64,000 nt of DNA, taken from IMG/VR virus record IMGVR_UViG_3300044296_000314; one strand, written 5' to 3'. Positions 1 through 64,000 of the stretch are shown one piece after another (position 1 is the stretch's first letter; the number at the start of each line of letters is the position of its first letter). The stretch is from an uncultured virus (IMG/VR IMGVR_UViG_3300044296_000314) (taxonomy: Duplodnaviria > Heunggongvirae > Uroviricota > Caudoviricetes). The position numbers and the translations under genes are program-made. The notes under the pieces are model-generated. The model ran no database searches. It had not been told where the DNA came from and was given only the letters and a program-made list of their open reading frames with translations.

Positions 1-610
1 CATCATAGTTGGCTTCGTACTCGCGCTGAAAGACATCACGCAGAGTCAGAGCGTTGGTGGCCGCTCCTGCCTCCGCTTGGCGAGACTTCAACTCCTGGGT
101 CTGGGTCCGGATGCGTTCCTGCAGCTTGGCCGCGCATCCCATGCGCCAGCTGATGGCCGACCGACTCAGGCGATCCTTATTCTCAAAGGGCAGCAGCCGT
201 TCGATCGCGTCGCAGAGGTACTCGCCCAGAATTGTGGCCGCTTTGGCGTTGCTCTCGCTGCCAAGAATGACGTGGCGTTTGACGAACACCGGGGATCCGG
301 TGCTGCTGTACTTGCCCGTGAGCTCTTCTGCGACCCAGTGCCAGCAGAAGTTGGCCTCAGCGATGGCATACCACAGTTCGCGCTGCCAGGCGTACATGGC
401 GCTGCGATTCACCTTGGTCTTCTCGCGTTTCTCCTCCGCAACGACTGTGCCACCGGCAACCGCCGTCTGGCGGATAACCGCCATGTCGAGGTTGTACTGC
501 GCCAGGAGCTCGGTGACCTTGGCGGCTGCGGCGGAAGCTTCGTGTTCGTTCGGGTTGTTGCTGAGTTCGAGGAGCTTCTGGATGCGGCGGATGATGTTCT
601 CTTGCGACAT
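1..610 (-). CDS. DUF2786-like domain protein (3' end runs off the window)
   Basis: Own translation from ATG at 610: MSQENIIRRIQKLLELSNNPNEHEASAAAAKVTELLAQYNLD, the typical DUF2786 N-terminus; open to base 1. Confidence 0.75.
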   Translation of the reverse strand, partial: MSQENIIRRIQKLLELSNNPNEHEASAAAAKVTELLAQYNLDMAVIRQTAVAGGTVVAEEKREKTKVNRSAMYAWQRELWYAIAEANFCWHWVAEELTGKYSSTGSPVFVKRHVILGSESNAKAATILGEYLCDAIERLLPFENKDRLSRSAISWRMGCAAKLQERIRTQTQELKSRQAEAGAATNALTLRDVFQREYEANYD

Positions 611-647
611 GATTGTGGTTTCCTTTGATTGTCGGGTGTCTGCGGGG

Positions 648-725
648 TTAGCGGTTGAAGCGGCTCTGAATCTGGCGGAGAAGAGCCTTCTGTGTGGTGG
701 ATACCGGGTTGATTGTGGTGCTCAT
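648..725 (-). CDS. 25-aa putative leaderless early peptide (MSTTINPVSTTQKALLRQIQSRFNR)
   Basis: ATG 7 nt downstream of a TAAGAT -10 box; below the ORF-track size cut-off. Confidence 0.4.
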   Translation of the reverse strand: MSTTINPVSTTQKALLRQIQSRFNR

Positions 726-731
726 GAATAC

Positions 732-986
732 CATCTTAAAACTAATTCCGCCACAAGGCAAGCGTTTATTTTAAGTATCCCAACTTTATCCAGCTAACCT
801 ACAGATAAACCAACAAATATAGTTTCGAAAAATTTATTTGGCCAGTATTCTCCCTTTCCGTTGTTTTGACCACAGTATCTATGGAAGCAAAATCAAATAC
901 CAACGATTGATCAGGCTCTTGAGTATTTCCCTGGTCTTTCAGCAGCGATTGCGCCTTGCGTGGTTTCTGGTCACAGGATGGCCAAT
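732..986 (-). repeat. Dispersed promoter cassette, copy 1 (TTGCCT-N17-TAAGAT)
   Basis: Colinear similarity to 7591-7847 and 14338-14598; core GAGTATTTCCCTGG..CAGCGATTGCGCCTTGC.TGGTTTCTGG.CACAGGATGGCCAAT. Confidence 0.8.
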
Positions 987-1567
987 TGCAGATTTCCGGT
1001 TTTGATCATGTGAAAGGTTACCCTGGCCAGCGCGTCGACGTCAACCATCGCATCATGAGCTCCATCAAATCCATAACCCAGCATCATTGAATGCGCCTCA
1101 GTCAGGTTGGGCCATTTATACGGGTCATTGGCGCGTTTGAACTTCGATGGAATCTTGCAGACTGGTACGGCAGCCTTCATCGCACAGGTTTGCACCAAAG
1201 CGTTGAATGACTCCGGCTTGACGTTCTCCCGATGGAACTGGGCCCACAATAGATTCGAGTCAAACTCAATGTTGTAGGCTACCGCGTGCTGGGCCAGCTT
1301 GCAAAGCTGAGAAAACATGGCCAGTACCGTTCTTCGAGGTAATCCCCACCGGACGGCGTCCTGGTGAGAAATTCCGTGAACCTTGGCCACCTCGTCGCTG
1401 ATAGTCCAGCCTTCCGGTTTCACCATGACGTTCATACTGGCCACCACTCGCTCGTCAAGGGTCATTACTTTGGCGGCAAGTTGGCACAGATGCGGTTGAT
1501 GTTCGGCGGTAAAGTGAGACTTGAAGTCCATCTTGCCGGTTGTTTCAGTGTCAAAGAAGAGTATCAT
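971..1567 (-). CDS. DEDDh 3'-5' exonuclease (DnaQ-like)
   Basis: FFDTETTG (ExoI), AYNIEFD (ExoII), AHDAMVD (ExoIII). Confidence 0.9.
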   Translation of the reverse strand: MILFFDTETTGKMDFKSHFTAEHQPHLCQLAAKVMTLDERVVASMNVMVKPEGWTISDEVAKVHGISHQDAVRWGLPRRTVLAMFSQLCKLAQHAVAYNIEFDSNLLWAQFHRENVKPESFNALVQTCAMKAAVPVCKIPSKFKRANDPYKWPNLTEAHSMMLGYGFDGAHDAMVDVDALARVTFHMIKTGNLQLAIL

Positions 1568-1607
1568 GTTTATCTCTCAATCGAGCTTTCCGCTCTGTTG
1601 TCGGTTG

Positions 1608-1925
1608 TCATATAATGATCTCCGCCACCACATCCACATGAATATCAAGCGTAGACGCAGCAGGACGACCTACGGCTCGCAACGCTACTCGCTCCAGCGT
1701 ACTGAGCAAGGGCGCTCGAAAGTTAGTGAAGTATCGGGAAGTGAATCGGCTGCGACTGTTTGGATACTTAGTAGCAGCCGCATTGATAATGTCCATGGTT
1801 TCACGTTCTTCTTGCTTCACTTCCCACTTCCCGTTCACCAGCTCGTGCACCAGCAAACGAAACTGTCGGCCTCGAAGCAAATCAGAATGCACGGCGTCTT
1901 CTACTTCCAACACGTACCAAATCAT
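1608..1925 (-). CDS. hypothetical protein
   Basis: ORF in the minus-strand operon; likely start MIWYVLE overlaps the upstream stop. Confidence 0.45.
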   Translation of the reverse strand: MIWYVLEVEDAVHSDLLRGRQFRLLVHELVNGKWEVKQEERETMDIINAAATKYPNSRSRFTSRYFTNFRAPLLSTLERVALRAVGRPAASTLDIHVDVVAEIII

Positions 1926-2119
1926 TTCTGCTCCTTCTTCAATATCCAGGTTTCCAGAGCCTTCTGAGCACAAACTACGTGGGCCCAAAGTAAAGCGTGC
2001 TCCCCGCGTGAGGCAGCTTCGCGGAACAGATCGATGATGTGCTGATACTGCTCCATTGTCTTACCGCACACAACACATGTTCGGGCGACCCCTGGGCCTT
2101 GCTCATAGCTTCGGCTCAT
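1922..2119 (-). CDS. small hypothetical protein with CxxC..HxxC (possible Zn binding)
   Basis: 4-nt overlaps with both neighbours. Confidence 0.55.
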   Translation of the reverse strand: MSRSYEQGPGVARTCVVCGKTMEQYQHIIDLFREAASRGEHALLWAHVVCAQKALETWILKKEQK

Positions 2120-2793
2120 CGGCGATAGTACACTGGTATGCCAGCCGCTGCCAGCGACTGAGCCGTCATCTCCCGCTCATGAGCGTACCCATTGGCAACC
2201 TCATTGGCCAGCACCACAATACGCTTGATGCCCGCTTGCACCAGCAATCGAGCGCAAACTTGGCAAGGGTAGCAAGTGATGTAGGCAGTACAACCGTCGG
2301 TGGGCCTTCCTCGACGGGCCGCCAAGGCGACTGCATTGAACTCCGCGTGGCATACATGATGGTACTTGTTGGGTCTATGCCACATCTCCTCTGTTTCCGT
2401 CACTCCTCTCAGCATACCATTGTAGCCACTGGAACACTGGTGATTGAGATCAGGGTACACCAAAATACAGCCTACTTGTCGAGACGGATCCTTGCTCTTG
2501 GAAGCCACCACTCGCGCCTGCTGCAACCACCACTCGTCATCGTCAGGCACCTCGCGGAACAACCCAGCCAGAGGCGCTGGCGCCTCCCCTGTTGGCCTTT
2601 CCACCGGGGGTTGCGACAGCGGCTCGTTGGCGGTCTGCTCCGTTGTCGGCGGTATTGTCTCGTGACGCAGAACAGCGTCCCACTCCAGATAAAGTCCAGC
2701 GTTGGAACATCCTTCTTTGCGGCAAACAAGCTGGAACCCTTTGGACCATAATTTCGTCTTGCACACTACACAAGTCATATCACTCTCCCTCAT
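2116..2793 (-). CDS. dCMP deaminase with N-terminal Cys-containing extension
   Basis: SKDPSRQVGC, GYNG, CHAEFNA and PCQVC zinc-deaminase motifs. Confidence 0.9.
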   Translation of the reverse strand: MRESDMTCVVCKTKLWSKGFQLVCRKEGCSNAGLYLEWDAVLRHETIPPTTEQTANEPLSQPPVERPTGEAPAPLAGLFREVPDDDEWWLQQARVVASKSKDPSRQVGCILVYPDLNHQCSSGYNGMLRGVTETEEMWHRPNKYHHVCHAEFNAVALAARRGRPTDGCTAYITCYPCQVCARLLVQAGIKRIVVLANEVANGYAHEREMTAQSLAAAGIPVYYRR

Positions 2794-4507
2794 ACTCTAA
2801 AAACCACCCCTTAGGATCTCTGGTCACTATGTCCGCGATGCGTTTCTTGTTGCGCAAGGCAGTGATGATTTTTTGATCCTGACTTCGTCTTGCTTCCAGG
2901 TCGATGAGCAGCACGCTGTTGGCTTTCTGGCCAATACGGTGGTTGCGGTCCTCCCCTTGTAGTCTCAGCTCCAGGTTGAACTGGTTGCAGTACCAAATCT
3001 GCACGTCCGACTCGTTGATGGTGAGTCCGATGCCCGCGTTTTGCGGATTGGCCACGAAATAGCGCTTAGTTGGATCCTTCCGGAACGCCTCCAGGTTGCG
3101 TTGTCGCTGAGCCTCTGGTACGCCTCCATGGTAGCTGACAGCGCTTGTCCCTAGATGTGACTGCAACAATTCTAGGTCTGCTCTAAATCGGGCCCAGATT
3201 ATGTACTTGTGGTCATTCCCCACGTCGTCCAGAACCCGTTGAAGCTCTTGCAGGCGGGGGAAAGTGCTTTCGATCGGAATCAGCTTGCCGTCCTCGTTGT
3301 CGTCTGGCCACCAGCCGCTGGCAATCTGTTGTAGGCGCATCATGCGTACGATGGCCAGATTCTCAGCTACCACTGCGCCATTTAGCTCAGCAACGAACTC
3401 TTCCGCCAATTGGTCGTACAACTTGCGAGCTTTGGGACTCAGCTCAAATTGACGGCGTTGGTACACCTTAGGCGGCAAATCCAAACAGTCTGCCTTGCGC
3501 ACTCGAAAGGTGCATCCATCCACCTTGTCAGTTAGCTCTTCCAAGTTGAGGTATCCAACTATTTTGGTGAAAGAGTTGTCGCCGAAGCTCCTCTCCTGGC
3601 AATACCGTCGTTTGAATGACGTGTAGGTCTTAAACCCCAAAATCATTGGATTGAGAAACAAGAATTGGGCATACAGATCTTCCACGCCTTGGGTAATAGG
3701 CGTCCCAGTTAGTATGCGCCGATATGGGGCTTGGCGGTATCGTTTTGTGATCCACTCCGTGCGCTTGGCAGACGGGGTTTTGATCCTGGTGCTTTCGTCG
3801 ATCACCCACAAACAGCGACGTTTGGCGAGAACTTCATCCACCATGTTGCACGCGACCTGACCGCTGAGGCCTTCGATGTGGAAGGAGAAAATGGCCAAGC
3901 CTTTGTAGCTCAACGTCCGGTCAAACTGTCGGCGTTGTCGCTGGCTCCGCGTACCAGAGTCTGCGTATTGGTTACACTTGATCCGTTCGGGAAGGTGCCG
4001 GGGGATTTCCTCGTCCACCCAATTCCAGTGTACTCCATTAGGAGCAAGCACCAATATGCAGTCAATCAGTCCTTGCTCATACAGCCAAGCACCAGTGTCG
4101 ATGGTCACCTTAGTTTTGCCGGTTCCCGGATCCATGAACAGCCCAAAATACTCTTCCGGTCGGCTTATCAGGAAGGCACGACGCTGGTGGTCATACGGAT
4201 GAGTACCGTATTGGTAGTTGTCCGTTTGGTGCAGTATGCCCTCGTCTCTTTTGCGTGCTTTGATTTCCACTTGAGATCCCAGAGCAGCTTGCCACTCCTC
4301 CAGGAATCTCTCAGTCCCGCCCGTCCACTCAGCGTCTGGCCAATGCTCCAATATGAAGCGTATGTTGGCGCCCACTGGCTTAAATCTAACGTCTCTGCCC
4401 TCAAAGGCCCAATAAGCGGGAAACTGGTTAAACAACTGCAGGTTGTCGCCAGTCAAGGGTACTTTAAGCAAGCAATACGTGTCGCTCTTCCACAAAACCG
4501 AGGCCAT
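2780..4507 (-). CDS. SNF2-like SF2 helicase/ATPase
   Basis: MDPGTGKT, IDEST, LTGTP, GIGLTI, QGEDRNHRIGQ. Confidence 0.9.
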   Translation of the reverse strand: MASVLWKSDTYCLLKVPLTGDNLQLFNQFPAYWAFEGRDVRFKPVGANIRFILEHWPDAEWTGGTERFLEEWQAALGSQVEIKARKRDEGILHQTDNYQYGTHPYDHQRRAFLISRPEEYFGLFMDPGTGKTKVTIDTGAWLYEQGLIDCILVLAPNGVHWNWVDEEIPRHLPERIKCNQYADSGTRSQRQRRQFDRTLSYKGLAIFSFHIEGLSGQVACNMVDEVLAKRRCLWVIDESTRIKTPSAKRTEWITKRYRQAPYRRILTGTPITQGVEDLYAQFLFLNPMILGFKTYTSFKRRYCQERSFGDNSFTKIVGYLNLEELTDKVDGCTFRVRKADCLDLPPKVYQRRQFELSPKARKLYDQLAEEFVAELNGAVVAENLAIVRMMRLQQIASGWWPDDNEDGKLIPIESTFPRLQELQRVLDDVGNDHKYIIWARFRADLELLQSHLGTSAVSYHGGVPEAQRQRNLEAFRKDPTKRYFVANPQNAGIGLTINESDVQIWYCNQFNLELRLQGEDRNHRIGQKANSVLLIDLEARRSQDQKIITALRNKKRIADIVTRDPKGWFLEYEGE

Positions 4508-4514
4508 GTAGAGA

Positions 4515-4727
4515 TTATACCTTCTTCGCAGTCACGCGTGATTGATTCTCTTGCTCGAATTCGTTGAGCAAAACGGCATAGGCGTCCGGGTCAATCAGGT
4601 CCGGCAGAGCAATGGCCATCCACATGGACAGCCGCACCAGCTCCCATTCGTCGCGACTCAAGGTCATCAGGTGACGTGGGTGCTGTAGCTCTGCCACGTG
4701 GTTAAATTTGTTGAGTAGGTTCTTCAT
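4515..4727 (-). CDS. hypothetical protein
   Basis: ORF tiling in the minus-strand operon. Confidence 0.5.
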   Translation of the reverse strand: MKNLLNKFNHVAELQHPRHLMTLSRDEWELVRLSMWMAIALPDLIDPDAYAVLLNEFEQENQSRVTAKKV

Positions 4728-5079
4728 TTGAATGTGTTCTGGCCTTCAACTCAGCCAACTCTCTTTCCACGGCATGAAGCCTGTCGCCCTGCTTCTGGTA
4801 GATGCTCGACCACTCATCGCACTTGCGTACTAGCTGATCTAGCATCCAACGCACAGAGTGAGTCTGCTCTGCGTTTTCCACGCGGCAACGGTATCCGGCC
4901 TGTACGCACGCCTGGAGGTCTTCTCTGATCTGTTGCTGCAAATCGTGGATGGTTACGCCGTCTTTGTTGATGGTATCCGCAGCAGTCAGAAGCAGATTGC
5001 GCCGGAAAGCGTACAGAGAACTGCCGGCCATATCCAGCAGTCCGGTTAGCAAATTTATGCGTCTGTTTCCTGTGCTCAC
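4702..5079 (-). CDS. hypothetical protein
   Basis: ORF tiling, 4-nt overlap with the upstream gene. Confidence 0.5.
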   Translation of the reverse strand: MSTGNRRINLLTGLLDMAGSSLYAFRRNLLLTAADTINKDGVTIHDLQQQIREDLQACVQAGYRCRVENAEQTHSVRWMLDQLVRKCDEWSSIYQKQGDRLHAVERELAELKARTHSNEEPTQQI

Positions 5080-5339
5080 CGCGCTTTACCTCCGGCATAC
5101 TTCTTCTTGGCCTTGTACTCGTTGCTCTTTCGGCGCTTGTCATAGTGCAACTTGGTCTCGCCCAAACTGATCCAGAATCCGGCAATTCGAAAACAGATAG
5201 CGGCGAACGTCCAGCGTTGGCACCACTCTGCGTATTGTTGACGAAACGGGAACTTTGTGTCGTCGATCCAGTTGTGCATCATCGTCCACAGAGTAGCAAA
5301 GGAGATGGTACCAATTCCAAGGTACAGTACAGTTTCCAT
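5076..5339 (-). CDS. small membrane protein
   Basis: Hydrophobic N-terminus, basic tail, GAGG RBS upstream. Confidence 0.55.
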   Translation of the reverse strand: METVLYLGIGTISFATLWTMMHNWIDDTKFPFRQQYAEWCQRWTFAAICFRIAGFWISLGETKLHYDKRRKSNEYKAKKKYAGGKAR

Positions 5340-5491
5340 TATTTCCTCTTTGTGTTCCTGGTGCTCCGGCAGGCCTGGTGCGAATCGCTCCCAGGTGGTC
5401 TGTGCCGTAGGTTGCTTGGTTGATCGGTGGGAGGACTATCCGGCGATACCGCCGGAAAGCCCTCCTGTTAATGAGTGAAGGCGAGTGTGAC

Positions 5492-7120
5492 TCAGCCCAG
5501 GTTGTCTGCTTCCACCACCTCCACTTCCACCAGTTCAGATTTGGCGCGAGTCACGGCCACGTACATCAGATTCATTTCCTGTTCTACCTGCCAATCCTTC
5601 CGGGCCCACTTGCTGGGCATGTAGCGGTTGCGCCCCAGCAGGTACACCGTGTTCCACTCACGACCCTTGCTCTTGTGGACAGAGCACAACGTCAGGATAG
5701 GAGCATCGCTGTTAGTGGTGTTGCCGAACATGCTCGTGATCAGGCTGCGCAGGTCATTAATGTCGTGCCGGCCTTCTCCCTGGAGGCGTTCGCAGAGCAC
5801 CTTGAGCGTTTCCAGCTTGTCTTCCAAATTGGCCGCTTTCTCTTCCTGACCCTTGGCCTGATACCGCTGAATCTCGCGAGCACGATAGTCATCGAGCTTG
5901 TTGAGCAAAGCGGAAATGGTCCGCAGCTTCCACTTGTTGGTGATGGAGATCAGACCCTGGCCAATCTCGCGACCTTCCACGCGGCAGGGAGTGCCCTGGC
6001 GGATGAAACGGAAGGCCAGATCCACCAGGGGAGCATTCTTGCGGCAGAGGATGGCGTCAGTGGGCTTCAGCGGCAGTGTGAGGAACTCTGGGGTGGTGAT
6101 GTTGCGAACAACGCCTTCTGCGTTGGTTTCTGCGGCTTTAATGTCAGGCACCCAGGTTTGCGCCAGCTCCACGATGCGCCGTCCGCAGCGATAGGTCATA
6201 TTGAGCGGCAGCTCCTTGCTGTTGAGCTGCTGCTTGATGATGGACATGCTGTCGCTGTCTGCGCCAGTGAACCCGTAAATGGCCTGAGCTGGATCTCCAA
6301 CCGCCACCAGCCGCCCGGTGCCAGGCTTGAGAAGAGCCAGAGCCAGGGCGCGACGGGCCGGATTGGTGTCCTGGGCCTCGTCGATCATGACAAAATCTTT
6401 CTGGTAGAACCGTGCTTTGAAGTACAAGGGGGCGAGAATCATGTCATCGGAGTCGATGATGGTGGCGCACTGCTTGAGGCTCACCTGGTACACCCAGACG
6501 CAGGTCCGGACCACCAGGTCCATGTCGGCGTCCTCCGGCAAGTCTTCCTCGACGCCGAAATGGTCGACCATGTCGTACCACTGCTTGTGGTCGTTGATCG
6601 AGCAGAGCACGCCAAATGCGCGCTGCTTGGCCCAGCTCACGAGCTTGAGCACGGCTTCCCGATAAGGAGCGATGAGATCAGCTTTGTCGGGGTTGGTGCA
6701 CAAGTCGTCCAGGATCTTGCTGCACTTCTTCTCATCCACGTTGTTGCCAGCGGCAGGGTGAAGCCGGATCCATGTGCGGAACCCCACCGAGTGGAGAGTG
6801 CCTGCCTCTGCCATGGGAGGAATGCGACGCCCACCAGCTCCTTCCGTCCAGCCGTGTCCAGCTTCCTCTAGCTTGGCCTTGATTTCGGTGGCGATGGCCT
6901 TGTTGTACGCGCCGATGAAGATGGAGAGGGGCTTTCCCTGCTTCTTGGCCTGCTCAGTGAGGGCGGCGGTGAGGGAAAGAAGGGTGGAGGTCTTGCCGCA
7001 TCCAGCCCGTGCCACCAGGTTGAGGTGGCCCTTTCCGCGCAAGCCCCAGTCGATGACCGCCTGCTGTTGAACGCTGGGCTTATGGGTAGTCTGGGTGGGA
7101 TTGAGGGTGATTGTGCTCAT
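5492..7120 (-). CDS. UvrD/Rep-family SF1 helicase
   Basis: ARAGCGKT, TLHS, IDEAQD, VGDPAQAIYGFTGA, VHKSKGREW, YVAVTRAK. Confidence 0.92.
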   Translation of the reverse strand: MSTITLNPTQTTHKPSVQQQAVIDWGLRGKGHLNLVARAGCGKTSTLLSLTAALTEQAKKQGKPLSIFIGAYNKAIATEIKAKLEEAGHGWTEGAGGRRIPPMAEAGTLHSVGFRTWIRLHPAAGNNVDEKKCSKILDDLCTNPDKADLIAPYREAVLKLVSWAKQRAFGVLCSINDHKQWYDMVDHFGVEEDLPEDADMDLVVRTCVWVYQVSLKQCATIIDSDDMILAPLYFKARFYQKDFVMIDEAQDTNPARRALALALLKPGTGRLVAVGDPAQAIYGFTGADSDSMSIIKQQLNSKELPLNMTYRCGRRIVELAQTWVPDIKAAETNAEGVVRNITTPEFLTLPLKPTDAILCRKNAPLVDLAFRFIRQGTPCRVEGREIGQGLISITNKWKLRTISALLNKLDDYRAREIQRYQAKGQEEKAANLEDKLETLKVLCERLQGEGRHDINDLRSLITSMFGNTTNSDAPILTLCSVHKSKGREWNTVYLLGRNRYMPSKWARKDWQVEQEMNLMYVAVTRAKSELVEVEVVEADNLG

Positions 7121-7121
7121 G

Positions 7122-7358
7122 TTAGTATTCCTTCTGGAAGCCCTTGACGGTGGCCACGTATTTAACGTCAGCGTTCAGTATGTTGCCCTCATTGGTGATT
7201 TCGAGGTCAACCCCGTGGTTGCGACCGATAGCGCGGAATCGAAGGGCGGACAGATGGTTGAGATCTACAAAAGCGTCTCCAATTTGCGCGTTGCGCAGCT
7301 CTTCAGTGATCTCAGGTGCGCGCCATACTTTGGGTTTGGTTGTGGTCCGGGTGCTCAT
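7122..7358 (-). CDS. hypothetical early protein
   Basis: AGGAG RBS; tiles the operon. Confidence 0.6.
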   Translation of the reverse strand: MSTRTTTKPKVWRAPEITEELRNAQIGDAFVDLNHLSALRFRAIGRNHGVDLEITNEGNILNADVKYVATVKGFQKEY

Positions 7359-7371
7359 GTTAGTTCTCCTA

Positions 7372-7584
7372 TTAGCTGATGACTACGGGAAGAGTCGGAT
7401 GATGTTGAGCTGCCCATTTGGTAAGCTGAGCGATTGACGATCCATGGGCCGTCTCGAGTAACGCGCTTTCCCCCAGAAAGGGGTAATCGTTGTTGGTTCC
7501 GAGAACTTGGAGAATGTAGAGACGAGAGTCGTTGCGGCGTCGAATGGAAATCGTCTTGGGCGTTACTTTGAGCGTGCTGTTCAT
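7372..7584 (-). CDS. hypothetical early protein, probably leaderless (start MNSTLKV)
   Basis: ATG at 7584 lies 7 nt after TAAGAT. Confidence 0.55.
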   Translation of the reverse strand: MNSTLKVTPKTISIRRRNDSRLYILQVLGTNNDYPFLGESALLETAHGSSIAQLTKWAAQHHPTLPVVIS

Positions 7585-7590
7585 GTCTAC

Positions 7591-7847
7591 CATCTTAACA
7601 CCACTCAATGGCGGAAGTAAAGCTGTATTTTATCGGTACCCAGTTATTTAGCGCTAACTCGTTGATAAACCACCAAATATAATTTTCCATATAGCTACTC
7701 CTCCAATATAGCGGTTAGCATTCGTTTTCGACACAGCAAACACAAGTTCAAAATCAATTTACAATCGCTGACCTGCCTGATGAGTATTTCCCTGGCATTT
7801 CGCCAGCGATTGCGCCTTGCCTGGTTTCTGGCCACAGGATGGCCAAT
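7591..7847 (-). repeat. Dispersed promoter cassette, copy 2 (TTTACT-N18-TAAGAT; IHF-consensus site at 7655-7667)
   Basis: Core nearly identical to 921-986. Confidence 0.8.
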
Positions 7848-9145
7848 CAGTTCTTCACCCAAATCAATGACTCTCGGGCACGCGTCACGGCGGTGTACAA
7901 CCAACGTTTCCGATCGTTGCCGTTCCAGTCATCACACAACACGACTTTGTTCCACTCGCTGCCTTGGCTGCTGTGAACGGTGATACCATAGCTGTAGTCA
8001 AAGTCCAAGCACCCCAAACCATATCGCACGTTGGAGTCTAGCATGATGCTCTGATCCACATGCTCAATGTCCTCATGGTAGTTGCCAATCAGGAGGCCCA
8101 GGAAGATCTCAGCAAAGGTGAAGTCATCATCACCATACTTGAGCAGAGCGCCTTCCACCGGGTGCTTCACAGGCCTGTATGGTTTTCGGCTGGTGTCAAA
8201 CTTCCAGGCGGCCAACGGCTCATCTGTCTCCACGGCGAACAAAGCACCATTCACCAATGCCGGATCCGTCTTCATTGCGTTTTGCTTGCACACTACTCGT
8301 TCGCCCGGCATGAGCAGCGACGCTCGCGCATACCCTGGACCCCACAAACGCTCTCGGAAGAAACGGTTGAGCTTATGGCGACCGTAATTGCTGCCAATCA
8401 GCACCTGGTCTGCTTCCAGGTACTCTTCTGGCGCCATCTGCGACTTGCGCCGGAGCTCGCATCCAGGGTGGCGATAGCTAGACGGCTCACAGCCTTCGCG
8501 GATCATCTGTGCCAGCGCAATGATGGGGTTATCAAGCGCTTGGCGGTGGATATGCTCCAAGCGTATATCGGCGTCGGTCTTGTGGAAAAATCCACTATCC
8601 CCTACGGGCGGCAGCTGGGCCTCGTCGCCCACGTACAGTACCTTGCGAGCACGCTCAAACAGATCTTTATGCATCTGTCGCGTCACCATGGAGGCCTCGT
8701 CGACAATGATCAAGTCTGTCTGAGATTGGTCCTCTCCCTCCTTCAGGGCAAATGACATCTTGCCTTTGATCTGGTTGCGGCGTTCTCGGTTGATTTGCTC
8801 CTGCAACGCAAAGGACGCCTCTGAGCCGACCGCCATGGATGCCAGCTTGGCTTCCATGAGGTTCAGATTATGGCGGCTGGAAGATTTCGGGGTGTACAAA
8901 TATGAGTGTATCGTGCCTATGCGCAGGAGCGGCATATTCAGCTTGCGCCGGAGCACCAGCGCAGCTTTGGCTGTGGGAGCGCACACCACCGGGTCAAGCC
9001 CCTCAGTGCGTATCCAATGGGCCAGAATAGTCGTCTTGCCGGTGCCGGCGTATCCAGCCAGCTTACACTCCGGATCTGACGATCGCAGCCAATGGTTTAG
9101 CTTCAATAGCGCCTTGTCTTGTTCATCGGTTAATCGCAAAATCAT
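7847..9145 (-). CDS. RecD/Dda-like SF1B helicase
   Basis: GYAGTGKT, CAPTAKAA, VDEASM, VGDEAQLPPV, ITVHSSQGSEW, LYTAVTRAR. Confidence 0.9.
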   Translation of the reverse strand: MILRLTDEQDKALLKLNHWLRSSDPECKLAGYAGTGKTTILAHWIRTEGLDPVVCAPTAKAALVLRRKLNMPLLRIGTIHSYLYTPKSSSRHNLNLMEAKLASMAVGSEASFALQEQINRERRNQIKGKMSFALKEGEDQSQTDLIIVDEASMVTRQMHKDLFERARKVLYVGDEAQLPPVGDSGFFHKTDADIRLEHIHRQALDNPIIALAQMIREGCEPSSYRHPGCELRRKSQMAPEEYLEADQVLIGSNYGRHKLNRFFRERLWGPGYARASLLMPGERVVCKQNAMKTDPALVNGALFAVETDEPLAAWKFDTSRKPYRPVKHPVEGALLKYGDDDFTFAEIFLGLLIGNYHEDIEHVDQSIMLDSNVRYGLGCLDFDYSYGITVHSSQGSEWNKVVLCDDWNGNDRKRWLYTAVTRARESLIWVKN

Positions 9146-9158
9146 CTCCTAAAAAGTT

Positions 9159-9204
9159 ATGCCCCAAGGCTGACCGCAATTTGCGCGAACAGCCTTGGGG
9201 GCAT
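9159..9204 (-). terminator. GC-rich hairpin, probable intrinsic terminator
   Basis: GCCCCAAGGCTG...CAGCCTTGGGGGC inverted repeat followed by AACTTTTT on the minus strand. Confidence 0.5.
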
Positions 9205-9230
9205 CTACAGTGACGAGCACCTGTGTCGGA

Positions 9231-9500
9231 CTACTGCACCGCCACGAAGCCTTGCTTGATCATGTCGACCAGATCGATGTAACGTCCACCCTGCTGAATG
9301 TACGTGGTGTACGACATGCCGGTTCGCACAAGATTGGCAGAGGCTGCGATCTTGGTGTTTTCTCGTCCCAGCCACTTCGGCATCAGCTTTTGGATTTTCT
9401 TTCCTTCAAACTGGCCAACGCGACCGCGCTTGCCGTTAGCAGGCTGCGGCTTGGGATCTGCGAATTTTTTCGCAGTGACTGCTTTCTTTGTGTTTGCCAT
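9231..9500 (-). CDS. small basic protein (possible DNA binding)
   Basis: Lys/Arg-rich, AAAGGAG RBS. Confidence 0.6.
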   Translation of the reverse strand: MANTKKAVTAKKFADPKPQPANGKRGRVGQFEGKKIQKLMPKWLGRENTKIAASANLVRTGMSYTTYIQQGGRYIDLVDMIKQGFVAVQ

Positions 9501-9611
9501 TGTGATTTCTCCTTTCTGTAGTAAGCGACAAGCGCGTCTGGTAATGTTTGCTGGGGTCGGAAGCTTTGATGGTCCTAGTTGTTTAAGACTTCTGCGACCC
9601 CAGCCAAACCC

Positions 9612-10475
9612 TTAGAAGGCTTCCTTGCCGTCGTCCGTGGGCTTGTTGTCGACGGGTTCGGCCACCTTCACCCTGCCTTCGGACACGTCCTGCTTGAAGG
9701 ATCGCGCCTCCAGGTAAAGCTCTTGGCCGTTCTCCAGCGTCAGCGTGTCCGGACCGGGTTCGATGACCCAGCCAAACCAGTTGCCCTTGTCGTTCTTCTC
9801 CGGGCCAGTCTTGAACTTGTAGACCCGGTAAAAGCTGGGCGCCAGGATGCGCTGATTCGGAATCCGAGGATGCGGAATCCGATACGACTTCATCATCGTG
9901 TTGAGGCGACGTGAGTGCTTGAGCTGCGTGCTCGTCATGCTGAGGACGCACTGGCGCGGGTCGCCGCCGGGCACGAGCACCAGGAGGAAGTATTCCGCCG
10001 TCTGTATGATCTCGTTGCCTTCCGGCGTGATGAACCGGCCTTCTTCCTGCGTACAGCGAGCCAGACAAGCCGGGTCTTCTCCATGATCAGCCACGAACCC
10101 GCCGCCCTTTTTGCGCGGAATCCACTCGATGTGTGCGAGGCGATAGCTCACCACCAGGGCGTCGAAACCCTCGCTGCCGTCGTACAGGGTGTTGTCGATG
10201 TTGTCGAAGATGTCGCCGGGGGCGCTGTTGTCAATGTAGTTGGCGTTGCTCTTGACGATCTGATCGGAAGTGCTCTGCAAGATGGCAATGCGCGGAATGG
10301 CCAGATCATTCCGGTCCATCGTCTCCATGCCGCTTCCGGCGTCTTCCACCAGCATGTCCTCGAAGCCGGACAGCTGCTGGTTGTTAACCGTAGCCACAGC
10401 CTTTGAGTGGTGCCTTTCGGGCGGAGGGGGAGGCGCTGCCGGTGTCGTCTTCGTGGGTTTATTTTGTACTTTCAC
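9612..10475 (-). CDS. putative single-stranded DNA-binding / recombination protein
   Basis: GTG start after AGAGGAG; aromatic-rich core (KGNWFGW); acidic C-terminal tail ending in Phe (DDGKEAF). Confidence 0.6.
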   Translation of the reverse strand: MKVQNKPTKTTPAAPPPPPERHHSKAVATVNNQQLSGFEDMLVEDAGSGMETMDRNDLAIPRIAILQSTSDQIVKSNANYIDNSAPGDIFDNIDNTLYDGSEGFDALVVSYRLAHIEWIPRKKGGGFVADHGEDPACLARCTQEEGRFITPEGNEIIQTAEYFLLVLVPGGDPRQCVLSMTSTQLKHSRRLNTMMKSYRIPHPRIPNQRILAPSFYRVYKFKTGPEKNDKGNWFGWVIEPGPDTLTLENGQELYLEARSFKQDVSEGRVKVAEPVDNKPTDDGKEAF

Positions 10476-11142
10476 TTGTGGATTTTCTCCTCTTGTTGTC
10501 TTTCGGGATAGCGCACACAGCGCGTTTACCAACGTGGATGTTCAGCAAGTCAACGGGAAGATCTACGACCAACTGCGCCCCATTGTTGAGCCGTTCTTTC
10601 ACCCATGCGGTAAGCGTCTGCGCGTGGATAGTGTCCTGTCGCGTGGCGGCAAGCTTGAGCTTAGCTATGCCGGCCATTAACTCGTCAGCAACCGCGTCAG
10701 CACCACGCGGAATTTCAACGGTGACCACGTTCTTGATGAGATCCGGGTCGCCTTTGGGATGGGTACGCAGCCAGTCGAAGGCTTTGCTTCTTTGTTCGGA
10801 CAGCCTGAGGCGTTCGTCCGGGTCTCTGGTTTTGTCAATGGTGGAGGGCGCAGGTATCGAGGCGCTGACGAAATCCTCCAAATCCAGCAGAAAACCTCCT
10901 TCCAATCCTAGCTTGGTCACCTGATGGGCAGCCATCAGTTCCGGCAAGGTAACCGTTTGCAGCTGTAATAGCGTGTTTTTGGTTTTCTTCAGCTGGTACT
11001 CCAGGTCTGCGATTTCCGCTTCCAGGGTAACCAGCTCCTTTGCCTTTGCCTTAATCACACTCAAGTCACCAGAAGGACCAACGTCCTCCATGATGTCGAT
11101 GATTTGTTCAGCGGGTGGTTTCATATTCGCTTTCTTATTCAT
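10459..11142 (-). CDS. conserved phage protein (coiled coil; AFDWLR...IHAQTLTAWVKE), typical neighbour of phage SSB genes
   Basis: Recognised sequence pattern; true start may be 11124. Confidence 0.6.
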   Translation of the reverse strand: MNKKANMKPPAEQIIDIMEDVGPSGDLSVIKAKAKELVTLEAEIADLEYQLKKTKNTLLQLQTVTLPELMAAHQVTKLGLEGGFLLDLEDFVSASIPAPSTIDKTRDPDERLRLSEQRSKAFDWLRTHPKGDPDLIKNVVTVEIPRGADAVADELMAGIAKLKLAATRQDTIHAQTLTAWVKERLNNGAQLVVDLPVDLLNIHVGKRAVCAIPKDNKRRKSTSESTK

Positions 11143-11170
11143 AATACCGTGAGTGGTGGTGTAAAGTAAA
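11141..11170 (-). promoter_or_regulatory. sigma70-like promoter TTTACT-N18-TATTAT
   Basis: Hexamers in the intergenic region; resembles the promoters at 7592-7621 and 26410-26438. Confidence 0.5.
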
Positions 11171-11194
11171 TGGAGTTATTTGGTAATTTACCAC

Positions 11195-11461
11195 TTACTC
11201 TGAATCGGGCGGGTGGTCAGTGTACTTGTTCCAGTCCTCCTTATGCTCTCGGAAATACTGCAGGCAGGCCTCGACACCCTGCTCCGTTATGGCTGCGTAT
11301 TGTTTCGTATGGTTGCCGTTCAAAACATAGAAGGCCGACTCATTCACCACCAGTGCCGTGGTGACGTCGCCATAGAGCGCCACATCGCGGTTGTTATAGC
11401 TGATGTGGAAGCCAGTACCCACAAAAGACAGTCGGTTGGGCGTTCTCAATAAATCCATCAT
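11195..11461 (-). CDS. hypothetical phage protein
   Basis: Start MMDLLRTP overlaps the upstream stop. Confidence 0.55.
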   Translation of the reverse strand: MMDLLRTPNRLSFVGTGFHISYNNRDVALYGDVTTALVVNESAFYVLNGNHTKQYAAITEQGVEACLQYFREHKEDWNKYTDHPPDSE

Positions 11462-11940
11462 TTGGTCTTCTCCTTGTTGAGCCGACCTATTATGTAATCT
11501 GGTCGACGTTGAGAGTTGGGCGGACACACGCAAAGCAACCGCCATCCTTCATCCAATAGTCTCTGCAACTCGTAAGTGCAACCGTCTTCCAACACATCCA
11601 CCTCGTTGACGTCGAACAACGCTGCATTGGGAATGTGAATCTGCGCCACCACGCCTTTATCGAAGATCATCCCTTTCAGTATCTCGTGGCTGTGCTCCAG
11701 ATTTTTGATCTTCTCGCCGATGGTGCTGGCGAACATGGAATGCTTGAGAGGCTTGATGGTGTAGCTTACACCTGCTTCGGACAGAGGCACCGCGACCAAA
11801 TCCAGATCGACAACAACTTGGTTCTGCGAATTCTCCACCAGTCCGGGAAATAGGTCGTTTATTACCGTAAGCTGGGCTTGGTGTTCTTCTGGCTTGTACT
11901 TCCAATAGTACAAGTCACTAAACTCTATCCTGACGATCAT
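11458..11940 (-). CDS. hypothetical protein
   Basis: AAGGAG RBS before MIVRIEFSD. Confidence 0.6.
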   Translation of the reverse strand: MIVRIEFSDLYYWKYKPEEHQAQLTVINDLFPGLVENSQNQVVVDLDLVAVPLSEAGVSYTIKPLKHSMFASTIGEKIKNLEHSHEILKGMIFDKGVVAQIHIPNAALFDVNEVDVLEDGCTYELQRLLDEGWRLLCVCPPNSQRRPDYIIGRLNKEKTK

Positions 11941-12010
11941 GGGCGCTTTCTCCTTGAGATGGGCAGAGCACACGTATGCTCTGCCCAATCGGCAAGTTAC
12001 TGGTGTTGGC

Positions 12011-13051
12011 CTACTTACTCGCAGGAGCAGCGGTCTTCCTCGCCGCCGGGGCAGGTTTCTCCGACTTGGCGCGATGAGGCAGAGGAGCGCTCATGCCCTT
12101 GGGCAGGATGATCCGGATGATCTTGCCGTCGTAGGACACGCCGTAGCCAACCAGCGCATTCACGTCGTATTGCAACACGCCGCGCACGGTGGATTTGGGC
12201 GCCATCATGGCCTGCAGTTCATCGAACGTAGCGCCTTGCGGACGCGAGATGAGGTCAATGATGCGCGCCACCTTGCTGCCTTCCCGCACAGCATGGGGCG
12301 TCACCTTCGGATTGGGGTGGTAGGCAAATGAGGGATCACGCGGAGCTGCGGGGGCTTTGGGGGCTTTGGGTTCCTTGGGGGCCTTGGGGGCTTTGGAGGC
12401 TTTGGGGGCCTTCTTGTCGGAGGCAGGCGTGGGAGCATAGGCGCTGGCCTGAACAAAACCGTGAGCCACGCAGACCGACACTCCCAGCTGGGTCAGCACG
12501 ATCACTTCCTGATCGTCATCGTCCACCAGCTTCTGCATGATCAACATGCCATCCGCCAGCAACTCGTCAAGGATGCGCTTGGCGCGTTTGCGCACCGTGG
12601 GGTTGAGATCCAGCTCCACATCCCCCAGCAACACATCGGAGGGCTTGCCGGGTTCTGTACGCTCAACCACCGACTTCAGCATGGCGAGACCGTTGGAAGA
12701 GACGACCGGCAGCGGCGCAGGGACCACCTCGAGCTTGTTGGAAACCTGCTCAGGCGCAATCGGTTCCGGTTCGGTCTGGGTAGCGACACCCTCTTCCGGC
12801 GGATTGCCCGTATCGGCTGCGGGCGAGGCCACCACGCTGGCGCCTCCCTGGTGAATCATATCCATGAGTCCTGCCCGCTGGAACTGATCCAGTTCTTCGG
12901 GCGTGAACGCCTCTCGGGTGGCCAGGGTGGTCGCAATGCGCCGCAGTGCGGATTCACGATCTGAGAACTTTTTGACAGTAGCCTGCGGACTCAAAATGTT
13001 GAAGAAGGCCACGAGCATGGCGCCTTTGATGTTGGAAAGATCGATATTCAT
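12011..13051 (-). CDS. multi-domain putative DNA-binding protein with KAP repeats and a C-terminal DUF3489-like winged helix
   Basis: KKAPKASKAPKAPKEPKAPKAP; REGSKVARIIDLISRPQGATFDEL. Confidence 0.6.
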   Translation of the reverse strand: MNIDLSNIKGAMLVAFFNILSPQATVKKFSDRESALRRIATTLATREAFTPEELDQFQRAGLMDMIHQGGASVVASPAADTGNPPEEGVATQTEPEPIAPEQVSNKLEVVPAPLPVVSSNGLAMLKSVVERTEPGKPSDVLLGDVELDLNPTVRKRAKRILDELLADGMLIMQKLVDDDDQEVIVLTQLGVSVCVAHGFVQASAYAPTPASDKKAPKASKAPKAPKEPKAPKAPAAPRDPSFAYHPNPKVTPHAVREGSKVARIIDLISRPQGATFDELQAMMAPKSTVRGVLQYDVNALVGYGVSYDGKIIRIILPKGMSAPLPHRAKSEKPAPAARKTAAPASK

Positions 13052-13096
13052 GGTGGTTTTCCTTTGCTTTGGTGGAGTGGATGAGTGGATGAGTAG

Positions 13097-13465
13097 TTAC
13101 TTGTCTCGAGGTGACACAAGAACTTCAAGAATGGGCAACGTGTCAAAGTCAATGCCGTCGAAGCTCAGCAGAACCACGAGGCTTCCGTCTGCAGCTTTCC
13201 TGATCGGCTGCACCAGGTATTGGCCGTTGGACGCAGTACCTTCCACGGCGCGGCCATACTTGGGACTGACCCAAAGCTGAGTTTGTTGGTAGCGGCCAGG
13301 AGGCAACGGGAAGCCGGGAGCCATGCGGGCAATCGCAGCAAAGTCGACGCAGGCCACGACCACTTTGTCGATTTCGGGTGTGACGTTGTAGTAGGTTTTG
13401 TCGCAGATGGACTCGGCAAAAAGTGAGCTGGTGAACGCCAGCGATGACAGAAGGATGCGTTTCAT
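13097..13465 (-). CDS. secreted early protein (signal peptide MKRILLSSLAFTSSLFA)
   Basis: AAGGAG RBS; basic/hydrophobic/LFA signal architecture. Confidence 0.6.
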   Translation of the reverse strand: MKRILLSSLAFTSSLFAESICDKTYYNVTPEIDKVVVACVDFAAIARMAPGFPLPPGRYQQTQLWVSPKYGRAVEGTASNGQYLVQPIRKAADGSLVVLLSFDGIDFDTLPILEVLVSPRDK

Positions 13466-13531
13466 GAGACTCCTTGTTGTTGCTTGGTTGAGGTGCGTGC
13501 GCTGCGACGGGTCGCGGCGCACGTAACTGGG

Positions 13532-13708
13532 TTACAGGTTGTCTTGCGCGAGGCGCTGGGCATACCCCAATGCGCCTCGCTTCGTGGGTCTGGTTGTGCG
13601 CTGAATGCCGTCCACGTACACGACCCAGTGTCCAGGTCTTCGAGTGTACGGGGCGACCGTGATGCGCAGCCGGGGGTGCGGGATCGTGATGGTGTCGGGG
13701 AGCGGCAT
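13532..13708 (-). CDS. 58-aa hypothetical protein (MPLPDTITIPHPRLRITV...)
   Basis: Own translation; TAATG coupling to the upstream ORF. Confidence 0.55.
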   Translation of the reverse strand: MPLPDTITIPHPRLRITVAPYTRRPGHWVVYVDGIQRTTRPTKRGALGYAQRLAQDNL

Positions 13709-13887
13709 TACCGGGCCTTGTAGGCGTTGATGCCAAGCTTGATGGCTTCGCGTCCAGGGACGGAAACGTTGCCTGCGGTGGTTGCGACGATCGTGGTCTT
13801 GCCGCTGGCGCTGGCGCCGAACTCCTTGCTGAGATCAATGGTGATGACGAGCTTGTCGCCTTTGACCTGCATGTCGATGTTCTTCAT
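13708..13887 (-). CDS. 59-aa conserved small protein (MKNIDMQVKGDKLVITIDLSKEFGASASGKT...)
   Basis: Own translation; AGGAG RBS; resembles a widespread small bacterial/phage family. Confidence 0.7.
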   Translation of the reverse strand: MKNIDMQVKGDKLVITIDLSKEFGASASGKTTIVATTAGNVSVPGREAIKLGINAYKAR

Positions 13888-13924
13888 GATTTTTTCTCCT
13901 GTGTGGGTGGGGTTGTGGTTGTGA

Positions 13925-14332
13925 CTAGCTCTTCAAGGCAGCGGTAAAGCCACCGCGTTGAGCGATGAGTTCAGCAGCCTGGGCCAAGGGCAAATTGCGC
14001 CGTGTGGTTTTGGTGATCTGCTGGATGATGGCTTCGGCGGTGACTCCGTGATTCACATATTCGGCCACTGCCTTGGCGAACTGGCGCCAGGGGCGAGCAC
14101 CTCGGCTGCTGTTGCAACGGCTGCAGCAGGTGACAAGGTTGGATTCCTTGTTCGACCCGCCCTTGGAGGAAGGGGTGAGGTGGTCGAGAGAAAGTTTGGT
14201 GCCCTGTTCAACGGAAGCTTGGCAATAAACACAAGCCAGACCGTCCCGCAGATAGATGGCCAGCCGTTTCTTCGGCGTGATCCAATTCATTCCTTGGTTG
14301 CGGCGGTTCGGGTTCAGTGCAGTGGCTTCCAT
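13925..14332 (-). CDS. HNH endonuclease
   Basis: RDGLACVYC, LDHLTPSSKGG, NLVTCCSRCNSSRG. Confidence 0.9.
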   Translation of the reverse strand: MEATALNPNRRNQGMNWITPKKRLAIYLRDGLACVYCQASVEQGTKLSLDHLTPSSKGGSNKESNLVTCCSRCNSSRGARPWRQFAKAVAEYVNHGVTAEAIIQQITKTTRRNLPLAQAAELIAQRGGFTAALKS

Positions 14333-14337
14333 GGAAC

Positions 14338-14598
14338 CATCTTACCCTGGGTTGTGGATGAAGGCAAGCGATATTTTACCATATTTTGTCGGAAGTGACA
14401 AAATAAATCGTAACTATATGAAAAGTCAAGAAATATAATTTATCATCTTGACGATTACATGTATCTACGAAACCTGGTGCGTTTAACCACAAGATCTATG
14501 GGAGCAAAATCAATTTACAATCGAAACAAGGCCTGGTGAGTAATCCATTGCGAAATGGAACGCGATTGCTCCTGGGGTCGTTTATGGCCACAGGATGG
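14338..14598 (-). repeat. Dispersed promoter cassette, copy 3 (TTGCCT-N17-TAAGAT), more diverged
   Basis: Shares ACCACA..ATCTATGG.AGCAAAATCAA with copy 1, CAAAATCAATTTACAATCG with copy 2, and CACAGGATGG with both. Confidence 0.7.
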
Positions 14599-14609
14599 TG
14601 TATCGACTC

Positions 14610-16574
14610 CTAGGTCGACTTCTTGATGCTGTACTTGAATTTAGGAAAGTATCCTTTATCACCGTTCCACGTCCACACGCTGCCCCAATTAGGTCCAATC
14701 TCAAGATCAGCTTCCACCGGCACGTTTAACTTGACGCACTCACACATCAGGCGTCGCCCTTCTTCCGCCTCATGCGCGTTGCGAGCACTAAAACCGATTT
14801 CATCGTGGACAGACACTAGTATTTTGATTCCGGCCTTCCACAGGTCGATCATGGCTTTCTTCGTCATGTCAGCAGCTGAACCCTGAATGAGGCAATTCAA
14901 TGCCTTATAGGGGTACGCCCCGCGCTCACCCTTGACTGCGTTTTTGGACTGCTGTTGAAAATGACGCCGACGACCCAACAGCGTGCGGATCCAGCCACGT
15001 TGTTCCGCTTTGCGCATACACATGTCGTTGATGCCTCTGATAAAGGGCATATAGCGATCATATTGGTCCATGATGGCTTGACCTTCTGGACCTGCCACCT
15101 CCACCTTGCCGCTTCCATCTTTCTTCTCCACCCACTCAGTAGGTAGACCCAATGAGTGGCATAGTTTTGCCCCACCCATGCTGTACATTTTGCCCAGAGT
15201 AAGGTTCTTTGCATCTTTGCGTTTGAGACCAGTGATATCGGCCCCCTTCTGGTGGAAGTCTAGATTGGGATTCTCGTGATAGGCGTCCACGAACGGCTTC
15301 ACGCCGGGGATACCAGCTGCTTGTGCAAAGTGAATACCCAATCTAGGTTCCTGACTCGCAAAGTCGCTTGAAGCCCAGGCCTCTTCCGGTGAATCAGGTT
15401 CCATTAGACCACGGATGTCCGAAGAAATGTCTTCCTCTCTTGACGGCAGATTTTGCAAATTGGGATTACTGCTGCTGGATCTTCCAGTTACTGCTCCCCC
15501 TTCATCAGAACGCAAAGCGCTGAATACTGCGTGTATACGCCCATTAACTTCATGACCTAGCATATGCCCGTCTATGAAGGTGCCTTTGGCTTTATCGATC
15601 CGGCGCGCTTTTACAATCAGCTTAGCCAGGGGATGATCCAAACGTTCCATAACCGTTGATCGAAAGCTGGCCTCACCCTTTGCGGTGACTTCTGTCCAAT
15701 TTATTCCAACGCTTTTGAAAGCTCTGCTGACATCTTCCCCTTCCCACAAAGCCAGGGTGCGCCCTGTCAGATACTTGATTTGCTTTAACAGCTCTTGCTT
15801 TTGCAGCTCATATTGGAGACTAAGTCTATGTGCTCGCCCCACGTTGATCCTGACCCCGTGCTCCCGCATATCCAGCAATACTGGTATCAGGTCATGTTCC
15901 AGCTTGAATACCTGGTGCAAATCCTCCAAATCAATCTGAGCCTTGCATTTCTCGAGCCAGAGACGGCGGGTCAGTTTGGCGTCTTGGATAGCATATCCAG
16001 CTACTGCCCAAGACGGCAGCTCATTCATGCGACCCATAACAGACGCTTTATTGGCGGTTTTGGACAGACTGAGACCTCTCTTGGCCGCGTCCATCATAAG
16101 ACCATAGTCTTTGACCTCTCCCAACCAATCTTTGCCTACGTCGTCTAATCCATAGGAAAATCGATTTTCGTCAATCAGAGGTACCGCGACAGCCACGTCC
16201 ACAATAGGACAAGTGGGGCGAATGCCCATGCGCCTCAGCCAACCCAAGTCGTATGTGCTGTTGTAGAGCACCAATAATAGATCAGGCGCAGGATCCAGCT
16301 CCAGCTCTCGTTTTAACCACGCCGTTACCTGCTTGACAGGTAGATTCTGCTCACTGTGTCCAATAGGCCAATAATTTTCCACTGCATCATTGGCGATGGA
16401 GACTCCGCACACATGACCGGGCTTAGTGGGAAAACACCAACCCGGTCCATGCGTTTTGAGTAACGGATCGTAGCATTCCAGATCCAGAGCAGTGACGCCA
16501 AACAAACGAGGATATCCACTAGGCTGTATCCAAGTGGAAGACGGACCAAATAGAGAAGGTTGCCAGGTAGACAT
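14610..16574 (-). CDS. polA: DNA polymerase family A with 3'-5' exonuclease domain
   Basis: LDLEC (ExoI), TGRSSSSNPNLQNLP, DFASQEPR (motif A), RKDAKNLTLGKMY (motif B), IQGSAAD, VHDEI (motif C). Confidence 0.95.
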   Translation of the reverse strand: MSTWQPSLFGPSSTWIQPSGYPRLFGVTALDLECYDPLLKTHGPGWCFPTKPGHVCGVSIANDAVENYWPIGHSEQNLPVKQVTAWLKRELELDPAPDLLLVLYNSTYDLGWLRRMGIRPTCPIVDVAVAVPLIDENRFSYGLDDVGKDWLGEVKDYGLMMDAAKRGLSLSKTANKASVMGRMNELPSWAVAGYAIQDAKLTRRLWLEKCKAQIDLEDLHQVFKLEHDLIPVLLDMREHGVRINVGRAHRLSLQYELQKQELLKQIKYLTGRTLALWEGEDVSRAFKSVGINWTEVTAKGEASFRSTVMERLDHPLAKLIVKARRIDKAKGTFIDGHMLGHEVNGRIHAVFSALRSDEGGAVTGRSSSSNPNLQNLPSREEDISSDIRGLMEPDSPEEAWASSDFASQEPRLGIHFAQAAGIPGVKPFVDAYHENPNLDFHQKGADITGLKRKDAKNLTLGKMYSMGGAKLCHSLGLPTEWVEKKDGSGKVEVAGPEGQAIMDQYDRYMPFIRGINDMCMRKAEQRGWIRTLLGRRRHFQQQSKNAVKGERGAYPYKALNCLIQGSAADMTKKAMIDLWKAGIKILVSVHDEIGFSARNAHEAEEGRRLMCECVKLNVPVEADLEIGPNWGSVWTWNGDKGYFPKFKYSIKKST

Positions 16575-17002
16575 TACACAAGTTCGTTGAATTCCGAACC
16601 AGCCGCCTCTTCACTCATGGATATTTCCTCAGAGAAGTCACAGTGTTCGCACCGGACCGTGGCCGTGATCGACACCCCGTACAAGCGCCTCATGTACCGC
16701 ATATTCTTGATGGGTTTGCCGTTACGATCCTTGTCTTGCATACGGTCGGTGAACTCCGCGCTCACATCTTCCAGAAATAGTTCGTGCTCGCTGTCTTCGC
16801 TCTTGCACTTGTCCGGCACGTTTGAGAGTTCTTGGTTGAAGTCAAAGCTGTTGTCCTTGAGTTCTTCCGAACAATCTGCACAGGTCAAAACCCGTCGATA
16901 GGTGCCCTGAACGCAGTTGTCAATGACCACCAGCTCATTCTCTTCTTCTGGCTCAACTTCTGTGTTGTACGACACCATCTTACAGCAATTAGGGCATCTC
17001 AT
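16574..17002 (-). CDS. acidic protein with several CxxC motifs
   Basis: CPNC, CADC, CEHC; coupled to polA. Confidence 0.6.
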   Translation of the reverse strand: MRCPNCCKMVSYNTEVEPEEENELVVIDNCVQGTYRRVLTCADCSEELKDNSFDFNQELSNVPDKCKSEDSEHELFLEDVSAEFTDRMQDKDRNGKPIKNMRYMRRLYGVSITATVRCEHCDFSEEISMSEEAAGSEFNELV

Positions 17003-17210
17003 GGGTAATTTTTCCTTCTGATAATTCTACCTGTAACTGCTTCAATCCGCGCTCGATTATGTTGTAATTAGACGGATGAGTACGGATGACTGTGACGTCC
17101 ACAACTACATACGGCACCATACGTTGGGTTTGTTGATCCAGCACCACCTCAGGCATCCATGGATCAGCTATTAGGGTAAACTTCATGACGCCGATGTCTG
17201 GCGGAGGCAT
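16989..17210 (-). CDS. hypothetical protein
   Basis: ORF tiling; start uncertain. Confidence 0.45.
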   Translation of the reverse strand: MPPPDIGVMKFTLIADPWMPEVVLDQQTQRMVPYVVVDVTVIRTHPSNYNIIERGLKQLQVELSEGKITHEMP

Positions 17211-17809
17211 TAGTAGTTCCGCACTTCCCAAAATACTGTGTTGCGGTTAAAGTGCCCCAAAGCTTTCGAGTAGACAGTGAATTCCACTATAGAGTCTGGG
17301 TACTCGTCGAACAGTTGGTTAAGGCACTGCCAGCTGCTTGCATCCATGGCACGGCGCAATCGTTGCACCACCTCCAGACCTTCGGCATGCTTCATGATCG
17401 GGTAGGCTTCCCGCATGCGCAAGCCGGGGGTCTCGTCGTATCGCATATACAGGTAACGCTCCGTGCGCATTACCTCGCCCTTGATCACCGACAGATCATC
17501 AGGAGCTTGCTCGTCCACCAACAACTCAATTCCATGGAGATTATGCGCATTAGTCGCCCTCTCCATCGCCTCATCCGGGGTGAGGTTGTAACCTTGATAG
17601 AGCTGACTCTGCGGGGTAGTACCACGCAACGCGACAACCCCTGGTACAACAACGTCACCGGGGTGGCGCTTTGCGTTGTCCCGCAACGCGGCGAATTCTG
17701 TGCGACTCCATTGTCGGATGGTGTTGCCTAGAAGGTGCCGGCGTGCCAATCGGTAGTATTCCGTCTTGTTGGTGATGCGACTCATGGAATGATCTCCACT
17801 ACTTATCAA
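17210..17809 (-). CDS. hypothetical protein
   Basis: 199-aa ORF in the operon. Confidence 0.6.
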   Translation of the reverse strand: MISSGDHSMSRITNKTEYYRLARRHLLGNTIRQWSRTEFAALRDNAKRHPGDVVVPGVVALRGTTPQSQLYQGYNLTPDEAMERATNAHNLHGIELLVDEQAPDDLSVIKGEVMRTERYLYMRYDETPGLRMREAYPIMKHAEGLEVVQRLRRAMDASSWQCLNQLFDEYPDSIVEFTVYSKALGHFNRNTVFWEVRNY

Positions 17810-18029
17810 TGCGTCTTTTGTGGGTTTTGGGCGTCATGGCATCGTACAAAAACCAGACTGGAGACTGGCGTTGACTTGGGGTTATCTGCAACAAAGTGGA
17901 TTGAGAGAAGGAAACATCAACCCCGTCATCAGTAGCGTTCTTGCCCACTACGGTACCCTCGCAGCCGCGATACCAGGAAGCTTGGCTGGTGATGATAACT
18001 TTTTGTCCTGGCGGAAACTTCTCTCTCAT
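17799..18029 (-). CDS. small SH3/KOW-like hypothetical protein
   Basis: FPPGQKVII...YRGCEGTVV; ATGA overlap with the HD gene. Confidence 0.5.
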   Translation of the reverse strand: MREKFPPGQKVIITSQASWYRGCEGTVVGKNATDDGVDVSFSQSTLLQITPSQRQSPVWFLYDAMTPKTHKRRIDK

Positions 18030-18595
18030 CGTGGCTCCTGCATCTCCTCTGAGGTGAGGTAGTGACTCCATTCTTGGATTTCCGTCATCAAAGAAATAAT
18101 GCGGAAATGAATTGCGGCATTCCCAGACAACTCAACTTGGTAGTCATTGAGCTGATTACGCAAATGACGACCTATGTTGTTAAGAACAATTCTGGCGCCC
18201 AACTCACCGTTGTTCAGTCGGTTTTGCGAAAGCGCCATTAGTTCCATACCGTCAGCAATCTTCAGCACAAGAAGCTCAAACGACGTGAGCGTTTTCTCGT
18301 AGTCCTTGAAGCCCATGTCGTTGCGCGCATTATCCTCAGCCAAGGCGAAGGCTTTGTAGGCGTCCGGTGATCGCCACTTGGCGGGGGCTGGTATATCGCC
18401 CACCTCCTGCTCCCCTAGATCATGTTGAAGAGCAGCCAGAATCAGTTCTTTGCGGCAATCCGGCCAGATGCGTTGAATCATCATAGCCACTCCCCAACTA
18501 TGAGCAGCCACGGTTTGAAAACGCATAGGCGCGCAATGGAGGCGTTCCACTTCTCCTCCCAGCATAAGACGTTGAACGTGCCAATTTCCGGTCAC
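18026..18595 (-). CDS. HD-domain 5'-deoxynucleotidase (YfbR-like)
   Basis: QTVAAHSWGV, ALQHDLGE, GDIPAPAK, KIADGME. Confidence 0.85.
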   Translation of the reverse strand: MTGNWHVQRLMLGGEVERLHCAPMRFQTVAAHSWGVAMMIQRIWPDCRKELILAALQHDLGEQEVGDIPAPAKWRSPDAYKAFALAEDNARNDMGFKDYEKTLTSFELLVLKIADGMELMALSQNRLNNGELGARIVLNNIGRHLRNQLNDYQVELSGNAAIHFRIISLMTEIQEWSHYLTSEEMQEPR

Positions 18596-18972
18596 TTGGA
18601 TACATCTCCTTTGCCAAGCCTTCTGGCTTGTTCTACCTCGTCTTCTGTGTCTTGAGTCTCTTGGCGCAAGTAGATCTCAAACTCATTAGTGACATGAGTC
18701 AGTAGACCACTGATAGTAGCGCCTTCTCCGGCAGCCGGCAACAAGGAAAGCACTGCCGGCAGGTTGCTGATCGTCATGCCAACGGCAACGTCTCTGGGCT
18801 TTGCAGAGGGGGAAGTATTGACGATAGGCGACCCCGCTGACTGCCCGCCCAAAGGAGTAGGCTTGCGAACGGCGTCATCGATGTTTTTGACCAAAGGTCC
18901 CAGCGGCGTACCCTGGGAGGCAGCAACACCGATTTTTTCAGTCCAATTCAAAATGCTTAACCACTTACTCAT
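18592..18972 (-). CDS. hypothetical protein
   Basis: AAGGAG RBS before MSKWLSIL. Confidence 0.55.
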   Translation of the reverse strand: MSKWLSILNWTEKIGVAASQGTPLGPLVKNIDDAVRKPTPLGGQSAGSPIVNTSPSAKPRDVAVGMTISNLPAVLSLLPAAGEGATISGLLTHVTNEFEIYLRQETQDTEDEVEQARRLGKGDVSK

Positions 18973-18992
18973 GATAATCTCCTTTCCTTCCA

Positions 18993-20063
18993 TCAGCTCA
19001 TGGGCGTTGCGTCGCCTTGCGCCGAACTCCTGCCGGACTCTCGCCGATCGAGCCATCGCGAAGCAGCAATCACCCAATCCGTGTTCTGCATGGCGTAGTA
19101 GGCCAAGGCTTTGCGAGCTTTGTCAAAATCCTTCGACCGATACGCAGCGTAGGCCAGCGCCAACGGGGCGGCCACCGTTTGCAAAAAGCTGTTCTTGAAG
19201 AAACCGACATTGCTGATGGCTGCGGCCAAAAGTCGTTCATCTTCCACGAGTTCCAAGAACGTGGTCAATTCCCCGTCAAACGAATCCACGCAGTCTACCA
19301 GCGGCTGGGCCACGCCACTATAGCCAACAGACCGGACGTCGATTTGCTGCTTGGACCACACATCACGGTAGGCATGCCAGTTGTTGCTTACCTGACAGTA
19401 CCATCCCAGTTCCAGTCCGACTTGCGCCGCGATGTACTCCTGCAGCATACTCATGTGGACGACGTTGGCGCCGTAGCAGCCCCAAACAATGTCGTTGGAG
19501 CGGTTGGTGACTGTCATGTTCAACTTGCCGAGACGCGCATCCAGGTAGAGAGCCGTATTGCACGGCAAGTCTTTTGGCACAGAGCCGCGCACTGCAATTT
19601 CCTCTGGCGACCAAAAGTCAGCGCGAGGATCCCACATTTGGATCACAACGCGTCGCGACTTTGGGTCCGCCCGCAAGCACTGGATGGCCTTGTTGATCTG
19701 GTCAGTTCCATCCTCGTTGTCTTCCATGTCGAAGTGGTGGCGCCAACGGTATCCGTATGCGCCGTGGAAGATCAGACCGTCATCGCTGAAGCTCTGCATC
19801 CGCTTATTAAAGCGAGACACAAAGGCGACGTCATTGCGTCCGGCAATCATCCACAAGGCCTCCATCAAATGGAAGAACGGATTGGCATCCCGCACCGGAT
19901 CAGTCAGCACTCGCAGCATAGGATTGGCATAGTGAGTAGTGACGGGTTCCGGGTGCATCACCACCTCTCCGGCGCGAGAGGAGCAAATTTCTCCCTCAGC
20001 GGACAGCAGCAGCTTAGCTTGTTGCCAAGCATCATCAATGGACAGGGCACGTATTACTTTCAT
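18993..20063 (-). CDS. thymidylate-synthase-fold dUMP hydroxymethylase (putative)
   Basis: ANPFFHLMEALWM, GAYGYRWR, DLPCN (catalytic Cys), RSND, GAN (Asn at the uracil-specificity position); adjacent to hmdU-kinase genes. Confidence 0.85.
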   Translation of the reverse strand: MKVIRALSIDDAWQQAKLLLSAEGEICSSRAGEVVMHPEPVTTHYANPMLRVLTDPVRDANPFFHLMEALWMIAGRNDVAFVSRFNKRMQSFSDDGLIFHGAYGYRWRHHFDMEDNEDGTDQINKAIQCLRADPKSRRVVIQMWDPRADFWSPEEIAVRGSVPKDLPCNTALYLDARLGKLNMTVTNRSNDIVWGCYGANVVHMSMLQEYIAAQVGLELGWYCQVSNNWHAYRDVWSKQQIDVRSVGYSGVAQPLVDCVDSFDGELTTFLELVEDERLLAAAISNVGFFKNSFLQTVAAPLALAYAAYRSKDFDKARKALAYYAMQNTDWVIAASRWLDRRESGRSSAQGDATPMS

Positions 20064-20070
20064 ATGGTTC

Positions 20071-20280
20071 CTAGCTTACCTTCTTAGACTGGCGAAGTAA
20101 ATCAGATTGTGTTGATAAAGTTACCTCCGGAAGCTGTCCCTCTGCAGGGGCCGTCGACAAGGGCACCTCTACTGAGAAAGGTCGTGGCTTTTTGTTTCTC
20201 AGAGCTTTCAATGCTTTGGCTTTGCGCCGTTTATCGCGACCTTTCATTGCTTTCCTTTCCATGTTCGGTACCGCTTCCAC
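20071..20280 (-). CDS. small basic hypothetical protein
   Basis: ORF tiling; start uncertain. Confidence 0.4.
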   Translation of the reverse strand: MEAVPNMERKAMKGRDKRRKAKALKALRNKKPRPFSVEVPLSTAPAEGQLPEVTLSTQSDLLRQSKKVS

Positions 20281-20450
20281 TTCTCTGTTAAGAAGCAGAC
20301 GAGATTGCCGAACAAATCAGCCGACCATAGACGCAACAGTTGCGACAAGGCCATAAGGGCCGATAGCAGGACGAGTAGACCCATAAGGGCCATTCCCAAC
20401 CCCAATAGTACCAAAATTATACACAAAACTTCTCGTACTACTTGCGTCAT
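20244..20450 (-). CDS. small membrane protein
   Basis: Long hydrophobic stretch from MTQVVREVL; starts right after the upstream stop. Confidence 0.45.
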   Translation of the reverse strand: MTQVVREVLCIILVLLGLGMALMGLLVLLSALMALSQLLRLWSADLFGNLVCFLTEKWKRYRTWKGKQ

Positions 20451-20451
20451 T

Positions 20452-21453
20452 TTAACCCTCATCTTCCCGGTCGCTGCTTCTGGTGCTGTACGGCTGGAAC
20501 GTGGCTCGAGGCCTGCCTTCTCCGAGCTTGACGCGCAGATACTTGTCCGTTTCGCACAAAGAATGTTCAATATCTCGCATCTCCAACTGAGCTTTGAGTT
20601 CCCATTTGTTGGTGCGCCCGTTTCCGCCACTCGATCCGGTGGTATCAAAGTTCACTGCATCCGGTCGCACCCAATTGGGAAGGTTCTTCCGAGACTCAGA
20701 CAGCAAGTATTGCATCTCCTCAATAGCCTGCTCTCGCCGCAGATCTTTCTTCACAGGCCTCCCAAATAGCCTGTTTAAGCCGCGCTTCGCCCCCGGCCCA
20801 GGGTTAGCCCATGTCATGATGTCGGGAGCATTGCAGAGGTATCGCGTATGGCGCAGATCGGTGGCCACCTCATAGGCCAGAAAGCCGCCCCAGCCGTGAA
20901 AGTTTTCCAACCACTCAGTAACCTTCTGGATGGAGGAAAACGGCTCACCTTGCTCCGGCATGCCGTGGTATTCTCCTTGACCCACCTTCCACACCGGATC
21001 CAACACTTTGAAGCATGTGTAGGAAGGTTTGTCATTCAGCGTACCGTCATTCTTCTGAATGTCGCCGCGCAGCATATACGCGCCCGTGTATACTTTCTTG
21101 CCGTGCTGGGCACGGTACCGCATGCTGACGCAAGCCCTGGCAGGATCCCAGCGATCAGGCAGACCGGACTCCACCAGGGTTTCCGCTAGGGTGGGTGGCC
21201 AGTTGATTTGACGGGCCAGACACATCAGGAACCAGAGGTTGGGATGGTCAGCATATGGCTTGCGCATATGCTCGTTGATCCAGCGCGTGACCCGGTCGTT
21301 TTCCCGGAACACGTTACAGAAAGCGTAGGTGCGCAGGATCTCGTCTTTGGTCCAATACTCACGAGGAGCGCCGGCAAGACGCTTGAGGTAGATGCTCTGG
21401 CGCTCTGATATCCAGTACCAAAACGGATCAAAATTGGAGGATGGGAGGCTCAT
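20452..21453 (-). CDS. 5-hmdU DNA kinase helical-domain protein (aG/T-pyrophosphorylase clade 1)
   Basis: FWYWISERQSIY..WTKDEILRTYAFCNVFRENDR, GFLAYEVATDL, GPGAKRGL, DIEHSLCETDKY. Confidence 0.85.
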   Translation of the reverse strand: MSLPSSNFDPFWYWISERQSIYLKRLAGAPREYWTKDEILRTYAFCNVFRENDRVTRWINEHMRKPYADHPNLWFLMCLARQINWPPTLAETLVESGLPDRWDPARACVSMRYRAQHGKKVYTGAYMLRGDIQKNDGTLNDKPSYTCFKVLDPVWKVGQGEYHGMPEQGEPFSSIQKVTEWLENFHGWGGFLAYEVATDLRHTRYLCNAPDIMTWANPGPGAKRGLNRLFGRPVKKDLRREQAIEEMQYLLSESRKNLPNWVRPDAVNFDTTGSSGGNGRTNKWELKAQLEMRDIEHSLCETDKYLRVKLGEGRPRATFQPYSTRSSDREDEG

Positions 21454-21462
21454 GATAGTCCT

Positions 21463-22206
21463 TTACTCGTTCCAGCAGAAGATGTTGCGATCGAAAAATG
21501 TTTTGCCGAATTCTTCTCCGGTGTCAATCAGTCGGTCGAATTCGGGCGGATAGCTTACGTGAGAGAACATGGCCTGAAGTATACCCAGGCGACGCTTGAG
21601 ATTGAACAGCGACTTGTCCCTGGAGAGGTGGTACTCCATGACCAGCTTATTGACTTTGGGGAGATAACCGTGATCCAGCAGCAAGCCCTCGCTGCCCTCG
21701 ATGTCCATTTTAAGACCATCATACCCTTCCAAGGAGGCAAATTTCTCGCCAAACATATTGTTGACGGTAACTCCGCTGGTGTAGTTGGATGGAATCGTGA
21801 GGGTGCCGCGAGAATGAACGCCTTCTCGTTTGGGAGCAAACAGCGGCAGCGTCTCGTTGGTAAAAGCACTTACGGCTTTCTGCTCCAGAATCCACTCCAT
21901 CTTCTTGATGCGGTCTGCGTTCGACTGGAGAATCTTGAAGCAATCCGGGTCAGGCTCAAAGCACGCCACCAATTCGGCGCCACGAACGTCACAGTAAGTG
22001 AGGAAAGCCCCAACGTTGGCTCCCAGGTCAATCCATTTTTCACCCGGTTCCACATCAAACTTGGACTTGGCGCGTCGATAGGCGCGATTGGTCAGCACCT
22101 CTTTGAACACGTTCTCGTCGCTGGTGCCTGGTCGCACAAATACCTTTCTGGCGGCCATCGTGCCATCCAACTTGGTGTAGTCAAATGACTTGAGTACTGG
22201 CTTCAT
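21463..22206 (-). CDS. FkbM-family SAM-dependent methyltransferase
   Basis: RPGTSD, WIDLGANVGAF, FEPDPD, LKMDIEGSE, VMEYH. Confidence 0.85.
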   Translation of the reverse strand: MKPVLKSFDYTKLDGTMAARKVFVRPGTSDENVFKEVLTNRAYRRAKSKFDVEPGEKWIDLGANVGAFLTYCDVRGAELVACFEPDPDCFKILQSNADRIKKMEWILEQKAVSAFTNETLPLFAPKREGVHSRGTLTIPSNYTSGVTVNNMFGEKFASLEGYDGLKMDIEGSEGLLLDHGYLPKVNKLVMEYHLSRDKSLFNLKRRLGILQAMFSHVSYPPEFDRLIDTGEEFGKTFFDRNIFCWNE

Positions 22207-22739
22207 TGAGCATCCTTTCGTATCGCTCGCACTCGGCTCATTCTCAAGTGTACTCGAGTGCTTGTCTGAGGTTTGGGCGTATAGCTGGTAAATCCAATCT
22301 TCCTGAAAAATGCAATTGCATCTTTGTTGTGAATATGGACAGAAGTGCGCAGCTCATCTTTGGCGGTTCGCATCCAGGCCCATCTAATCAGCTTTCTGCC
22401 TAATTGACGGCGCTGGCGTTTGGAAGTCACCGCTATGGTAGATATGTAGTCCCAAGAGTCGCTCATGTGTGGGCATAGTACCAGCAACCCCGTCACTACT
22501 TTATCTTCCAGCAAAGCGCACACATACTCTTGCTTGATTAAACGAGTGACGGGGGCGATAGAACGCCAGCCGCTGGTAAATCGAGATTCCAAGGCTATGC
22601 GCGACAGCGCCTCCATCTCAGACATTATCGCTGGCAACAACTCTCGTTTCTCGACTTGGTCGGAAGTTAGTTCCATGGGTTTGCGTCGTCCCCAATCTTG
22701 GAACAGCACCGGGTTGCGTTTCTTGATCGTACGAGGCAT
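22203..22739 (-). CDS. GNAT acetyltransferase
   Basis: YISTIAV..QRRQLGRKLI (acetyl-CoA motif), NKDAIAFFRKIGF. Confidence 0.8.
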   Translation of the reverse strand: MPRTIKKRNPVLFQDWGRRKPMELTSDQVEKRELLPAIMSEMEALSRIALESRFTSGWRSIAPVTRLIKQEYVCALLEDKVVTGLLVLCPHMSDSWDYISTIAVTSKRQRRQLGRKLIRWAWMRTAKDELRTSVHIHNKDAIAFFRKIGFTSYTPKPQTSTRVHLRMSRVRAIRKDAQ

Positions 22740-22757
22740 TACGTGTACTCTTGGAAG

Positions 22758-23390
22758 CTACAGCCAGTCATTAGCAATCAGACGGCGGGTTAGTTCCTCT
22801 CCGTCCATTTCTCTTACATCAAGCTGTCGCTCCAGCAGTTTATCGCGCACCCGCGCCATCAACCGCCATTTATCCCGCGTGTTGGTTTCGTCCAAGGTCT
22901 TGTTGTTGCCTTTGGCTAACCGGCGACTTTTGACCCGTTCTACGCACATCTCTTCTGGGGTGTTGAGGAACACAAACATCATGCGTTCTCTCTCAAGGCT
23001 CAAAGACTCAGCCAAATCGGCCCAACGACCGACAATGGTTGAGATGAGCAGCCCCTCGAACAATACGTGGTAATCTTGCTGGTGCCATCGGCGCACCCGC
23101 GACGTGACCTCATCTTGGGTCTTGATTCCGTCACATCCGCCGCAAGGGGTGAGATACTTACCTACGATCCGAAGCGGAACTTTGTACGGATGAAGGTTAG
23201 AATTCCATTTTCCAATCTGATACCCGATCTGCCCAGCCGCCCCTTCATGGGAAAGATCGCTTACTTGCTCGAACCCGTCCGGGCCTTGAATAACTACATA
23301 CAACTCGCCCAGCTCCTTGTAATGCCGCATCAAATTGAAAACTACAGTGCTCTTGCCGCTGCCGCTGGTGCCGCGAATGTTTATGATCAT
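22758..23390 (-). CDS. P-loop kinase, putative 5-hmdU DNA kinase catalytic subunit
   Basis: IRGTSGSGKST, GKY..CGGCD, VLFEGL, LNTPEEMCVERVKSRR. Confidence 0.8.
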   Translation of the reverse strand: MIINIRGTSGSGKSTVVFNLMRHYKELGELYVVIQGPDGFEQVSDLSHEGAAGQIGYQIGKWNSNLHPYKVPLRIVGKYLTPCGGCDGIKTQDEVTSRVRRWHQQDYHVLFEGLLISTIVGRWADLAESLSLERERMMFVFLNTPEEMCVERVKSRRLAKGNNKTLDETNTRDKWRLMARVRDKLLERQLDVREMDGEELTRRLIANDWL

Positions 23391-23569
23391 CGTCTACTCC
23401 TCAGGTAGTAATGGAATCCCACTAAGCCTGCGAGCAGGGACACGGAGTGGAAGAAACTCAATACCGCTCGCAGGTCAGAGGACATGTCAGCAAAGGCGAT
23501 GATGATCGCCAGCGCCAAAAATAGCAGACCGTATATCTGCAACAACGTTTTCTGCTTGCTAGTTATCAC
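23387..23569 (-). CDS. small two-TM membrane protein
   Basis: Two hydrophobic segments; overlaps both neighbours. Confidence 0.55.
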   Translation of the reverse strand: MITSKQKTLLQIYGLLFLALAIIIAFADMSSDLRAVLSFFHSVSLLAGLVGFHYYLRSRR

Positions 23570-23906
23570 GTCGAACTCCTTTGGCGCAAACAGGGCAGGT
23601 AATGGAGGTGCCGGCGATCAAACCACAGGCAGAGCACTCTTTACAAACCGGACAGGATTCCACCCCACGGTACTGTTTCCGACAGCCAGGACAGTTGATC
23701 ACATAGATACTGTCCAAGTATCCGATGATGGCGTCAAGCTTGTATTCCACCACCTTTAAGTTGCGGTTCATCCAGGCCTTCACGTTTGGACCTGTGGGCG
23801 AAGAACCTGGATGAAGTCGAATGTACTCTTCGTGGAGTAGCGACACGATGAGATGGCTGATTGCCCGGCTGGGCAGCATCTGGTGTATTTGCGTAGGAGC
23901 GCTCAT
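23559..23906 (-). CDS. hypothetical protein with C-terminal multi-CxxC zinc ribbon
   Basis: CPGC, CPVC, CSAC, CPVC. Confidence 0.55.
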   Translation of the reverse strand: MSAPTQIHQMLPSRAISHLIVSLLHEEYIRLHPGSSPTGPNVKAWMNRNLKVVEYKLDAIIGYLDSIYVINCPGCRKQYRGVESCPVCKECSACGLIAGTSITCPVCAKGVRRDN

Positions 23907-24263
23907 TTAGGCCTTTCCAGAGGGAACCACAACGCCTGGAGGCGCGTCTTGGTCGTTGGTAGAGGTAGAGCTGGCGATGCGAGGATCATCAGCGTCCACA
24001 AAGACTATGGAATTGGTACCGCTCATGACGGTCGATTCGGTGGCGATGAGTCGAGCAGGTTTGACCACATACATCGTGCAACCCATGATCGTACCAAGAA
24101 CGCGAGTCTCTCGCACTACCAAATTCTGGTTTACACAATGAAGCGGTATCTCCGCATATGCCCCACGCACACCCCGTTTACGGGCGCGTACTACCTCAAA
24201 CCCCAAAAACGAGGTAGTCAACGTCAGAATAAGGAACAGTACCAATGTTGCCGGGTAGCTCAT
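23907..24263 (-). CDS. membrane-anchored hypothetical protein
   Basis: Likely start MSYPATLVLFLIL overlaps the upstream stop. Confidence 0.5.
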   Translation of the reverse strand: MSYPATLVLFLILTLTTSFLGFEVVRARKRGVRGAYAEIPLHCVNQNLVVRETRVLGTIMGCTMYVVKPARLIATESTVMSGTNSIVFVDADDPRIASSTSTNDQDAPPGVVVPSGKA

Positions 24264-25081
24264 GCTAGCGACCTGCTCAAATTGTTGGCGTAAACGCCTG
24301 CCAGAGCCATCCCAGACTTGCCGCCACCCGTAGCCACCCAAAGGTTGGGAGAAATGCGCCGCAGGCCGTTATTGAGGTAAGGGCGCAATCCCCGCTGAAT
24401 GTCCAGGCTCTTGTACTTGAAATCGACGTGCTTCATCACACGGTCTTTGATCATGACCTCTCGAGCTTCACTCCAATTGGTCGGTATGATGGCGCTGCCG
24501 TCGCCCATCCACACGCGACCCGGCCCGTGTGCTGTGCGCACTATCTGCTTGTACGGCAGATAGCTGATGATGCGATTCTCTGGTGGATTCTGCTTGGGCA
24601 CGCCGCTGAACGTGAAGCTCATGCCCTTTTTGGCCGACAGCTCAGCTTTGATTTCCGGCACTAGCTCACCAGACCACACGCCAGAAGCAACGATGATGGT
24701 ACCATGTACCCGATGGCTCTCCCCGTCGCACGTCAAATTCTCATAGTCCAGGAAGCCATCACCTACTTGAGTAACTTTTGCCGGCAGCACTTCTCCGGAT
24801 TGGAGCACCTTGTCTACGTCGACCCGCAGAAGGTCAACGTGCACCAGACCGTAGACACAGCGTAGGGTTTCCAGTGCGTACAGTTCGTCCAACGTGCGAA
24901 AGGATTCCTCCATGACCTTCTTGTCCAGAAAGCTGAGCCAGCTGGGCTTGAGGTGACCGCCGGATGGTTTGGACCCGGACTGTGCAAAGCGCGCATCAAA
25001 CACCTGCACTTTGTGACCGTCTCGCCGAAGTTTGGCCGCTATGACTTGTCCAAAGATGCCAGCTCCTACTATGTGTACCAC
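24260..25081 (-). CDS. FAD-dependent oxidoreductase (glycine-oxidase/DAO-like)
   Basis: GTG start after AAGGAG; HIVGAGIFG Rossmann motif, IIVASGVWS, GLRPY, ATGGGKSG. Confidence 0.85.
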   Translation of the reverse strand: MVHIVGAGIFGQVIAAKLRRDGHKVQVFDARFAQSGSKPSGGHLKPSWLSFLDKKVMEESFRTLDELYALETLRCVYGLVHVDLLRVDVDKVLQSGEVLPAKVTQVGDGFLDYENLTCDGESHRVHGTIIVASGVWSGELVPEIKAELSAKKGMSFTFSGVPKQNPPENRIISYLPYKQIVRTAHGPGRVWMGDGSAIIPTNWSEAREVMIKDRVMKHVDFKYKSLDIQRGLRPYLNNGLRRISPNLWVATGGGKSGMALAGVYANNLSRSLA

Positions 25082-25195
25082 GGAATTTCTCCTTGTTGTG
25101 TTTTCTACGCGGCTGCCGCACAACCCTGGTGTAGCTGGTGGCAGCCGCATAAGTAATGTCTAGCCAGCGGTGATTGTTTTGGATCGGGATAACAA

Positions 25196-25591
25196 TCAAC
25201 CCACTATATAACGATGCCTGTGCGGCACCAGTATGCGCCAATTGTACCAGGGGAGGCGTGAGCGCGGCTGCCAGTTCGAGCTGGGAGCACAAGACGCCGC
25301 AGATTCAATCACCTCTGGTGATTCAATGGGCGTCCTTACGGCAATGAAGGCTGAATCAGCTTCCTGCCGAAACCTGTCTGCTCGTAAGTAAGACGGATGG
25401 TCTTCGCAAAACTCTGGGATGCGCACCCATGACTTGCCGGATTGGAGATTTATTCCGACAGCCATTACGGTGCCTTGCAACTCATAAACAATAAGACGCA
25501 GAGGAGTTGTTTCCGCAGCCGTTGTCACCACAATACCGCAAACGGTCACTTCTACGGGCGGTTCTAGCACAGCATCGAGTATTACAGGCAT
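25196..25591 (-). CDS. hypothetical protein
   Basis: ORF tiling in the modification operon. Confidence 0.5.
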   Translation of the reverse strand: MPVILDAVLEPPVEVTVCGIVVTTAAETTPLRLIVYELQGTVMAVGINLQSGKSWVRIPEFCEDHPSYLRADRFRQEADSAFIAVRTPIESPEVIESAASCAPSSNWQPRSRLPWYNWRILVPHRHRYIVG

Positions 25592-26403
25592 GTTGCTCCG
25601 CTGCTGGGAAGATAACTAACCATGCGTTGTGCCAATTCTCCCCAGCCGCAAAGCCCATTCCGAATTTCGTGGGTGTCGTGCCCCACTTCGTAGTGGCCCT
25701 TTACATGGGATTTCCACTTGCACAGCACGGTCTCGTACTCGAAGATGTTCAATTTTCTCTGCTTTTGTGGAGGAGCCAGGCGATCTCCCAGGTGCTCAGC
25801 TAGGTGGCCCAACGCCTTGTCTAACTGTTGCCGTTGGTTGAGTATGGGCTCCGAAGGCAAGTTACGTTCGCACCACATCTGTGCGCCTTTGACTGGTTCA
25901 GCGTAAACGGACAGATTGGCGCCAGTCAGGTCTAGCTCCAAGCCTAACACTGCTTGAGCCATGTCGCACACTTTGAACGAGATCCAAGGTCCAAATTGCA
26001 CCCAGGTTTGGATGGCGGCGTTGAGTTCTGAGAACGAACGATACTGGCGCAAGTACGGCAGCAATCGGATTGGGTCCGCGAACCTCTGGTGTAGATCCGA
26101 TACACCATCTATGGCGTTTTGGGCTCTGAAGTGGCGACGTTCCGCTGAGCGCGGCCACTGGTTGGGACTGTTTTTAGCAGCAATTCGCATATGTTCCCAA
26201 AACTCTGGGGCCTTCATTTCGGAAAGTTTGCATGCTACTCCGCAATGGTAGAAACACCAGTAAGCGAGCAGCCAACGTGACAGCTGAGGCTCCGACAACT
26301 GCGCCTTGTGGAGCATGATGTAGACCGGATCGAGGTCTTCGGTGGCCAGTAACTGACGTCCAAATTCTTCGATCTCCAGCCGCTGGTACGATTGGCTGCT
26401 CAT
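25582..26403 (-). CDS. amino acid:DNA transferase (aG/T-pyrophosphorylase clade 2)
   Basis: DLDPVY, RWLLAYWCFYH, WPRSAERRHFR, FGPWISFKVCDM, ETVLCKWKSH. Confidence 0.85.
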   Translation of the reverse strand: MSSQSYQRLEIEEFGRQLLATEDLDPVYIMLHKAQLSEPQLSRWLLAYWCFYHCGVACKLSEMKAPEFWEHMRIAAKNSPNQWPRSAERRHFRAQNAIDGVSDLHQRFADPIRLLPYLRQYRSFSELNAAIQTWVQFGPWISFKVCDMAQAVLGLELDLTGANLSVYAEPVKGAQMWCERNLPSEPILNQRQQLDKALGHLAEHLGDRLAPPQKQRKLNIFEYETVLCKWKSHVKGHYEVGHDTHEIRNGLCGWGELAQRMVSYLPSSGATCL

Positions 26404-26409
26404 AGAAAA

Positions 26410-26438
26410 AGTTTACTCTCACTGAGTGGCGAAGTAAA
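26410..26438 (-). promoter_or_regulatory. promoter TTTACT-N17-TAAACT, 6 nt upstream of the transferase ATG
   Basis: Direct reading; heads the base-modification operon. Confidence 0.6.
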
Positions 26439-26457
26439 TGCGCAGATGTTGATTATC

Positions 26458-27192
26458 TTACTCAGACAGCGCTTGGTCCAGTTCCATGGAGACCTTGATG
26501 AGGCAACTAGCCTGTTTCAACCCCAATATGAATCCGTGGGCGAACTCCGGTGTCGGAGCATGAGCGGTGGAATTCTCCGCCCAATTAAGTTCAGTTTCGA
26601 TCATACGGTGGCACATGGCAGGAGTCGTGGTGTTTTCTCCATAAGCCACACGGGCTTCCACAGCAAAAGCGCGGTCAATGCTGTCGGCGGGAAACTCACC
26701 CAATCGCAACCGCAAAAAGGGAAGACGGTAGTTGATGGGTTTCTGGGCTTCGAGAATGGGTTTGATGTCTGCCGGCGAATAGGTTGGGGGCTTCAACACT
26801 TTGCCAGTTTCCGAACGCTGGATGCGCGGCCCTTCTTTCCACTCCTTGCTCATGTTGCTGCGCTGAATTTCCTCGAAGACAGGTCCGATGTCAATGCCGC
26901 ACGCTACGGCAGTGCCGTACACCACGTACAACAAATCTCCGATGGCATCAGCGATCTCGGTCAGGTCCGGGTTTCCTGTGCATGCCGTGATCTGCTCCCC
27001 AGGGGTGACCCGGAAAGCCTCAGACAGTTCGCGAAGCTCTTCCTGAATCAGCTCCAGGCGCAGGCGCATGGTGGTGTCAGAGGGCACGGTAGGCAGACTT
27101 GGCGTGTCCTGCTCAAAGAGCTGCATAAAAGCGGCCACTTGGGCCTGTTGGCGAATCATGTGTATTTCTCCTATTAATTCAACTTTATCCAC
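26458..27192 (-). CDS. MazG-like/PRA-PH all-alpha NTP pyrophosphohydrolase with C-terminal extension
   Basis: LIQEELREL, EIADAIGDLLYVVYG, EEIQRSNMSK, GKVLKP; start may be 27159. Confidence 0.85.
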   Translation of the reverse strand: MDKVELIGEIHMIRQQAQVAAFMQLFEQDTPSLPTVPSDTTMRLRLELIQEELRELSEAFRVTPGEQITACTGNPDLTEIADAIGDLLYVVYGTAVACGIDIGPVFEEIQRSNMSKEWKEGPRIQRSETGKVLKPPTYSPADIKPILEAQKPINYRLPFLRLRLGEFPADSIDRAFAVEARVAYGENTTTPAMCHRMIETELNWAENSTAHAPTPEFAHGFILGLKQASCLIKVSMELDQALSE

Positions 27193-27252
27193 TTATTCGA
27201 CCCATACAGCGGTCTGACGCCTGGGAGAGCGTTTCCCTGATCCGGCGATCTC

Positions 27253-27588
27253 TCATGCTTCTCTCCCATGATGTTTTAACCACTCCTTGAAGCTTAATCC
27301 GCTGTCGAGTTGTAGAAACTGCCTCCAGCGTTGTTGACCGCGTGTGAGCTTCGGCGGATTCGGGCTGAACTCGCGCACGGCGGATTTACCAGCGTCCGTG
27401 ATGGAAATGTTGTATCCGTGGTATATGGTGTTGCGTTTGTGTTCGACGGCGTAACCCATGGCCACTAACTCCCGGCACGCTGGTTCATCGTCGGCACCGG
27501 CGCTGAAGTAGTTGCGGTATGAAGCTCCGCGCCCATACTGGTCTAAGCCAAGCGCATGCTGCATGATTTCGAGCAGACGCTTATCCAT
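27253..27588 (-). CDS. hypothetical phage protein
   Basis: MQHALGLD..YRNYF pattern seen in phage hypotheticals. Confidence 0.6.
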   Translation of the reverse strand: MDKRLLEIMQHALGLDQYGRGASYRNYFSAGADDEPACRELVAMGYAVEHKRNTIYHGYNISITDAGKSAVREFSPNPPKLTRGQQRWRQFLQLDSGLSFKEWLKHHGREA

Positions 27589-27889
27589 TCGCCTTCGCCT
27601 CCTCGGCTGCGGCCATGGATTCAAGATCATGGGCGATGCGATTGGAGATCACGATCGGCCAGCGTCGAGGATCATTAACAACTCGTTCCGCTGCCTCCCT
27701 GAACGCCTCTGCCCTGATCGCCGACCTGTCTGCCTCAGCGCGGTCGAGGCGAGCACGGATGGCAGGGTAGGAGCGCAAGAACTCCGTCCGGCGACGTACT
27801 GAGTCTTTGATCTTCACGGGCTCAGACGCGTGCAGCCGATCCAACTCTGCCAGCGCGGTGTCGGTGATGGGGGCGGGGTTATTTGGCAT
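27581..27889 (-). CDS. hypothetical protein
   Basis: GGAGG RBS before MPNNPAP. Confidence 0.55.
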   Translation of the reverse strand: MPNNPAPITDTALAELDRLHASEPVKIKDSVRRRTEFLRSYPAIRARLDRAEADRSAIRAEAFREAAERVVNDPRRWPIVISNRIAHDLESMAAAEEAKANG

Positions 27890-28002
27890 GGGTGGCCTCC
27901 TTGCTGTCGATGTGAACATGTACTCCGCAACCGTGGGCAGACATAAACGCGAAAAGCAAAAGCGCTATTACCACGAGTACTACTTTGTCTTCGTAGTCGA
28001 TA

Positions 28003-28932
28003 TCACGCACCTTCAGCCTCCTTCCGCGCTGCTTCCCACATACGAACTATGGGGGCGATGGTGTCAGGCTCTCCAAACACTGCTCCAAGCTCATCCATGG
28101 CGTCTTGCAGCACCCGCGCCCGCACCCCGGCGTCGTAGCGAGCGGCGGTGGCGGCGGTGTCGCGGAGGGTGGCGCATCTGTCGCATTCCTGGTAAACCAC
28201 CGGCTTCAATTCATTGCTCCAGTAATACTCGAAACCGGATGTAGCCTTATCGCTCTTGCACGACTTACAGAACCAATCCCCGGCTTTTACGGCGTCGAAC
28301 TGGTAGTCGTTAAGAAGGCTATTGTTTTCGACAGGTCTTAGATCATCTCCGCATTCTGGGCAGCGGGTATCAATAGCTTTAGAGCAGCGGCAGCTCACAC
28401 CCTCCAGCGCCGCCCGCAGCGCCGCAACCTGCCGCTCTGCCTCTTCAGCGCGGTGTTCTTCTTTTTGCCTTTTTCCTAATTCATCTATAGCGTGGCCCCA
28501 CCCATCCTCTCCGTTTTCGTAAACCTCCTTTACCACTTCAGCCAAGGTCTGCTCCTCTTCAACGTCACCGTATGTGTCGATCACGGCTTTTATTTCCCGC
28601 TCCAAAGGATCGCGCACTCCGGAGTCGTGGGCGGTGAGCCAGTCGGTGGCGGGGGTGGCGAGGGCAAGTTCGGCGACCGTTGCGATGTCAGTCAGCGCGT
28701 ACTGGTCGTTGTCGTGGTCGCGTGGCTCTGCCAGTTGCCGCGCCGCTCCTTCGTGGATGCGGGCCAGCGCCTCCCGCATCTGCGAGTTGGCGGTGCGGAG
28801 GGCGGCGAGTTCGGTTGAGTCAGATTCTCGCTGATCAATTGCGACAGTAACTAAACTCACCTGCGCGTCAGACAAATATCGGAACTCGCTATGCGCGACT
28901 TCCTCCTCCCATGCCTTCCGTAAATCAGACAT
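28003..28932 (-). CDS. mosaic coiled-coil/Zn-finger hypothetical protein
   Basis: GGAGG RBS; CPEC, CKSC, CDRC. Confidence 0.6.
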   Translation of the reverse strand: MSDLRKAWEEEVAHSEFRYLSDAQVSLVTVAIDQRESDSTELAALRTANSQMREALARIHEGAARQLAEPRDHDNDQYALTDIATVAELALATPATDWLTAHDSGVRDPLEREIKAVIDTYGDVEEEQTLAEVVKEVYENGEDGWGHAIDELGKRQKEEHRAEEAERQVAALRAALEGVSCRCSKAIDTRCPECGDDLRPVENNSLLNDYQFDAVKAGDWFCKSCKSDKATSGFEYYWSNELKPVVYQECDRCATLRDTAATAARYDAGVRARVLQDAMDELGAVFGEPDTIAPIVRMWEAARKEAEGA

Positions 28933-29000
28933 CTACTCCTCCAATCCTGGTATTCTATTGGCTGCTGGCGGGGCAGGGAGGGTGGGGCTAGAGTGCTCGG

Positions 29001-29201
29001 TCATGCCAGCGGATCCTTTCTCCGCATGATGGTGATGGCGTTCCACTCGGCGCGTTCCCAGCGGAGTTTCTTGGTTCTGATCTGTCCGTCTGACTGCGGG
29101 TGCGTCTGGCAGCCGCTCAATACCGATTTGGTCCACTTCGTCGATTCCCGTTGCCGCGCCACCATCAGGCGCTTGCGGGCCATGCGGATGCGGTGGATCA
29201 T
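29001..29201 (-). CDS. small basic hypothetical protein
   Basis: ORF only. Confidence 0.35.
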   Translation of the reverse strand: MIHRIRMARKRLMVARQRESTKWTKSVLSGCQTHPQSDGQIRTKKLRWERAEWNAITIMRRKDPLA

Positions 29202-29249
29202 TCCCCACCACCAAAATCTTCACAATACTCGTGGTTTCCCATAATGTGA

Positions 29250-30746
29250 TTATAACCTCACTCCTCGCATTAAAGTAAAAAAGTAGTTGTCGTTAGTATC
29301 AGGGGTCTGTAAATACAAATTTTCTCGTACCCTTGTCAGCGCCACGTATAGGATACGCAACTCATCTTGATGACCAAACTCATCGGCATCAGCTTCCGCA
29401 TGTCGTTTTACCGCGCCAGAGTAACTGGTCAACAAAGCAACGTTGTCGGCTTCTGTGCCCTTGCTTTCATGAATCGTCAATAGGCGGATACGGCCCGTAG
29501 GCTGAGCCAGTTCCTGATTGAACTGGAGCCGTCGATAGTATTCTCCGTACACCAAAGGTATTGTTGGATAAGCCTGGCTCCACGGCACCTCTCGCATACG
29601 ATCGGGCACTGGCCAGCGTCTGGCGTGATAGCGCGTCATAATGCGCTTGTCGCCATGATTAGGCTGCTCCCCGGTGGCGCGATAGTGCTCCCAGGCGCGT
29701 ATGACTCGCATTTCCGGGCAGTAGTGGCTCCATTCCCCTCGAAACCAATAAGCGAAACCTTGACCGTGTAGAAACTCCGCCGCCTGACGAAGCTGGTACT
29801 GATGTCGAGCCAACACCAACCACTCTCCTTGCGAGAAGTCCAGATCTGTTATGCTGGTGAAGAGCTTAATGCCGCCGCTGTTGTCACTGCGAGGCTGGAT
29901 GTTCTTGGGTACTCGCTGTTTCAGGCGCTTCGCAATCGTTTGACTCAGGGTGAGAATATCCTTGGGCAAGCGATGACTAACGCGCAGACGGTCCACTTTT
30001 GACGGATTAGCTGCAGCGTATTCAACCAACAGCTTGGCAGAGGCTCCAGCGAACCCGTAAATGGTTTGATCATCGTCGCCTACAATGAGCATTTCTTCGG
30101 CGTTGACCGTGAGACGCTGAACCATTTCCCATTGTTGCGGAGTAAGATCCTGCGCCTCGTCCACAAATATGTGACTTACTTCTGGTGGAAATGGAGTGTC
30201 ACACTCATCAATCAAGTCAGAGAAATCCTTTAATCCATACTGGCGCTTGTAGCGCTGGTACTCTTCTGCAAAGGCCTCGATGTCTCGCAGCTGCAGCTGG
30301 GTCTGATGGGCCACATCACTGTAATACTCTGCCACACTCAAGTTCATTGACCTCGCAGATTGGGCCAGGAACATTGCCTCATTGCTCCAGTGGTGTCGCT
30401 CAGTATCCTGGAAGCGGAAACCCAAACGCTTGGCGTTGATTTCGTATCCGGTGAGCTGATTGAATCGCTGCAGTTCCCGATCCGTCATGATAGTATCTCG
30501 TCGCATCTCACTCAATCGGAACGCGCAAGAATGCAGTGTACGGAACCAGGGTGTGGCGGAGCGTGGGAGGTCTAGACGCCGCAAAGCTTCGCGCACGGCA
30601 TGCTTGGAAAATGTGGTGAAGGCGATATGTTCGGTCGGCACTCCAGAGGCCACCAGCTTGCGAATCTCGTTGAGAATGAACGAGGTCTTGCCGGTGCCTG
30701 GGGCGCCAAATACCACACGAACCCTGGGAACGTTAAAGTGAAGCAC
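29250..30746 (-). CDS. UvrD-like SF1 helicase coupled to the primase gene
   Basis: GAPGTGKT, FRTLHS, VDEAQDL, VGDDDQTIYGFAGA, TIHESKGTEAD, YVALTR. Confidence 0.9.
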   Translation of the reverse strand: MLHFNVPRVRVVFGAPGTGKTSFILNEIRKLVASGVPTEHIAFTTFSKHAVREALRRLDLPRSATPWFRTLHSCAFRLSEMRRDTIMTDRELQRFNQLTGYEINAKRLGFRFQDTERHHWSNEAMFLAQSARSMNLSVAEYYSDVAHQTQLQLRDIEAFAEEYQRYKRQYGLKDFSDLIDECDTPFPPEVSHIFVDEAQDLTPQQWEMVQRLTVNAEEMLIVGDDDQTIYGFAGASAKLLVEYAAANPSKVDRLRVSHRLPKDILTLSQTIAKRLKQRVPKNIQPRSDNSGGIKLFTSITDLDFSQGEWLVLARHQYQLRQAAEFLHGQGFAYWFRGEWSHYCPEMRVIRAWEHYRATGEQPNHGDKRIMTRYHARRWPVPDRMREVPWSQAYPTIPLVYGEYYRRLQFNQELAQPTGRIRLLTIHESKGTEADNVALLTSYSGAVKRHAEADADEFGHQDELRILYVALTRVRENLYLQTPDTNDNYFFTLMRGVRL

Positions 30747-32320
30747 TAGAAGGCCTCCTTGTCCGGCAGACTAATGGCGTCATAGTTAATAACTGCTGAG
30801 TTCTCGAGGTACCAGACTGCATGGTCCTTGAGGCGTTTGCGTATTGCTCCGTAACTCTCCAGAGTCCGCGTAAGTGTGATCTCACTTAGCTGTTTGCGAG
30901 CACTGCGATATCCAAGAAATCGTCTTAGCATGGAAAAAGTGAAATACAGGCCGGAACCTTTCTGCCAAACTAACTGATCAATGTCCTCCAAATAGTGTTC
31001 CTCGCTGCGCGCACGTCTGCTCGATTTCAACACCTGTAGGGTTGACTCCCACAGAGGCGATGGAGCGCCCGTGTGGACGTTCATGTCCAAACGCTCGCAA
31101 GTGAGAAGTAGCGGTTCCAGATATTTGTGCCACTTTGGTTTGCTTACCTGGCTAAGACCGGAGGGAAGAATCCGGCCTGTTTCCACAATTTTGACCACAA
31201 GCGCAGAAGGATTCAGCAATATCTCAGTGGGCACCATTAGGCGCACGCCTCGTATCTCCAGCCCCCACAACGACTCTTCCGTCTCGCCTGGGTAGCTATA
31301 CTGCACCAGTCCGTTCACAGCTAACGCTTCGATCTGCACTAGGCCACCTTCGTCTGTGCCGCCCACGCCGAACTCCCGCTTAGCACATGCTCGTTGTTGG
31401 CATACGCTATGGATAGGCGGCTGCTTGCATCTGTAGAAGTATTCTTTCTTGCGTAAACTTTGCGTGAGTTCGTACAGTTCCTTATGTTCCAAGGGCGGAT
31501 TGCAGAACAGCTCGTTGTATTGAGCAAAGTGTGACTCCCATTCCTCACCAAATCGTTTCTTGAGGTAAGTTCCCACTGCCAACATGCCATCGTTACGGGT
31601 GCCGGAAGGAAAACCGTTCTGCTGGTGGATGGTGACGAGGCAAGGGGGCGCTTCGTATAAAGGATCGGAGGGATCGTTGGTTGTGGGCTTGATTGGGGAT
31701 ATTTTGAGAAGATCTGCAAGAGAGATGCGCCGCGACTCAGCCAGGTCCAAAAATTCAGGCAGTTCCAGCTCTTTACCTCGATGCACCGCATAGCGCATGG
31801 TCTCGGATTCATTCTGGTATGGGACGTTGATCCAACTACCAATGTCGCTCTCGCCTGCCCTGGTCGATTGCTTGGGAAAGATCTCAGTCTTGTTGCTGAG
31901 ATTGAGTACGGATACCCATTCAGCCAGCTTAGTGCGAATGATTTCTGCCGAAGCGGGTTCTGACAGAAACAAATAGAGATGCGCACCTCCTGACTTAGTG
32001 CGGCACAGAGTGAGAGGCAACTTGAGCTTAGTTACTCTCTTCTCTAACTCCGGCAAATCTAGCCGATAGTTATCAACGTCTAACGCGGCGAATAAGACGT
32101 TGTTATCTTCCCTCAACATAATAACCCCTAATCCAGGTCCGGTGTTATCAAGGTGAGCGCGATAGTGTTGGAGGGTTAGTGCTCCGGTTTTGGTTGATCT
32201 GGGTCCGACATTCTTACCTGTTTCTGGTTCTTGTTCATTGACGAGGTATTGGCCGAAGGCTCTGTCGTATCCGGCAAAAAGGGCCGCGAAACGCTGAACG
32301 TAGGCCTCGTGAGTAGGCAT
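30746..32320 (-). CDS. AEP-type primase with PriCT-like domain
   Basis: ALDVD, RTKSGGAHLYLF, EIFPKQ, APPCL...GTRNDGM. Confidence 0.75.
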   Translation of the reverse strand: MPTHEAYVQRFAALFAGYDRAFGQYLVNEQEPETGKNVGPRSTKTGALTLQHYRAHLDNTGPGLGVIMLREDNNVLFAALDVDNYRLDLPELEKRVTKLKLPLTLCRTKSGGAHLYLFLSEPASAEIIRTKLAEWVSVLNLSNKTEIFPKQSTRAGESDIGSWINVPYQNESETMRYAVHRGKELELPEFLDLAESRRISLADLLKISPIKPTTNDPSDPLYEAPPCLVTIHQQNGFPSGTRNDGMLAVGTYLKKRFGEEWESHFAQYNELFCNPPLEHKELYELTQSLRKKEYFYRCKQPPIHSVCQQRACAKREFGVGGTDEGGLVQIEALAVNGLVQYSYPGETEESLWGLEIRGVRLMVPTEILLNPSALVVKIVETGRILPSGLSQVSKPKWHKYLEPLLLTCERLDMNVHTGAPSPLWESTLQVLKSSRRARSEEHYLEDIDQLVWQKGSGLYFTFSMLRRFLGYRSARKQLSEITLTRTLESYGAIRKRLKDHAVWYLENSAVINYDAISLPDKEAF

Positions 32321-33174
32321 GGGTAACGTAAGTCTAATACTAAAATTTATGTGGCGGTTTGTTATTCCTCTGCGAGATGGCTAACTTACTGAAATTACAA
32401 AAGTTACATAACAGGTGCGTTTTCGTGGCTTTTTTCACCATCGGCGATGGCTTATTGACCACAACAAATAATTTTACCCAGGGGAAATTCGACGTGTTAA
32501 CGAAAGATAATGGTGAATAACCACACCTTTCCAGGGTGTGAATGGCGGATTAAAAGCGTCCGATTTCGAAAATTTACACGAGATAGCAATCTCGATAAAT
32601 AAATAAAGGATCGATCGGAGCCGTTCGAAAAAGGGAGGGTAGGGGTTTCGTTTTTAGTATTATATAGAGAGATGCCTAACCGTTGATAATACAGGGGTTA
32701 GGTTGTTTTCTTGTGGTGTACCATTGGATGGTGATGCGAATTGTGGACAAATTAGCTGTAGTTAACTGGTAGATTTAACCGTAGTTAACATGAACTTTCG
32801 GGGGCGTTGTTGGGGCGGATTTGGGTGGATTGTTGGTGACGCGGCGGGTGGATTGTCGGCGGGTTGTTGGTGCGCGACCGCCACCCTGGTGGCGCGTTGC
32901 CGGGTGAGTTGGAGGGCCGGATAAGTTGAGAGGTTGGGTGAGCGGTGAGGGCGGATAAGTCGTAAGGTAACTTACGAGGTAACTTACGAGGTAAGTTGAC
33001 GCGGATAAGTTGAGGGTGGGTGAGTTGCTCCGGCGGATGAGCGGCGGGGAGGGTGCTCCGGCGGATGAGTTGTAGGGGCGCTAGACCGGGACGCGCTGTC
33101 GCCACCCCTGGCAGGGTGCTGCCGGATTGCTCCTGGGGCAGGTAGCAAGCAGGCGATAGGCTATACTAGGGGGT
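32321..33174. other. Non-coding switch region between the divergent arms (candidate origin or packaging/terminal region)
   Basis: AT-rich left part, G-skewed repeat-rich right part, no convincing ORF. Confidence 0.55.
32902..33072 (+). repeat. cluster of short direct repeats
   Basis: CGGATAAGT at 32918, 32952 and 33002; AGGTAACTTACG x2.5 at 32965-32994; TGCTCCGGCGGATGAG at 33026 and 33054. Confidence 0.8.
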
Positions 33175-34053
33175 ATGAGTACCTCAGAAACGCGTCGAGA
33201 CGATGCAGTCGGCGAGAAACCGAACACAGGCTCTGTCGGTAAGAAACCGAAGACCAAATCTGGCGGCGATAAACCAAGAAGTGGAGTTCACGCCAAAATC
33301 CAGAAAAGATTGATTAAATATGAGCAGGCCATTGAAGAAGGCTACTCAATGACGGCAGAGGAAGAAGAGGCTTTCCAGGTAGAGCTGCTAGAGTTTCAGC
33401 AAGAGTGGAAACGCACAGTTATCCCTGGCAGACGTGCCACTTCTGAGTGGGACCAAATATCCGCCCACTCCTTTGTGGCGGAAAACAAATTGTCCCGTAA
33501 GCAAACACTGTTTGTTGAATACTTTTTGCGGTACCGCAATTCATTTCGAGCGGCTGCGGCGGCTGGTTATAAAGATCCAACGAAAGCCAGTGACTTTCTC
33601 ACTTACATGTGTCCGAAGATACAGCGTGAGATACAGCGCAAGCTTGATCTTGTGTCGGCTCGCAACGCGATCACCACGCAGAAAGTCGTGGAAGAGCTGA
33701 CCAACGTGGCCATGACTAACTTGGGCGACTTCATAGAAATTGGAGAGGACGGCGCTGAGGCCACTTTGACTTTCAAGTGGGCCGATCGCGGTCATATGAG
33801 TGCTTTGAAGGAGATCACTCAAGAGACCTACGTGGTGCAGGGTGGTCGAGGAGAGGACGGCGACAGTTCCAAGCCTGTGGTAAAGAAGACGGCAATCAGG
33901 ATGCATGATAAGTTGCGAGCTTTGGAGCATCTGTCGAAGTTATTGAACCTTTACCCGGAAGACAAGGATCCCGGCGAGGGAACCCGCATGGCTCAGACCA
34001 TAATGGAAGCTGTGCGCAAGATGAAGGAGTTGCAAGGGGTGGAGAAAAAGTAG
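33175..34053 (+). CDS. terS: terminase small subunit
   Basis: LSRKQTLFVEYF..AAAAAGY HTH, ITTQKVVEEL, MHDKLRALEHL; upstream of terL. Confidence 0.85.
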   Translation: MSTSETRRDDAVGEKPNTGSVGKKPKTKSGGDKPRSGVHAKIQKRLIKYEQAIEEGYSMTAEEEEAFQVELLEFQQEWKRTVIPGRRATSEWDQISAHSFVAENKLSRKQTLFVEYFLRYRNSFRAAAAAGYKDPTKASDFLTYMCPKIQREIQRKLDLVSARNAITTQKVVEELTNVAMTNLGDFIEIGEDGAEATLTFKWADRGHMSALKEITQETYVVQGGRGEDGDSSKPVVKKTAIRMHDKLRALEHLSKLLNLYPEDKDPGEGTRMAQTIMEAVRKMKELQGVEKK

Positions 34054-34110
34054 CATGTCGCCGACAAAGACCATAACCAACACCGTCCAGGCTCGCGGGG
34101 AGTCGACCAA

Positions 34111-34419
34111 GTGAACCGAAGGGGTTGGCTGTCGTCGCTATTCGGTCTTGGCCAGCAGCATGCTCCCTCATACAGCAATTGTGTCTCTCGGCTTCCAACC
34201 CGGTGCAAGGTTCCCAATAACGAGTGCCCGGTGTGCGGAACTATGGCAAAACCTTTTGTCTGGCAGCCGCAACCGATGTGCGGTGATATTCTGCTCATGA
34301 ACAAAGATGGTACAACCAGCAGCGCTTGTTTTGAGCCAAGCACGGTACCGCCTAATCTAACTCGTTGTGAGAACTGTAACACTGCCTTCTGGCAGGATGC
34401 TGTTGGAGGTCGTCGCTGA
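34111..34419 (+). CDS. Cys-rich small protein
   Basis: CPVC, CENC; N-terminal NRRGWL. Confidence 0.45.
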   Translation: MNRRGWLSSLFGLGQQHAPSYSNCVSRLPTRCKVPNNECPVCGTMAKPFVWQPQPMCGDILLMNKDGTTSSACFEPSTVPPNLTRCENCNTAFWQDAVGGRR

Positions 34420-34525
34420 TCACATCGAAACCCTGAGCGGAGGGTTATACGCAACATGCTGGACATCGGGTCGTCCCGAAGTTAGCTATAGTAGATCAGA
34501 GCGCTTTATGTCTCTCGAGGAATCC

Positions 34526-34930
34526 ATGCCCACTGCTGACAAACCTTTGCCCGGCCTCCCAGCTCAGCGATTCAAGTACCAACAGTCCACAGGCAATTTC
34601 CTATTTGATGGACAGTTGGTGCAAATTGGTTACTCCGGCGCACCTGGTTATACCAACAATTCTCGTTTCGAGGGTTTGAAGAATTGCGGTCCTATTCCGC
34701 GCGGTAGTTACACTTTCGGAGTAGTGTATCGCAACCATCCGATAGTGGGACCTTGGGCTATCCAGCTGATTCCGGATGTGAGTAATAACATGCTGAACCG
34801 CTCAGACTTCATGATACACGGAGATAACATCAGTAAGCCAGGTACTGCGTCGAAAGGCTGCATTGTACTTGGTTATCCTGCTCGCCGATTGGTGATCGAT
34901 CATCCGCACGATCGTTTGCTGGTGTATTAG
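34526..34930 (+). CDS. Tlde1/DUF2778-like L,D-transpeptidase-fold protein (candidate lysin)
   Basis: GYSG, GPIPRGSY, RSDFMIHGD...ASKGCIV; GAGG RBS before the ATG at 34526. Confidence 0.8.
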   Translation: MPTADKPLPGLPAQRFKYQQSTGNFLFDGQLVQIGYSGAPGYTNNSRFEGLKNCGPIPRGSYTFGVVYRNHPIVGPWAIQLIPDVSNNMLNRSDFMIHGDNISKPGTASKGCIVLGYPARRLVIDHPHDRLLVY

Positions 34931-34955
34931 TTTCCAACATCAAGGACAGCAACCT

Positions 34956-36284
34956 GTGTCTTCCACTGATCTAGTTCTCACCCCGCGCTGGTATCCGTTG
35001 CGACCGCATCCGAAGCAACTTGCTTGGATGAATTCCAAAGCTCGTTTCAACGTGATCCCAGCTGGTCGACGTTCTGGCAAAACAGAACGGGCCAAACGTA
35101 AGCTGGTAATATCGGCTTTGGAGAATTCTGATTGGGACGACCCCAGATACTTTGCCGGCGCTCCCACTCGAGATCAGGCCAAGCAGATTTGGTGGTTTGA
35201 TCTCAAGGCGCTTTCTCCGCCTGCTCTGATCAAGAGAATTCTTGAGGGTGAGCTCATCATCGAGTACGTCAACGGGGCGCAAATTTGCGTTGTGGGGTTG
35301 GACAAACCACAGCGCATAGAAGGTCGACCTTGGAACGGTGGTGTACTGGATGAGTATGCTGACATGAAGGCCAAGGCCTGGCCTGAGAACGTTCGACCCG
35401 CGCTGTCGGATCGTATCGGATGGTGCGACCTGATCGGCGTGCCGGAAGGGCGCAACCACTACTACGACGCCTATGAGAAGGCTTTGGCCGACACGACCGG
35501 GGAGTGGGCCGCGTTTACTTGGAAGAGCGCTGAGATCATTGCTCCAGAAGAAGTGGAGTCCGCCAAACGCGGACTGGACCCTCTCGTGTTCCAGCAGGAG
35601 TATGAGGCCAGCTTTGTCAACTTCACAGGAAGAGCTTACCACTGTTTCGATCGCAACATTCATTGCTCTACCAAGCTTGCTTATGACCCCAAGCTGCCGC
35701 TGATCTTTTGCTTCGACTTTAACACTGCGCCTGGTGTGTGCGCGGTGTGCCAGGAGGTGCTGGAGCTGCCTTCACCAGGGAAACTCCCAGGCACAGCTGT
35801 GATTGGCCAGGTGTACATTCCTCAAGGCAGCAACACCAAGTTCGTTTGCAACCGACTCATTGAGGATTGGGGCAAGCATCAAGGACTCGTGTATTGTTAC
35901 GGTGACGCCACTGGTGGCGCCGGAGGTTCTGCCAAGACTGAAGGATCAGACTGGGACCTTATCCGCAAGTGCTTGCGTCCTGTTTTCCAAGAACGTTTGA
36001 GAATCATGGTGCCTGATGCTAACCCCACTGAGAAGTCCCGCGTCAATGCGGTAAACTTGCGTTTGTTGTCGGCGGCCAATGAAGTTAAGCTGATGATCCA
36101 CCCAGATAAAGCCAAGAATGTGGTGAAAGACTTTGAGGGGGTCCGAACGGTAGAGGGCGGCTCAGGTGAGATAGACAAAGAATCGGATGCTGAGCTAACC
36201 CACATTAGTGACGCGCTGGGCTACTATATCCGCAGTAAATTTCCCACAGGAAGTGGAGCTAAACCCAGGGATATTGGTATATAA
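34956..36284 (+). CDS. terL: terminase large subunit
   Basis: AGRRSGKT, GGVLDE, IGVPEG, FQQEYEASF, FDFN, HISDALGY. Confidence 0.95.
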   Translation: MSSTDLVLTPRWYPLRPHPKQLAWMNSKARFNVIPAGRRSGKTERAKRKLVISALENSDWDDPRYFAGAPTRDQAKQIWWFDLKALSPPALIKRILEGELIIEYVNGAQICVVGLDKPQRIEGRPWNGGVLDEYADMKAKAWPENVRPALSDRIGWCDLIGVPEGRNHYYDAYEKALADTTGEWAAFTWKSAEIIAPEEVESAKRGLDPLVFQQEYEASFVNFTGRAYHCFDRNIHCSTKLAYDPKLPLIFCFDFNTAPGVCAVCQEVLELPSPGKLPGTAVIGQVYIPQGSNTKFVCNRLIEDWGKHQGLVYCYGDATGGAGGSAKTEGSDWDLIRKCLRPVFQERLRIMVPDANPTEKSRVNAVNLRLLSAANEVKLMIHPDKAKNVVKDFEGVRTVEGGSGEIDKESDAELTHISDALGYYIRSKFPTGSGAKPRDIGI

Positions 36285-36298
36285 TTTCGCGGTATACT
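36285..36298 (+). promoter_or_regulatory. candidate late promoter TTTCGCGGTATACT
   Basis: Identical 14-mer at 38230-38243; variant at 50779-50792. Confidence 0.6.
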
Positions 36299-36307
36299 AC
36301 GGTTACC

Positions 36308-36547
36308 ATGTCACCTGCTGTCAAGACCTTTATCGTTGGCGCCATCGCCGCCGGTTTGTCTGCCGGGTTGGAAGCTATGTCCGACTTGGACCATTTTGAT
36401 TGGCACAAAGTCGGATTGCGAGCAGCTTATGCCACGCTTATGGTGGTAGTTGCGTTTTTGCGACAATCTCCGTATGCGGACAGCAAGCAAAAAGATGTAA
36501 ACCCAGAAGCTCCGGCAGTCACAGAGAACAACAAGTCGAAGGAGTAA
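36308..36547 (+). CDS. putative holin
   Basis: 79 aa, two hydrophobic segments, charged C-terminal tail. Confidence 0.5.
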   Translation: MSPAVKTFIVGAIAAGLSAGLEAMSDLDHFDWHKVGLRAAYATLMVVVAFLRQSPYADSKQKDVNPEAPAVTENNKSKE

Positions 36548-36551
36548 ACGA

Positions 36552-38003
36552 GTGGCACCCGTCAATCTCAGCAAGATCAAAGATCCATCTGTTCCCAGCG
36601 TTGCTGCTCGCATCATGGCTCCTCGCATAGCGCTGATGGATGCGTTGATGGGCGGCACAGAGGCGTTGCGGGCTGCCGGCGAAACCTACTTGCCGCGATA
36701 TGAGGCAGAATCCTCCAAAAATTACGAGTATCGTCGCAACCGTTCGGTTTTGTTGAATATTTTCAAGCGTTCGGTGAGCATCTTGGTAGGCAAGCCATTC
36801 TCCAAACCGATCCAGATCAAGGATGATTTTCCGCAAGCCTTGTTGCCGTTAGTGGAGAACGTGGACCGCAACGGAAACCACTTGAATACGTTTGCGCGTA
36901 ACGTGTTCCAGGATGCTTTGGTGAACGGGCTGACTCACGTGCTGATCGAATACCCTGACGTCGCTGCGCAAGCCCCTGGCACGCTGGCGGATGAACGCGC
37001 CCTGAACGCCTCTCCTTATTTTTGCCATGTTCCGCATCGCAACATTATTGCGGCTTATGCTGAAAACATCCATGGCGAAGAGCGATTGTCTCAGGTGCGC
37101 ATCAAGGAGTCGACCACATCGGTCAATGGGTGGGAAGAGCAAACTGTTGAGCAAGTTCGCGTTCTGTATCCGGATCGTTGGGAGATTTGGCAAAAGAACA
37201 ACAAGTATTGGGAAATCCACAATAGCGGGGTTAACTCATTGGGTTACATTCCGCTGCTGACGTTCTACACAGAGAGGGAAGACTTTATGGTCTCGCGACC
37301 TCCTCTGACGGATCTGGCGCACCTCAATATCGCGCATTACCAAAGCTCCTCAGATCAGCGCAACATTCTGACGCTGACCCGTTTCCCGTTGTTGGCTGCC
37401 CGTGGATTGAACGATGAGGAGGCCACAGTAGACATTGGTCCGAACAAGTTGCTCACCTCTCAGTCCAAAGACGGTGAATTCTACTACGTGGAGCATTCGG
37501 GAGCAGCTATTGCAGCTGGTAGGGCGGACCTGGAAGATTTGAAGCTCGAGATGGCTATGATTGCTGTGGATTTGACTCGACGCGGGGGATCTATCACTGC
37601 CACCGAGATTTCCACGGACACGGCCCAGAGCACAAGTCTTCTGCAGGATCTTGCCATGCGATTTGGAGATTTTCTGGAGTCCTGCTTCAATGTGGCTGGG
37701 CAGTGGATCGGCATACCCGAGTCGAGCAGTGGCTCGTTGTCTGTCAACAGTGACTTTGGATTGACGTCTGGAGGAGCTGATCAGGCCACGCTGATCAAGA
37801 TGCGCGAGATGAGAGAGATCAGCCACGATCAATTTGTCGAGGAAATGAAACGGCGCAATGTGCTGTCGGACGACTTTAATTCCACCGCTGACAAGGCTCT
37901 GCTAGCGGATGAGGCGGACAAGGCCATGACTGACGCGGTCTTGCAAGCTCAGCTGTTGTCAGAGTCAACCCCAACCAATTCACCTGCGCCTGCTGGCGCC
38001 TAA
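36552..38003 (+). CDS. portal protein (DUF4055-like)
   Basis: LMGGTEALRAAGETYLP, PPLTDLAHLNIAHYQSSSD; follows terL. Confidence 0.9.
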   Translation: MAPVNLSKIKDPSVPSVAARIMAPRIALMDALMGGTEALRAAGETYLPRYEAESSKNYEYRRNRSVLLNIFKRSVSILVGKPFSKPIQIKDDFPQALLPLVENVDRNGNHLNTFARNVFQDALVNGLTHVLIEYPDVAAQAPGTLADERALNASPYFCHVPHRNIIAAYAENIHGEERLSQVRIKESTTSVNGWEEQTVEQVRVLYPDRWEIWQKNNKYWEIHNSGVNSLGYIPLLTFYTEREDFMVSRPPLTDLAHLNIAHYQSSSDQRNILTLTRFPLLAARGLNDEEATVDIGPNKLLTSQSKDGEFYYVEHSGAAIAAGRADLEDLKLEMAMIAVDLTRRGGSITATEISTDTAQSTSLLQDLAMRFGDFLESCFNVAGQWIGIPESSSGSLSVNSDFGLTSGGADQATLIKMREMREISHDQFVEEMKRRNVLSDDFNSTADKALLADEADKAMTDAVLQAQLLSESTPTNSPAPAGA

Positions 38004-38017
38004 TAGGAGAGTCTCAT

Positions 38018-38224
38018 ATGAGTAACAAGTTGAGTGGATCCGGACCCCATAACACGGTTCGCGGTTCGTCTGTCCCAAGCCAAGTGACCATGCCCAAGAT
38101 GGCCGCTGCCGGAAAGTTGGGCGGTTACCCTTCCGTCAAAATCGGCGCCAACAATCCGGTGAAAGCGCTAGGTGGATCCATGACCCATGGGCGGAATGGA
38201 GGGGCCTGCTGCCCTAACTGTTGA
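38018..38224 (+). CDS. small hypothetical protein
   Basis: AGGAG RBS. Confidence 0.5.
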   Translation: MSNKLSGSGPHNTVRGSSVPSQVTMPKMAAAGKLGGYPSVKIGANNPVKALGGSMTHGRNGGACCPNC

Positions 38225-38229
38225 AATAC

Positions 38230-38243
38230 TTTCGCGGTATACT
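38230..38243 (+). promoter_or_regulatory. candidate late promoter TTTCGCGGTATACT upstream of scaffold/capsid
   Basis: Exact repeat of 36285-36298. Confidence 0.6.
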
Positions 38244-38306
38244 TAGTTATTGATTCAGTTACTCAGGCAGTAGCTGTTCGATAATTTCAACCGAGAAGGT
38301 TCTGTT

Positions 38307-39065
38307 ATGTCCTTTGATTTCAAAACAAAAATCGACAACCTCGAATCAGTTCCCGATCAATTTCGGGGACTGTATGTTCCGTTGCCGGAAGATCAGGGAG
38401 TTGGGTTCACCTACCATCCCGAATTCAGCAGCCACGTGAACGGTCTCACCACGGCTCTGGAGAAAGAGCGCAAGGCCAACAAAGAGGTGAGGGCGCAGAT
38501 TGCGGCCTGGAAGGCGCTGGGCGACACCCCTGAGGTTATCTCCCAGAAACTGACGGAGTTGCAGGAGGCAGCCGCTAAGGGCAAAGAGAACCAGCCCAAT
38601 TGGGACAAGCTCAAAGGCGATTTGGAAGCTGGGTATTCCAAGAAACTGTCCGAGAAGGACAAGGAAATCAGCACCATGCGCGCTACTGTGGAGCGCCATT
38701 TGGTGGACAACGAGGCGACGTTGGCGCTGGCGGAGGCGAAGGGTTCCGTGGCTCTTTTGTTGCCTCACGTCAAGCAGTTTACGCGGGTTATTGAAGAGAA
38801 CGGCGTGTATGTCGTTCGCGTTATTGACAAGGATGGTGATCCACGCGGCAACCACAGCGGCGGATTCATGACCATCAAAGACCTCGTGGCCGAGATGAAG
38901 AGCAGTGATGTCTTTGGTCGCGCTTTCGAGGCAAGCGGCAACACGGGCGGCGGGAAGCCTCCTGTGAAATCTGGCGGGACGCCAGCCGGAACCAACCATC
39001 GGGAGAACATGTCGCCTATGGACCGCATTCGAGCGGGTCTCCAGAAAAATCGCAAGGCGTCGTAG
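38307..39065 (+). CDS. capsid scaffolding protein
   Basis: Coiled coil (ALEKERK), Gly-rich tail ending RIRAGL; directly upstream of the capsid gene. Confidence 0.8.
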   Translation: MSFDFKTKIDNLESVPDQFRGLYVPLPEDQGVGFTYHPEFSSHVNGLTTALEKERKANKEVRAQIAAWKALGDTPEVISQKLTELQEAAAKGKENQPNWDKLKGDLEAGYSKKLSEKDKEISTMRATVERHLVDNEATLALAEAKGSVALLLPHVKQFTRVIEENGVYVVRVIDKDGDPRGNHSGGFMTIKDLVAEMKSSDVFGRAFEASGNTGGGKPPVKSGGTPAGTNHRENMSPMDRIRAGLQKNRKAS

Positions 39066-39109
39066 TCTCTCGCAACATCGGCTAATTTAATCCCAAAGGA
39101 AACAATCAT

Positions 39110-40045
39110 ATGGCTTCGGTCACGCTGGCGGAATCCGCCAAACTTTCTCAGAATGACCTGGTTGCCGGCGTTATCGAAAACGTCGTCACCGTCAACCACT
39201 TCTTCCACGTTCTGCCCATGGACGGTATCGACGGCAACGCGCTCGCCTACAACCGCGAAAACGTGCTGGGCGACGTCCAGAGCCTGGGTATCGACGGCAC
39301 CATCACCGCCAAAGCGGCTGCCACGTTCTCTCAGGTCACTTCTTCCCTCACCACGATCATCGGCGACGCCGAAGTCAATGGCCTCATTCAGGCCACGCGC
39401 TCCGGCGAAGGCAATGACCAGGAAGCCATCCAAATTGCCTCCAAGGCCAAGAGTGTGGGTCGGTCCTACCAGAACCAACTCATCAACGGCACCGGCACGT
39501 CGGATGAGTTTTCCGGTCTCTTGGCGCTGTGCGATTCGAGCCAGACCATCATTCAGGACACGGCCAGCGTTACCACGAACGGTGGTGCGTTGAGCTTTGC
39601 CAAGATGGATGAGCTCATCGATCTGGTCACGGACAAGGACGGCGAAGTGGAATATCTGATGATGCATGGTCGCACTTTGCGCTCCTACTACGCGCTCTTG
39701 CGGGCGTTGGGCGGGGCGTCCATCGGCGAGGTTGTCGAGCTGCCCTCCGGTCTCAAGGTGCCTGGCTATCGCGGCATCCCCATCTTCCGCAATGACTGGA
39801 TTCCCACCAACCAGACGCAAGGGTCTCTCAGCACCGGCACGACCATGTTTGCGGGCACGCTCGACGATGGCTCCCGCTCGCATGGCATCGCTGGTTTGAC
39901 GGCCAGCAACGAGGCCGGCATTGTGGTGCAGCAGGTGGGTCTGTCCGAAACCAAAGACAACACCATCACTCGCGTGAAGTGGTATTGCGGCTTGGCGCTG
40001 TTCAGCCTCAAGGGGCTGGCCATGCTCAAGGGCATCTCCAACTAA
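39110..40045 (+). CDS. major capsid protein
   Basis: MASVTLAESAKL..., YRGIPIFRND, TRVKWYCGLA; strong codon bias. Confidence 0.9.
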   Translation: MASVTLAESAKLSQNDLVAGVIENVVTVNHFFHVLPMDGIDGNALAYNRENVLGDVQSLGIDGTITAKAAATFSQVTSSLTTIIGDAEVNGLIQATRSGEGNDQEAIQIASKAKSVGRSYQNQLINGTGTSDEFSGLLALCDSSQTIIQDTASVTTNGGALSFAKMDELIDLVTDKDGEVEYLMMHGRTLRSYYALLRALGGASIGEVVELPSGLKVPGYRGIPIFRNDWIPTNQTQGSLSTGTTMFAGTLDDGSRSHGIAGLTASNEAGIVVQQVGLSETKDNTITRVKWYCGLALFSLKGLAMLKGISN

Positions 40046-40165
40046 ACCTTCACATCAGCCGTAGACGGTCTTTTCATGGTTGTTGCTGATCCTTAATGGC
40101 CTGGTCATTAGAGACAGCAACAACCTGAAATGGATCGGCATACGGGCGCCAACAAGGAGTAACTA

Positions 40166-40597
40166 ATGAGATTCATGCTAGTCGGTCCCAATATCGGCAA
40201 GACAGGGTTTTGGGGAGGGTTCCGTTTTGAAAACGGATCTTGCGAACTGACGGACCAAGATGCGGACAAAGTTCGCCAGCTTCTGGGCAACTTCTACGCA
40301 GCTTGGCCGGCAGAATTGGCGAAAGAAAAACACCAAGAGTATCTGGAATCTCTTTCGCCTGAAGATCGCGCCGTGGCGGAGGACCACCTGAAGTCGCTGC
40401 TGTCCGGACCCAACGGCGAAGTGCACCAGGAATTGTTGGGGGATGGGCAAGGCGCAATCGAACTGGCTGGGCCTGTGCAGACCTCACTGGAGCTGACGGA
40501 AATGCCTCCCCCGCCCGCAGAAACTCCGGAGTCGGAGAAGTCCAAACCTTCCGAGTTCCGGGACGCCAAGAACAACAAAAACAACCGAAAGGGGTAA
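40166..40597 (+). CDS. hypothetical head-associated protein
   Basis: AAGGAG RBS; follows the capsid gene. Confidence 0.55.
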   Translation: MRFMLVGPNIGKTGFWGGFRFENGSCELTDQDADKVRQLLGNFYAAWPAELAKEKHQEYLESLSPEDRAVAEDHLKSLLSGPNGEVHQELLGDGQGAIELAGPVQTSLELTEMPPPPAETPESEKSKPSEFRDAKNNKNNRKG

Positions 40598-40604
40598 AGG
40601 CGAC

Positions 40605-41525
40605 ATGCTCTGGGTTGACGAAAGCTGCGTGACAAGCTCTGATCTGATTGAATTGGATTCTGAGCTCATTGAAATCGCCAGCACAGAGCAGATCAACCTT
40701 GAATTCCACATACAACGGGGGCGAGAGGCGGCTCAACGCGCTCTCGTCCCCTTTCTCGATTTGTCTGGGTTTAGTCCAACAGATTTGAGCTTCCGCAATG
40801 TTAATCGCACGTCGTTCACGTCTTCATTTAACCTCCAGAGGGTGGGTTGGGCGCAAATCGTAACCCATGGTGATTCGGAGTTGGAATGGAGTTTGCTGAA
40901 ACTCTGGACTGCTGATAAGATTTTGGAGCAGGTGTACGGGGCCTGCGTTAACAAGATCGGCGATCGGTATCAGGATCGACTAGACGCAGTAGCGCTCCGT
41001 CTGCGAAACCAGAGCTGGCCGCTATTGCGCCGACAGGGTCTGCCAATTGTGATGAATCCGCTGGTAGCTCCTGGAGCGAAGTTCTACCGATCAGGCACGT
41101 TCGGCAACAGCAACCTCAGCCTTGTTGCGGGATCTGGTACGCAGACATATGACGTAAGGGTTCGCGTTACCTGGGTGTCGGAAGATGGAGTGGAGAGCTA
41201 TCCGTCCACTGTAGCTAACGCCACCCTGGCGGAGGACTCCGTGCTCTGTGTATCCATCGCCAACTTGACTCCACCTACAGCCACTCAACCGGAGTACACT
41301 ACCGCATTGTCTCAGTACACGCCCAAGGCCGCAGCTGGATGGAACGTGTACGTTGGCAATACGGATACGGATGCTTTGGTGTACAAACAAAACTCGATTT
41401 TGATTCCATTGGATACCGACAGCTACACGCTGGAGGGGGATCCGGTGTTATCTGGGACTGCTCCAGGTCTTGGGCAAGACGTTGAAATTCTGTTGGACCT
41501 GTCTTCTCGCATCCGGAGGGCTTAA
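40605..41525 (+). CDS. putative head-tail adaptor with C-terminal FN3/Ig-like extension
   Basis: Helical N-half; beta C-half (YDVRVRVTWV..GVESYPS..AAGWNVYVG); position. Confidence 0.5.
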   Translation: MLWVDESCVTSSDLIELDSELIEIASTEQINLEFHIQRGREAAQRALVPFLDLSGFSPTDLSFRNVNRTSFTSSFNLQRVGWAQIVTHGDSELEWSLLKLWTADKILEQVYGACVNKIGDRYQDRLDAVALRLRNQSWPLLRRQGLPIVMNPLVAPGAKFYRSGTFGNSNLSLVAGSGTQTYDVRVRVTWVSEDGVESYPSTVANATLAEDSVLCVSIANLTPPTATQPEYTTALSQYTPKAAAGWNVYVGNTDTDALVYKQNSILIPLDTDSYTLEGDPVLSGTAPGLGQDVEILLDLSSRIRRA

Positions 41526-42397
41526 TGCGCGTTGCGATTCAGCTATGGCTAATTTTGTTGGTAGCCACACTCAGTGCTGCTCCCACCACCATACGCCAGC
41601 GTCTGTATGCTCCGGACGGTCAGGTGGCCGTAGGCGGCACGCTAGAGCTGCAAGTGGTGCAAGCGTTTACGGCTGTTGACGGTACCTACGTTCCCGCGCA
41701 GACGAAAGTGTATCCAATATCAGCTAATGGCTGGTTAGTTGTGAACGTAGTCCCCAACACCGGATCTGCCCCAGCTTCTTGGTACCAAGCTAAATTGACT
41801 ATTTCCGGAAGCAGTACCTCCGTGACAGTTTGGAGAGTTCCCGTCAGCAGTGTACCATTGACCATACCTGATGTGACGGTGGGTTCAATCGATCCACCCA
41901 CAGTTATGATCCCTCCCTCTCAGATCACTGCTGGCGGGGCCACTACCGGGCAGGTGTTACAGTACAGCGGTTCAACGTGGACCCCATACACTTTATCAGC
42001 TCTAGTTGACCCAAGCACCACGGCAGGAGATTTGCTGTATAAGGACAATTTGGGAAATTTGAGCCGACTGGGAATTGGATCTGCTTCGCAAGTGCTGACG
42101 GTATCAGCGGGGTTGCCCATTTGGGCTGATCCAGCGGGAACCCTGTCTGTCAGCGCGGTGATAGACTCAGAGGCGATACCTGATGGATCTTGTGTATTGC
42201 ACTCGACAGCAGTTACGGTGCCTGGGGCGGCTTTGGGCAATAACACAACAATTGGATCATTATTGGTTTGGCCTGAGTCTGTGTATGTTCACGCCAAAGT
42301 TGTAGGGCCAAATTCCGTTAAACTGGAAATCTGCAACCACAGCGGCGCGTCTTACGACCCGCCCTCAACCACTTTCTACTTTGGGGTTTCTAAATGA
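41525..42397 (+). CDS. fibre-adaptor-like protein with N-terminal signal peptide
   Basis: MRVAIQLWLILLVATLSA; fibre N-terminal-like domain; GATTGQVLQYSG and GDLLY..LGIGSASQVL fibre repeats. Confidence 0.65.
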   Translation: MRVAIQLWLILLVATLSAAPTTIRQRLYAPDGQVAVGGTLELQVVQAFTAVDGTYVPAQTKVYPISANGWLVVNVVPNTGSAPASWYQAKLTISGSSTSVTVWRVPVSSVPLTIPDVTVGSIDPPTVMIPPSQITAGGATTGQVLQYSGSTWTPYTLSALVDPSTTAGDLLYKDNLGNLSRLGIGSASQVLTVSAGLPIWADPAGTLSVSAVIDSEAIPDGSCVLHSTAVTVPGAALGNNTTIGSLLVWPESVYVHAKVVGPNSVKLEICNHSGASYDPPSTTFYFGVSK

Positions 42398-43230
42398 AAA
42401 CACTTTTGATTTCCATTTTTGCGGCTGCTCTGGTTTTTGGCCAAGCGCAGCCTGTGACTCGCACGAAGTCGTATGCTGGCACGCCCACGGCTGGTGATTG
42501 CACGGCCAGTACCATTGGCGTTCTGGTCGGCGTCAATACTGCGCCGGATCCGGACGTGATCTATGATTGTCTCACGGTAAGCTCAACTCCCACTTGGGTG
42601 TTGCGCAACAACACTGCAGGAACTGTCACCAGCGTGGATTTGAGTGTGCCTTCTGCCCTGCTATCTGTGAGCGGCGGACCTATCACCAGTACCGGCACCC
42701 TTGCCATTGCTCTGCCCACAAGAGCGCAAAATTTGGTGTTTGCCGGCCCTACGTCCGGTTCGGCGGCCACTCCGACGTTTCGATCGCTGGTTTTGGCGGA
42801 TATTCCTGATTTGTCTTCTATTCTACAGCCGCTGGACAGTGATCTCACAGCTATTGCTGCTCTTTCCCCAACTCGAGGGGGTTTGATTCGTCGAGGAGCA
42901 TCGGCGTGGGAAGCGGTAGCGTTGGGCACCTCTGGTGCCATCCTACAGAGCGATGGAACTGATGCCGTGTGGACCGCTCGCATCTCTTCGGCCAGCACCA
43001 TCGATTTTGCCTCTGTTAACGATGGCGCTTGCTTAGAAAGCACCATGACTTTGACCGGAGTAAATTTTGGAGATCCATTAGCTCTCGGCATATCGGCAAC
43101 ACTTCCTGCTGGAATTCACCCTGCAGTTATTGTTTCTGCAGCCGATACTGCGAAAGTTCAGATCTGTAACAACTCCGGCGCTGCGGTGGATTTGTCCTCT
43201 CTCACGTTTACTGTTCGGGTGGTGCGGTAA
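42394..43230 (+). CDS. short fibre-like protein with signal peptide
   Basis: MKTLLISIFAAALVFG/Q; GTVTSVDL..GPITSTGTL, VFAGPTSG..PTFRSLV and QPLDSDLTAIAAL fibre motifs. Confidence 0.7.
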   Translation: MKTLLISIFAAALVFGQAQPVTRTKSYAGTPTAGDCTASTIGVLVGVNTAPDPDVIYDCLTVSSTPTWVLRNNTAGTVTSVDLSVPSALLSVSGGPITSTGTLAIALPTRAQNLVFAGPTSGSAATPTFRSLVLADIPDLSSILQPLDSDLTAIAALSPTRGGLIRRGASAWEAVALGTSGAILQSDGTDAVWTARISSASTIDFASVNDGACLESTMTLTGVNFGDPLALGISATLPAGIHPAVIVSAADTAKVQICNNSGAAVDLSSLTFTVRVVR

Positions 43231-45581
43231 TGCGGGCCGCGTGGCTGATCGTTGCCACGCTGGCGGCGTGGGGGCAGGCGCAGCCAGTGGGTCGCGTGTG
43301 GACTTACAGCGGCACGCCCACGGCGGGGGATTGCACATCCGCCAATTATGGACACGTTGCCCAGGACATCTCTGGATCCACGGCGAACATCTACGATTGC
43401 AAGAAATCGGGTGGGTCGGCTGCATGGGTGTTGCGCGCTACTGGTGGCGGCGGTGGCGGCGGGGATGTTTCCGGCGGTACGAACCTAGTCACCTCTGGTG
43501 CGGCGGTGATGGTGGATTCCGCTGGAGTAGTGACGCAGGCTGCAAACACAAAATTTGTAAACGGAGTGTTTCAAGCGACCAAGAATATCACCGGAACAGG
43601 GTTATTTGAGACATTTTGGGGAGCACCTACCTATGACAATCTGGGCCTGTTTCAGTACGATTCGTACACTGATTATGGGTTGGTTTTTATAGCTGCCGGA
43701 AGTAGGGGATCAGCTGGCATGTGGAATGAGTATCTCAAGACTCGTTCCGCAGACGGGAATACTAACGGAGCTGTATCTTCAGGGGATGAAATAATGCTCC
43801 TGAGGTCATTGGGGGATGATGGAACAAATATTTGGAATGTTGCCGCGACTATTGGGACCTATGTCGACGGAACAGTAGCAAGTGCCTCTATTCCAGGACG
43901 AATTTCTTTTTCTACCACAAAAATTGGAAGCAGTTATGAAACTCTAGCAGTAAGCATCAAAAACACCGGAAATGTCATTATTAGTGACGAATATGCGGAG
44001 TCTAACATCGCTCTTGACGTTCGACGCAGCGGCAGCACCGGAACCTTCCGCCTGTGGGATCAGGTCTCGATAACGGGCACCACCAACGGATACATTCGCG
44101 CTGGCGCTGGGCAATCGGGAAACCTGCTCACGTTCCAGGATTCCAGCGGATCCACGCTTACGGGCATCACGTCTGCTGGGGCCTTCACCGGCAACGCGGC
44201 GACGGCAACGACTTTGGCAACTGCTCGCGCCATCAACGGGGTCAGCTTCGACGGATCCGCTCCGATCACAATTACGGCCAACTTGCCGGCGAACCCGGCA
44301 GCGTGTTCTGCCGGCCAGTACGTCACCGACACAGACGCTGCGGGCGTCCTGACGTGTGCCCAAGTAGCGTATTCTCAGGTGTCCGGTACGCCTACTCTCG
44401 CTGCTGTAGCCACTTCTGGAAGCGCGGCCGACCTGTCCACAGGAACTCTCCCCGCCGGGCGTATGCCGGCCCTCACTGGCGACGTCACAACGTCCGTGGG
44501 AACTGTGGCGACGACGGTGTCCAAGATCAACGGAACATCCCTCGCCGGTCTCGCAACAGGGCTGCTGAAAAACACGACGGCGACCGGCGTCCCGTCCATT
44601 GCTGTCGCGGGGACTGATTATGTCGTTCCTGCGGGCAACGTCGCTACAGCCACGGCGCTGGCTGCCAACGGCACCAACTGCTCGGCCGGTTCGTACCCGC
44701 TTGGGGTGGACGCCAGCGGGAACGCTGAGTCTTGCACTGCGGCCGCAACTGGTACGGTCACCTCTGTCGGCTGGACCGGCGGCATCGTATCCGTCGCAAC
44801 AGGCACCTCAACGCCCGCATTCACCATTTCCGGAACATCCGGCGGCATCCCGTATTTCTCGAGCTCTTCGACGTGGGCGTCGTCCAGCGCCCTCGCCGCA
44901 AACACGTTCGTCATGGGCGGCGGTGCCGGCGCTGCGCCGACTACAGCAGCCGGGTACACCGTATCCACTGCTGGATCGTCTGGAGGTACGAATTACAACG
45001 AAGGCACATCGACGAGTCTGGCTCGCGCCGATCATCAGCACGTTCCAGCGGCGGTGGGTAGCGTCACCCCGGTGACAGTCAATACTAACACCACGAGTGA
45101 CCAAAATCTGATGGTGCTGACCATTCCAGCCGGAGCGCTTAATCAGGCCAATCGACACACGCGGTTCCGATCGGCGGGAGTGTATACAACGCAGACCAGT
45201 CAAACGCCGACAGTTACGTTGAAGGTCAAGCTTTGCACAGTCAGCGGATGCGGCTCCGGTACGGTAATCACCCTTGCCACCTGGACGAGCGCCGCGACGA
45301 CGGCGGCGGCGTCAAATATGCCATGGAATTTCGACATCAACCTGGCGGGGGTCACGACGGGCGCGACGGGCACAGTGGAAGCCCACGGCTCGTCGAATAT
45401 CACACTGACAACCACAGCTAGCGGCACGACAACTACACGTAATGACACCAACACTGCGGCGTCTTCGGCAATCGACCTCACCGGGACGCTGTACCTGCAA
45501 ACCACTATCACGTTTTCGACCAACGCGGCGACGGCAAACACCGCTTCACAGCGTATGGCGTCGTTGAACTTTATGAATTAG
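43230..45581 (+). CDS. long fibre-like protein with signal peptide
   Basis: MRAAWLIVATLAAWG/Q; GNAATATTLATARAINGVSFDGS, LAAVATSGS, LTGDVT and ARADHQH fibre motifs. Confidence 0.75.
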   Translation: MRAAWLIVATLAAWGQAQPVGRVWTYSGTPTAGDCTSANYGHVAQDISGSTANIYDCKKSGGSAAWVLRATGGGGGGGDVSGGTNLVTSGAAVMVDSAGVVTQAANTKFVNGVFQATKNITGTGLFETFWGAPTYDNLGLFQYDSYTDYGLVFIAAGSRGSAGMWNEYLKTRSADGNTNGAVSSGDEIMLLRSLGDDGTNIWNVAATIGTYVDGTVASASIPGRISFSTTKIGSSYETLAVSIKNTGNVIISDEYAESNIALDVRRSGSTGTFRLWDQVSITGTTNGYIRAGAGQSGNLLTFQDSSGSTLTGITSAGAFTGNAATATTLATARAINGVSFDGSAPITITANLPANPAACSAGQYVTDTDAAGVLTCAQVAYSQVSGTPTLAAVATSGSAADLSTGTLPAGRMPALTGDVTTSVGTVATTVSKINGTSLAGLATGLLKNTTATGVPSIAVAGTDYVVPAGNVATATALAANGTNCSAGSYPLGVDASGNAESCTAAATGTVTSVGWTGGIVSVATGTSTPAFTISGTSGGIPYFSSSSTWASSSALAANTFVMGGGAGAAPTTAAGYTVSTAGSSGGTNYNEGTSTSLARADHQHVPAAVGSVTPVTVNTNTTSDQNLMVLTIPAGALNQANRHTRFRSAGVYTTQTSQTPTVTLKVKLCTVSGCGSGTVITLATWTSAATTAAASNMPWNFDINLAGVTTGATGTVEAHGSSNITLTTTASGTTTTRNDTNTAASSAIDLTGTLYLQTTITFSTNAATANTASQRMASLNFMN

Positions 45582-45589
45582 GAGCATTT

Positions 45590-45958
45590 ATGAGAACCCT
45601 TCGTCTGTCCGTATTGTCCTTGTTTCTGTGTCTGTCGCTATTTGCGCAGAGCATCACCTTCACTGTCACCGAAGCAGACGGAACCACCCAAACGGCGACG
45701 ATCTCCGGACCTGCCGCTGCTGCTGGAATCGACAGTGCGAAGCAATGGTTAGCCACTCAGAAAGATCGAGACGGTAACCCGAAGTATGCCCATCTGGCGG
45801 ATATGCTGAAACAGAGCGCCATCGACTTTGCCGAACGGATTTCTTTGCGATTCCCCAGCGCGAGCACCAAAGCGATCGTGGCGGAGATTGCCGCTAAACA
45901 AGCTGCGTTGGACGCTGCGCGCAAGGCTCTGATGGATGCTGCAAGGGGTCAGCAATAA
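45590..45958 (+). CDS. secreted protein (signal peptide ending LFA/Q), helical C-terminus
   Basis: MRTLRLSVLSLFLCLSLFA/Q; AGGAG RBS. Confidence 0.65.
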   Translation: MRTLRLSVLSLFLCLSLFAQSITFTVTEADGTTQTATISGPAAAAGIDSAKQWLATQKDRDGNPKYAHLADMLKQSAIDFAERISLRFPSASTKAIVAEIAAKQAALDAARKALMDAARGQQ

Positions 45959-46180
45959 ATGCATCCAATTTGCCTCTCCTTTCCATATTGTGATTCTTGC
46001 CATGGTTCTGGCTTGCGGAGTGGAGGGGATGAGTGCTCATGCGTGGATCGTGCTCGCCAACGCTTGGTGGCGGCTGCTCGTACACCATGGGAGCGGTTGT
46101 CAGTGGAGTCGAAGCTCTGGCCAGAACGGTTTCCTCCAAACCCGATACCACGGAGTTCACTATGCGCCTCATTTCGTTGA
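45959..46180 (+). CDS. small Cys-containing hypothetical protein
   Basis: CDSCHGSG..CSC; starts immediately after the upstream stop. Confidence 0.4.
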   Translation: MHPICLSFPYCDSCHGSGLRSGGDECSCVDRARQRLVAAARTPWERLSVESKLWPERFPPNPIPRSSLCASFR

Positions 46181-46596
46181 TACTTGCGTCAGTGTCGGTA
46201 TTTTGCCAGACAACAGTCAAAACAGATCAGGTGCGCACGACCCCAGCATCGACTGCGCGCCTGTTGGCTGCTGATGCTACTGGAAAAATTTTTGTAGTTG
46301 AACTTGGGGCAGGACTCACTATTTCCGGTGGTCGTATTGTCTTGGTCCCTGCTTCTACTGTGGATCAGACCATTGCAGTTGAGACGCTGAAGCCTGATGT
46401 CAATGGAAATTACCCGGCCCGTCCCGGCGCTGTCTACGTTCGCAATGGACTTGTTCAGTCGGAAACGGTAGACTACAGTATCACCCTCGCTACTCTTCGT
46501 CCGATTTTGCCTTGGTCCTCAGACGATGCTATTTTGGCCATCACCATTAAACCCATTACGCGCCAACTCTCCGCGCCAACAGCGGGGGCACCCTGA
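46162..46596 (+). CDS. secreted virion-like protein
   Basis: GGAG RBS; MRLISLILASVSVFC/Q; VYVRNGLVQ..VDYSI motif of virion beta-domains. Confidence 0.6.
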   Translation: MRLISLILASVSVFCQTTVKTDQVRTTPASTARLLAADATGKIFVVELGAGLTISGGRIVLVPASTVDQTIAVETLKPDVNGNYPARPGAVYVRNGLVQSETVDYSITLATLRPILPWSSDDAILAITIKPITRQLSAPTAGAP

Positions 46597-46602
46597 GCGT
46601 TT

Positions 46603-46704
46603 ATGTTCCGACTCCTCATTCTTCTCGCGTTGTTTGGGTCGGCTCTGGCTGATCTACAGCATGTCGCACAAATGTCTACTGCCAAAGACCACACGGAGTT
46701 ATAA
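46603..46704 (+). CDS. 33-aa peptide with signal sequence (MFRLLILLALFGSALA/DLQHVAQMSTAKDHTEL)
   Basis: Own translation; fills the gap, and its stop abuts the GTG at 46705. Confidence 0.45.
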   Translation: MFRLLILLALFGSALADLQHVAQMSTAKDHTEL

Positions 46705-47736
46705 GTGAGCCGTTTACCCACTTTAATTGCTAGTCATGCCGATGATATTGAAGCGGTGGCAGCAAAACTCGAAAAAGACTTGGAGAGCTTGTTGACTCAA
46801 GCTGGAGAATATCTTCGGCAGCAATTATCGGATACTTTGAGGACTACAGTAGCTGGAACAGTCGCAGCTACCTCAGGTAACTTGAAGGTGCTCTCTAACT
46901 TAGACAGCATGGTTTGGAAGTATCTGCAGGAGAACGGATACCCAAAAATCATACAGGAGTACCAGGACAGCTTTAACGGGCAGTATGTTGCTTTTGAGAA
47001 CGTGCTGAAGGCGATCAACGAGGAGCTGTCCTGGCCTCTTCCCACACCTTCCATTGACCCTAAGGGTCTGCAGCTGAAGGCGGCACAGATACAACAAGCA
47101 GCGCTGATCGATAGCGTGGTGGAGCAGTCCCTATCCCGCGCTAAACGCACATCCCTGGAACAAATTGGGGCGGTCAACGCCAAGCAGCTTGCCGAAGCCA
47201 TCCAGTCGCAGTTGCATAAGTCGGTCGCACAGGCTCAGGCGATCGCCGATACGGGTTTGAGCTCCTTTTACAGGGCTATCACTGATAAGGGATATCAGAT
47301 CATCGAAGATGACTTGCCGGAGATGAAGATACGATATGTGTACGAGGGTCCGTTGGACGTTTTGACCCGTCCGTTTTGCACGAAGCTGCAGAGGCAATCC
47401 AATTCCGGCAAGAGCTGGACCAGGCAACAGATCAACGCCATGGATAACGGCCAGTTGCCCAATGTGTGGTTAACTGCAGGTGGGTATCGGTGCCGGCATC
47501 AATGGATCATTGACACTACTGATCTGAAATCACAGCAAGGGGACAAACCTGTGAGACGCCAGAGTTCAAGTGGCAGCAAGCGCCAGCGCAGCTCAGCCAT
47601 AGCGGAAGAAACTCGATCCCGCCGCATCATAAATCAAGATAGAATAAAGCGTACACCGAAGTTAGATTCTAGCCAACAACGAGAGCTAGCACAGCAAAGA
47701 ATCAAGGACAAGAAGGATCAGCGTGGCAAAAAGTGA
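46705..47736 (+). CDS. minor head/morphogenesis protein (SPP1 gp7/Mu F-like)
   Basis: YEGPLD..TRPFC, GGYRCRHQW. Confidence 0.7.
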   Translation: MSRLPTLIASHADDIEAVAAKLEKDLESLLTQAGEYLRQQLSDTLRTTVAGTVAATSGNLKVLSNLDSMVWKYLQENGYPKIIQEYQDSFNGQYVAFENVLKAINEELSWPLPTPSIDPKGLQLKAAQIQQAALIDSVVEQSLSRAKRTSLEQIGAVNAKQLAEAIQSQLHKSVAQAQAIADTGLSSFYRAITDKGYQIIEDDLPEMKIRYVYEGPLDVLTRPFCTKLQRQSNSGKSWTRQQINAMDNGQLPNVWLTAGGYRCRHQWIIDTTDLKSQQGDKPVRRQSSSGSKRQRSSAIAEETRSRRIINQDRIKRTPKLDSSQQRELAQQRIKDKKDQRGKK

Positions 47737-48505
47737 TGTAGTGCTGAATTTTGGGGGTCGTTCGGGCGACGAGGTTGTTGACTTGTTCGCCCAAGCGGAG
47801 AAGCACGCCTTGCCTACGGTTGGTGATCTGTTGTACGCCGGACAGCGTCAGCGCAGCCGGATACTATCGCGCACGTCAAAGGGAACGGATGTGAACGAGA
47901 CGCCTTTTCAGGCATATTCCACCAAAAGTCCAGTGTATTATTACCCTGGCGCACAGTCAAACAATAAGTCGTCCTCTGGGTCAAAGACAAAAGAACAGCA
48001 ATCCGTTAAAGGGCGAGAACGCGCCACTGATCGCATTTCCAAGCTAATTGGCTTGAATGGCAAAAACAGTCGCTCTGTTTCGGTTAAAGGGTCACATGCC
48101 CAATATGTGCAGAAAACCACCAAGGGACTGAAATTCAGTAGTTACGCTGCCTTTAAGGCAGCGTTTGGAAGGTTGACGGTGGACTTGCGCGGCATACAAG
48201 CCCCGCATATGCTCCAAGCCCTAATTGTAACAGTACAGGATTTCGTTGCTGGTCAATTCGAGCCAGCTCCCATGTCGCAGACAGAGCCTGCCAATGAAGT
48301 GAGGATAGGTATCTACGGGGAGGAAGCTCAACGGGCGTCCGGACATCAACGAGGAGCTGGTCATTTGCCCAAACGTGCGTTCTTGGGAGCCAACGACCAG
48401 GACAAGGAAATTATGTGTAACGACATCATGCAACGCATGGCTTTCCGTATCAGGCAGAGCCTTGGTATTTCCGCTACTGTGCGTCAGTCAAAGGATACTT
48501 TGTGA
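47723..48505 (+). CDS. virion morphogenesis/tail completion protein
   Basis: HQRGAGHLPKRAFLG motif. Confidence 0.65.
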   Translation: MAKSDVVLNFGGRSGDEVVDLFAQAEKHALPTVGDLLYAGQRQRSRILSRTSKGTDVNETPFQAYSTKSPVYYYPGAQSNNKSSSGSKTKEQQSVKGRERATDRISKLIGLNGKNSRSVSVKGSHAQYVQKTTKGLKFSSYAAFKAAFGRLTVDLRGIQAPHMLQALIVTVQDFVAGQFEPAPMSQTEPANEVRIGIYGEEAQRASGHQRGAGHLPKRAFLGANDQDKEIMCNDIMQRMAFRIRQSLGISATVRQSKDTL

Positions 48506-49044
48506 AGATATCGTCAGAACCTCTCAGCGCTGTACTAGCCAAGCTTCGCTCAGAAACTCGCGGATTCAACTACAACATGTCCGCGAAAGCCGGGGACTAT
48601 CTTATCGCTCCGTGGTATTTTGATTTCCCAGAAACCATCTACGCCAAGTCGTCGAATAACTTCTTTTTGGGTCAGTTAGAGCCGGGGTTAGTGAACGCGA
48701 ACGGACCCACCAGCCGCAATCGAGCTTGGTTGTACTCTCCCTCTTCCAATAATCTCAACTATGAGAAACCGCGAGACTTCAGCGGGTTGGTGCAGGTGTC
48801 GCTGGACTTCTCGCTGGGTTGGACCGGAGGGTCCAATAATCAAAACACAGAAGTTCCCAGCCTGTTGCTCGAGGACGTGGTTAGTGAGGTGCTGCAACTA
48901 ACTTCTGTGCAGAATTGGGGATCAGGAATAGTGTACAATGGCGCCTATTCCTGTAACAAAGGGGTAGTAACTGAATCGACTTCATCCAAGGGCAGCTTCC
49001 AACAAACGGTACTGTTCCGGTTGACGTTTCAGCGAGACGTTTAA
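48502..49044 (+). CDS. putative tail terminator
   Basis: Size and position before the tail tube gene. Confidence 0.45.
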   Translation: MKISSEPLSAVLAKLRSETRGFNYNMSAKAGDYLIAPWYFDFPETIYAKSSNNFFLGQLEPGLVNANGPTSRNRAWLYSPSSNNLNYEKPRDFSGLVQVSLDFSLGWTGGSNNQNTEVPSLLLEDVVSEVLQLTSVQNWGSGIVYNGAYSCNKGVVTESTSSKGSFQQTVLFRLTFQRDV

Positions 49045-49065
49045 CTTAGGAGTATAATAAAGGCT

Positions 49066-49455
49066 ATGCCGAATGTCTACCGATTTGTGGGTTCTGAATC
49101 CATTGTAGGTTCCCTGAAGCTTGATCGCTTCGGCACAAGAATCTTGATGGAAGACAGCGTGGCTCAAAACGCCCAATTAGGGGGCGCGGCCCTTATCGCT
49201 GAATCCGACTTCTTGCAGATTGGGTTCACCAAGGAAGATGCGCGATGGTTTGATCCGTACATGGATCCCTTTGAGATTCCGCATCTGCCTGAGGATCGCA
49301 TTGCTAAGGCAGCGTTTCAAGAGAAACGCTCGCAGGCACAACAATTATTTTGCGAATTGCGCCAGAGATTGGACGCAGAACGCCATTCCGCAACTGAACC
49401 TGGTGGGACACTCGATTCAGCCGACACCGAAATTAACGCTCACATCGAGGAGTAA
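49066..49455 (+). CDS. hypothetical protein
   Basis: ORF in the tail operon. Confidence 0.55.
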   Translation: MPNVYRFVGSESIVGSLKLDRFGTRILMEDSVAQNAQLGGAALIAESDFLQIGFTKEDARWFDPYMDPFEIPHLPEDRIAKAAFQEKRSQAQQLFCELRQRLDAERHSATEPGGTLDSADTEINAHIEE

Positions 49456-49458
49456 GCT

Positions 49459-50703
49459 ATGTCAAAAATTTTCTCGCGCCAGGAAATGTTTTTCCTCCAA
49501 AAGGAATCATCTTACGGCGTTATTCCCAACACAAGCGGCACTGCTACGGTTGCCGGCGCTGATGCGGCCTTGGCCATTCAGATCAAGTTCAATCGGTCAG
49601 TGACTGATCTCTTTCGGAAAGACAAAACTGGCTCTCGCACCCGTTCCAGTGGTACGGGCGGACGCCGGAATGCTTCTTGGAGCGCGCAAGCGTCCTTGGT
49701 CACCGGGGGCGTGGCGGGTACTGTTCCGGATTTGGATCCCATTTTTGTTTCCGGTTTTGGAGGGGTCGCAACGGTCACCTCCGGCACGGTTTCGGTCACC
49801 GGGGCCACCAACGCCACGCCGATCGTGATCACGGCGGCAGCTCATGGCTTGAGCTCCTACGACGTGGTGTCCATCACGGGAGTTCTGGGCAACACGGAAG
49901 CCAACGGCATTTATGCCGTCAATGTTTTGACCTCCAGTACCTTTGAACTGATTGGCAGTGCGGGCAACGCAGCCTACACTTCGGGCGGCTCTGTGTCGAA
50001 GTCCGGTCTGTACTACAAGCCCACTGACGCTGAGCCCAGCTTCTGCACGTACAGTGCCCGCATCCCCTACGCGACGGCCAGCCAGCGCGTTTGCTTCGGC
50101 CAGGTGACCAAGGAAATGACCTTTACCCTGGGTCAGGACATTGCCACGTTTCAGGCCAGCGGCGGGGCCAAGTGGGTGCTGGATAACTTGAAATTCTCCA
50201 GCGCCACCTCCACGGAAAAAGGTGGACTGACGGCGTTTCCCGATTTGTCCCTCATCACCGGGTCTTCGGTTACTGGTGGGTCTGGCATTGCCGGTTTCAA
50301 GGGGCGTGCCGTCATCAACGGCTCCACGATGGTGCGAATTCGCAGCGCCAGCATCAAGTATGGCAGCGCGTTGGACCTCCCGCAGGATGTCTTTGGATCC
50401 GATTATGTGGACACGCCTGAGGCGGACGAACGGGCGGTGTCGGTCGACTTCAACATGTATGAAGACGACAGCGCCGCGCAAGCCACCCTGGAGCAGGCAG
50501 CGGTCGACAAGACCAGCATCGACATGATCTTCCAGTTGGGCACGTCGCCGAACAACACGGTGGTGTTTGTTTTGCGCGGCGTGCAACTGGCTTCCCCTGA
50601 ACGTGATGACTCCCAGAGAGCATTCACGATGAACTACAGCAACTCTCAAGCCTACGGCAGCTCCATCACTGGATACAACGAGTGCCGTATGTGGATGATG
50701 TAG
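49459..50703 (+). CDS. major tail tube protein with inserted beta-domain
   Basis: FFLQKESSYG N-terminus, strong codon bias, upstream of the chaperone and TMP genes. Confidence 0.75.
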   Translation: MSKIFSRQEMFFLQKESSYGVIPNTSGTATVAGADAALAIQIKFNRSVTDLFRKDKTGSRTRSSGTGGRRNASWSAQASLVTGGVAGTVPDLDPIFVSGFGGVATVTSGTVSVTGATNATPIVITAAAHGLSSYDVVSITGVLGNTEANGIYAVNVLTSSTFELIGSAGNAAYTSGGSVSKSGLYYKPTDAEPSFCTYSARIPYATASQRVCFGQVTKEMTFTLGQDIATFQASGGAKWVLDNLKFSSATSTEKGGLTAFPDLSLITGSSVTGGSGIAGFKGRAVINGSTMVRIRSASIKYGSALDLPQDVFGSDYVDTPEADERAVSVDFNMYEDDSAAQATLEQAAVDKTSIDMIFQLGTSPNNTVVFVLRGVQLASPERDDSQRAFTMNYSNSQAYGSSITGYNECRMWMM

Positions 50704-50843
50704 TTTTGGTTTCTTGCGGGTTGGTTGGTGGTACTCCAGCTGGCAAGTAGCGAGGGAACCAGACGATCGCTCGTCTGGTTCCGCGCTATAATAGAAATCG
50801 CTAGTTGTGTGTATTTAGCAATCAAAGTCACAAGGAAAACCAC

Positions 50844-51530
50844 ATGTCGAGTAGTTACCCCAACACCGTTGAAGTATGCAGCAAGCTTCCTGAGTTTGCT
50901 GGAGTTTCGTTCGTTTTGAATCGCGTCAGTTACGGGTTGCGCACGCGCTTGCGTCGTGATCTGGTGCCGGCGCTGCAACGAATTCGTCATTTGAATGAGT
51001 TGATGCAGCTGGAGGTGTCCAAGTATGGATTGGACTCGACTCTGGAAACGAACGACACCCCAGAAACCAACGGTATGGTGCTGCTGGAGGACGAGGCTGT
51101 ACCTACCCTGGGTGAGGCGTCGTCGATTGCGCCTGGGACAGTTACCAAGAAGTTTACGCCAGAGCAGGAAGCAGCGGTGGACCGCATTACTGACCTGGGT
51201 CAGCAGATTGACCTGGCCACGGATGAATTGTCGGTGCCTGTGTACTTGAAGCATGGCCTGGTGTCTGTGAACGGATTGCTGGATGCGACGGGTCAGCCCT
51301 ACACGGCGACTTCCCTGTACCAGACTGGGCCGGAAGACCTGTGTCGAGAGATCTTGGAAGAATTCATGGGCATGGTCAACCCCACCCGTAAAACGCAAGC
51401 AAATTTAGAATCGCCTATCACTTCTGGCGCAGTGGCGGATGGGCAAATGATTCATACGATTGCGCCAAATGTCAACGGCAACAAGCCTACCGAGAGCGGA
51501 ATTGCACCAAGTATTTCCCAGAACGAGTAA
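50844..51530 (+). CDS. tail assembly chaperone (G-like)
   Basis: AAGGA RBS before MSSSYPN; between tube and TMP; slippery site at 51401. Confidence 0.75.
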   Translation: MSSSYPNTVEVCSKLPEFAGVSFVLNRVSYGLRTRLRRDLVPALQRIRHLNELMQLEVSKYGLDSTLETNDTPETNGMVLLEDEAVPTLGEASSIAPGTVTKKFTPEQEAAVDRITDLGQQIDLATDELSVPVYLKHGLVSVNGLLDATGQPYTATSLYQTGPEDLCREILEEFMGMVNPTRKTQANLESPITSGAVADGQMIHTIAPNVNGNKPTESGIAPSISQNE

Positions 51531-51808
51531 ATCCAAAATTGCCGCATTGGTGGTATCCAACCTACACCTCTGGCAAAGGCAAAGTGGTCACCATTAACCA
51601 AGTTAGCAGCGCGGAATGTCCGGTGAGTCTGAGCAATGTTGAATCCACACAGTTACTTTCGGATTGGTCTGAATCCCAACGGATGGAGGGTTGCTACATG
51701 TTTGGACCAGACCTGAGTCAGTGGCCTGTGGACATCTTTGATGCTTTTGTCATATTTGCTACCGAAGAGAAATCTGTGGAATTTGCCAAATACGAGGCGG
51801 ACAAGTAA
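51401..51808 (+). CDS. -1 frameshift extension of the tail chaperone (GT-like)
   Basis: A AAT TTA heptamer at 51401-51407; -1 frame open to 51808. Confidence 0.75.
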   Translation, partial: KFRIAYHFWRSGGWANDSYDCAKCQRQQAYRERNCTKYFPERVNPKLPHWWYPTYTSGKGKVVTINQVSSAECPVSLSNVESTQLLSDWSESQRMEGCYMFGPDLSQWPVDIFDAFVIFATEEKSVEFAKYEADK

Positions 51809-54800
51809 ATGAGCGACAGCGTTGAGTTAGTAATCAAGATCCGAACTGAGGGACAAGCTGCTCTCAGCGCGATTCGCCAATCCATGGATGGTCTCAACAA
51901 AGACACCACGGGAGCAGCTACCGCCACCAATAAGTTAGACAACTCTCAGGTTAAACTCACAGTCACCCTTAAACAAGCAACTAATGCTGCTGAGAGCGCT
52001 GCTCAAGCCACTGAGAAGCACTCCAGCAGCATGTCTCTGGCCGTTTTGACAGGTAACCTGCTCTCTGAGGCTCTCAATCGAGTTGCGGGGGCGGCCAAGT
52101 CGGCCACGGTCGACGCGGCGCTGTACGCTGCCCGCACGGAACAATTGAACACGGTAATGGACCAGATGTCTCGGTCCAGTAACTTGAACGTACAGTCCGT
52201 GCGCGCTCAAGCTGAGGCAGTGAGAAGCTTGGGGATCACTACCCAAGAATCTCGTAACACCATTATCCAAATGATTCAGGGTCAGTTAGACCTGAGCAAG
52301 GCCACGGATTTAGCCCGGTTGGCCCAGAACGCTGCCAAGATTGCGGGCATCAGCAGCTCAGAAGCTTTGGGTGGCATCATTAACGGCATTAAAACGCAAC
52401 AGGTCGAAGTGTTGCGTACCTACGGCATCCAAGTCAGCTTTGAACAGGCGCTGGCCAGGGGCGCAGCGCGGTTAAACAAGACCAGAGAGACTCTGACCGA
52501 TTACGAACGATCCAACATTGCTCTTAATGAGGTGTTGAGCAAGGGTCCGAGCATCATGGGAGCGTATGAGGTTAGTTTGACCACTGCCGCAGGTCAAATG
52601 CAATCTCTGTCCCGTTTGGCGGATGAAGCCAAGAACGCTTTGGGCGAGAGATTTGCTCCAGCTCTCCAGCGCACTGTTGAGTTACTGACCAGCATGGCGG
52701 AGGGCGTTAGAAACAACGCCGAAACTGTTGGGGATCTAACTGTAGCTATTACAGCAGCGGGTGCGGCAGCTGCGGCAGCACGCTACGTTCCGGGGCCTCC
52801 CCTGGTGAAGGCTGGCGCAGCGATTACGGCTGCCACTGTGGTGACGTTGTTTGGCAATACTGATCCCGAAGCCGCAGCACTTGATTCCGCCAAGGCGGCC
52901 ATCGCCAAGCTAGAAGACCAGAAGAAGGAGCTGGCTCTCAAAGCAAGCAAAGGCATCATCACAGACCGCGAGAAGTATGTAGCCGAAATCGAACGTTTGT
53001 CCAAACTCGAATTGGTCATACAGGAGCAACTGGCGGATAAGCTGGCGGTGGTGTATAAAGCCAGACAGGCCAAGCAGGACGCATTTCTGAAGAACCCGCC
53101 AGCTGAGGCTTTGGGTTTGCTGCCTCAGTCTTCCCCTGTCCAGATCCCTGACTTTAATCTGGGCGGCGGTCGCGTACTCAAAGGGGAAGAGGTTCGATCT
53201 GCCTTTAATCGCAGTATCACGACAGATCCGGACGGCTTGAAGTTCACTCCCAATCCCAATGCTAATGTAGAGGCTCAGTTTGCGGCGTTTATGGCCAAAA
53301 TCAAGGAGGCGCAGCAGTCCGCTACCGCCGCCCTGGAACGCGCCAAGGCCAGTGAGCTGAGTGGGGAAGCGCGCATCCTGTCTGAGCGTTCGGCTGCCTT
53401 GCAGAGAGTTGCTGCTACTTTTCAGCCATTTGACGCGGCATTGCGGAATGGGGCTGAGTACAAGAAGCTGCTTGGTACCATTAACGCAGAATACGCAGAG
53501 CTTCTGAAGAAAGAAGACCGTAACCAAAAGGTCGAGGTATTGAAGCAAAATATCAGGGAATCTGATGTAAAGTCCCAGATTGTGGCGGATTCTGCGCGCC
53601 AATCGCTTCAAATTTCTCAGAGAATTGCTGCCGCTAAACGGGATCCAGGGAATGAGGAAGCGAACATCCTGCAGCTGTATCGTGACCGGATAGCTCTGGC
53701 CAATCAAGAGAAGTCAATCGCGGATGCTCGCAACCGGGCGGACTATGCGGCAGCTGAAGCCATTTTTGCCATCGATAAAAATGACAAGGCCTTCAATGAG
53801 GCTGGGTTAAACCTGCGTTTGAATCAATTGAAGACTGAAGCTCAGTTGGTCAAGGAGAAGAATGAAGCTGACGCTGAGAAGCAGATTTCTATCCTCAAGT
53901 TACGCCAAGAGCAGCGCAAAGAAGTTGAGCGTATGTATGAGAACGCGCTCAGGCTCGTGGAAAGTGAACGGCAAATTGGACAAAGTCGTTTCAGGGATGC
54001 TGCTGAACGGGACAACCGACTGGTGCAGGCGAGAACGCTGCCGGGGGATGAGAGGTTCGCCCAGGAATATGCCTACCGCACCAAGGTGCGTGTTGCGCAA
54101 GAAGAGTTCCTGGTTACCAAACAAACTTTGGAAGAGCAGCGCAAAGCTTCGATTGACGCCTACATCCGCACCAAGGACAAGGTGGAATTGGAGCGGCGCC
54201 AGACAGAATATCGCATCAAAAGTGAGGAAAATGCGTATAAGCTGGAAAAAGAGCTGCTGGATGCGCGGTATGAGCGGGAAATTGAAATTGCCAACATCCG
54301 CAAAAAGCAGAACGAGGAGCTGCGGGCCTCCCTGGGATCGCTGTATGATGCTCTCAAGGCTTCTGGCAAGACTGGCCTTCAAGACTTCTTCCGTGGTTAC
54401 GTGGAGCAGATCAAAAAGACCATATTTGTCAACTTGGGCGAAGAGCTGTTCCGTGGCTCTGTGCAGAAGCTGGGAGGTATCATCCCTGGACAGGAAAAAA
54501 TTGACCCCATCACTGGCAAAGGCACCGGGGAATTGACTACGCTGGGGAGAATTCTGCGCGGCACTCCCCTGGGAGTGGATCCTGCAAAATTGGCTCTGGA
54601 CAAATCTGTCAACGCTCAAAATCGAAACACCAAGGCGATTGAGGATTTGACGTCCGTTCTGCAAGGTGGGAGAGCAGGCGTGCCCGGCAGCGCCGGGGGA
54701 ACTCCACCGTTCATTGGTGGCGGGAGCGCCTCTTCCGGTGGTTTCCTGGGAGGCATATTGGGTTCCTTGGGTTTGGGTGGTGCCCGGAGTCCTGGTTTGG

Positions 54801-55444
54801 TTATCAGCAACTTTGCAGCTGGGCAAACCGCACAGAGTATTTCTGCTGGTGGCATCGACTTCCGACCGGATCAGGGTTTGGGTGGGTTTTTGACCAAGGT
54901 GACCGACTTTGTGCGTCCTAAAATCAACCCGGACACAGGTAAGCCTGGGTTCAGTGCCGGGGCCACCGCGCTGGCTGCAGCGGCTGCGATTCCGGCCATC
55001 GCAGGCGGCATTGAAGAGGGCGGGGCGAAGGGGGCGCTTGGAGCGGTCTCCGGGGCGTTGGGAGTGGCTGCGTCCATACCAGGTCCGCAACAACCGTTCC
55101 TGATCGCGGGGGCGCTCCTCACGGGATTCATCGGTAGTTTCCTCAAGAGCAAGGCGCAAAAGAAAGAAGAGGCTTTGGCAGCGGCTCTGAATCGCAAATT
55201 TGAATTGCCAGGAGCCATTGACGTTACTAGGGATTTGACCGGCAATGCGGTAGACTATAACTCTCGGGGCGAGTTACGAACGTATGAGCGTAATGGCGGC
55301 ACCGTTGTTAACGTCAACATCAGCGCTATGGATTCTAAGTCATTCTTCGATCGGGGGCCGGAGCTTTCGGATAGTGTGATGAATATGTTACAACTCAACC
55401 ATCCTCTGCGTAGTCAAATACAAGAGATAGCGGGCACTACTTAA
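51809..55444 (+). CDS. tape measure protein
   Basis: 1211 aa, Ala-rich helical, Gly-rich hydrophobic C-region, VVNVNISAMDSKSF. Confidence 0.9.
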   Translation: MSDSVELVIKIRTEGQAALSAIRQSMDGLNKDTTGAATATNKLDNSQVKLTVTLKQATNAAESAAQATEKHSSSMSLAVLTGNLLSEALNRVAGAAKSATVDAALYAARTEQLNTVMDQMSRSSNLNVQSVRAQAEAVRSLGITTQESRNTIIQMIQGQLDLSKATDLARLAQNAAKIAGISSSEALGGIINGIKTQQVEVLRTYGIQVSFEQALARGAARLNKTRETLTDYERSNIALNEVLSKGPSIMGAYEVSLTTAAGQMQSLSRLADEAKNALGERFAPALQRTVELLTSMAEGVRNNAETVGDLTVAITAAGAAAAAARYVPGPPLVKAGAAITAATVVTLFGNTDPEAAALDSAKAAIAKLEDQKKELALKASKGIITDREKYVAEIERLSKLELVIQEQLADKLAVVYKARQAKQDAFLKNPPAEALGLLPQSSPVQIPDFNLGGGRVLKGEEVRSAFNRSITTDPDGLKFTPNPNANVEAQFAAFMAKIKEAQQSATAALERAKASELSGEARILSERSAALQRVAATFQPFDAALRNGAEYKKLLGTINAEYAELLKKEDRNQKVEVLKQNIRESDVKSQIVADSARQSLQISQRIAAAKRDPGNEEANILQLYRDRIALANQEKSIADARNRADYAAAEAIFAIDKNDKAFNEAGLNLRLNQLKTEAQLVKEKNEADAEKQISILKLRQEQRKEVERMYENALRLVESERQIGQSRFRDAAERDNRLVQARTLPGDERFAQEYAYRTKVRVAQEEFLVTKQTLEEQRKASIDAYIRTKDKVELERRQTEYRIKSEENAYKLEKELLDARYEREIEIANIRKKQNEELRASLGSLYDALKASGKTGLQDFFRGYVEQIKKTIFVNLGEELFRGSVQKLGGIIPGQEKIDPITGKGTGELTTLGRILRGTPLGVDPAKLALDKSVNAQNRNTKAIEDLTSVLQGGRAGVPGSAGGTPPFIGGGSASSGGFLGGILGSLGLGGARSPGLVISNFAAGQTAQSISAGGIDFRPDQGLGGFLTKVTDFVRPKINPDTGKPGFSAGATALAAAAAIPAIAGGIEEGGAKGALGAVSGALGVAASIPGPQQPFLIAGALLTGFIGSFLKSKAQKKEEALAAALNRKFELPGAIDVTRDLTGNAVDYNSRGELRTYERNGGTVVNVNISAMDSKSFFDRGPELSDSVMNMLQLNHPLRSQIQEIAGTT

Positions 55445-56637
55445 TGGCCGGATCATTTCCTACTCTGAAATCAGGCAACACGGTGTTCTATCCGTTGGCA
55501 GATACCATGTCGTTTGGAACCCAAGTACATAAGTTCTTGGATGACTCAGAGCAACGGCACCGCGACCGATTAGTGCTGCGCCGGTTCCAGTTAACTTGCA
55601 ATAACATCAGCGCATACGATGTGAGCTTGATTCGTTCGTTCTTTCGTTCCCAATTTGGTGGATACGACTCTACCTGGGATCTAACCTTTGGCGGCGTTAC
55701 TTACAGTAACATGGCGTTTGCTCAGGACAACTTCCCTTCTGTGGAGTCTAAGCATAATCGCATGACGCTGTCTTTTCAGTTAGTACAAACAAAGTCGTCT
55801 AATCCAACGATACCCACCACTCCTACCTATTTCCCGCAGCTGTTGTCGGGCGGCGTGTCTACCGCGATGCCATACGAGTCGATGCTGGAGTATCGAACCA
55901 TCACCGATGAGTTGGAAAATGGCAAGCGCTATGCGTATAAGTGGAGGGACAACCCTCTTGGCAAGTTCAAGGTCAATCTCTCGTTGCTGACCGACACTGA
56001 GGCAGCTAACGTTCGGAGTTTTCTGTTGAGCGTGGAGGGAAGGCTACAATCCTTCATTTTTCTGGATCCCGGCGGAAACTTGGTTGGGTACTCCGATTTA
56101 TTGTCCGACTCCAGTTGGACCAAGACTTCAGTAACAGTTGGATCGGCGGTAGCAGACCCGTTTGGAGGTTCCCTGGCAACCAGCTGTCTGGCCACCAGCG
56201 GGGACAGTAAAATGGTCGCCTCTGTGCTTCCTGCCGGAAACGCCAGCGGGTTTGTGCTGTGCGCTTCGGCTTGGGTCAGAGCCACCGGAAGCGGGCAAAC
56301 GCTGCGGATAGGGTTTCAGGACTCCACCGCTACTCTTTTGGGCAGCACCACCTGGACTCTTCCGCAAAATCAGTGGATACGCATATTCCACAGCATCACA
56401 TTGGGGACAAATAATCCGGTAAGCATCATCATCGGGGGAGGATCCACGTGGAATAGTAGCACCATTCAATTCTTCAGTTTACAATGCGTGCCATTACCTG
56501 GGCCTGGGCCGCGCTTGTTGACTCCGGGGGCGGACGCTTTACGACCCAAGTGTCGTTTGGGATCAGACGACAGCACCATCAACTACCTGGGCGTTAACCA
56601 ACAATCGACAACAATACTGATTGAGGAATTTTCCTGA
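55444..56637 (+). CDS. distal tail protein with carbohydrate-binding-like insertion
   Basis: Follows TMP; duplicated Dit-like halves; NLVGYSD..W..ASAWVR..QWIRI CBM-like segment. Confidence 0.65.
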   Translation: MAGSFPTLKSGNTVFYPLADTMSFGTQVHKFLDDSEQRHRDRLVLRRFQLTCNNISAYDVSLIRSFFRSQFGGYDSTWDLTFGGVTYSNMAFAQDNFPSVESKHNRMTLSFQLVQTKSSNPTIPTTPTYFPQLLSGGVSTAMPYESMLEYRTITDELENGKRYAYKWRDNPLGKFKVNLSLLTDTEAANVRSFLLSVEGRLQSFIFLDPGGNLVGYSDLLSDSSWTKTSVTVGSAVADPFGGSLATSCLATSGDSKMVASVLPAGNASGFVLCASAWVRATGSGQTLRIGFQDSTATLLGSTTWTLPQNQWIRIFHSITLGTNNPVSIIIGGGSTWNSSTIQFFSLQCVPLPGPGPRLLTPGADALRPKCRLGSDDSTINYLGVNQQSTTILIEEFS

Positions 56638-59600
56638 TGCCTGTCGGTAATATAAACACTGCCAAAGAGCTGGTGATAGGTTATAAACCCCTGTTGCTGG
56701 CAGTGATCACTTTCACGGACTCCATCGGAAGCCCCACTAAGCGCAGGTACGCTTCGTCCGGACTGAACACCGCTGACGGGAGCTTTGTTCCGGTTATCAG
56801 TGGTTTCCCAGAGACGGGTCAATCATTTCTCACCAGAATCAAGAATTCAGAAATCGCCGCCACGCAAGCTCTCAGCGAGCAAGGCATCGACGTCACGCCC
56901 ACAGTAACTTTGGAACTGTCCGACGTGGACAAAGCACTGTGGGTGGACGAAAAGAATCTGGGACACAAAGGGGCTGATCTAACCCTGTACTTTGTGTTTT
57001 GGAATGTCGGACAAAATGATTTCAGTTCCGATTATTTCCTGATATTTTCAGGTGTTTGCGGACCAGGCAGTGTGTCAGAGAAGACCTTGTCCGTCTCGGC
57101 AGTGAGCCGATCCAATCTTGCCCAGAAATACTTGCCGACGTTCCATGTACAGAGGCGTTGTAGCCACATCTTCCCCGACACGACCCTGTTGAACACCACA
57201 GAGGCTACCGCGCTGCACCAGCAGGTGGCCGACGACCCCAGCCATCCTAGCTATGCGTGTCACTACTCGGTTCTGGCTTCGGGGTCTGGGGCGCGTGGCA
57301 ACATGAACGGAGGGTCTCACTACCAGTCGTGCGGGCAAACGTTTGAGCAGTGTATTGAGCGCATGGGCAATTCCGCCCTGGTGGCGCCCCCGTTTGCTCC
57401 TATTGAGAAGGACACTTCTGGCCGATTTACTGGAACTTTTTCAGGAGTGCGCTGGGATCAACCAGCCAAGTTTCAGTCTCGTGGCTATGCTGAGAAGGCC
57501 TCCATCGAGGGCTTGAATTCTGTCAACGAAGCCAAGTATAATGACCTAGTCCCCATGGGTTGGGGCACGTTCTGGGTCGATCCTGTGATATTGAACGTAG
57601 TTGGTGATGCCAACTTCACTCGATTCGAGGCCTTGGTAGGCGTGGGTGAGTATTCCAGTCTGCGCAAGGTTATCGTGAATGACATTGAGATCGATAAGTG
57701 GGGCACCAGCACTGATCAACAGAATCAGCAGATCAGCCTACAGATGCATTGGCGAGAATGGAACACAGGTTCAGTGTTCGGTCGAGTTAATGGGGACACC
57801 GTGTACGATTTCAACGGGGATCCCTATGGCAGCCAGAAGGTGATCAGCGTAACTATTCCGCGCAAGCTGAATCCCAGCAGTTCGATTCCTCGCGTGCGTA
57901 TTCTGGCGGATGGTCCCAAAACTCGCAAATATCAGAGCATCTCCTCAATCAGCGTATCGGGCGGCGTGGCGACTGCCACGTTAGTTGGTATCAACCGGGA
58001 TATTGCTGGTAACGGTACATTTAACTTCACCATCGCGGGCAGCAGCAAATCAGACGTCAACGGCAGCTACACCTCGTTGACCAACTGGACGTATGGACCT
58101 CCAGGAACCATCCAGTTCCCTACTGGCGCCTCCAACGGATCTGGCACGGGAGGTTACATACGTTATGAGCAAGTCAATACCAACCCTGCCTGGATCATAT
58201 TGGATGCTTTGACCTGGCTGGACTACAAATACTCCCGCATCGATCTTGACTCCTTCATGGCAGCTGCGGCCTTCTATGATGAAAACATCAACTATACAGA
58301 TCAGTACGGAGTGACCAATAGCCATGCCCGATTCAAGCTGAGCCTGGGATTGCGTCAGCGCACTGTTGGGTCGGACCTGATACGGCAGCTCAGGACCAGC
58401 TGTCGCTCAACCCTGGTGCCGCACCCCACCACAGGGGCTTTGCAGCTGATGCCGGATCGGACTCTGGCCTCTCAGCAGCCTAGTGCTGTTGCCGGAAGCA
58501 ACTATAACATCAGCGTAAAGAGCGTCAACGAGGCCGGCACAGTAACTCCTGGGTACGTGGCCTACAAGTTCTCCTACAGCACTATTGCGCAATCTAACGC
58601 ACAAGGGGATTCCTCGTTCTCCATGGAACAGCTTCCGATTCAAAGCACTCCCAATCGGGTGTCCTTTCCGTTTGCTGATGAGGACAACAGCTTTCAATCG
58701 GACAGCCTGACGCTAGTGGACGCGGAGGACATTCGGCGCAGTGGCCAGGAAGTTAACGGGTCCATACCAGTGATCGGTATCATGAATTTCGATCAGGCGG
58801 CGCGCACTGCTGCGCATTGGATGGCGATCAAGTCTCGAGGAAACAATAGGGGAGATACAGGCGGCACCTATCAGTTTTCCTTGGAAACCACGTATCGTTG
58901 CGTTCATCTTCGACTTGGTCACATTGTACTTGTGGATTACCCACAGTATGGCCTAAACGCCGGAATTGAGTCCCCAGCGGGAACTGCAATTAACGGGTTC
59001 TTGGCTCGTGTGATGTCGATCAAGCCTTCTGCCAATTTCGAGAGAGTCAAGCTGGTACTGCAGTATCACGTCGATGCTCACTACTTGGACAGCTGGGGAC
59101 AATCAGCTGCCCCACGTTACTCCGGACTGAGACGTGACCGATTGTCGCGGCCAGCATTGCCTTGGCTGCCGTACGAGCAACAGCCAGAAGCTTCCTCAAG
59201 TCTTTTTCCTGTTACTGAGTGGGGATTCAGCATTGCGGCGGACTACTCAGTGGGAGCAAACCTGGAGCCTCAGGCTAAACTGATTGCGCGTGGCAAAATG
59301 CCAGTCAATAGCCTGGCGCCTAGCAGTTTATCCCCGCCTGCTGTGGGTAGCCAGGGCACGACCGCTTCGACAGGCGGTACCATCACAGGCAACCAAAAGA
59401 TCTGGGCCCAGATAAGCGTGGAGGACTCCGACGGGCTTTCCTCAGCTCCCTCTGATTCAGATACAGCTTGCGAGATTGATATTCCGTCTGGCACCAATAC
59501 CAACACCATAACCATTCCAGTGCTACAATGGGACTATCCGGAGGGAACCAACTACACCCTATTTGCCGGAAACTCCAGGAGCAAGCTCTCCCAGCAGGCC

Positions 59601-61058
59601 ACTGGCGCAGTGACAAGCGACACCACACCAGCGTCCATTACCCTGAGCTCATTGAACGAGGCCACCTGGGGTATGCCGGATGTGGAATTTGACTCCGCTA
59701 TTCTGCGCGGTAAGGTTTGCGTTAGAGCTGGACTCATTGGGGCGGAGGTTTTGTCAGTTACCTCCAACACCATACAAATGAGCCTGTTTACGGACAACCC
59801 GCTCACGGTCAATCAGTTTCAGCCAGTGTCCGGCAAATACTACCACATCATACTTGTGGGCATGGACCAGGACTATCCGTTGCCTTTGGCGAGTTGGTCC
59901 ATCAACAGCAACACTGGAGACACTTTCACAGTAACTGGACCGGATTGCACGACCATTCCGCGTGGAGACGGTACCCTCGGAATGCAGGCTGGTGACGTGG
60001 TTGTGGTAACTATGCGGCCCACTGTCGGATCAGATGCGGATGGCAACTACATAGAAGATCTGAATTGGGTGAACGCGCTCAATCCACTGTTGACCTCCCA
60101 TGAGATTGTGGGAGCTTCCAACTCCACTCCCATTGTCATCTCTACAACTGATTCACACGGATTGGTTAGTGGACAAAAGGTGTTCCAAAAAGACGTGGAG
60201 GGTAACGTAGCAGCCAACGGCGTGTTCTGGGTGAGCGTGCTCACAGATAACACATTTGAGTTGTATTCTAACGCCAGCCTGATCACTCCGGTTGCCGGGG
60301 TGGCGGACTGGATCAGCGGCGGCACTGTACAGCGCCAGTTGGAAGGTTTGACCGTTGACTCTGACATCGGCTACGAACTGTACTGCATCAAGGGTACTGG
60401 GGCGGGCAACTGGTACAAAATCAAGAAGAACTCCAGCACGCGCATCTGGATCGAAGGCAGCTGGAACGTTACTCCGGACGAAACCAGCGTGTTCGTGGTC
60501 AACAATAGCGGCTGGAACTTCAACGTTCCGACAGAAACTTTGAATAACACCGTCAATACAACACCGCTCACGTTTACCATGGATATACCCAACTACTTGG
60601 GTCAGGTGCTATTCGTGCAGGGCTTCACGCGAGATGGTGGAGGAAATGAGCCTCACCGGGCCATGTGCCCTTGGCGTTTGATCTATGTGTACGGCAGGAC
60701 AAACACGACGCTCAGCAACAACGATGGCTACTATGAGATGGAGACCATCGCCGGAGAAGTGACCCCTGATCTGGCCAACGGTCTCAGCCAGCAGGAAAGC
60801 GCCACCGGCAACGTGTTGGTCAATAACCCGGTCAATAGTGCTGGAGCCATTGTTGCTGGAATGCGACTGTATATTAAGATTGTACAGGATGCCACCGGAT
60901 ACCGCCAAGTCACCTGGGGATCTGAATTTGTTGGGTTCGCGGACGGCACGGAAGACCCGGTTCAGGATCCGAACACCTACTCTTGGTACGAATTTGTTCG
61001 CACTAACGCCGGCAAGTGGGAACTACGCAACAGTTCAAAAGGAAGACCAATATCATGA
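56637..61058 (+). CDS. tail tip/hub (host-specificity J-like) protein
   Basis: 1473 aa; NPAWIILDAL..IDLDSF, PNRVSFPFADEDNSF, LRLGHIV motifs. Confidence 0.8.
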   Translation: MPVGNINTAKELVIGYKPLLLAVITFTDSIGSPTKRRYASSGLNTADGSFVPVISGFPETGQSFLTRIKNSEIAATQALSEQGIDVTPTVTLELSDVDKALWVDEKNLGHKGADLTLYFVFWNVGQNDFSSDYFLIFSGVCGPGSVSEKTLSVSAVSRSNLAQKYLPTFHVQRRCSHIFPDTTLLNTTEATALHQQVADDPSHPSYACHYSVLASGSGARGNMNGGSHYQSCGQTFEQCIERMGNSALVAPPFAPIEKDTSGRFTGTFSGVRWDQPAKFQSRGYAEKASIEGLNSVNEAKYNDLVPMGWGTFWVDPVILNVVGDANFTRFEALVGVGEYSSLRKVIVNDIEIDKWGTSTDQQNQQISLQMHWREWNTGSVFGRVNGDTVYDFNGDPYGSQKVISVTIPRKLNPSSSIPRVRILADGPKTRKYQSISSISVSGGVATATLVGINRDIAGNGTFNFTIAGSSKSDVNGSYTSLTNWTYGPPGTIQFPTGASNGSGTGGYIRYEQVNTNPAWIILDALTWLDYKYSRIDLDSFMAAAAFYDENINYTDQYGVTNSHARFKLSLGLRQRTVGSDLIRQLRTSCRSTLVPHPTTGALQLMPDRTLASQQPSAVAGSNYNISVKSVNEAGTVTPGYVAYKFSYSTIAQSNAQGDSSFSMEQLPIQSTPNRVSFPFADEDNSFQSDSLTLVDAEDIRRSGQEVNGSIPVIGIMNFDQAARTAAHWMAIKSRGNNRGDTGGTYQFSLETTYRCVHLRLGHIVLVDYPQYGLNAGIESPAGTAINGFLARVMSIKPSANFERVKLVLQYHVDAHYLDSWGQSAAPRYSGLRRDRLSRPALPWLPYEQQPEASSSLFPVTEWGFSIAADYSVGANLEPQAKLIARGKMPVNSLAPSSLSPPAVGSQGTTASTGGTITGNQKIWAQISVEDSDGLSSAPSDSDTACEIDIPSGTNTNTITIPVLQWDYPEGTNYTLFAGNSRSKLSQQATGAVTSDTTPASITLSSLNEATWGMPDVEFDSAILRGKVCVRAGLIGAEVLSVTSNTIQMSLFTDNPLTVNQFQPVSGKYYHIILVGMDQDYPLPLASWSINSNTGDTFTVTGPDCTTIPRGDGTLGMQAGDVVVVTMRPTVGSDADGNYIEDLNWVNALNPLLTSHEIVGASNSTPIVISTTDSHGLVSGQKVFQKDVEGNVAANGVFWVSVLTDNTFELYSNASLITPVAGVADWISGGTVQRQLEGLTVDSDIGYELYCIKGTGAGNWYKIKKNSSTRIWIEGSWNVTPDETSVFVVNNSGWNFNVPTETLNNTVNTTPLTFTMDIPNYLGQVLFVQGFTRDGGGNEPHRAMCPWRLIYVYGRTNTTLSNNDGYYEMETIAGEVTPDLANGLSQQESATGNVLVNNPVNSAGAIVAGMRLYIKIVQDATGYRQVTWGSEFVGFADGTEDPVQDPNTYSWYEFVRTNAGKWELRNSSKGRPIS

Positions 61059-64000
61059 ATAAGTTCATAATCGCTCTGCTGCTGTTGATGTTCGAGCTGT
61101 GGGGTCAATCCTACAACAAGCTCCTCATCACGCCGAATCAAACTAACGTCACCCCTGGTATCCTGGGGTTTCGCCCTCTGTACCCGTCAGTGTACGAGGC
61201 ACAAATATCTGCGCCGGATACTTTGGTGGCCACGTATCGCTTACGATTGCCAGGGGGTGTGCCAACGGCTGATGGGCAGTGTCTCACCGGCACTACTGCT
61301 GGGTTGACGAATTGGGCTACCTGCGGGACTGAGCGAACGATGTCCGACTACAATTGGTCTCAGGTAATGGGAGCGCGAAGCGGATCCGGACCGATCACGC
61401 TCACGTTTACAGGAACCTCTTGTCCGGCGGCTGGAACTGATGCGGCTTACGTGTTGCGCGTGTACGAAACCGTCACGCCCACCACTTATGAGTTGGCAAT
61501 CTCCAATGGAACCGGAACCTGTGTTCGTGGTGGAGCAGGAACTATTGTCGCTACTGGACCTACGGGTACCTATACCAACGCTACGGCCACCTCTGCCAGT
61601 TCCGGCGCGCAGGAGGCCATATTTAGTGTGGCTGACGGGCTTCCTGTGCGCGTGCGGGTGAAGGAGGGTGGGTACTATGTGTACTCCGACATCGTTGATG
61701 AGACACGTCCTGTGACGATTGCGTGCGATTCCAATTCGGCGCTGTTCGTTCCCATGATCGACAACGTATCGATCATTAACAGCTCATCTCCCAGCGGGAT
61801 CCGTGTCTATAATTGCGGCTTCAACAACATCTACGCCAAATCCGGAACCAAGGCAATCAGGACGTATAATCCATACGGCGACAGCTTCGGGTCTTCCATT
61901 TCTGGGAATATGATGGCTGGATTTTCTACCTGCGCGGACCTTCAGACGGTGTACGGAATCAAGTCGTACGAATTCAATCACCACATCGACTGCACGGACA
62001 CCGCGCTGTTTTTGTCAAACGTCAATACTGGTGACGCAGGTATCGGCCTGATTGGTCCTGGCAACCTGTTCAGCGACTCAGTGACTGCCAATTATGGCGT
62101 GAATTGGAATGGTCCGGGCAACCTAAAAATCAAGCACAACAGCTTCAATGGGTATATTGAGCAAATACACCTGGAGCCAAAAATGGGTGTGGTGAACGTG
62201 TCTGGCACATCGGTTACCTGGGTCAGCGGAAACCGATTCCGTTCAACGATGGCCGGGGGCCTGCTCGTTGCCGGATCGACAGTTACCTCCACGATCGCCA
62301 CCTATAACAGCAGCACATCGTTGACCCTGGCAACTTCGCAGCCGACTTGCACCGGATGCTCATACTATGTGAACAACACCGGGCAGATGCAGATCGAGGG
62401 AAACACGCTCGACTCCTGGACCTGGACCACGCACACGGTCCGGTTCTCCGGGGGTATCCCGTTCTTCAACTGGCAATTTCAGAACAACTTCACCAGTAAT
62501 CCCAACTCCAGCACTTACTCGGCAGCGGTCACTGTCGACGGTGCCGGTTGGTATTTCGGGTCAATCAAAGGGAACAACCTCCAGAGCAGTTACGCCATTG
62601 GCAAAGCTGTGAATATCACGGCTGGGAACTTCACCACCGTAAGTGATAACGAGGTCGTAAACCACCTCACTGGCGTCAATGTTGGATCTGCCGCTATTTC
62701 GACGACCGTCGATGGAACAAAGTGTGCAAACAGCAATACCACGAATTGTGTTCTCTCGGCGTCCTCGACGACGATTGCGCGCGAAATCAACTCGGTGACC
62801 TATACACAGCTTGCCGCTTTAACATCGGCGGACTCATCGACGCTGTATTGCTCAAACTGTAAACGCACGTCGCTCGCCTCCAATACCTGCACCAGCGGTG
62901 GCAGCGGCGCACGCGCTACACGCATCAATGGGACCTGGTCATGCGACGATGGAGCGGTTAGTGGTCCGTGGTCGCCGACTGGTTCTGACATCTATTTCTC
63001 CGGCACCGGAAACGTTGGTATTCACGGCGTGCCGGTGGCCGACCTTTCGATCACAGGTGGTGGGGCGGGGGCGAATTCACTACTGATCCAGGACGGCAGT
63101 GCCACCACTACTTTGCAGCTCTTCGCTGACAGTGGTTTCGCTGTGCTTGGCACCTATACCGCGCATCCCTTCATTTTCACGACAGACTCGGTTGGGCGCT
63201 GGCGGCTGACATCAGCGGGCATGCTCCATCCAGAGACCACGGACGCTTACGACATCGGCCTCACCAGCAACCGGGTGCGTGGGCTGTATGCGCGGTTTGG
63301 AGAGTTTATGGTTTCTGGCGGGACGTCGTCATCCGACTATGTCAGCACTCGGAAGGTCAACGTCTGCGACAATTCTGGCGGATCCGGATGCTGGGATATT
63401 CAAGCTGGCGCGTCGATGGCCTCCACTTCAGAGTTCAAAATCCGTGACAACGCGGGATCTAGGTGGTTGGAGGGATGGCGAGCATCGCTTGGTTCGCCGC
63501 TGAACTTCACGTCCGTCTTCAGTGATTGGATTCCGGCAAAGCGGGCAACTGGTTCTGGAGATGCTGTGAGCGATTCGACATTTCCAAAACTGGGTTCTAC
63601 TAGCGCACCGTGGGCAGAGATGCACGCAGATCAGATTTATGGTGATCTGAAATCCAGCACCACGAACACCAAGAAGATCCAACCTGACACTGATTTGACG
63701 TGGGATCTCGGCGATCCGTCGAAGCAGTACAACGCCTTGTGGGTGGGATCTATTACAGCCACATCCAACATCACGTTTTCAGCGCGTGCCATTTTCTCAG
63801 CTGATCAGACCATTGACTTCGGCACCTCGTCCAATCGCCTTCGCCGCCTGTATGCGACCGGGTGGACGACATACGGCTCATCGTTTGCGGCGTCTGGATC
63901 TTCGATCACGATCCAATCTGGCGCCACATTTACTGATGGGCGCACCTGTTCGTCAGGCGATGTGTGGACCTCAGATGCCAGCGGTAATCTGGCGTGCGCT
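61055..64000 (+). CDS. tailspike/fibre with signal peptide and probable beta-helix domain (3' end runs off the window)
   Basis: Own translation: MNKFIIALLLLMFELWG/QSYNK..., open to the window end; ATGA overlap with the upstream gene; Asn-rich beta-helix-like repeats; YDIGLTSNRVR and WDLGDPSKQY fibre repeats. Confidence 0.8.
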   Translation, partial: MNKFIIALLLLMFELWGQSYNKLLITPNQTNVTPGILGFRPLYPSVYEAQISAPDTLVATYRLRLPGGVPTADGQCLTGTTAGLTNWATCGTERTMSDYNWSQVMGARSGSGPITLTFTGTSCPAAGTDAAYVLRVYETVTPTTYELAISNGTGTCVRGGAGTIVATGPTGTYTNATATSASSGAQEAIFSVADGLPVRVRVKEGGYYVYSDIVDETRPVTIACDSNSALFVPMIDNVSIINSSSPSGIRVYNCGFNNIYAKSGTKAIRTYNPYGDSFGSSISGNMMAGFSTCADLQTVYGIKSYEFNHHIDCTDTALFLSNVNTGDAGIGLIGPGNLFSDSVTANYGVNWNGPGNLKIKHNSFNGYIEQIHLEPKMGVVNVSGTSVTWVSGNRFRSTMAGGLLVAGSTVTSTIATYNSSTSLTLATSQPTCTGCSYYVNNTGQMQIEGNTLDSWTWTTHTVRFSGGIPFFNWQFQNNFTSNPNSSTYSAAVTVDGAGWYFGSIKGNNLQSSYAIGKAVNITAGNFTTVSDNEVVNHLTGVNVGSAAISTTVDGTKCANSNTTNCVLSASSTTIAREINSVTYTQLAALTSADSSTLYCSNCKRTSLASNTCTSGGSGARATRINGTWSCDDGAVSGPWSPTGSDIYFSGTGNVGIHGVPVADLSITGGGAGANSLLIQDGSATTTLQLFADSGFAVLGTYTAHPFIFTTDSVGRWRLTSAGMLHPETTDAYDIGLTSNRVRGLYARFGEFMVSGGTSSSDYVSTRKVNVCDNSGGSGCWDIQAGASMASTSEFKIRDNAGSRWLEGWRASLGSPLNFTSVFSDWIPAKRATGSGDAVSDSTFPKLGSTSAPWAEMHADQIYGDLKSSTTNTKKIQPDTDLTWDLGDPSKQYNALWVGSITATSNITFSARAIFSADQTIDFGTSSNRLRRLYATGWTTYGSSFAASGSSITIQSGATFTDGRTCSSGDVWTSDASGNLACA

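Follow-up and report, generated by a model that had tools for sequence, protein, structure and literature searches.

An FkbM-type methyltransferase within a PaMx11-type thymidine hypermodification cluster of an uncultured tailed phage

What does an FkbM-type SAM methyltransferase (MT) do in a gene cluster for thymidine hypermodification? The question is raised by a 64,000-nucleotide stretch of DNA (the window) from an uncultured tailed phage. The genome of this phage measures about 69.6 kb, and its distant relatives include the Pseudomonas phages M6, YuA, and PaMx11. In the available text of PMC8989533 and PMC11472151, the 5-AcNmdU pathway of PaMx11 comprises the glycine:DNA transferase gp46, the flavin-dependent lyase gp47, the acetyltransferase gp48, the 5-hmdU DNA kinase gp49, the aGPT-Pplase1 protein gp50, and the dUMP hydroxymethylase gp51; the functions reconstituted for these enzymes (PMC8989533) underlie our reasoning by homology. 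A preliminary description of the window had named seven genes of one operon and assigned them to a pathway of this type. Both points are borne out. Coordinates, together with the Pfam and PHROG matches used for family assignments (small ORFs were taken from the ORF list), place all seven genes where they had been reported, on the minus strand and with intergenic gaps of −85 to +171 bases; homologs of gp46, gp47, gp49, gp50, and gp51 are present, and the gene order at 18993–26403 is syntenic with gp46–gp51.

Read along the minus strand, on which all features described here lie, the set starts with an amino acid:DNA transferase (AADT or aGPT-Pplase2; 25582..26403; PF18724, 6e-22), probably a glycine:DNA transferase, which shows 39% identity to gp46 in a pairwise alignment. 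Its E224 and C228 align with the catalytic E243 and C247 of gp46, the R-H-x-R motif is also kept, and its PDB sequence matches include 25qc (1e-62) and gp46 itself (8z2m, 3e-55). A putative 131-aa ORF without match in Pfam and PHROG searches (25196..25591) separates it from an FAD-dependent lyase, the FAD oxidoreductase of the preliminary description (24260..25150; PF01266, 4e-18). This homolog of gp47 (Nα-GlyT to 5-NmdU; 30% identity) has a GAGIFG motif at residue 29 and matches over residues 25–294 the "flavin-dependent lyase" of PDB entries 8z79/8z2o (1e-29). Three small putative ORFs of 144, 115, and 60 aa follow (23387..24341), for which family searches gave no match; the 115-aa product is Cys-rich and the 60-aa one hydrophobic. 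The P-loop 5-hmdU DNA kinase (22758..23390; PF18748, 1e-9) displays the Walker A motif GTSGSGKS and 35% identity to gp49. The next gene encodes a GNAT acetyltransferase (22203..22739; PF13508, PF00583, and PF13673 all above cut-off, PF13508 with 35.4 bits against 27), whose stop overlaps by 4 bases the start of the MT gene (21463..22206; phrog_8156 "methyltransferase", 6e-12). HMUDK_hel (aGPT-Pplase1; 20452..21453; PF18723, 5e-51; 34% identity to gp50) and a putative 69-aa basic ORF without Pfam or PHROG match (20071..20280) precede a thymidylate-synthase-family enzyme, by our inference a dUMP hydroxymethylase (18993..20063; PF00303, 8e-20; phrog_5131, 1e-106). The latter is 40% identical to gp51; among solved structures, CMP 5-hydroxymethylases come closest (5b6d, 65 bits), ahead of true thymidylate synthases with at most 42 bits. 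Two accessory genes flank the set: a MazG/PRA-PH-like nucleotide pyrophosphohydrolase (26458..27192; PF01503, 1e-16; phrog_671, 5e-33), which would have a role in clearing the dNTP pool, and an HD-domain 5′-deoxynucleotidase-like protein (18026..18595; PF13023, PF12917), with 36% identity to the gp52 region.

The resemblance to PaMx11 thus covers homologs of gp46, gp47, gp49, gp50, gp51, gp52, and the PolA gp55 (35%), with overall order and strand unchanged, the two catalytic residues of gp46 (Glu and Cys), and the presence of the solved gp46 and gp47 structures among the best PDB sequence matches of the window proteins. The phage is nevertheless remote (its PolA shows at most 37% identity to any phage record), and its cluster contains extra small ORFs. 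The GNAT gene named in the preliminary description is there, but its product is only faintly similar to gp48 (34% over 50 residues, pairwise E-value 2.5e-4; no match in a whole-collection phage search) and it is located after the kinase, not before. We found just two relatives of this GNAT among 5.8 billion proteins (63% and 62% identity), and the 76,249-base contig of the second, P0105, probably also carries an 81% identical MT relative. The main difference is the MT itself, located between the GNAT and the gp50 homolog, whereas PaMx11 has none. As the preliminary description had stated, the MT falls outside the known scheme, and we found no methyltransferase step for thymidine hypermodification in the literature searched. 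Since a full PaMx11-type gene set is here combined with an MT absent from the published pathways searched, a methylated derivative of thymine is probably present in the phage DNA. The 5-NedU cluster of phage M6, which comprises the gp51 transferase, the gp52 PLP decarboxylase, the gp53 radical SAM isomerase, the gp54 kinase, and gp55 (aGPT-Pplase1), has in common with the window the kinase, the transferase, aGPT-Pplase1, and the hydroxymethylase, which form a core next to PolA; identity is about 40% for the transferase and 43% for HMUDK_hel. Instead of PLP and radical SAM genes, which it lacks, the window has a flavin lyase, a GNAT, and an MT.

The MT sequence contains the motifs DLGANVGAF, FEPDP, and KMDIEGSE. 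Its PF05050 score of 18.4 bits is below the cut-off of 22.7, which all 17 relatives scanned exceed. The model (pLDDT 88.9) has a class I MT fold, and fold searches with it return various class I methyltransferases, none of which stands out, and do not point to a substrate. Its relationships are more informative. A local HMM survey gave 144 MT-bearing loci, 20 of which, including the window, form a virus-only clade (branch support 100/99). HMUDK_hel, present in 19 of the 144 loci, is found at most 500 bp from the MT in 17 of the 20 clade loci (17 of the 19 informative ones), in both gene orders, and the link persists despite gene rearrangement and phage divergence. PF18723 was detected on 16 of 50 contigs searched, that is, on all 15 closest viral contigs and on the contig of L024, whose MT is placed outside the clade by the tree. 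These data support the conclusion that the MT belongs with thymidine-modification clusters rather than being there by chance. It could still hitch-hike in a replication module and methylate a protein, a host metabolite, or another DNA position. Such a role would agree with a fold from which no substrate can be read, with the location of the MT away from HMUDK_hel in L003 and L071, and with the fusion of related viral FkbM domains to radical SAM/SPASM or glycosyltransferase modules. We nevertheless consider it improbable in view of the adjacency just described and because a search of representative genomes from 185,579 species of bacteria and archaea did not find the clade: of the 80 loci kept, the top ones reach only 22–35% identity.

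The most constant partner of the MT is the hydroxymethylase: a TS-like gene is present in 19 of the 144 MT loci, including outgroup MTs without HMUDK_hel (L025, L027, and L038). The outgroup cassettes of L024 and L025, the latter a complete 40-kb genome lacking HMUDK_hel, display the order MT, dNMP-kinase-like, TS-like, which is the layout of a nucleotide-pool module. Together with a pI of 6.5, which is not that of a basic protein, and with the small molecules that are the usual FkbM substrates in the available text of PMC9259500, this suggests that the MT might act before replication on free 5-hmdUMP (or its di- or triphosphate), the methylated nucleotide then being polymerized and the proximity of HMUDK_hel reflecting a conserved gene slot only. 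However, the kinase and transferase route of the window needs hmdU in DNA, for which methylation in the pool would compete, and this reading would not account for the tight link between the MT and an HhH protein of DNA type. This is, to us, the most doubtful of the readings.

Other pathway genes accompany the clade in a minority of loci: the transferase in 6 of 20, a kinase in 7, the flavin lyase in 4, and the GNAT in the window alone. A whole-contig Pfam search located the transferase on 4 and the kinase on 6 of 16 viral contigs; many "minimal" contigs are fragments; two of the 12 without transferase are rated 92% and 99% complete. Moreover, no alignment column has different fixed residues in MTs from full-pathway and minimal-cassette contexts, all conserved residues being common to both. 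The scarcity of transferase, kinase, and lyase and the lack of class-specific residues suggest that the MT is independent of the amine branch. Kinase-less cassettes of hydroxymethylase, HMUDK_hel, and FkbM MT, of which we found no report in the literature searched, occur in uncultured phages (L001, L006, L008–L010, L012–L014, L016, and L069). Their MTs belong to the same clade (36–49% identity) and occupy the same position beside HMUDK_hel and the TS-like gene; unlike the window, which has all four, these cassettes lack kinase, transferase, flavin lyase, and GNAT.

This distribution bears directly on the role first proposed for the MT, N-methylation of 5-aminomethyl-dU to 5-methylaminomethyl-dU (271 u), a DNA analogue of tRNA mnm5U that the GNAT may then convert to 5-(N-methylacetamido)methyl-dU (313 u). 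MnmC, which makes tRNA mnm5U, joins an FAD oxidase domain to a SAM methyltransferase domain. The window likewise pairs a SAM methyltransferase with an FAD enzyme removing the carboxymethyl of a glycine adduct at uracil C5. Transferase, flavin lyase, kinase, and MT are combined in four loci (the window, L002, L005, and L070), three of which have no acetyltransferase, so that no candidate enzyme but the MT follows the lyase, in keeping with MnmC logic; the lyase is present in 4 of the 5 transferase-bearing MT loci with enough flank. Besides, the 4-base GNAT/MT overlap and the apparent retention of both genes in a sister phage fit two enzymes sharing one substrate. Finally, gp47 is described as an MnmC1 homolog (in the available text of PMC8989533) and, among the reviewed FkbM enzymes covered by the available text of PMC9259500, 1 of 30 is an N-methyltransferase, the 29 others being documented or inferred O-methyltransferases. 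On the other hand, the MT is of FkbM type, separate rather than fused, with a predicted DNA substrate, a Pfam search gave no match to the MnmC2 family, and most of its clade is found without the FAD enzyme: the lyase is missing from 16 of the 20 loci and the transferase from 14, near-complete genomes included. The four loci with the lyase belong to no more than two MT subclades and so do not count as four independent events: the MT of the window clusters (94/81) with those of L005 and L011, which both have the kinase, L005 also having transferase and lyase, and the second subclade with transferase includes L002, L070, and L015. The closest lyase relatives, in L066 (49%) and L067 (35%), have no such MT. 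Because the clade mostly lacks amine-making genes, its MTs show no class-specific residues, and FkbM enzymes are mostly O-methyltransferases, N-methylation is possible but not favored, and we hold it to be rather unlikely. Of the alternatives mentioned in the preliminary description, methyl transfer to the glycyl carboxyl is unlikely because most cassettes of the clade have no transferase, while O-methylation of hmdU fits this distribution and the FkbM precedent better than N-methylation does.

HMUDK_hel had been described as an hmdU-kinase helical-domain protein. The gene is there, but it encodes the former aGPT-Pplase1, a separate transferase-like protein and not part of a kinase. Its Cys300-Glu301 pair is invariant among aligned homologs, the Cys aligns with the catalytic Cys in an hhalign comparison with the AADT profile (89.5% probability, E-value 2e-6), and the best structural match of its model is gp46 (8z2n; Z 11.5, rmsd 3.9 Å, 228 residues). 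From these sequence and model comparisons, it looks like an HhH-fold paralog of the amino acid:DNA transferase and like an enzyme. Given these residues and its adjacency to the MT in both gene orders, HMUDK_hel might be a second group transferase that puts some other nucleophile on hmdU or 5-PmdU, the MT then methylating the appended group to give neither methoxymethyl-dU nor methylaminomethyl-dU. This seems distinctly unlikely, as all M6- and PaMx11-like phages without MT carry HMUDK_hel, and the window copy is about as close to theirs (44%) as to the MT-adjacent one of L005 (45%), which shows no specialization. Furthermore, M6 virion DNA reportedly contains only T and 5-NedU, and many cassettes have no detected kinase to activate the base.

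We therefore tentatively favor, with a probability of about 0.38, O-methylation of 5-hmdU in DNA to 5-methoxymethyl-dU by the MT, in a module with HMUDK_hel, beside a PaMx11-type amine branch. By homology, the TS-family enzyme would make 5-hmdUMP, the MazG-like and HD enzymes helping to keep dTTP out, and hmdU would be incorporated into DNA. There, as in PaMx11, the kinase would phosphorylate it, the transferase replace the phosphate by glycine, the lyase trim the glycine to 5-aminomethyl-dU, and the GNAT acetylate the latter to 5-AcNmdU. Judging from gene distribution, the MT would not be a tailoring step of this branch; with its neighbor HMUDK_hel, a transferase paralog with a putative base-flipping HhH-like fold and a conserved Cys, it would act on the 5-hydroxymethyl of hmdU in DNA, the only handle common to all MT contexts. 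5-Methoxymethyl-dU would arise on residues untouched by the kinase route. Both the acceptor atom and the part given to HMUDK_hel are conjecture. Several observations count against O-methylation on DNA: at least two MT lineages include loci with the amine branch, in three of which only the MT could act after the lyase; the GNAT and MT genes overlap and seem to be retained together in a sister phage; many of the "minimal" contigs are incomplete; the MT is not a basic protein; and, for the role given to HMUDK_hel, M6 gp55 was dispensable in vitro according to the available text of PMC8989533. If the proposal is true, the MT module of this phage is combined with a complete amine branch, and the virion DNA would contain two derivatives of thymine, whose nucleosides have masses of 299 and 272.

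The window is a tailed-phage genome, with replication and nucleotide-metabolism genes on the minus strand of its left arm (about 1–32.3 kb) and terminase, portal, and tail genes on the plus strand of its right arm, from 33.2 kb onward (ORFs, Pfam, and PHROG). The replication arm also carries four helicase genes (SNF2-type, 2780–4507; UvrD-like, 5492–7120 and 29250–30746; Dda/RecD-like, 7847–9145) and proteins similar to Pam3 gp33/gp34 (9612–11142). A scan of the window revealed no tRNA genes, and promoter and terminator counts were not above those of shuffled sequence. The DNA of the modification cluster had no match among phage records and no near-identical DNA, and no phage record exceeds 37% identity to the window PolA, which indicates that the phage is uncultured and only distantly related to the M6, YuA, and PaMx11 group. 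The nearest record, contig G001, comes from the same phage but is a fragment that begins at window position 28985 and so lacks the cluster.

The ORF list and family matches bear out the positions, the single direction, and the close packing of the seven genes named in the preliminary description, all on the minus strand: a thymidylate synthase (TS)-family gene for a putative dUMP hydroxymethylase (18993–20063; PF00303, 8e-20); HMUDK_hel (20452–21453; PF18723, 5e-51); an FkbM-like methyltransferase (MT; 21463–22206); a GNAT (22203–22739; three Pfam GNAT families above cut-off, which makes the fold clear); a P-loop 5-hmdU DNA kinase (22758–23390; PF18748, 1e-9, with a Walker A motif); an FAD oxidoreductase homologous to flavin lyases (24260–25150; GxGxxG motif); and an amino acid:DNA transferase (25582–26403; PF18724, 6e-22). 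They are flanked, on the same strand, by an HD 5'-deoxynucleotidase-like gene (18026–18595) and a MazG-like pyrophosphohydrolase (26458–27192). Positions 23387–23906 hold two ORFs without a family match in Pfam or PHROG, one of 115 aa that resembles a zinc ribbon in its four Cys pairs (CPGC, CPVC, CSAC, and CPVC) and one of 60 aa that is strongly hydrophobic.

The annotated order in PaMx11 is UvrD, nrdB, nrdA, gp45, gp46, gp47, gp48, gp49, gp50, gp51, gp52 ... PolA, with enzyme functions taken from the available part of PMC8989533. Window proteins are 39% identical to gp46, 30% to gp47, 35% to gp49 (the kinase), 34% to gp50 (HMUDK_hel), and 40% to gp51; gp52 and PolA also match. The TS-like protein scored 65 bits with solved CMP hydroxymethylases versus at most 42 bits with thymidylate synthases, and its activity is presumably that of a dUMP hydroxymethylase. 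The transferase matches solved PaMx11 gp46 (8z2m) at 3e-55 by sequence, and its E224 and C228 align with the catalytic E243 and C247 of gp46, as predicted for a clade 2 aGPT-Pplase (AADT) with catalytic Glu and Cys, the donor probably being glycine. Residues 25–294 of the FAD enzyme match the "flavin-dependent lyase" 8z79/8z2o at 1e-29, as predicted for a gp47 homolog. Judged from these similarities, the cluster appears to be a genuine thymidine hypermodification operon of the PaMx11 type, in keeping with how it was initially read, except that the GNAT is only faintly gp48-like (merely 34% identity over 50 residues) and its gene, placed after that of the kinase, differs in position from gp48. 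This GNAT had no relatives in the viral contigs searched and no match in the phage collection; the longest contig given for it in the protein database has 69,604 bases. The "hmdU-kinase helical-domain protein" also needs rewording: the gene is present, but it encodes a separate protein, formerly aGPT-Pplase1 (M6 gp55, PaMx11 gp50).

The methyltransferase itself scores 18.4 bits with PF05050 (Methyltransf_21), below the gathering cut-off of 22.7, while all 17 relatives scanned exceed it (23.3–49.9 bits). An alignment of 14 sequences shows little or no variation in DLGANVGAF, FEPDP, and KMDIEGSE; a glycine-rich motif I and K-x-D-x-E-G-x-E after strand 4 are what we take to be the marks of the FkbM family. 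Its AlphaFold model (pLDDT 88.9) has a class I SAM-methyltransferase fold and aligns with the FkbM protein 2py6 over 165 residues (Z 11.8, rmsd 3.0 Å), at 19% identity, the highest of the list; an Atlas structure search named the aligned part PF05050. We rejected the fold as a guide to substrate, as Foldseek and VIA returned a flat list of class I methyltransferases (TM < 0.52, Z 11–13). Profiles of the MT clade and of HMUDK_hel found no solved relative by sequence. In a protein search, at least 101 clusters, all metagenomic, matched at E ≤ 1e-20, with "FkbM family methyltransferase" the most specific name among the matches listed; the closest relative (81% identity) is on a contig of 76,249 bases. 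Among representative genomes of 185,579 bacterial and archaeal species, top identities were just 22–35% in the 80 loci listed, so that the clade is not seen in cellular genomes. A search of long proteins for fusions yielded one radical SAM–FkbM fusion (P0001, 779 aa), whose FkbM part is 36% identical to the window MT, and no HMUDK_hel–MT fusion, a result that is itself weak evidence. In the Atlas, there are also a viral SPASM+FkbM cluster of 167 members and viral glycosyltransferase–FkbM fusions of 634–908 aa.

Loci bearing MT relatives were collected from viral contigs and metagenomes and annotated with Pfam and with local HMMs built from our own alignments. Among the 144 loci with an MT match, HMUDK_hel and TS-like genes were each found in 19, the kinase in 7, the transferase in 6, and the flavin lyase in 4. 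The preliminary description had proposed to survey the synteny between FkbM genes and amino acid:DNA transferases; most MT loci lack a transferase. In a maximum-likelihood tree of 37 distinct MT rows (three loci, L022, L072, and L075, were dropped for length and four as duplicates), the window MT falls into an 18-row clade (support 100/99), or 20 loci when the duplicates L013 and L014 are counted. In 17 of these 20, no more than 500 bp separate HMUDK_hel from the MT; the exceptions are L003 (15 kb apart on the same contig), L068 (a 1.8-kb contig), and L071, which has no HMUDK_hel within 11 kb and whose MT comes after a ParB_N protein and an ORF of 433 aa that resembles radical SAM enzymes (L071:495–3104). 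Two arrangements recur, kinase, MT, HMUDK_hel (the window, L002, L005, L011, L015, and L070) and HMUDK_hel, at times one ORF, MT (L001, L006–L010, L012–L014, L016, and L069). When whole contigs were searched, PF18723 was present in 16 of 50, namely the 15 closest and that of L024, whose MT is outside the clade on the tree; 4 of the 16 contained PF18724 and 6 PF18748. The transferase is absent from contigs G002 and G024 (92% and 99% complete, respectively), and a search of five kinase-less contigs for the second kinase family, PF18747, gave 0 matches, in a run without positive control in which nothing matched anywhere. Near or within modification clusters, we also observed DUF6551 (DndB/ParB-like) proteins (L005:6503–7339, between flavin lyase and kinase; L012:1725–2576) and, in L070:5575–9738, a gene for a TET-associated glycosyltransferase (PF20691, 4e-12) that immediately precedes those of the transferase, kinase, MT, and HMUDK_hel; the flavin lyase gene of L070 is 6.5 kb away.

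The constant neighbor of the MT may be more than an accessory of the kinase. HMUDK_hel is about 43% identical to the copy of M6, and 14 aligned sequences all have Cys300-Glu301 and Lys304. hhalign aligned it with the transferase profile over 207 columns (89.5% probability, E 2e-6), placing LCE over LCK and Cys300 over the catalytic Cys of the transferase; four residues before this Cys, position 296, the site of the transferase catalytic Glu, carries Glu in 9 of these 14 sequences, with Gln in 4 (L001, L005, L007, and L012), and Pro in 1 (L011). Foldseek alone gave no significant match for the HMUDK_hel model (pLDDT 81). In VIA, the best matches were both to solved PaMx11 gp46 (8z2n at Z 11.5, rmsd 3.9 Å, 228 residues; and Z 10.6), ahead of an enzyme of queuine salvage and of HhH DNA glycosylases (Z 9–10), values that are modest alone, the protein being helical. 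HMUDK_hel was thus found to have the HhH glycosylase-like fold common to the amino acid:DNA transferase, with an equivalent conserved Cys, and profile match and VIA together support its prediction as a catalytically competent transferase paralog rather than a mere kinase appendage. To our knowledge, aGPT-Pplase1 is kept in all thymidine-hypermodifying phages. According to the available part of PMC8989533, M6 gp55 could be omitted from reconstitution without loss.

These contexts indicate that the extra MT is a real, pathway-linked component of the operon, and they bear on its target. MT and HMUDK_hel may constitute a second thymidine hypermodification route, which would need no kinase and would run alongside a complete PaMx11-type amine branch in the window phage. 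We favor, at a probability of roughly 0.38, the reading that this module O-methylates hmdU in DNA, with the amine branch working beside it. The preliminary description had preferred N-methylation of 5-NmdU, a proposal that is favored by the combination of transferase, flavin lyase, kinase, and MT in four loci (the window, L002, L005, and L070), three of them lacking an acetyltransferase, by the presence of the lyase in four of five informative transferase-bearing MT loci, and by the 4-base overlap between the GNAT and MT genes. Moreover, the sole GNAT relative on a sizeable contig (62% identity) and the 81% MT relative each trace to one contig of 76,249 bases, probably shared by the two, and the GNAT-bearing amine branch and MT module are apparently kept in a sister phage. 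However, the four lyase-bearing loci fall in two MT subclades and thus represent at most two independent associations, and most clade members occur in cassettes without a known amine-making route. Particular to the window, the only scanned locus with a GNAT, is the union of the MT module with an entire GNAT-containing amine branch. Nor do MTs from full pathways and from minimal cassettes (TS-like gene, HMUDK_hel, and MT) differ in fixed residues at any column, the conserved non-SAM residues being common to both. The wider phage FkbM group likewise pairs with TS-like genes without HMUDK_hel, transferase, or kinase, as in L025, a complete 40-kb genome with terminal repeats; FkbM MT, dNMP/thymidylate-kinase-like, and TS-like genes form out-of-clade cassettes there (L025:7935–10253) and in L024 (L024:7132–10309), which has HMUDK_hel. 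The window flavin lyase has only two relatives in the viral contig search, in L066 and L067, and the annotated clusters of both lack an FkbM MT and a GNAT. These loci (L066:1031–6242; L067:5–6403) carry two tandem 5-hmdU DNA kinases and ORFs of no assigned function, together with, in L067, a low-molecular-weight phosphatase and an HNH-like gene. Finally, the FkbM enzymes of characterized gene clusters comprise 29 O-methyltransferases (4 experimental and 25 inferred) against one N-methyltransferase, in the available parts of the sources (PMC9259500, PMC9811515). Clade distribution, residues, and precedent together make N-methylation rather unlikely, in spite of the co-occurrence in four loci.

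The O-methylation that had been offered as the alternative fares unequally: methylation of hmdU ranks first among our readings, but that of the glycyl carboxyl was rejected as a main reading because most MT loci lack a transferase. An MT acting on a group installed by HMUDK_hel appears improbable, a role unrelated to the base still more so, and action on the nucleotide pool the least probable of all; a small share of the probability is assigned to none of these readings. The MT as activating enzyme in place of the kinase was set aside on chemical reasoning, since methanol would leave no more readily than water. Resemblance to the MnmC system, which converts cmnm5U to mnm5U, is one of logic and not of membership, as the MT is not of the MnmC2/MnmM family and its Pfam scan gave PF05050 only.

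Whichever the target, the MT rather likely makes an undescribed thymine-derived DNA base. As a base not yet described, virion DNA may contain 5-methoxymethyl-dU alongside 5-AcNmdU or, alternatively, 5-methylaminomethyl-dU, either free or N-acetylated. The expected nominal nucleoside masses of these candidates are 272 for 5-methoxymethyl-dU, 271 for 5-methylaminomethyl-dU, and 313 for its N-acetylated form, against published values of 258 for hmdU, 257 for 5-NmdU, and 299 for 5-AcNmdU. The published enzymes of thymidine hypermodification are kinases, amino acid:DNA transferases, PLP, radical SAM, and flavin enzymes, and acetyltransferases. In the available text, supplements aside, of a literature including PMC8989533, PMC11472151, PMC13458397, PMC9599517, PMC12191111, and PMC13229309, we found no methyltransferase step, as initially presumed for the known scheme, nor, for phage DNA, any methoxymethyl- or methylaminomethyl-dU. 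The accessible part of PMC13229309 does list O-methyltransferase and GNAT domains among the neighbors of phage T-dioxygenases, with no function assigned, and that of PMC5889632 describes a synthetic 5-mNmdU standard that is isobaric with 5-NedU and did not match the base of M6.

A SAM methyltransferase would extend the published repertoire by a new kind of tailoring and, probably, by a natural DNA base that is also new. With at least 101 clusters in the MT clade and none seen in cellular genomes, such a base might be widespread among environmental phages, with a bearing on restriction evasion, on the enzymes by which modified DNA is read or cut, and on sequencing artifacts. The window is the most informative case for O- versus N-methylation because amine branch and MT occur in it together, and the steady pairing of MT and HMUDK_hel offers a way to approach what aGPT-Pplase1 does.

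What the first reader, a model, noticed from the sequence alone, without database searches (positions are those of the whole stretch)
41525..46704. Late-gene block of fibre-like proteins carrying Sec-type signal peptides: candidate exported virion-appendage system
Seen: five ORFs and one peptide between the head-tail adaptor and the head-morphogenesis gene start with basic-hydrophobic-cleavage signals. They are MRVAIQLWLILLVATLSA (41525), MKTLLISIFAAALVFG/Q (42394), MRAAWLIVATLAAWG/Q (43230), MRTLRLSVLSLFLCLSLFA/Q (45590), MRLISLILASVSVFC/Q (46162) and MFRLLILLALFGSALA (46603). The tailspike at 61055 does too. Several mature regions carry phage-fibre motifs. Capsid, portal, tube, TMP, Dit and hub lack such signals. 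Established: tailed virions assemble in the cytoplasm and fibres normally have no signal peptide. Inference: these appendages are exported and folded in the periplasm and join the particle only during or after lysis. Alternatively they are displayed on the infected cell for superinfection exclusion, as decoys, or for adhesion.
Basis: partly seen in the sequence, partly recalled or inferred. Interest (0 to 1): 0.92.

Follow-up and report, generated by a model that had tools for sequence, protein, structure and literature searches.

The report
Phage tail fibres carrying export signals
An uncultured tailed phage puts ordinary bacterial secretion signals and paired cysteines on its fibre-like proteins and its tailspike, so its host-recognition parts probably fold outside the cytoplasm in which the rest of the virus particle is built.

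Summary
Five consecutive late genes (41525, 42394, 43230, 45590, 46162) and the tailspike (61055) start with Sec/signal-peptidase-I-type leaders. The 33-codon ORF at 46603 looks alike but has no relatives to check it against. A crude predictor flags none of the other 18 late proteins.

The leaders are conserved features, not chance. Across homologues the hydrophobic core varies, but Gln at +1 is kept in 24 of 24, 18 of 20 and 50 of 53 aligned sequences. The mature parts hold even numbers of closely spaced cysteines; those of the 278-aa fibre and 13 of the spike's first 20 are invariant or nearly so.

The proteins are true fibre or spike relatives. Two unrelated phage backbones share only this cassette with the window phage, leaders included. 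There it sits behind the tail-tip genes.

Cultured Cellulophaga phage phi18:3 has three leader-bearing proteins that GenBank annotates as structural from MS/MS.

Export and periplasmic folding are well supported. Membership of the virion and attachment at lysis are inferred, and secreted non-virion roles remain open.

Six literature searches found no description for tailed phages, but earlier notes of this scan report the same pattern in many genomes. The host is unknown.

The parts
41525..42397 (+). SP1: 290-aa fibre-like protein; leader about residues 1-18 (probable cleavage LSA|AP); C-terminal beta-domain with a Cys223-Cys270 pair, shared with SP2
   Evidence: Orthologues in L003 (leader ...PTFA|ALTTITD) and L011 (true start at an inner Met...PAFA|QTATISD) keep a leader. 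The C-terminal domain is 32% identical to that of SP2.
42394..43230 (+). SP2: 278-aa short fibre; leader 1-16, Gln17 at +1; N-terminal disulfide domain, central fibre-repeat region, C-terminal beta-sandwich
   Evidence: 441 homologues. The 24 aligned full-length ones all keep the leader; Q17, C36, C59, C213 and C258 are invariant. phrog_9625 at 3e-14. The central part matches tail proteins of phages Motura and RSL1. AF2 model: N-domain pLDDT 85-89, C-domain 70-78.
43230..45581 (+). SP3: 783-aa long fibre; leader 1-15, Gln16; same N-terminal domain as SP2; 8 cysteines in 4 close pairs
   Evidence: phrog_1833 'tail fiber protein' at 8.9e-7, residues 313-376. The L003 orthologue keeps a leader and is 85% identical over the last 276 aa.
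45590..45958 (+). SP4: 122-aa exported protein directly behind the long fibre; leader 1-19, Gln20; C-terminal part looks helical by eye (not folded); candidate co-exported assembly helper (inference)
   Evidence: The one homologue, P0147, is 75% identical over the best BLASTP alignment (84% of the query), has a different leader and keeps Gln at +1.
46162..46596 (+). SP5: 144-aa exported small beta-protein; leader 1-15, Gln16; member of a widespread family of proteins of about 120-145 aa with leader + 'QT..' N-termini
   Evidence: 65 family representatives; in 59 of the 64 rows other than the window's own the alignment begins at query residues 39-64 of the 187-aa ORF. 53 of 65 are flagged with a leader. 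Gln at +1 in 50 of 53 aligned. AF2 model pLDDT 90.4, with only weak matches to phage neck, tail and fibre parts.
46603..46704 (+). SP6: 33-codon ORF with a leader-like N-terminus; reality unverified
   Evidence: Its only other copy is the identical one in L002. Weak ribosome-binding site.
61055..64000 (+). Tailspike (1311 aa in full; the window holds 981); leader 1-17, Gln18; conserved N-terminal domain; 22 cysteines in 11 close pairs
   Evidence: 19 of 21 homologues keep a leader. PF13229 (beta-helix) is precomputed for 5 of the 21. 13 of the first 20 cysteines are invariant or nearly so.
60720..61043 (+). C-terminal 108 residues of the 1473-aa hub: candidate docking site for the spike (inference)
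   Evidence: 44% identical to the C-terminus of the otherwise unrelated 560-aa protein that precedes the spike in L011. Not found in G003. No binding test could be run.

Best explanation
The fibre-like proteins SP1-SP3, the small proteins SP4 and SP5, and the tailspike are late phage proteins made as Sec preproteins. The host's signal peptidase I cuts them, mostly just before a glutamine. A host cyclase may then convert that glutamine to pyroglutamate. The proteins fold, form short-range disulfides and trimerise in the periplasm. SP4, which follows the long fibre, is probably a co-exported helper.

Head and tail are built in the cytoplasm without these parts. When the holin opens the inner membrane, particles meet the periplasmic pool. 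The conserved N-terminal domains dock on the tail tip, possibly on the conserved C-terminal domain of the hub for the spike. The lysis step would then also be the last assembly step.

Shown here: the leaders, their conservation, the paired cysteines, the fibre homology, and the cassette-like sharing between phages. Inferred: actual export and cleavage, pyroglutamate, the disulfides, virion membership, and the time and place of attachment.
For: (1) Leaders sit on 6 adjacent ORFs and the spike, and on none of the other 18 late proteins.

(2) In the 278-aa fibre family the leader's sequence drifts while the mature N-terminus is kept: mean column identity 0.51 against 0.74 in A1 (0.57 against 0.67 in A2; no contrast in A5, 0.42 against 0.45). 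Gln at +1 occurs in 24/24, 18/20 and 50/53 sequences. Position -1 is G, A or S in 23/24 (A1) and 50/53 (A5).

(3) Cysteines in the mature parts: SP1 2, SP2 4, SP3 8, spike 22, SP4 and SP5 0. All counts are even and the cysteines lie in close sequential pairs. The four of SP2 are invariant and 13 of the spike's first 20 are invariant or nearly so. The non-leader late proteins carry many odd counts and 0.73% Cys, against 1.37%.

(4) Fibre homology: phrog_1833 tail fibre protein for SP3. The central part of SP2 is shared with annotated tail proteins of phages Motura and RSL1. It is also shared with 60 ORFs in the fetched loci, most of them leaderless.

(5) SP2, SP3 and a third protein in L011 share one N-terminal domain right behind the leader. 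Spike homologues share their N-terminal 100 residues. This is the usual pattern of docking domains (recalled).

(6) G003 (41.8 kb, rated 100% complete) and the temperate G002 share with the window only the spike, SP1-3 and, in G002, the hub C-terminus. There the genes lie behind the tape measure and tail-tip genes. In G003 no other large fibre-like gene was seen.

(7) No Shine-Dalgarno-preceded inner start follows the leaders directly, so I see no sign of leaderless isoforms.

(8) Cultured precedent: Cellulophaga phage phi18:3 gp085-087 are annotated 'structural protein ... experimental MS/MS proteomics'. All three begin with leaders followed by Gln. phi46:3 gp079-083 do the same.

(9) A holin (PF05105, 7.5e-28) and an M15 peptidase lie beside the cassette in the relatives.
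Against: No experiment or virion proteome exists for this phage or its close relatives, and no dedicated signal-peptide predictor was run.

Export separates these proteins from the cytoplasmic particle, and joining only at lysis means dilution. No mechanism is known that would keep the fibres near the particles.

In the window the block lies in the head/neck part of the late operon, not at the tail tip.

The 1473-aa hub could itself bind the receptor, so the exported proteins need not be essential virion parts.

Half of the aligned spike homologues (10 of 20) have Pro at the aligned -1 position. That is poor for signal peptidase I (recalled), so their cleavage site may lie elsewhere.

The hub C-terminal domain is shared with only one of the two relatives.

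Proteins can co-purify with virions, so the MS/MS annotation of the Cellulophaga proteins does not prove attachment. I could not read the paper behind it.

Structure searches gave only weak matches: best E 0.05 for SP2 and Z 5.6 for SP5.
Confidence: 0.5

Rival explanations
1. The proteins are exported but are not virion parts. They are fibre- and spike-derived accessory proteins that act on the infected cell's own envelope. They could mask or destroy the receptor (superinfection exclusion, or protection of progeny from sticking to debris), cut capsule or slime to free progeny, or serve as adhesins.
For: The leaders and cysteine pairs show an extracytoplasmic life, which does not fit cytoplasmic assembly. 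Cellular proteins of the same build exist: Bdellovibrio MAT fibres have a signal peptide, a conserved N-terminal domain and a phage-like trimeric fibre, and are displayed on the cell surface (passages of PMC10769870). Pantoea WceF is a Tat-exported trimeric protein with a tailspike fold that trims exopolysaccharide (passages of PMC7949094). The P. gingivalis phage paper reads its Q-rule leader genes as modifiers of the host surface. In the window the block lies away from the tail tip, and the large hub could be the true receptor binder.
Against: In G003 and G002 the genes fill the receptor-binding slot behind the tail-tip genes, and G003 shows no other candidate fibre. The conserved N-terminal domains and variable distal parts, and the transfer as a cassette between unrelated phages, are what virion receptor-binding modules do. 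Leader-bearing proteins of the same kind are annotated as MS/MS-detected structural proteins in phi18:3.
Confidence: 0.27
2. The N-terminal segments are not cleaved. They act as signal anchors that hold the fibres at the inner membrane and let go when the holin depolarises it, as signal-anchor-release (SAR) endolysins do. Attachment to particles would then be timed by lysis.
For: The hydrophobic cores are short and rich in Ala, Gly and Ser, as SAR domains are (recalled). Pro at the aligned -1 position in 10 of 20 spike homologues argues against cleavage at that site. Sec-dependent phage lysis proteins are known (passages of PMC8878798 on signal-peptide endolysins).
Against: Cores of 10-14 uncharged residues are too short to span a membrane (the required length is recalled). 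Small residues at -3 and -1 and a near-invariant Gln right behind them are the marks of a cleavage site. L003 holds a natural leaderless paralogue that starts exactly at the predicted mature N-terminus of SP1.
Confidence: 0.1
3. The leaders are chance hydrophobic stretches, or come from wrongly chosen start codons.
For: No SignalP run. The 33-aa ORF has no support. Gene callers chose other starts for the window's own spike and SP5 (P0125; P0148).
Against: Background rate of 3.3% against 6 adjacent hits. Leaders conserved in dozens of homologues. Starts coupled to the preceding stop codons. Homologue alignments fix the SP5 start.
Confidence: 0.02

Closest known systems
Canonical tail fibres and tailspikes of tailed phages (P22 gp9, T4 long fibres, lambda Stf; recalled)
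   Same: Fibre-repeat and beta-helix content, conserved N-terminal domain with variable distal part, place behind the tail-tip genes in relatives, mosaic exchange between phages. Attachment of spikes and fibres to finished particles in vitro is classical (recalled), so late attachment is feasible.
   Different: Those proteins have no signal peptide and fold in the cytoplasm. Here there is a conserved Sec-type leader, Gln at +1 and paired conserved cysteines.
Cellulophaga phage phi18:3 gp085-087 (KC821620) and phi46:3 gp079-083 (KC821622)
   Same: Consecutive large proteins of a cultured tailed phage that start with leaders followed by Gln. Those of phi18:3 are annotated as structural from experimental MS/MS. 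A relative of gp080 is annotated as pectate lyase in other records.
   Different: Bacteroidota host and a different family (Pachyviridae). I found no sequence relation to the window's proteins. Few cysteines. I could not read the paper behind the records, so whether the leaders were noticed or removed is unknown to me.
Mosaic adhesive trimer (MAT) fibres of Bdellovibrio bacteriovorus (PMC10769870; abstract and passages read)
   Same: Signal peptide, then a conserved N-terminal domain, then a phage-like trimeric fibre with a swappable tip; they work outside the cytoplasm.
   Different: Chromosomal genes of a predator, displayed on its own surface and not part of a virus. Sequence relation was not tested here.
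Pantoea stewartii WceF (PMC7949094; passages read)
   Same: Exported trimeric beta-helix protein with a tailspike fold.
   Different: Bacterial gene in an exopolysaccharide cluster, with a Tat signal rather than a Sec-type one. None of the seven leaders printed shows a twin-arginine motif (by eye).
Sec-exported and SAR endolysins (fOg44-type; passages of PMC8878798)
   Same: Late phage proteins that use the host Sec system and wait outside the cytoplasm until the holin acts.
   Different: Those are lysis enzymes, not fibre or spike proteins.
Q-rule signal-peptide genes of Porphyromonas gingivalis phages (PMC10367356; passages read) and the Bacteroidetes Q-rule (PMC5837995; passages read)
   Same: Phage genes whose predicted cleavage exposes Gln. 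High Gln frequencies are typical of Bacteroidetes and of some others such as Ignavibacterium album.
   Different: There the genes are of unknown function and are read as host-surface modifiers. Here they are fibre and spike homologues. The window's genes carry Shine-Dalgarno motifs (21 of 25 late genes), which Bacteroidota rarely use (recalled).

Membership tests
Sec / signal peptidase I substrates | Positive n-region, uncharged hydrophobic core of about 7-15 residues, small residues at -3 and -1 | tested here: met
   Home-made heuristic: 7 of 25 late proteins, 0 of the other 18. -1 is G, A or S in 23/24 (A1) and 50/53 (A5). For the spike family -1 is P in 10/20, so the site is uncertain there.
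Sec / signal peptidase I substrates | Leader conserved in architecture, not in sequence, across homologues | tested here: met
Sec / signal peptidase I substrates | Actual export and cleavage | not testable with these tools
   Needs fusions, fractionation or N-terminal mass spectrometry.
Bacteroidetes Q-rule substrates | Gln at +1 after cleavage | tested here: met
   5 of 7 leaders in the window; 24/24, 18/20 and 50/53 in the three families.
Bacteroidetes Q-rule substrates | Host belongs to Bacteroidota and has a glutaminyl cyclase | tested here: inconclusive
   Host unknown. Only distant relatives in genomes. Shine-Dalgarno motifs before 21/25 late genes argue against Bacteroidota (recalled). 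The Q-rule paper reports high values in some other lineages too.
Virion tail fibre / tailspike | Homology to known fibre or spike domains | tested here: met
   phrog_1833 for SP3. SP2 matches Motura and RSL1 tail proteins. PF13229 precomputed on 5 of 21 spike homologues, although Pfam found nothing on the window's own spike.
Virion tail fibre / tailspike | Encoded next to the tail-tip or baseplate genes | tested here: met
   The spike follows the hub in the window. The whole cassette follows the tail-tip genes in G002 and G003. The block 41525-46704 itself does not: it lies in the head/neck part.
Virion tail fibre / tailspike | Present in purified virions | not testable with these tools
   Only an analogy: phi18:3 gp085-087.
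Virion tail fibre / tailspike | Binds the tail tip | not testable with these tools
The only lead is the hub C-terminus shared with L011.
Lipoprotein exclusion factors (Llp / Cor type; recalled) | Lipobox with Cys at +1 | tested here: not met
   No leader has Cys at +1. The Cys of SP5 is at -1 and is not conserved (1 of 53).
SAR (signal-anchor-release) proteins | Uncleaved, membrane-spanning, weakly hydrophobic N-terminal segment | tested here: not met
   Cores of 10-14 residues with a conserved cleavage motif. A leaderless paralogue starts at the predicted mature end.
Bdellovibrio MAT fibres | Signal peptide + conserved ~130-aa N-terminal domain + trimeric fibre + variable tip | tested here: inconclusive
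   The same layout by eye, but the N-terminal domain here has about 55 residues. Sequence and fold relation to MAT proteins was not tested.

The most novel reading that the evidence does not exclude
Some tailed phages of double-membrane hosts build their particles in two compartments. Head and tail form in the cytoplasm. The whole host-recognition set (spike, fibres and their helper) is exported by Sec, folded oxidatively and N-terminally capped in the periplasm, and clicked on only when the holin opens the inner membrane. Lysis would then be the final assembly step. The cassette moves between unrelated phages with its leaders, which suggests that the host, not the phage lineage, imposes this route.
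Probability: 0.42. Interest if true: 0.85.

Novelty: new variant of a known kind. Interest (0 to 1): 0.66.

Why it matters
Textbooks place all assembly of tailed phages in the cytoplasm. If receptor-binding parts mature in the periplasm, that picture is incomplete, and three practical points follow.

- A signal peptide would no longer mean 'not structural' in annotation.
- Such fibres and depolymerases would need periplasmic, oxidising expression to be made in the laboratory.
- The leader type (for example Gln at +1) could help to assign hosts to uncultured phages.

It would also raise a testable question: how do particles and fibres find each other at lysis? Cultured Cellulophaga phages with leader-bearing structural proteins offer a system in which to answer it.

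Tried and rejected
**Host**
- No whole genome is held for the window, and there are no tRNAs.
- The genome-contig scan found only six distant relatives in MAGs of different phyla.
- The cluster look-up gave no organism names.
- The Atlas look-ups gave only viral clusters and low scores.
- G002 is classed as a provirus, but the contig holds only phage genes and an integrase.
- The host stays unknown.

**Rest of the genome**
- An exact 44-base pattern from the window's end found nothing in the viral contigs.
- The spike's C-terminus came from P0125 instead.

**More relatives**
- The metagenome scan gave one close fragment and 40 distant loci.
- No SP5-family gene lies in any fetched locus other than L002.

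**Flanking genes**
- Pfam, PHROGs and PDB sequence searches did not confirm 'head-tail adaptor' for 40605-41525 or 'head morphogenesis' for 46705-47736.
- Only portal, scaffold and capsid match phage Ab18.

**Folds**
- The SP2 monomer model is poor in its middle part (pLDDT 58.5 overall). Its best PDB match is a Klebsiella phage depolymerase at E 0.05.
- The SP5 model is confident, but its matches are weak. Foldseek against PDB gave E 0.03. The viral library gave one row at 4.6e-5. VIA gave Z of 5.6 or less, below the tool's stated noise level.
- PDB sequence searches for SP3 and the spike profile found nothing meaningful.

**Binding of the spike N-terminus to the hub C-terminus**

**Literature**
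- Six searches turned up no paper that describes signal peptides on tail fibres or spikes of tailed phages. I judged this from listings, abstract starts and passages of three of the listed papers. This is no proof of absence.
- The Holmfeldt 2013 Cellulophaga paper is not held. Supplementary Data 4 of PMC10367356 was not opened.

**Rejected readings**
- Lipoprotein, Tat and SAR readings (see the membership tests).
- Leaderless isoforms from inner starts.

(the pattern GATCC) was a stray call with no bearing on the finding.


Full report
**What the window is.** The 64-kb window is most of the genome of an uncultured tailed phage.
- The minus-strand half encodes replication and thymidine-hypermodification genes: family A DNA polymerase, 5-hmdU DNA kinase, amino acid:DNA transferase, thymidylate synthase and helicases.
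- The plus-strand half from 33175 onwards is the late operon: small and large terminase, portal and capsid by family matches; scaffold by its match to Ab18; the roles of tube, tape measure, Dit-like protein, the 1473-aa hub and the spike are taken partly from size and order, with only weak or no matches.
- The capsid protein is 72% identical to that of Pseudomonas phage Ab18. Of 25 late proteins, only portal, scaffold and capsid match that phage.
- No tRNA gene was found and no host genome is held.

**The observation.**
- The starts at 41525, 42394 and 43230 overlap the preceding stop codons. GGAG motifs precede 41525, 45590 and 46162.
- No signal-peptide program was on hand, so I wrote a crude one: positive n-region, uncharged hydrophobic core, small residues at -3 and -1.
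- It flags 7 of 25 late proteins, namely the six of the block and the spike. It flags none of the other 18.
- Over all six frames it flags 22 of 673 ORFs of at least 30 aa. Six neighbours cannot be chance.

**Conservation of the leaders.**
- *SP2 (278 aa).* The search gave 441 proteins at E <= 0.001, of which the best 120 were listed. I aligned 24 of the full-length ones. I left out P0019 (same leader as P0016), P0029 (an N-terminally short call), and the partial or longer P0015 and P0017. All 24 have a leader. Its core differs from sequence to sequence while Gln17 is invariant, and the first 40 mature residues are better conserved than the leader: mean column identity 0.74 against 0.51.
- *Spike.* 19 of 21 homologues start with a leader. 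The two exceptions are the window's own protein, called from an inner Met, and a call that begins inside the leader.
- *SP4.* Its single homologue is 75% identical over the best BLASTP alignment (84% of the query), carries a quite different leader, and again has Gln at +1.
- *SP5.* It belongs to a large family with 65 representatives at 50% clustering. In 59 of the 64 rows other than the window's own the alignment begins at residues 39-64 of the 187-aa ORF. This fixes the true start at 46162. My heuristic flags 53 of the 65, and Gln is at +1 in 50 of the 53 that I aligned.
- *SP1.* The orthologues in L003 and L011 keep leaders, the one in L011 from an inner Met.
- *The 33-codon ORF at 46603.* It has no relatives outside the identical copy in L002 and stays unverified.

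**Signs of life outside the cytoplasm.**
- Apart from single cysteines inside the leaders of SP4 and SP5, the cysteine counts are 2, 4, 8, 0, 0 and 22. All are even, and the cysteines lie in close sequential pairs.
- The four cysteines of SP2 are invariant. Of the spike's first 20, 13 are invariant or nearly so at 37-57% identity.
- The late proteins without leaders have half the cysteine density and many odd counts.
- Disulfide formation itself is inferred.
- There is no lipobox, and no twin-arginine motif among the seven leaders printed (by eye). The Cys at -1 of SP5 occurs in only 1 of 53 family members.

**What the proteins are.**
- SP3 matches a PHROG of tail fibre proteins.
- The central part of SP2 is shared with annotated tail proteins of phages Motura and RSL1.
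- That central part is also found in 60 ORFs of the fetched loci. My heuristic flags 12 of them as leader-bearing (13 if the SP3 copy in L002, which the threshold of that call missed, is added). The leader is therefore a lineage-specific addition to a common fibre scaffold.
- SP1 and SP2 share a C-terminal beta-domain.
- SP2, SP3 and a third protein in L011 share a 55-residue N-terminal domain with a cysteine pair right behind the leader.
- Five of 21 spike homologues carry the beta-helix family PF13229, though Pfam finds nothing on the window's own spike.
- Structure work added little. The SP2 model is good only in its end domains, and its best match is a phage depolymerase at E 0.05. The SP5 model is confident (pLDDT 90.4), but its matches to phage neck, tail and fibre parts are at noise level.

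**The cassette moves between unrelated phages.**
- The two closest loci belong to quite different phages. G003 is a 41.8-kb siphophage rated 100% complete. G002 is a temperate phage with an HK97-type capsid and an integrase.
- They share with the window only the spike and SP1-SP3, and in G002 also the last 108 residues of the protein that precedes the spike.
- In both, the cassette lies behind the tape-measure and tail-tip genes, next to a holin or an M15 peptidase.
- In G003 I saw no other large fibre-like gene.
- In the window the fibre block has moved into the head/neck part of the operon.
- L003 also holds a leaderless paralogue of the SP1 N-terminal part. It begins exactly at the predicted mature end.

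**Host.** Unknown.
- Gln at +1 recalls the Bacteroidetes Q-rule, which also holds in some other lineages.
- Shine-Dalgarno-like motifs precede 21 of 25 late genes, against 18% of random sites. This speaks against Bacteroidota (recalled).
- G+C content is 54% for the window and 59-60% for the two relatives.

**What is known.**
- Six searches found no paper that describes signal peptides on fibres or spikes of tailed phages (listings, abstract starts and a few passages only).
- Related facts do exist. P. gingivalis phages carry Q-rule leader genes of unknown function. Sec-exported endolysins are known. Bdellovibrio MAT fibres and WceF show that phage-like fibres and spikes can work as exported cellular proteins.
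- Earlier notes of this scan report the same pattern in many other genomes: 120 findings hold the searched words (more). They pointed me to Cellulophaga phages.
- I checked that lead. phi18:3 gp085-087 are annotated as structural from experimental MS/MS, and all three start with leaders followed by Gln. phi46:3 gp079-083 do the same. I could not read the paper behind these records.

**Verdict.**
Export and periplasmic folding are strongly suggested.
- I give odds of about 0.5 that these are virion parts which attach at lysis.
- I give about 0.27 to the rival that they are secreted, non-virion envelope-acting proteins.
- Beyond the earlier cases of this scan, this window adds four things: a host that uses Shine-Dalgarno sites; a leader-bearing cassette shared by three unrelated phage backbones; a fibre block moved into the head/neck region; and a natural leaderless paralogue.

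Noticed in passing
window 18993-26403 (- strand): A cluster for thymidine hypermodification: thymidylate-synthase-like protein, two 5-hmdU DNA kinase domain proteins, GNAT acetyltransferase, FAD oxidoreductase and amino acid:DNA transferase.
   Followed up: no
window 34367-34930 (+): A 187-aa protein with a Tlde1 domain (L,D-transpeptidase-like, 3.1e-11) lies between the small and large terminase genes. It could be a cell-wall enzyme of the phage. No holin or endolysin was identified within the window.
   Followed up: no
window 61055-64000 and P0125: The last 40 or so residues of the spikes are highly conserved and end in a cysteine pair (consensus ...SAGTGTC...GGTC), although the region before them varies. 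The purpose is unknown; a sorting or folding signal is possible.
   Followed up: no
spike homologues, alignment A2: Ten of 20 spike homologues have Pro at the aligned -1 position (…AAFP|QAQTPL), and so does one SP2 homologue. Either cleavage lies three residues upstream, or the host's peptidase tolerates Pro there.
   Followed up: partly
L003 4917-5264 and 12016-12357; L003 11257-11721: G003 carries two copies of a 113-115-aa hydrophobic protein. It also carries a leaderless 154-aa paralogue of the SP1 N-terminal part, whose C-terminus matches a PHROG tail-protein end. This looks like a partial duplication of the fibre and lysis region.
   Followed up: partly
L085 5614-8148 (G002): The helicase of the temperate relative is interrupted by an intein (Intein_splicing, 1e-11).
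   Followed up: no
window 36308-36547 (+) and 23387-23569 (-): Two small ORFs (79 and 60 aa) with hydrophobic N-terminal segments, flagged by the heuristic. They are possible membrane proteins. The first lies between terminase and portal.
   Followed up: no
whole window: GATCC occurs 192 times on both strands, against 131 +/- 12 expected from shuffles; none of 100 shuffles reached that number (a stray call). Many sites are GGATCC palindromes. Unexplained.
   Followed up: no
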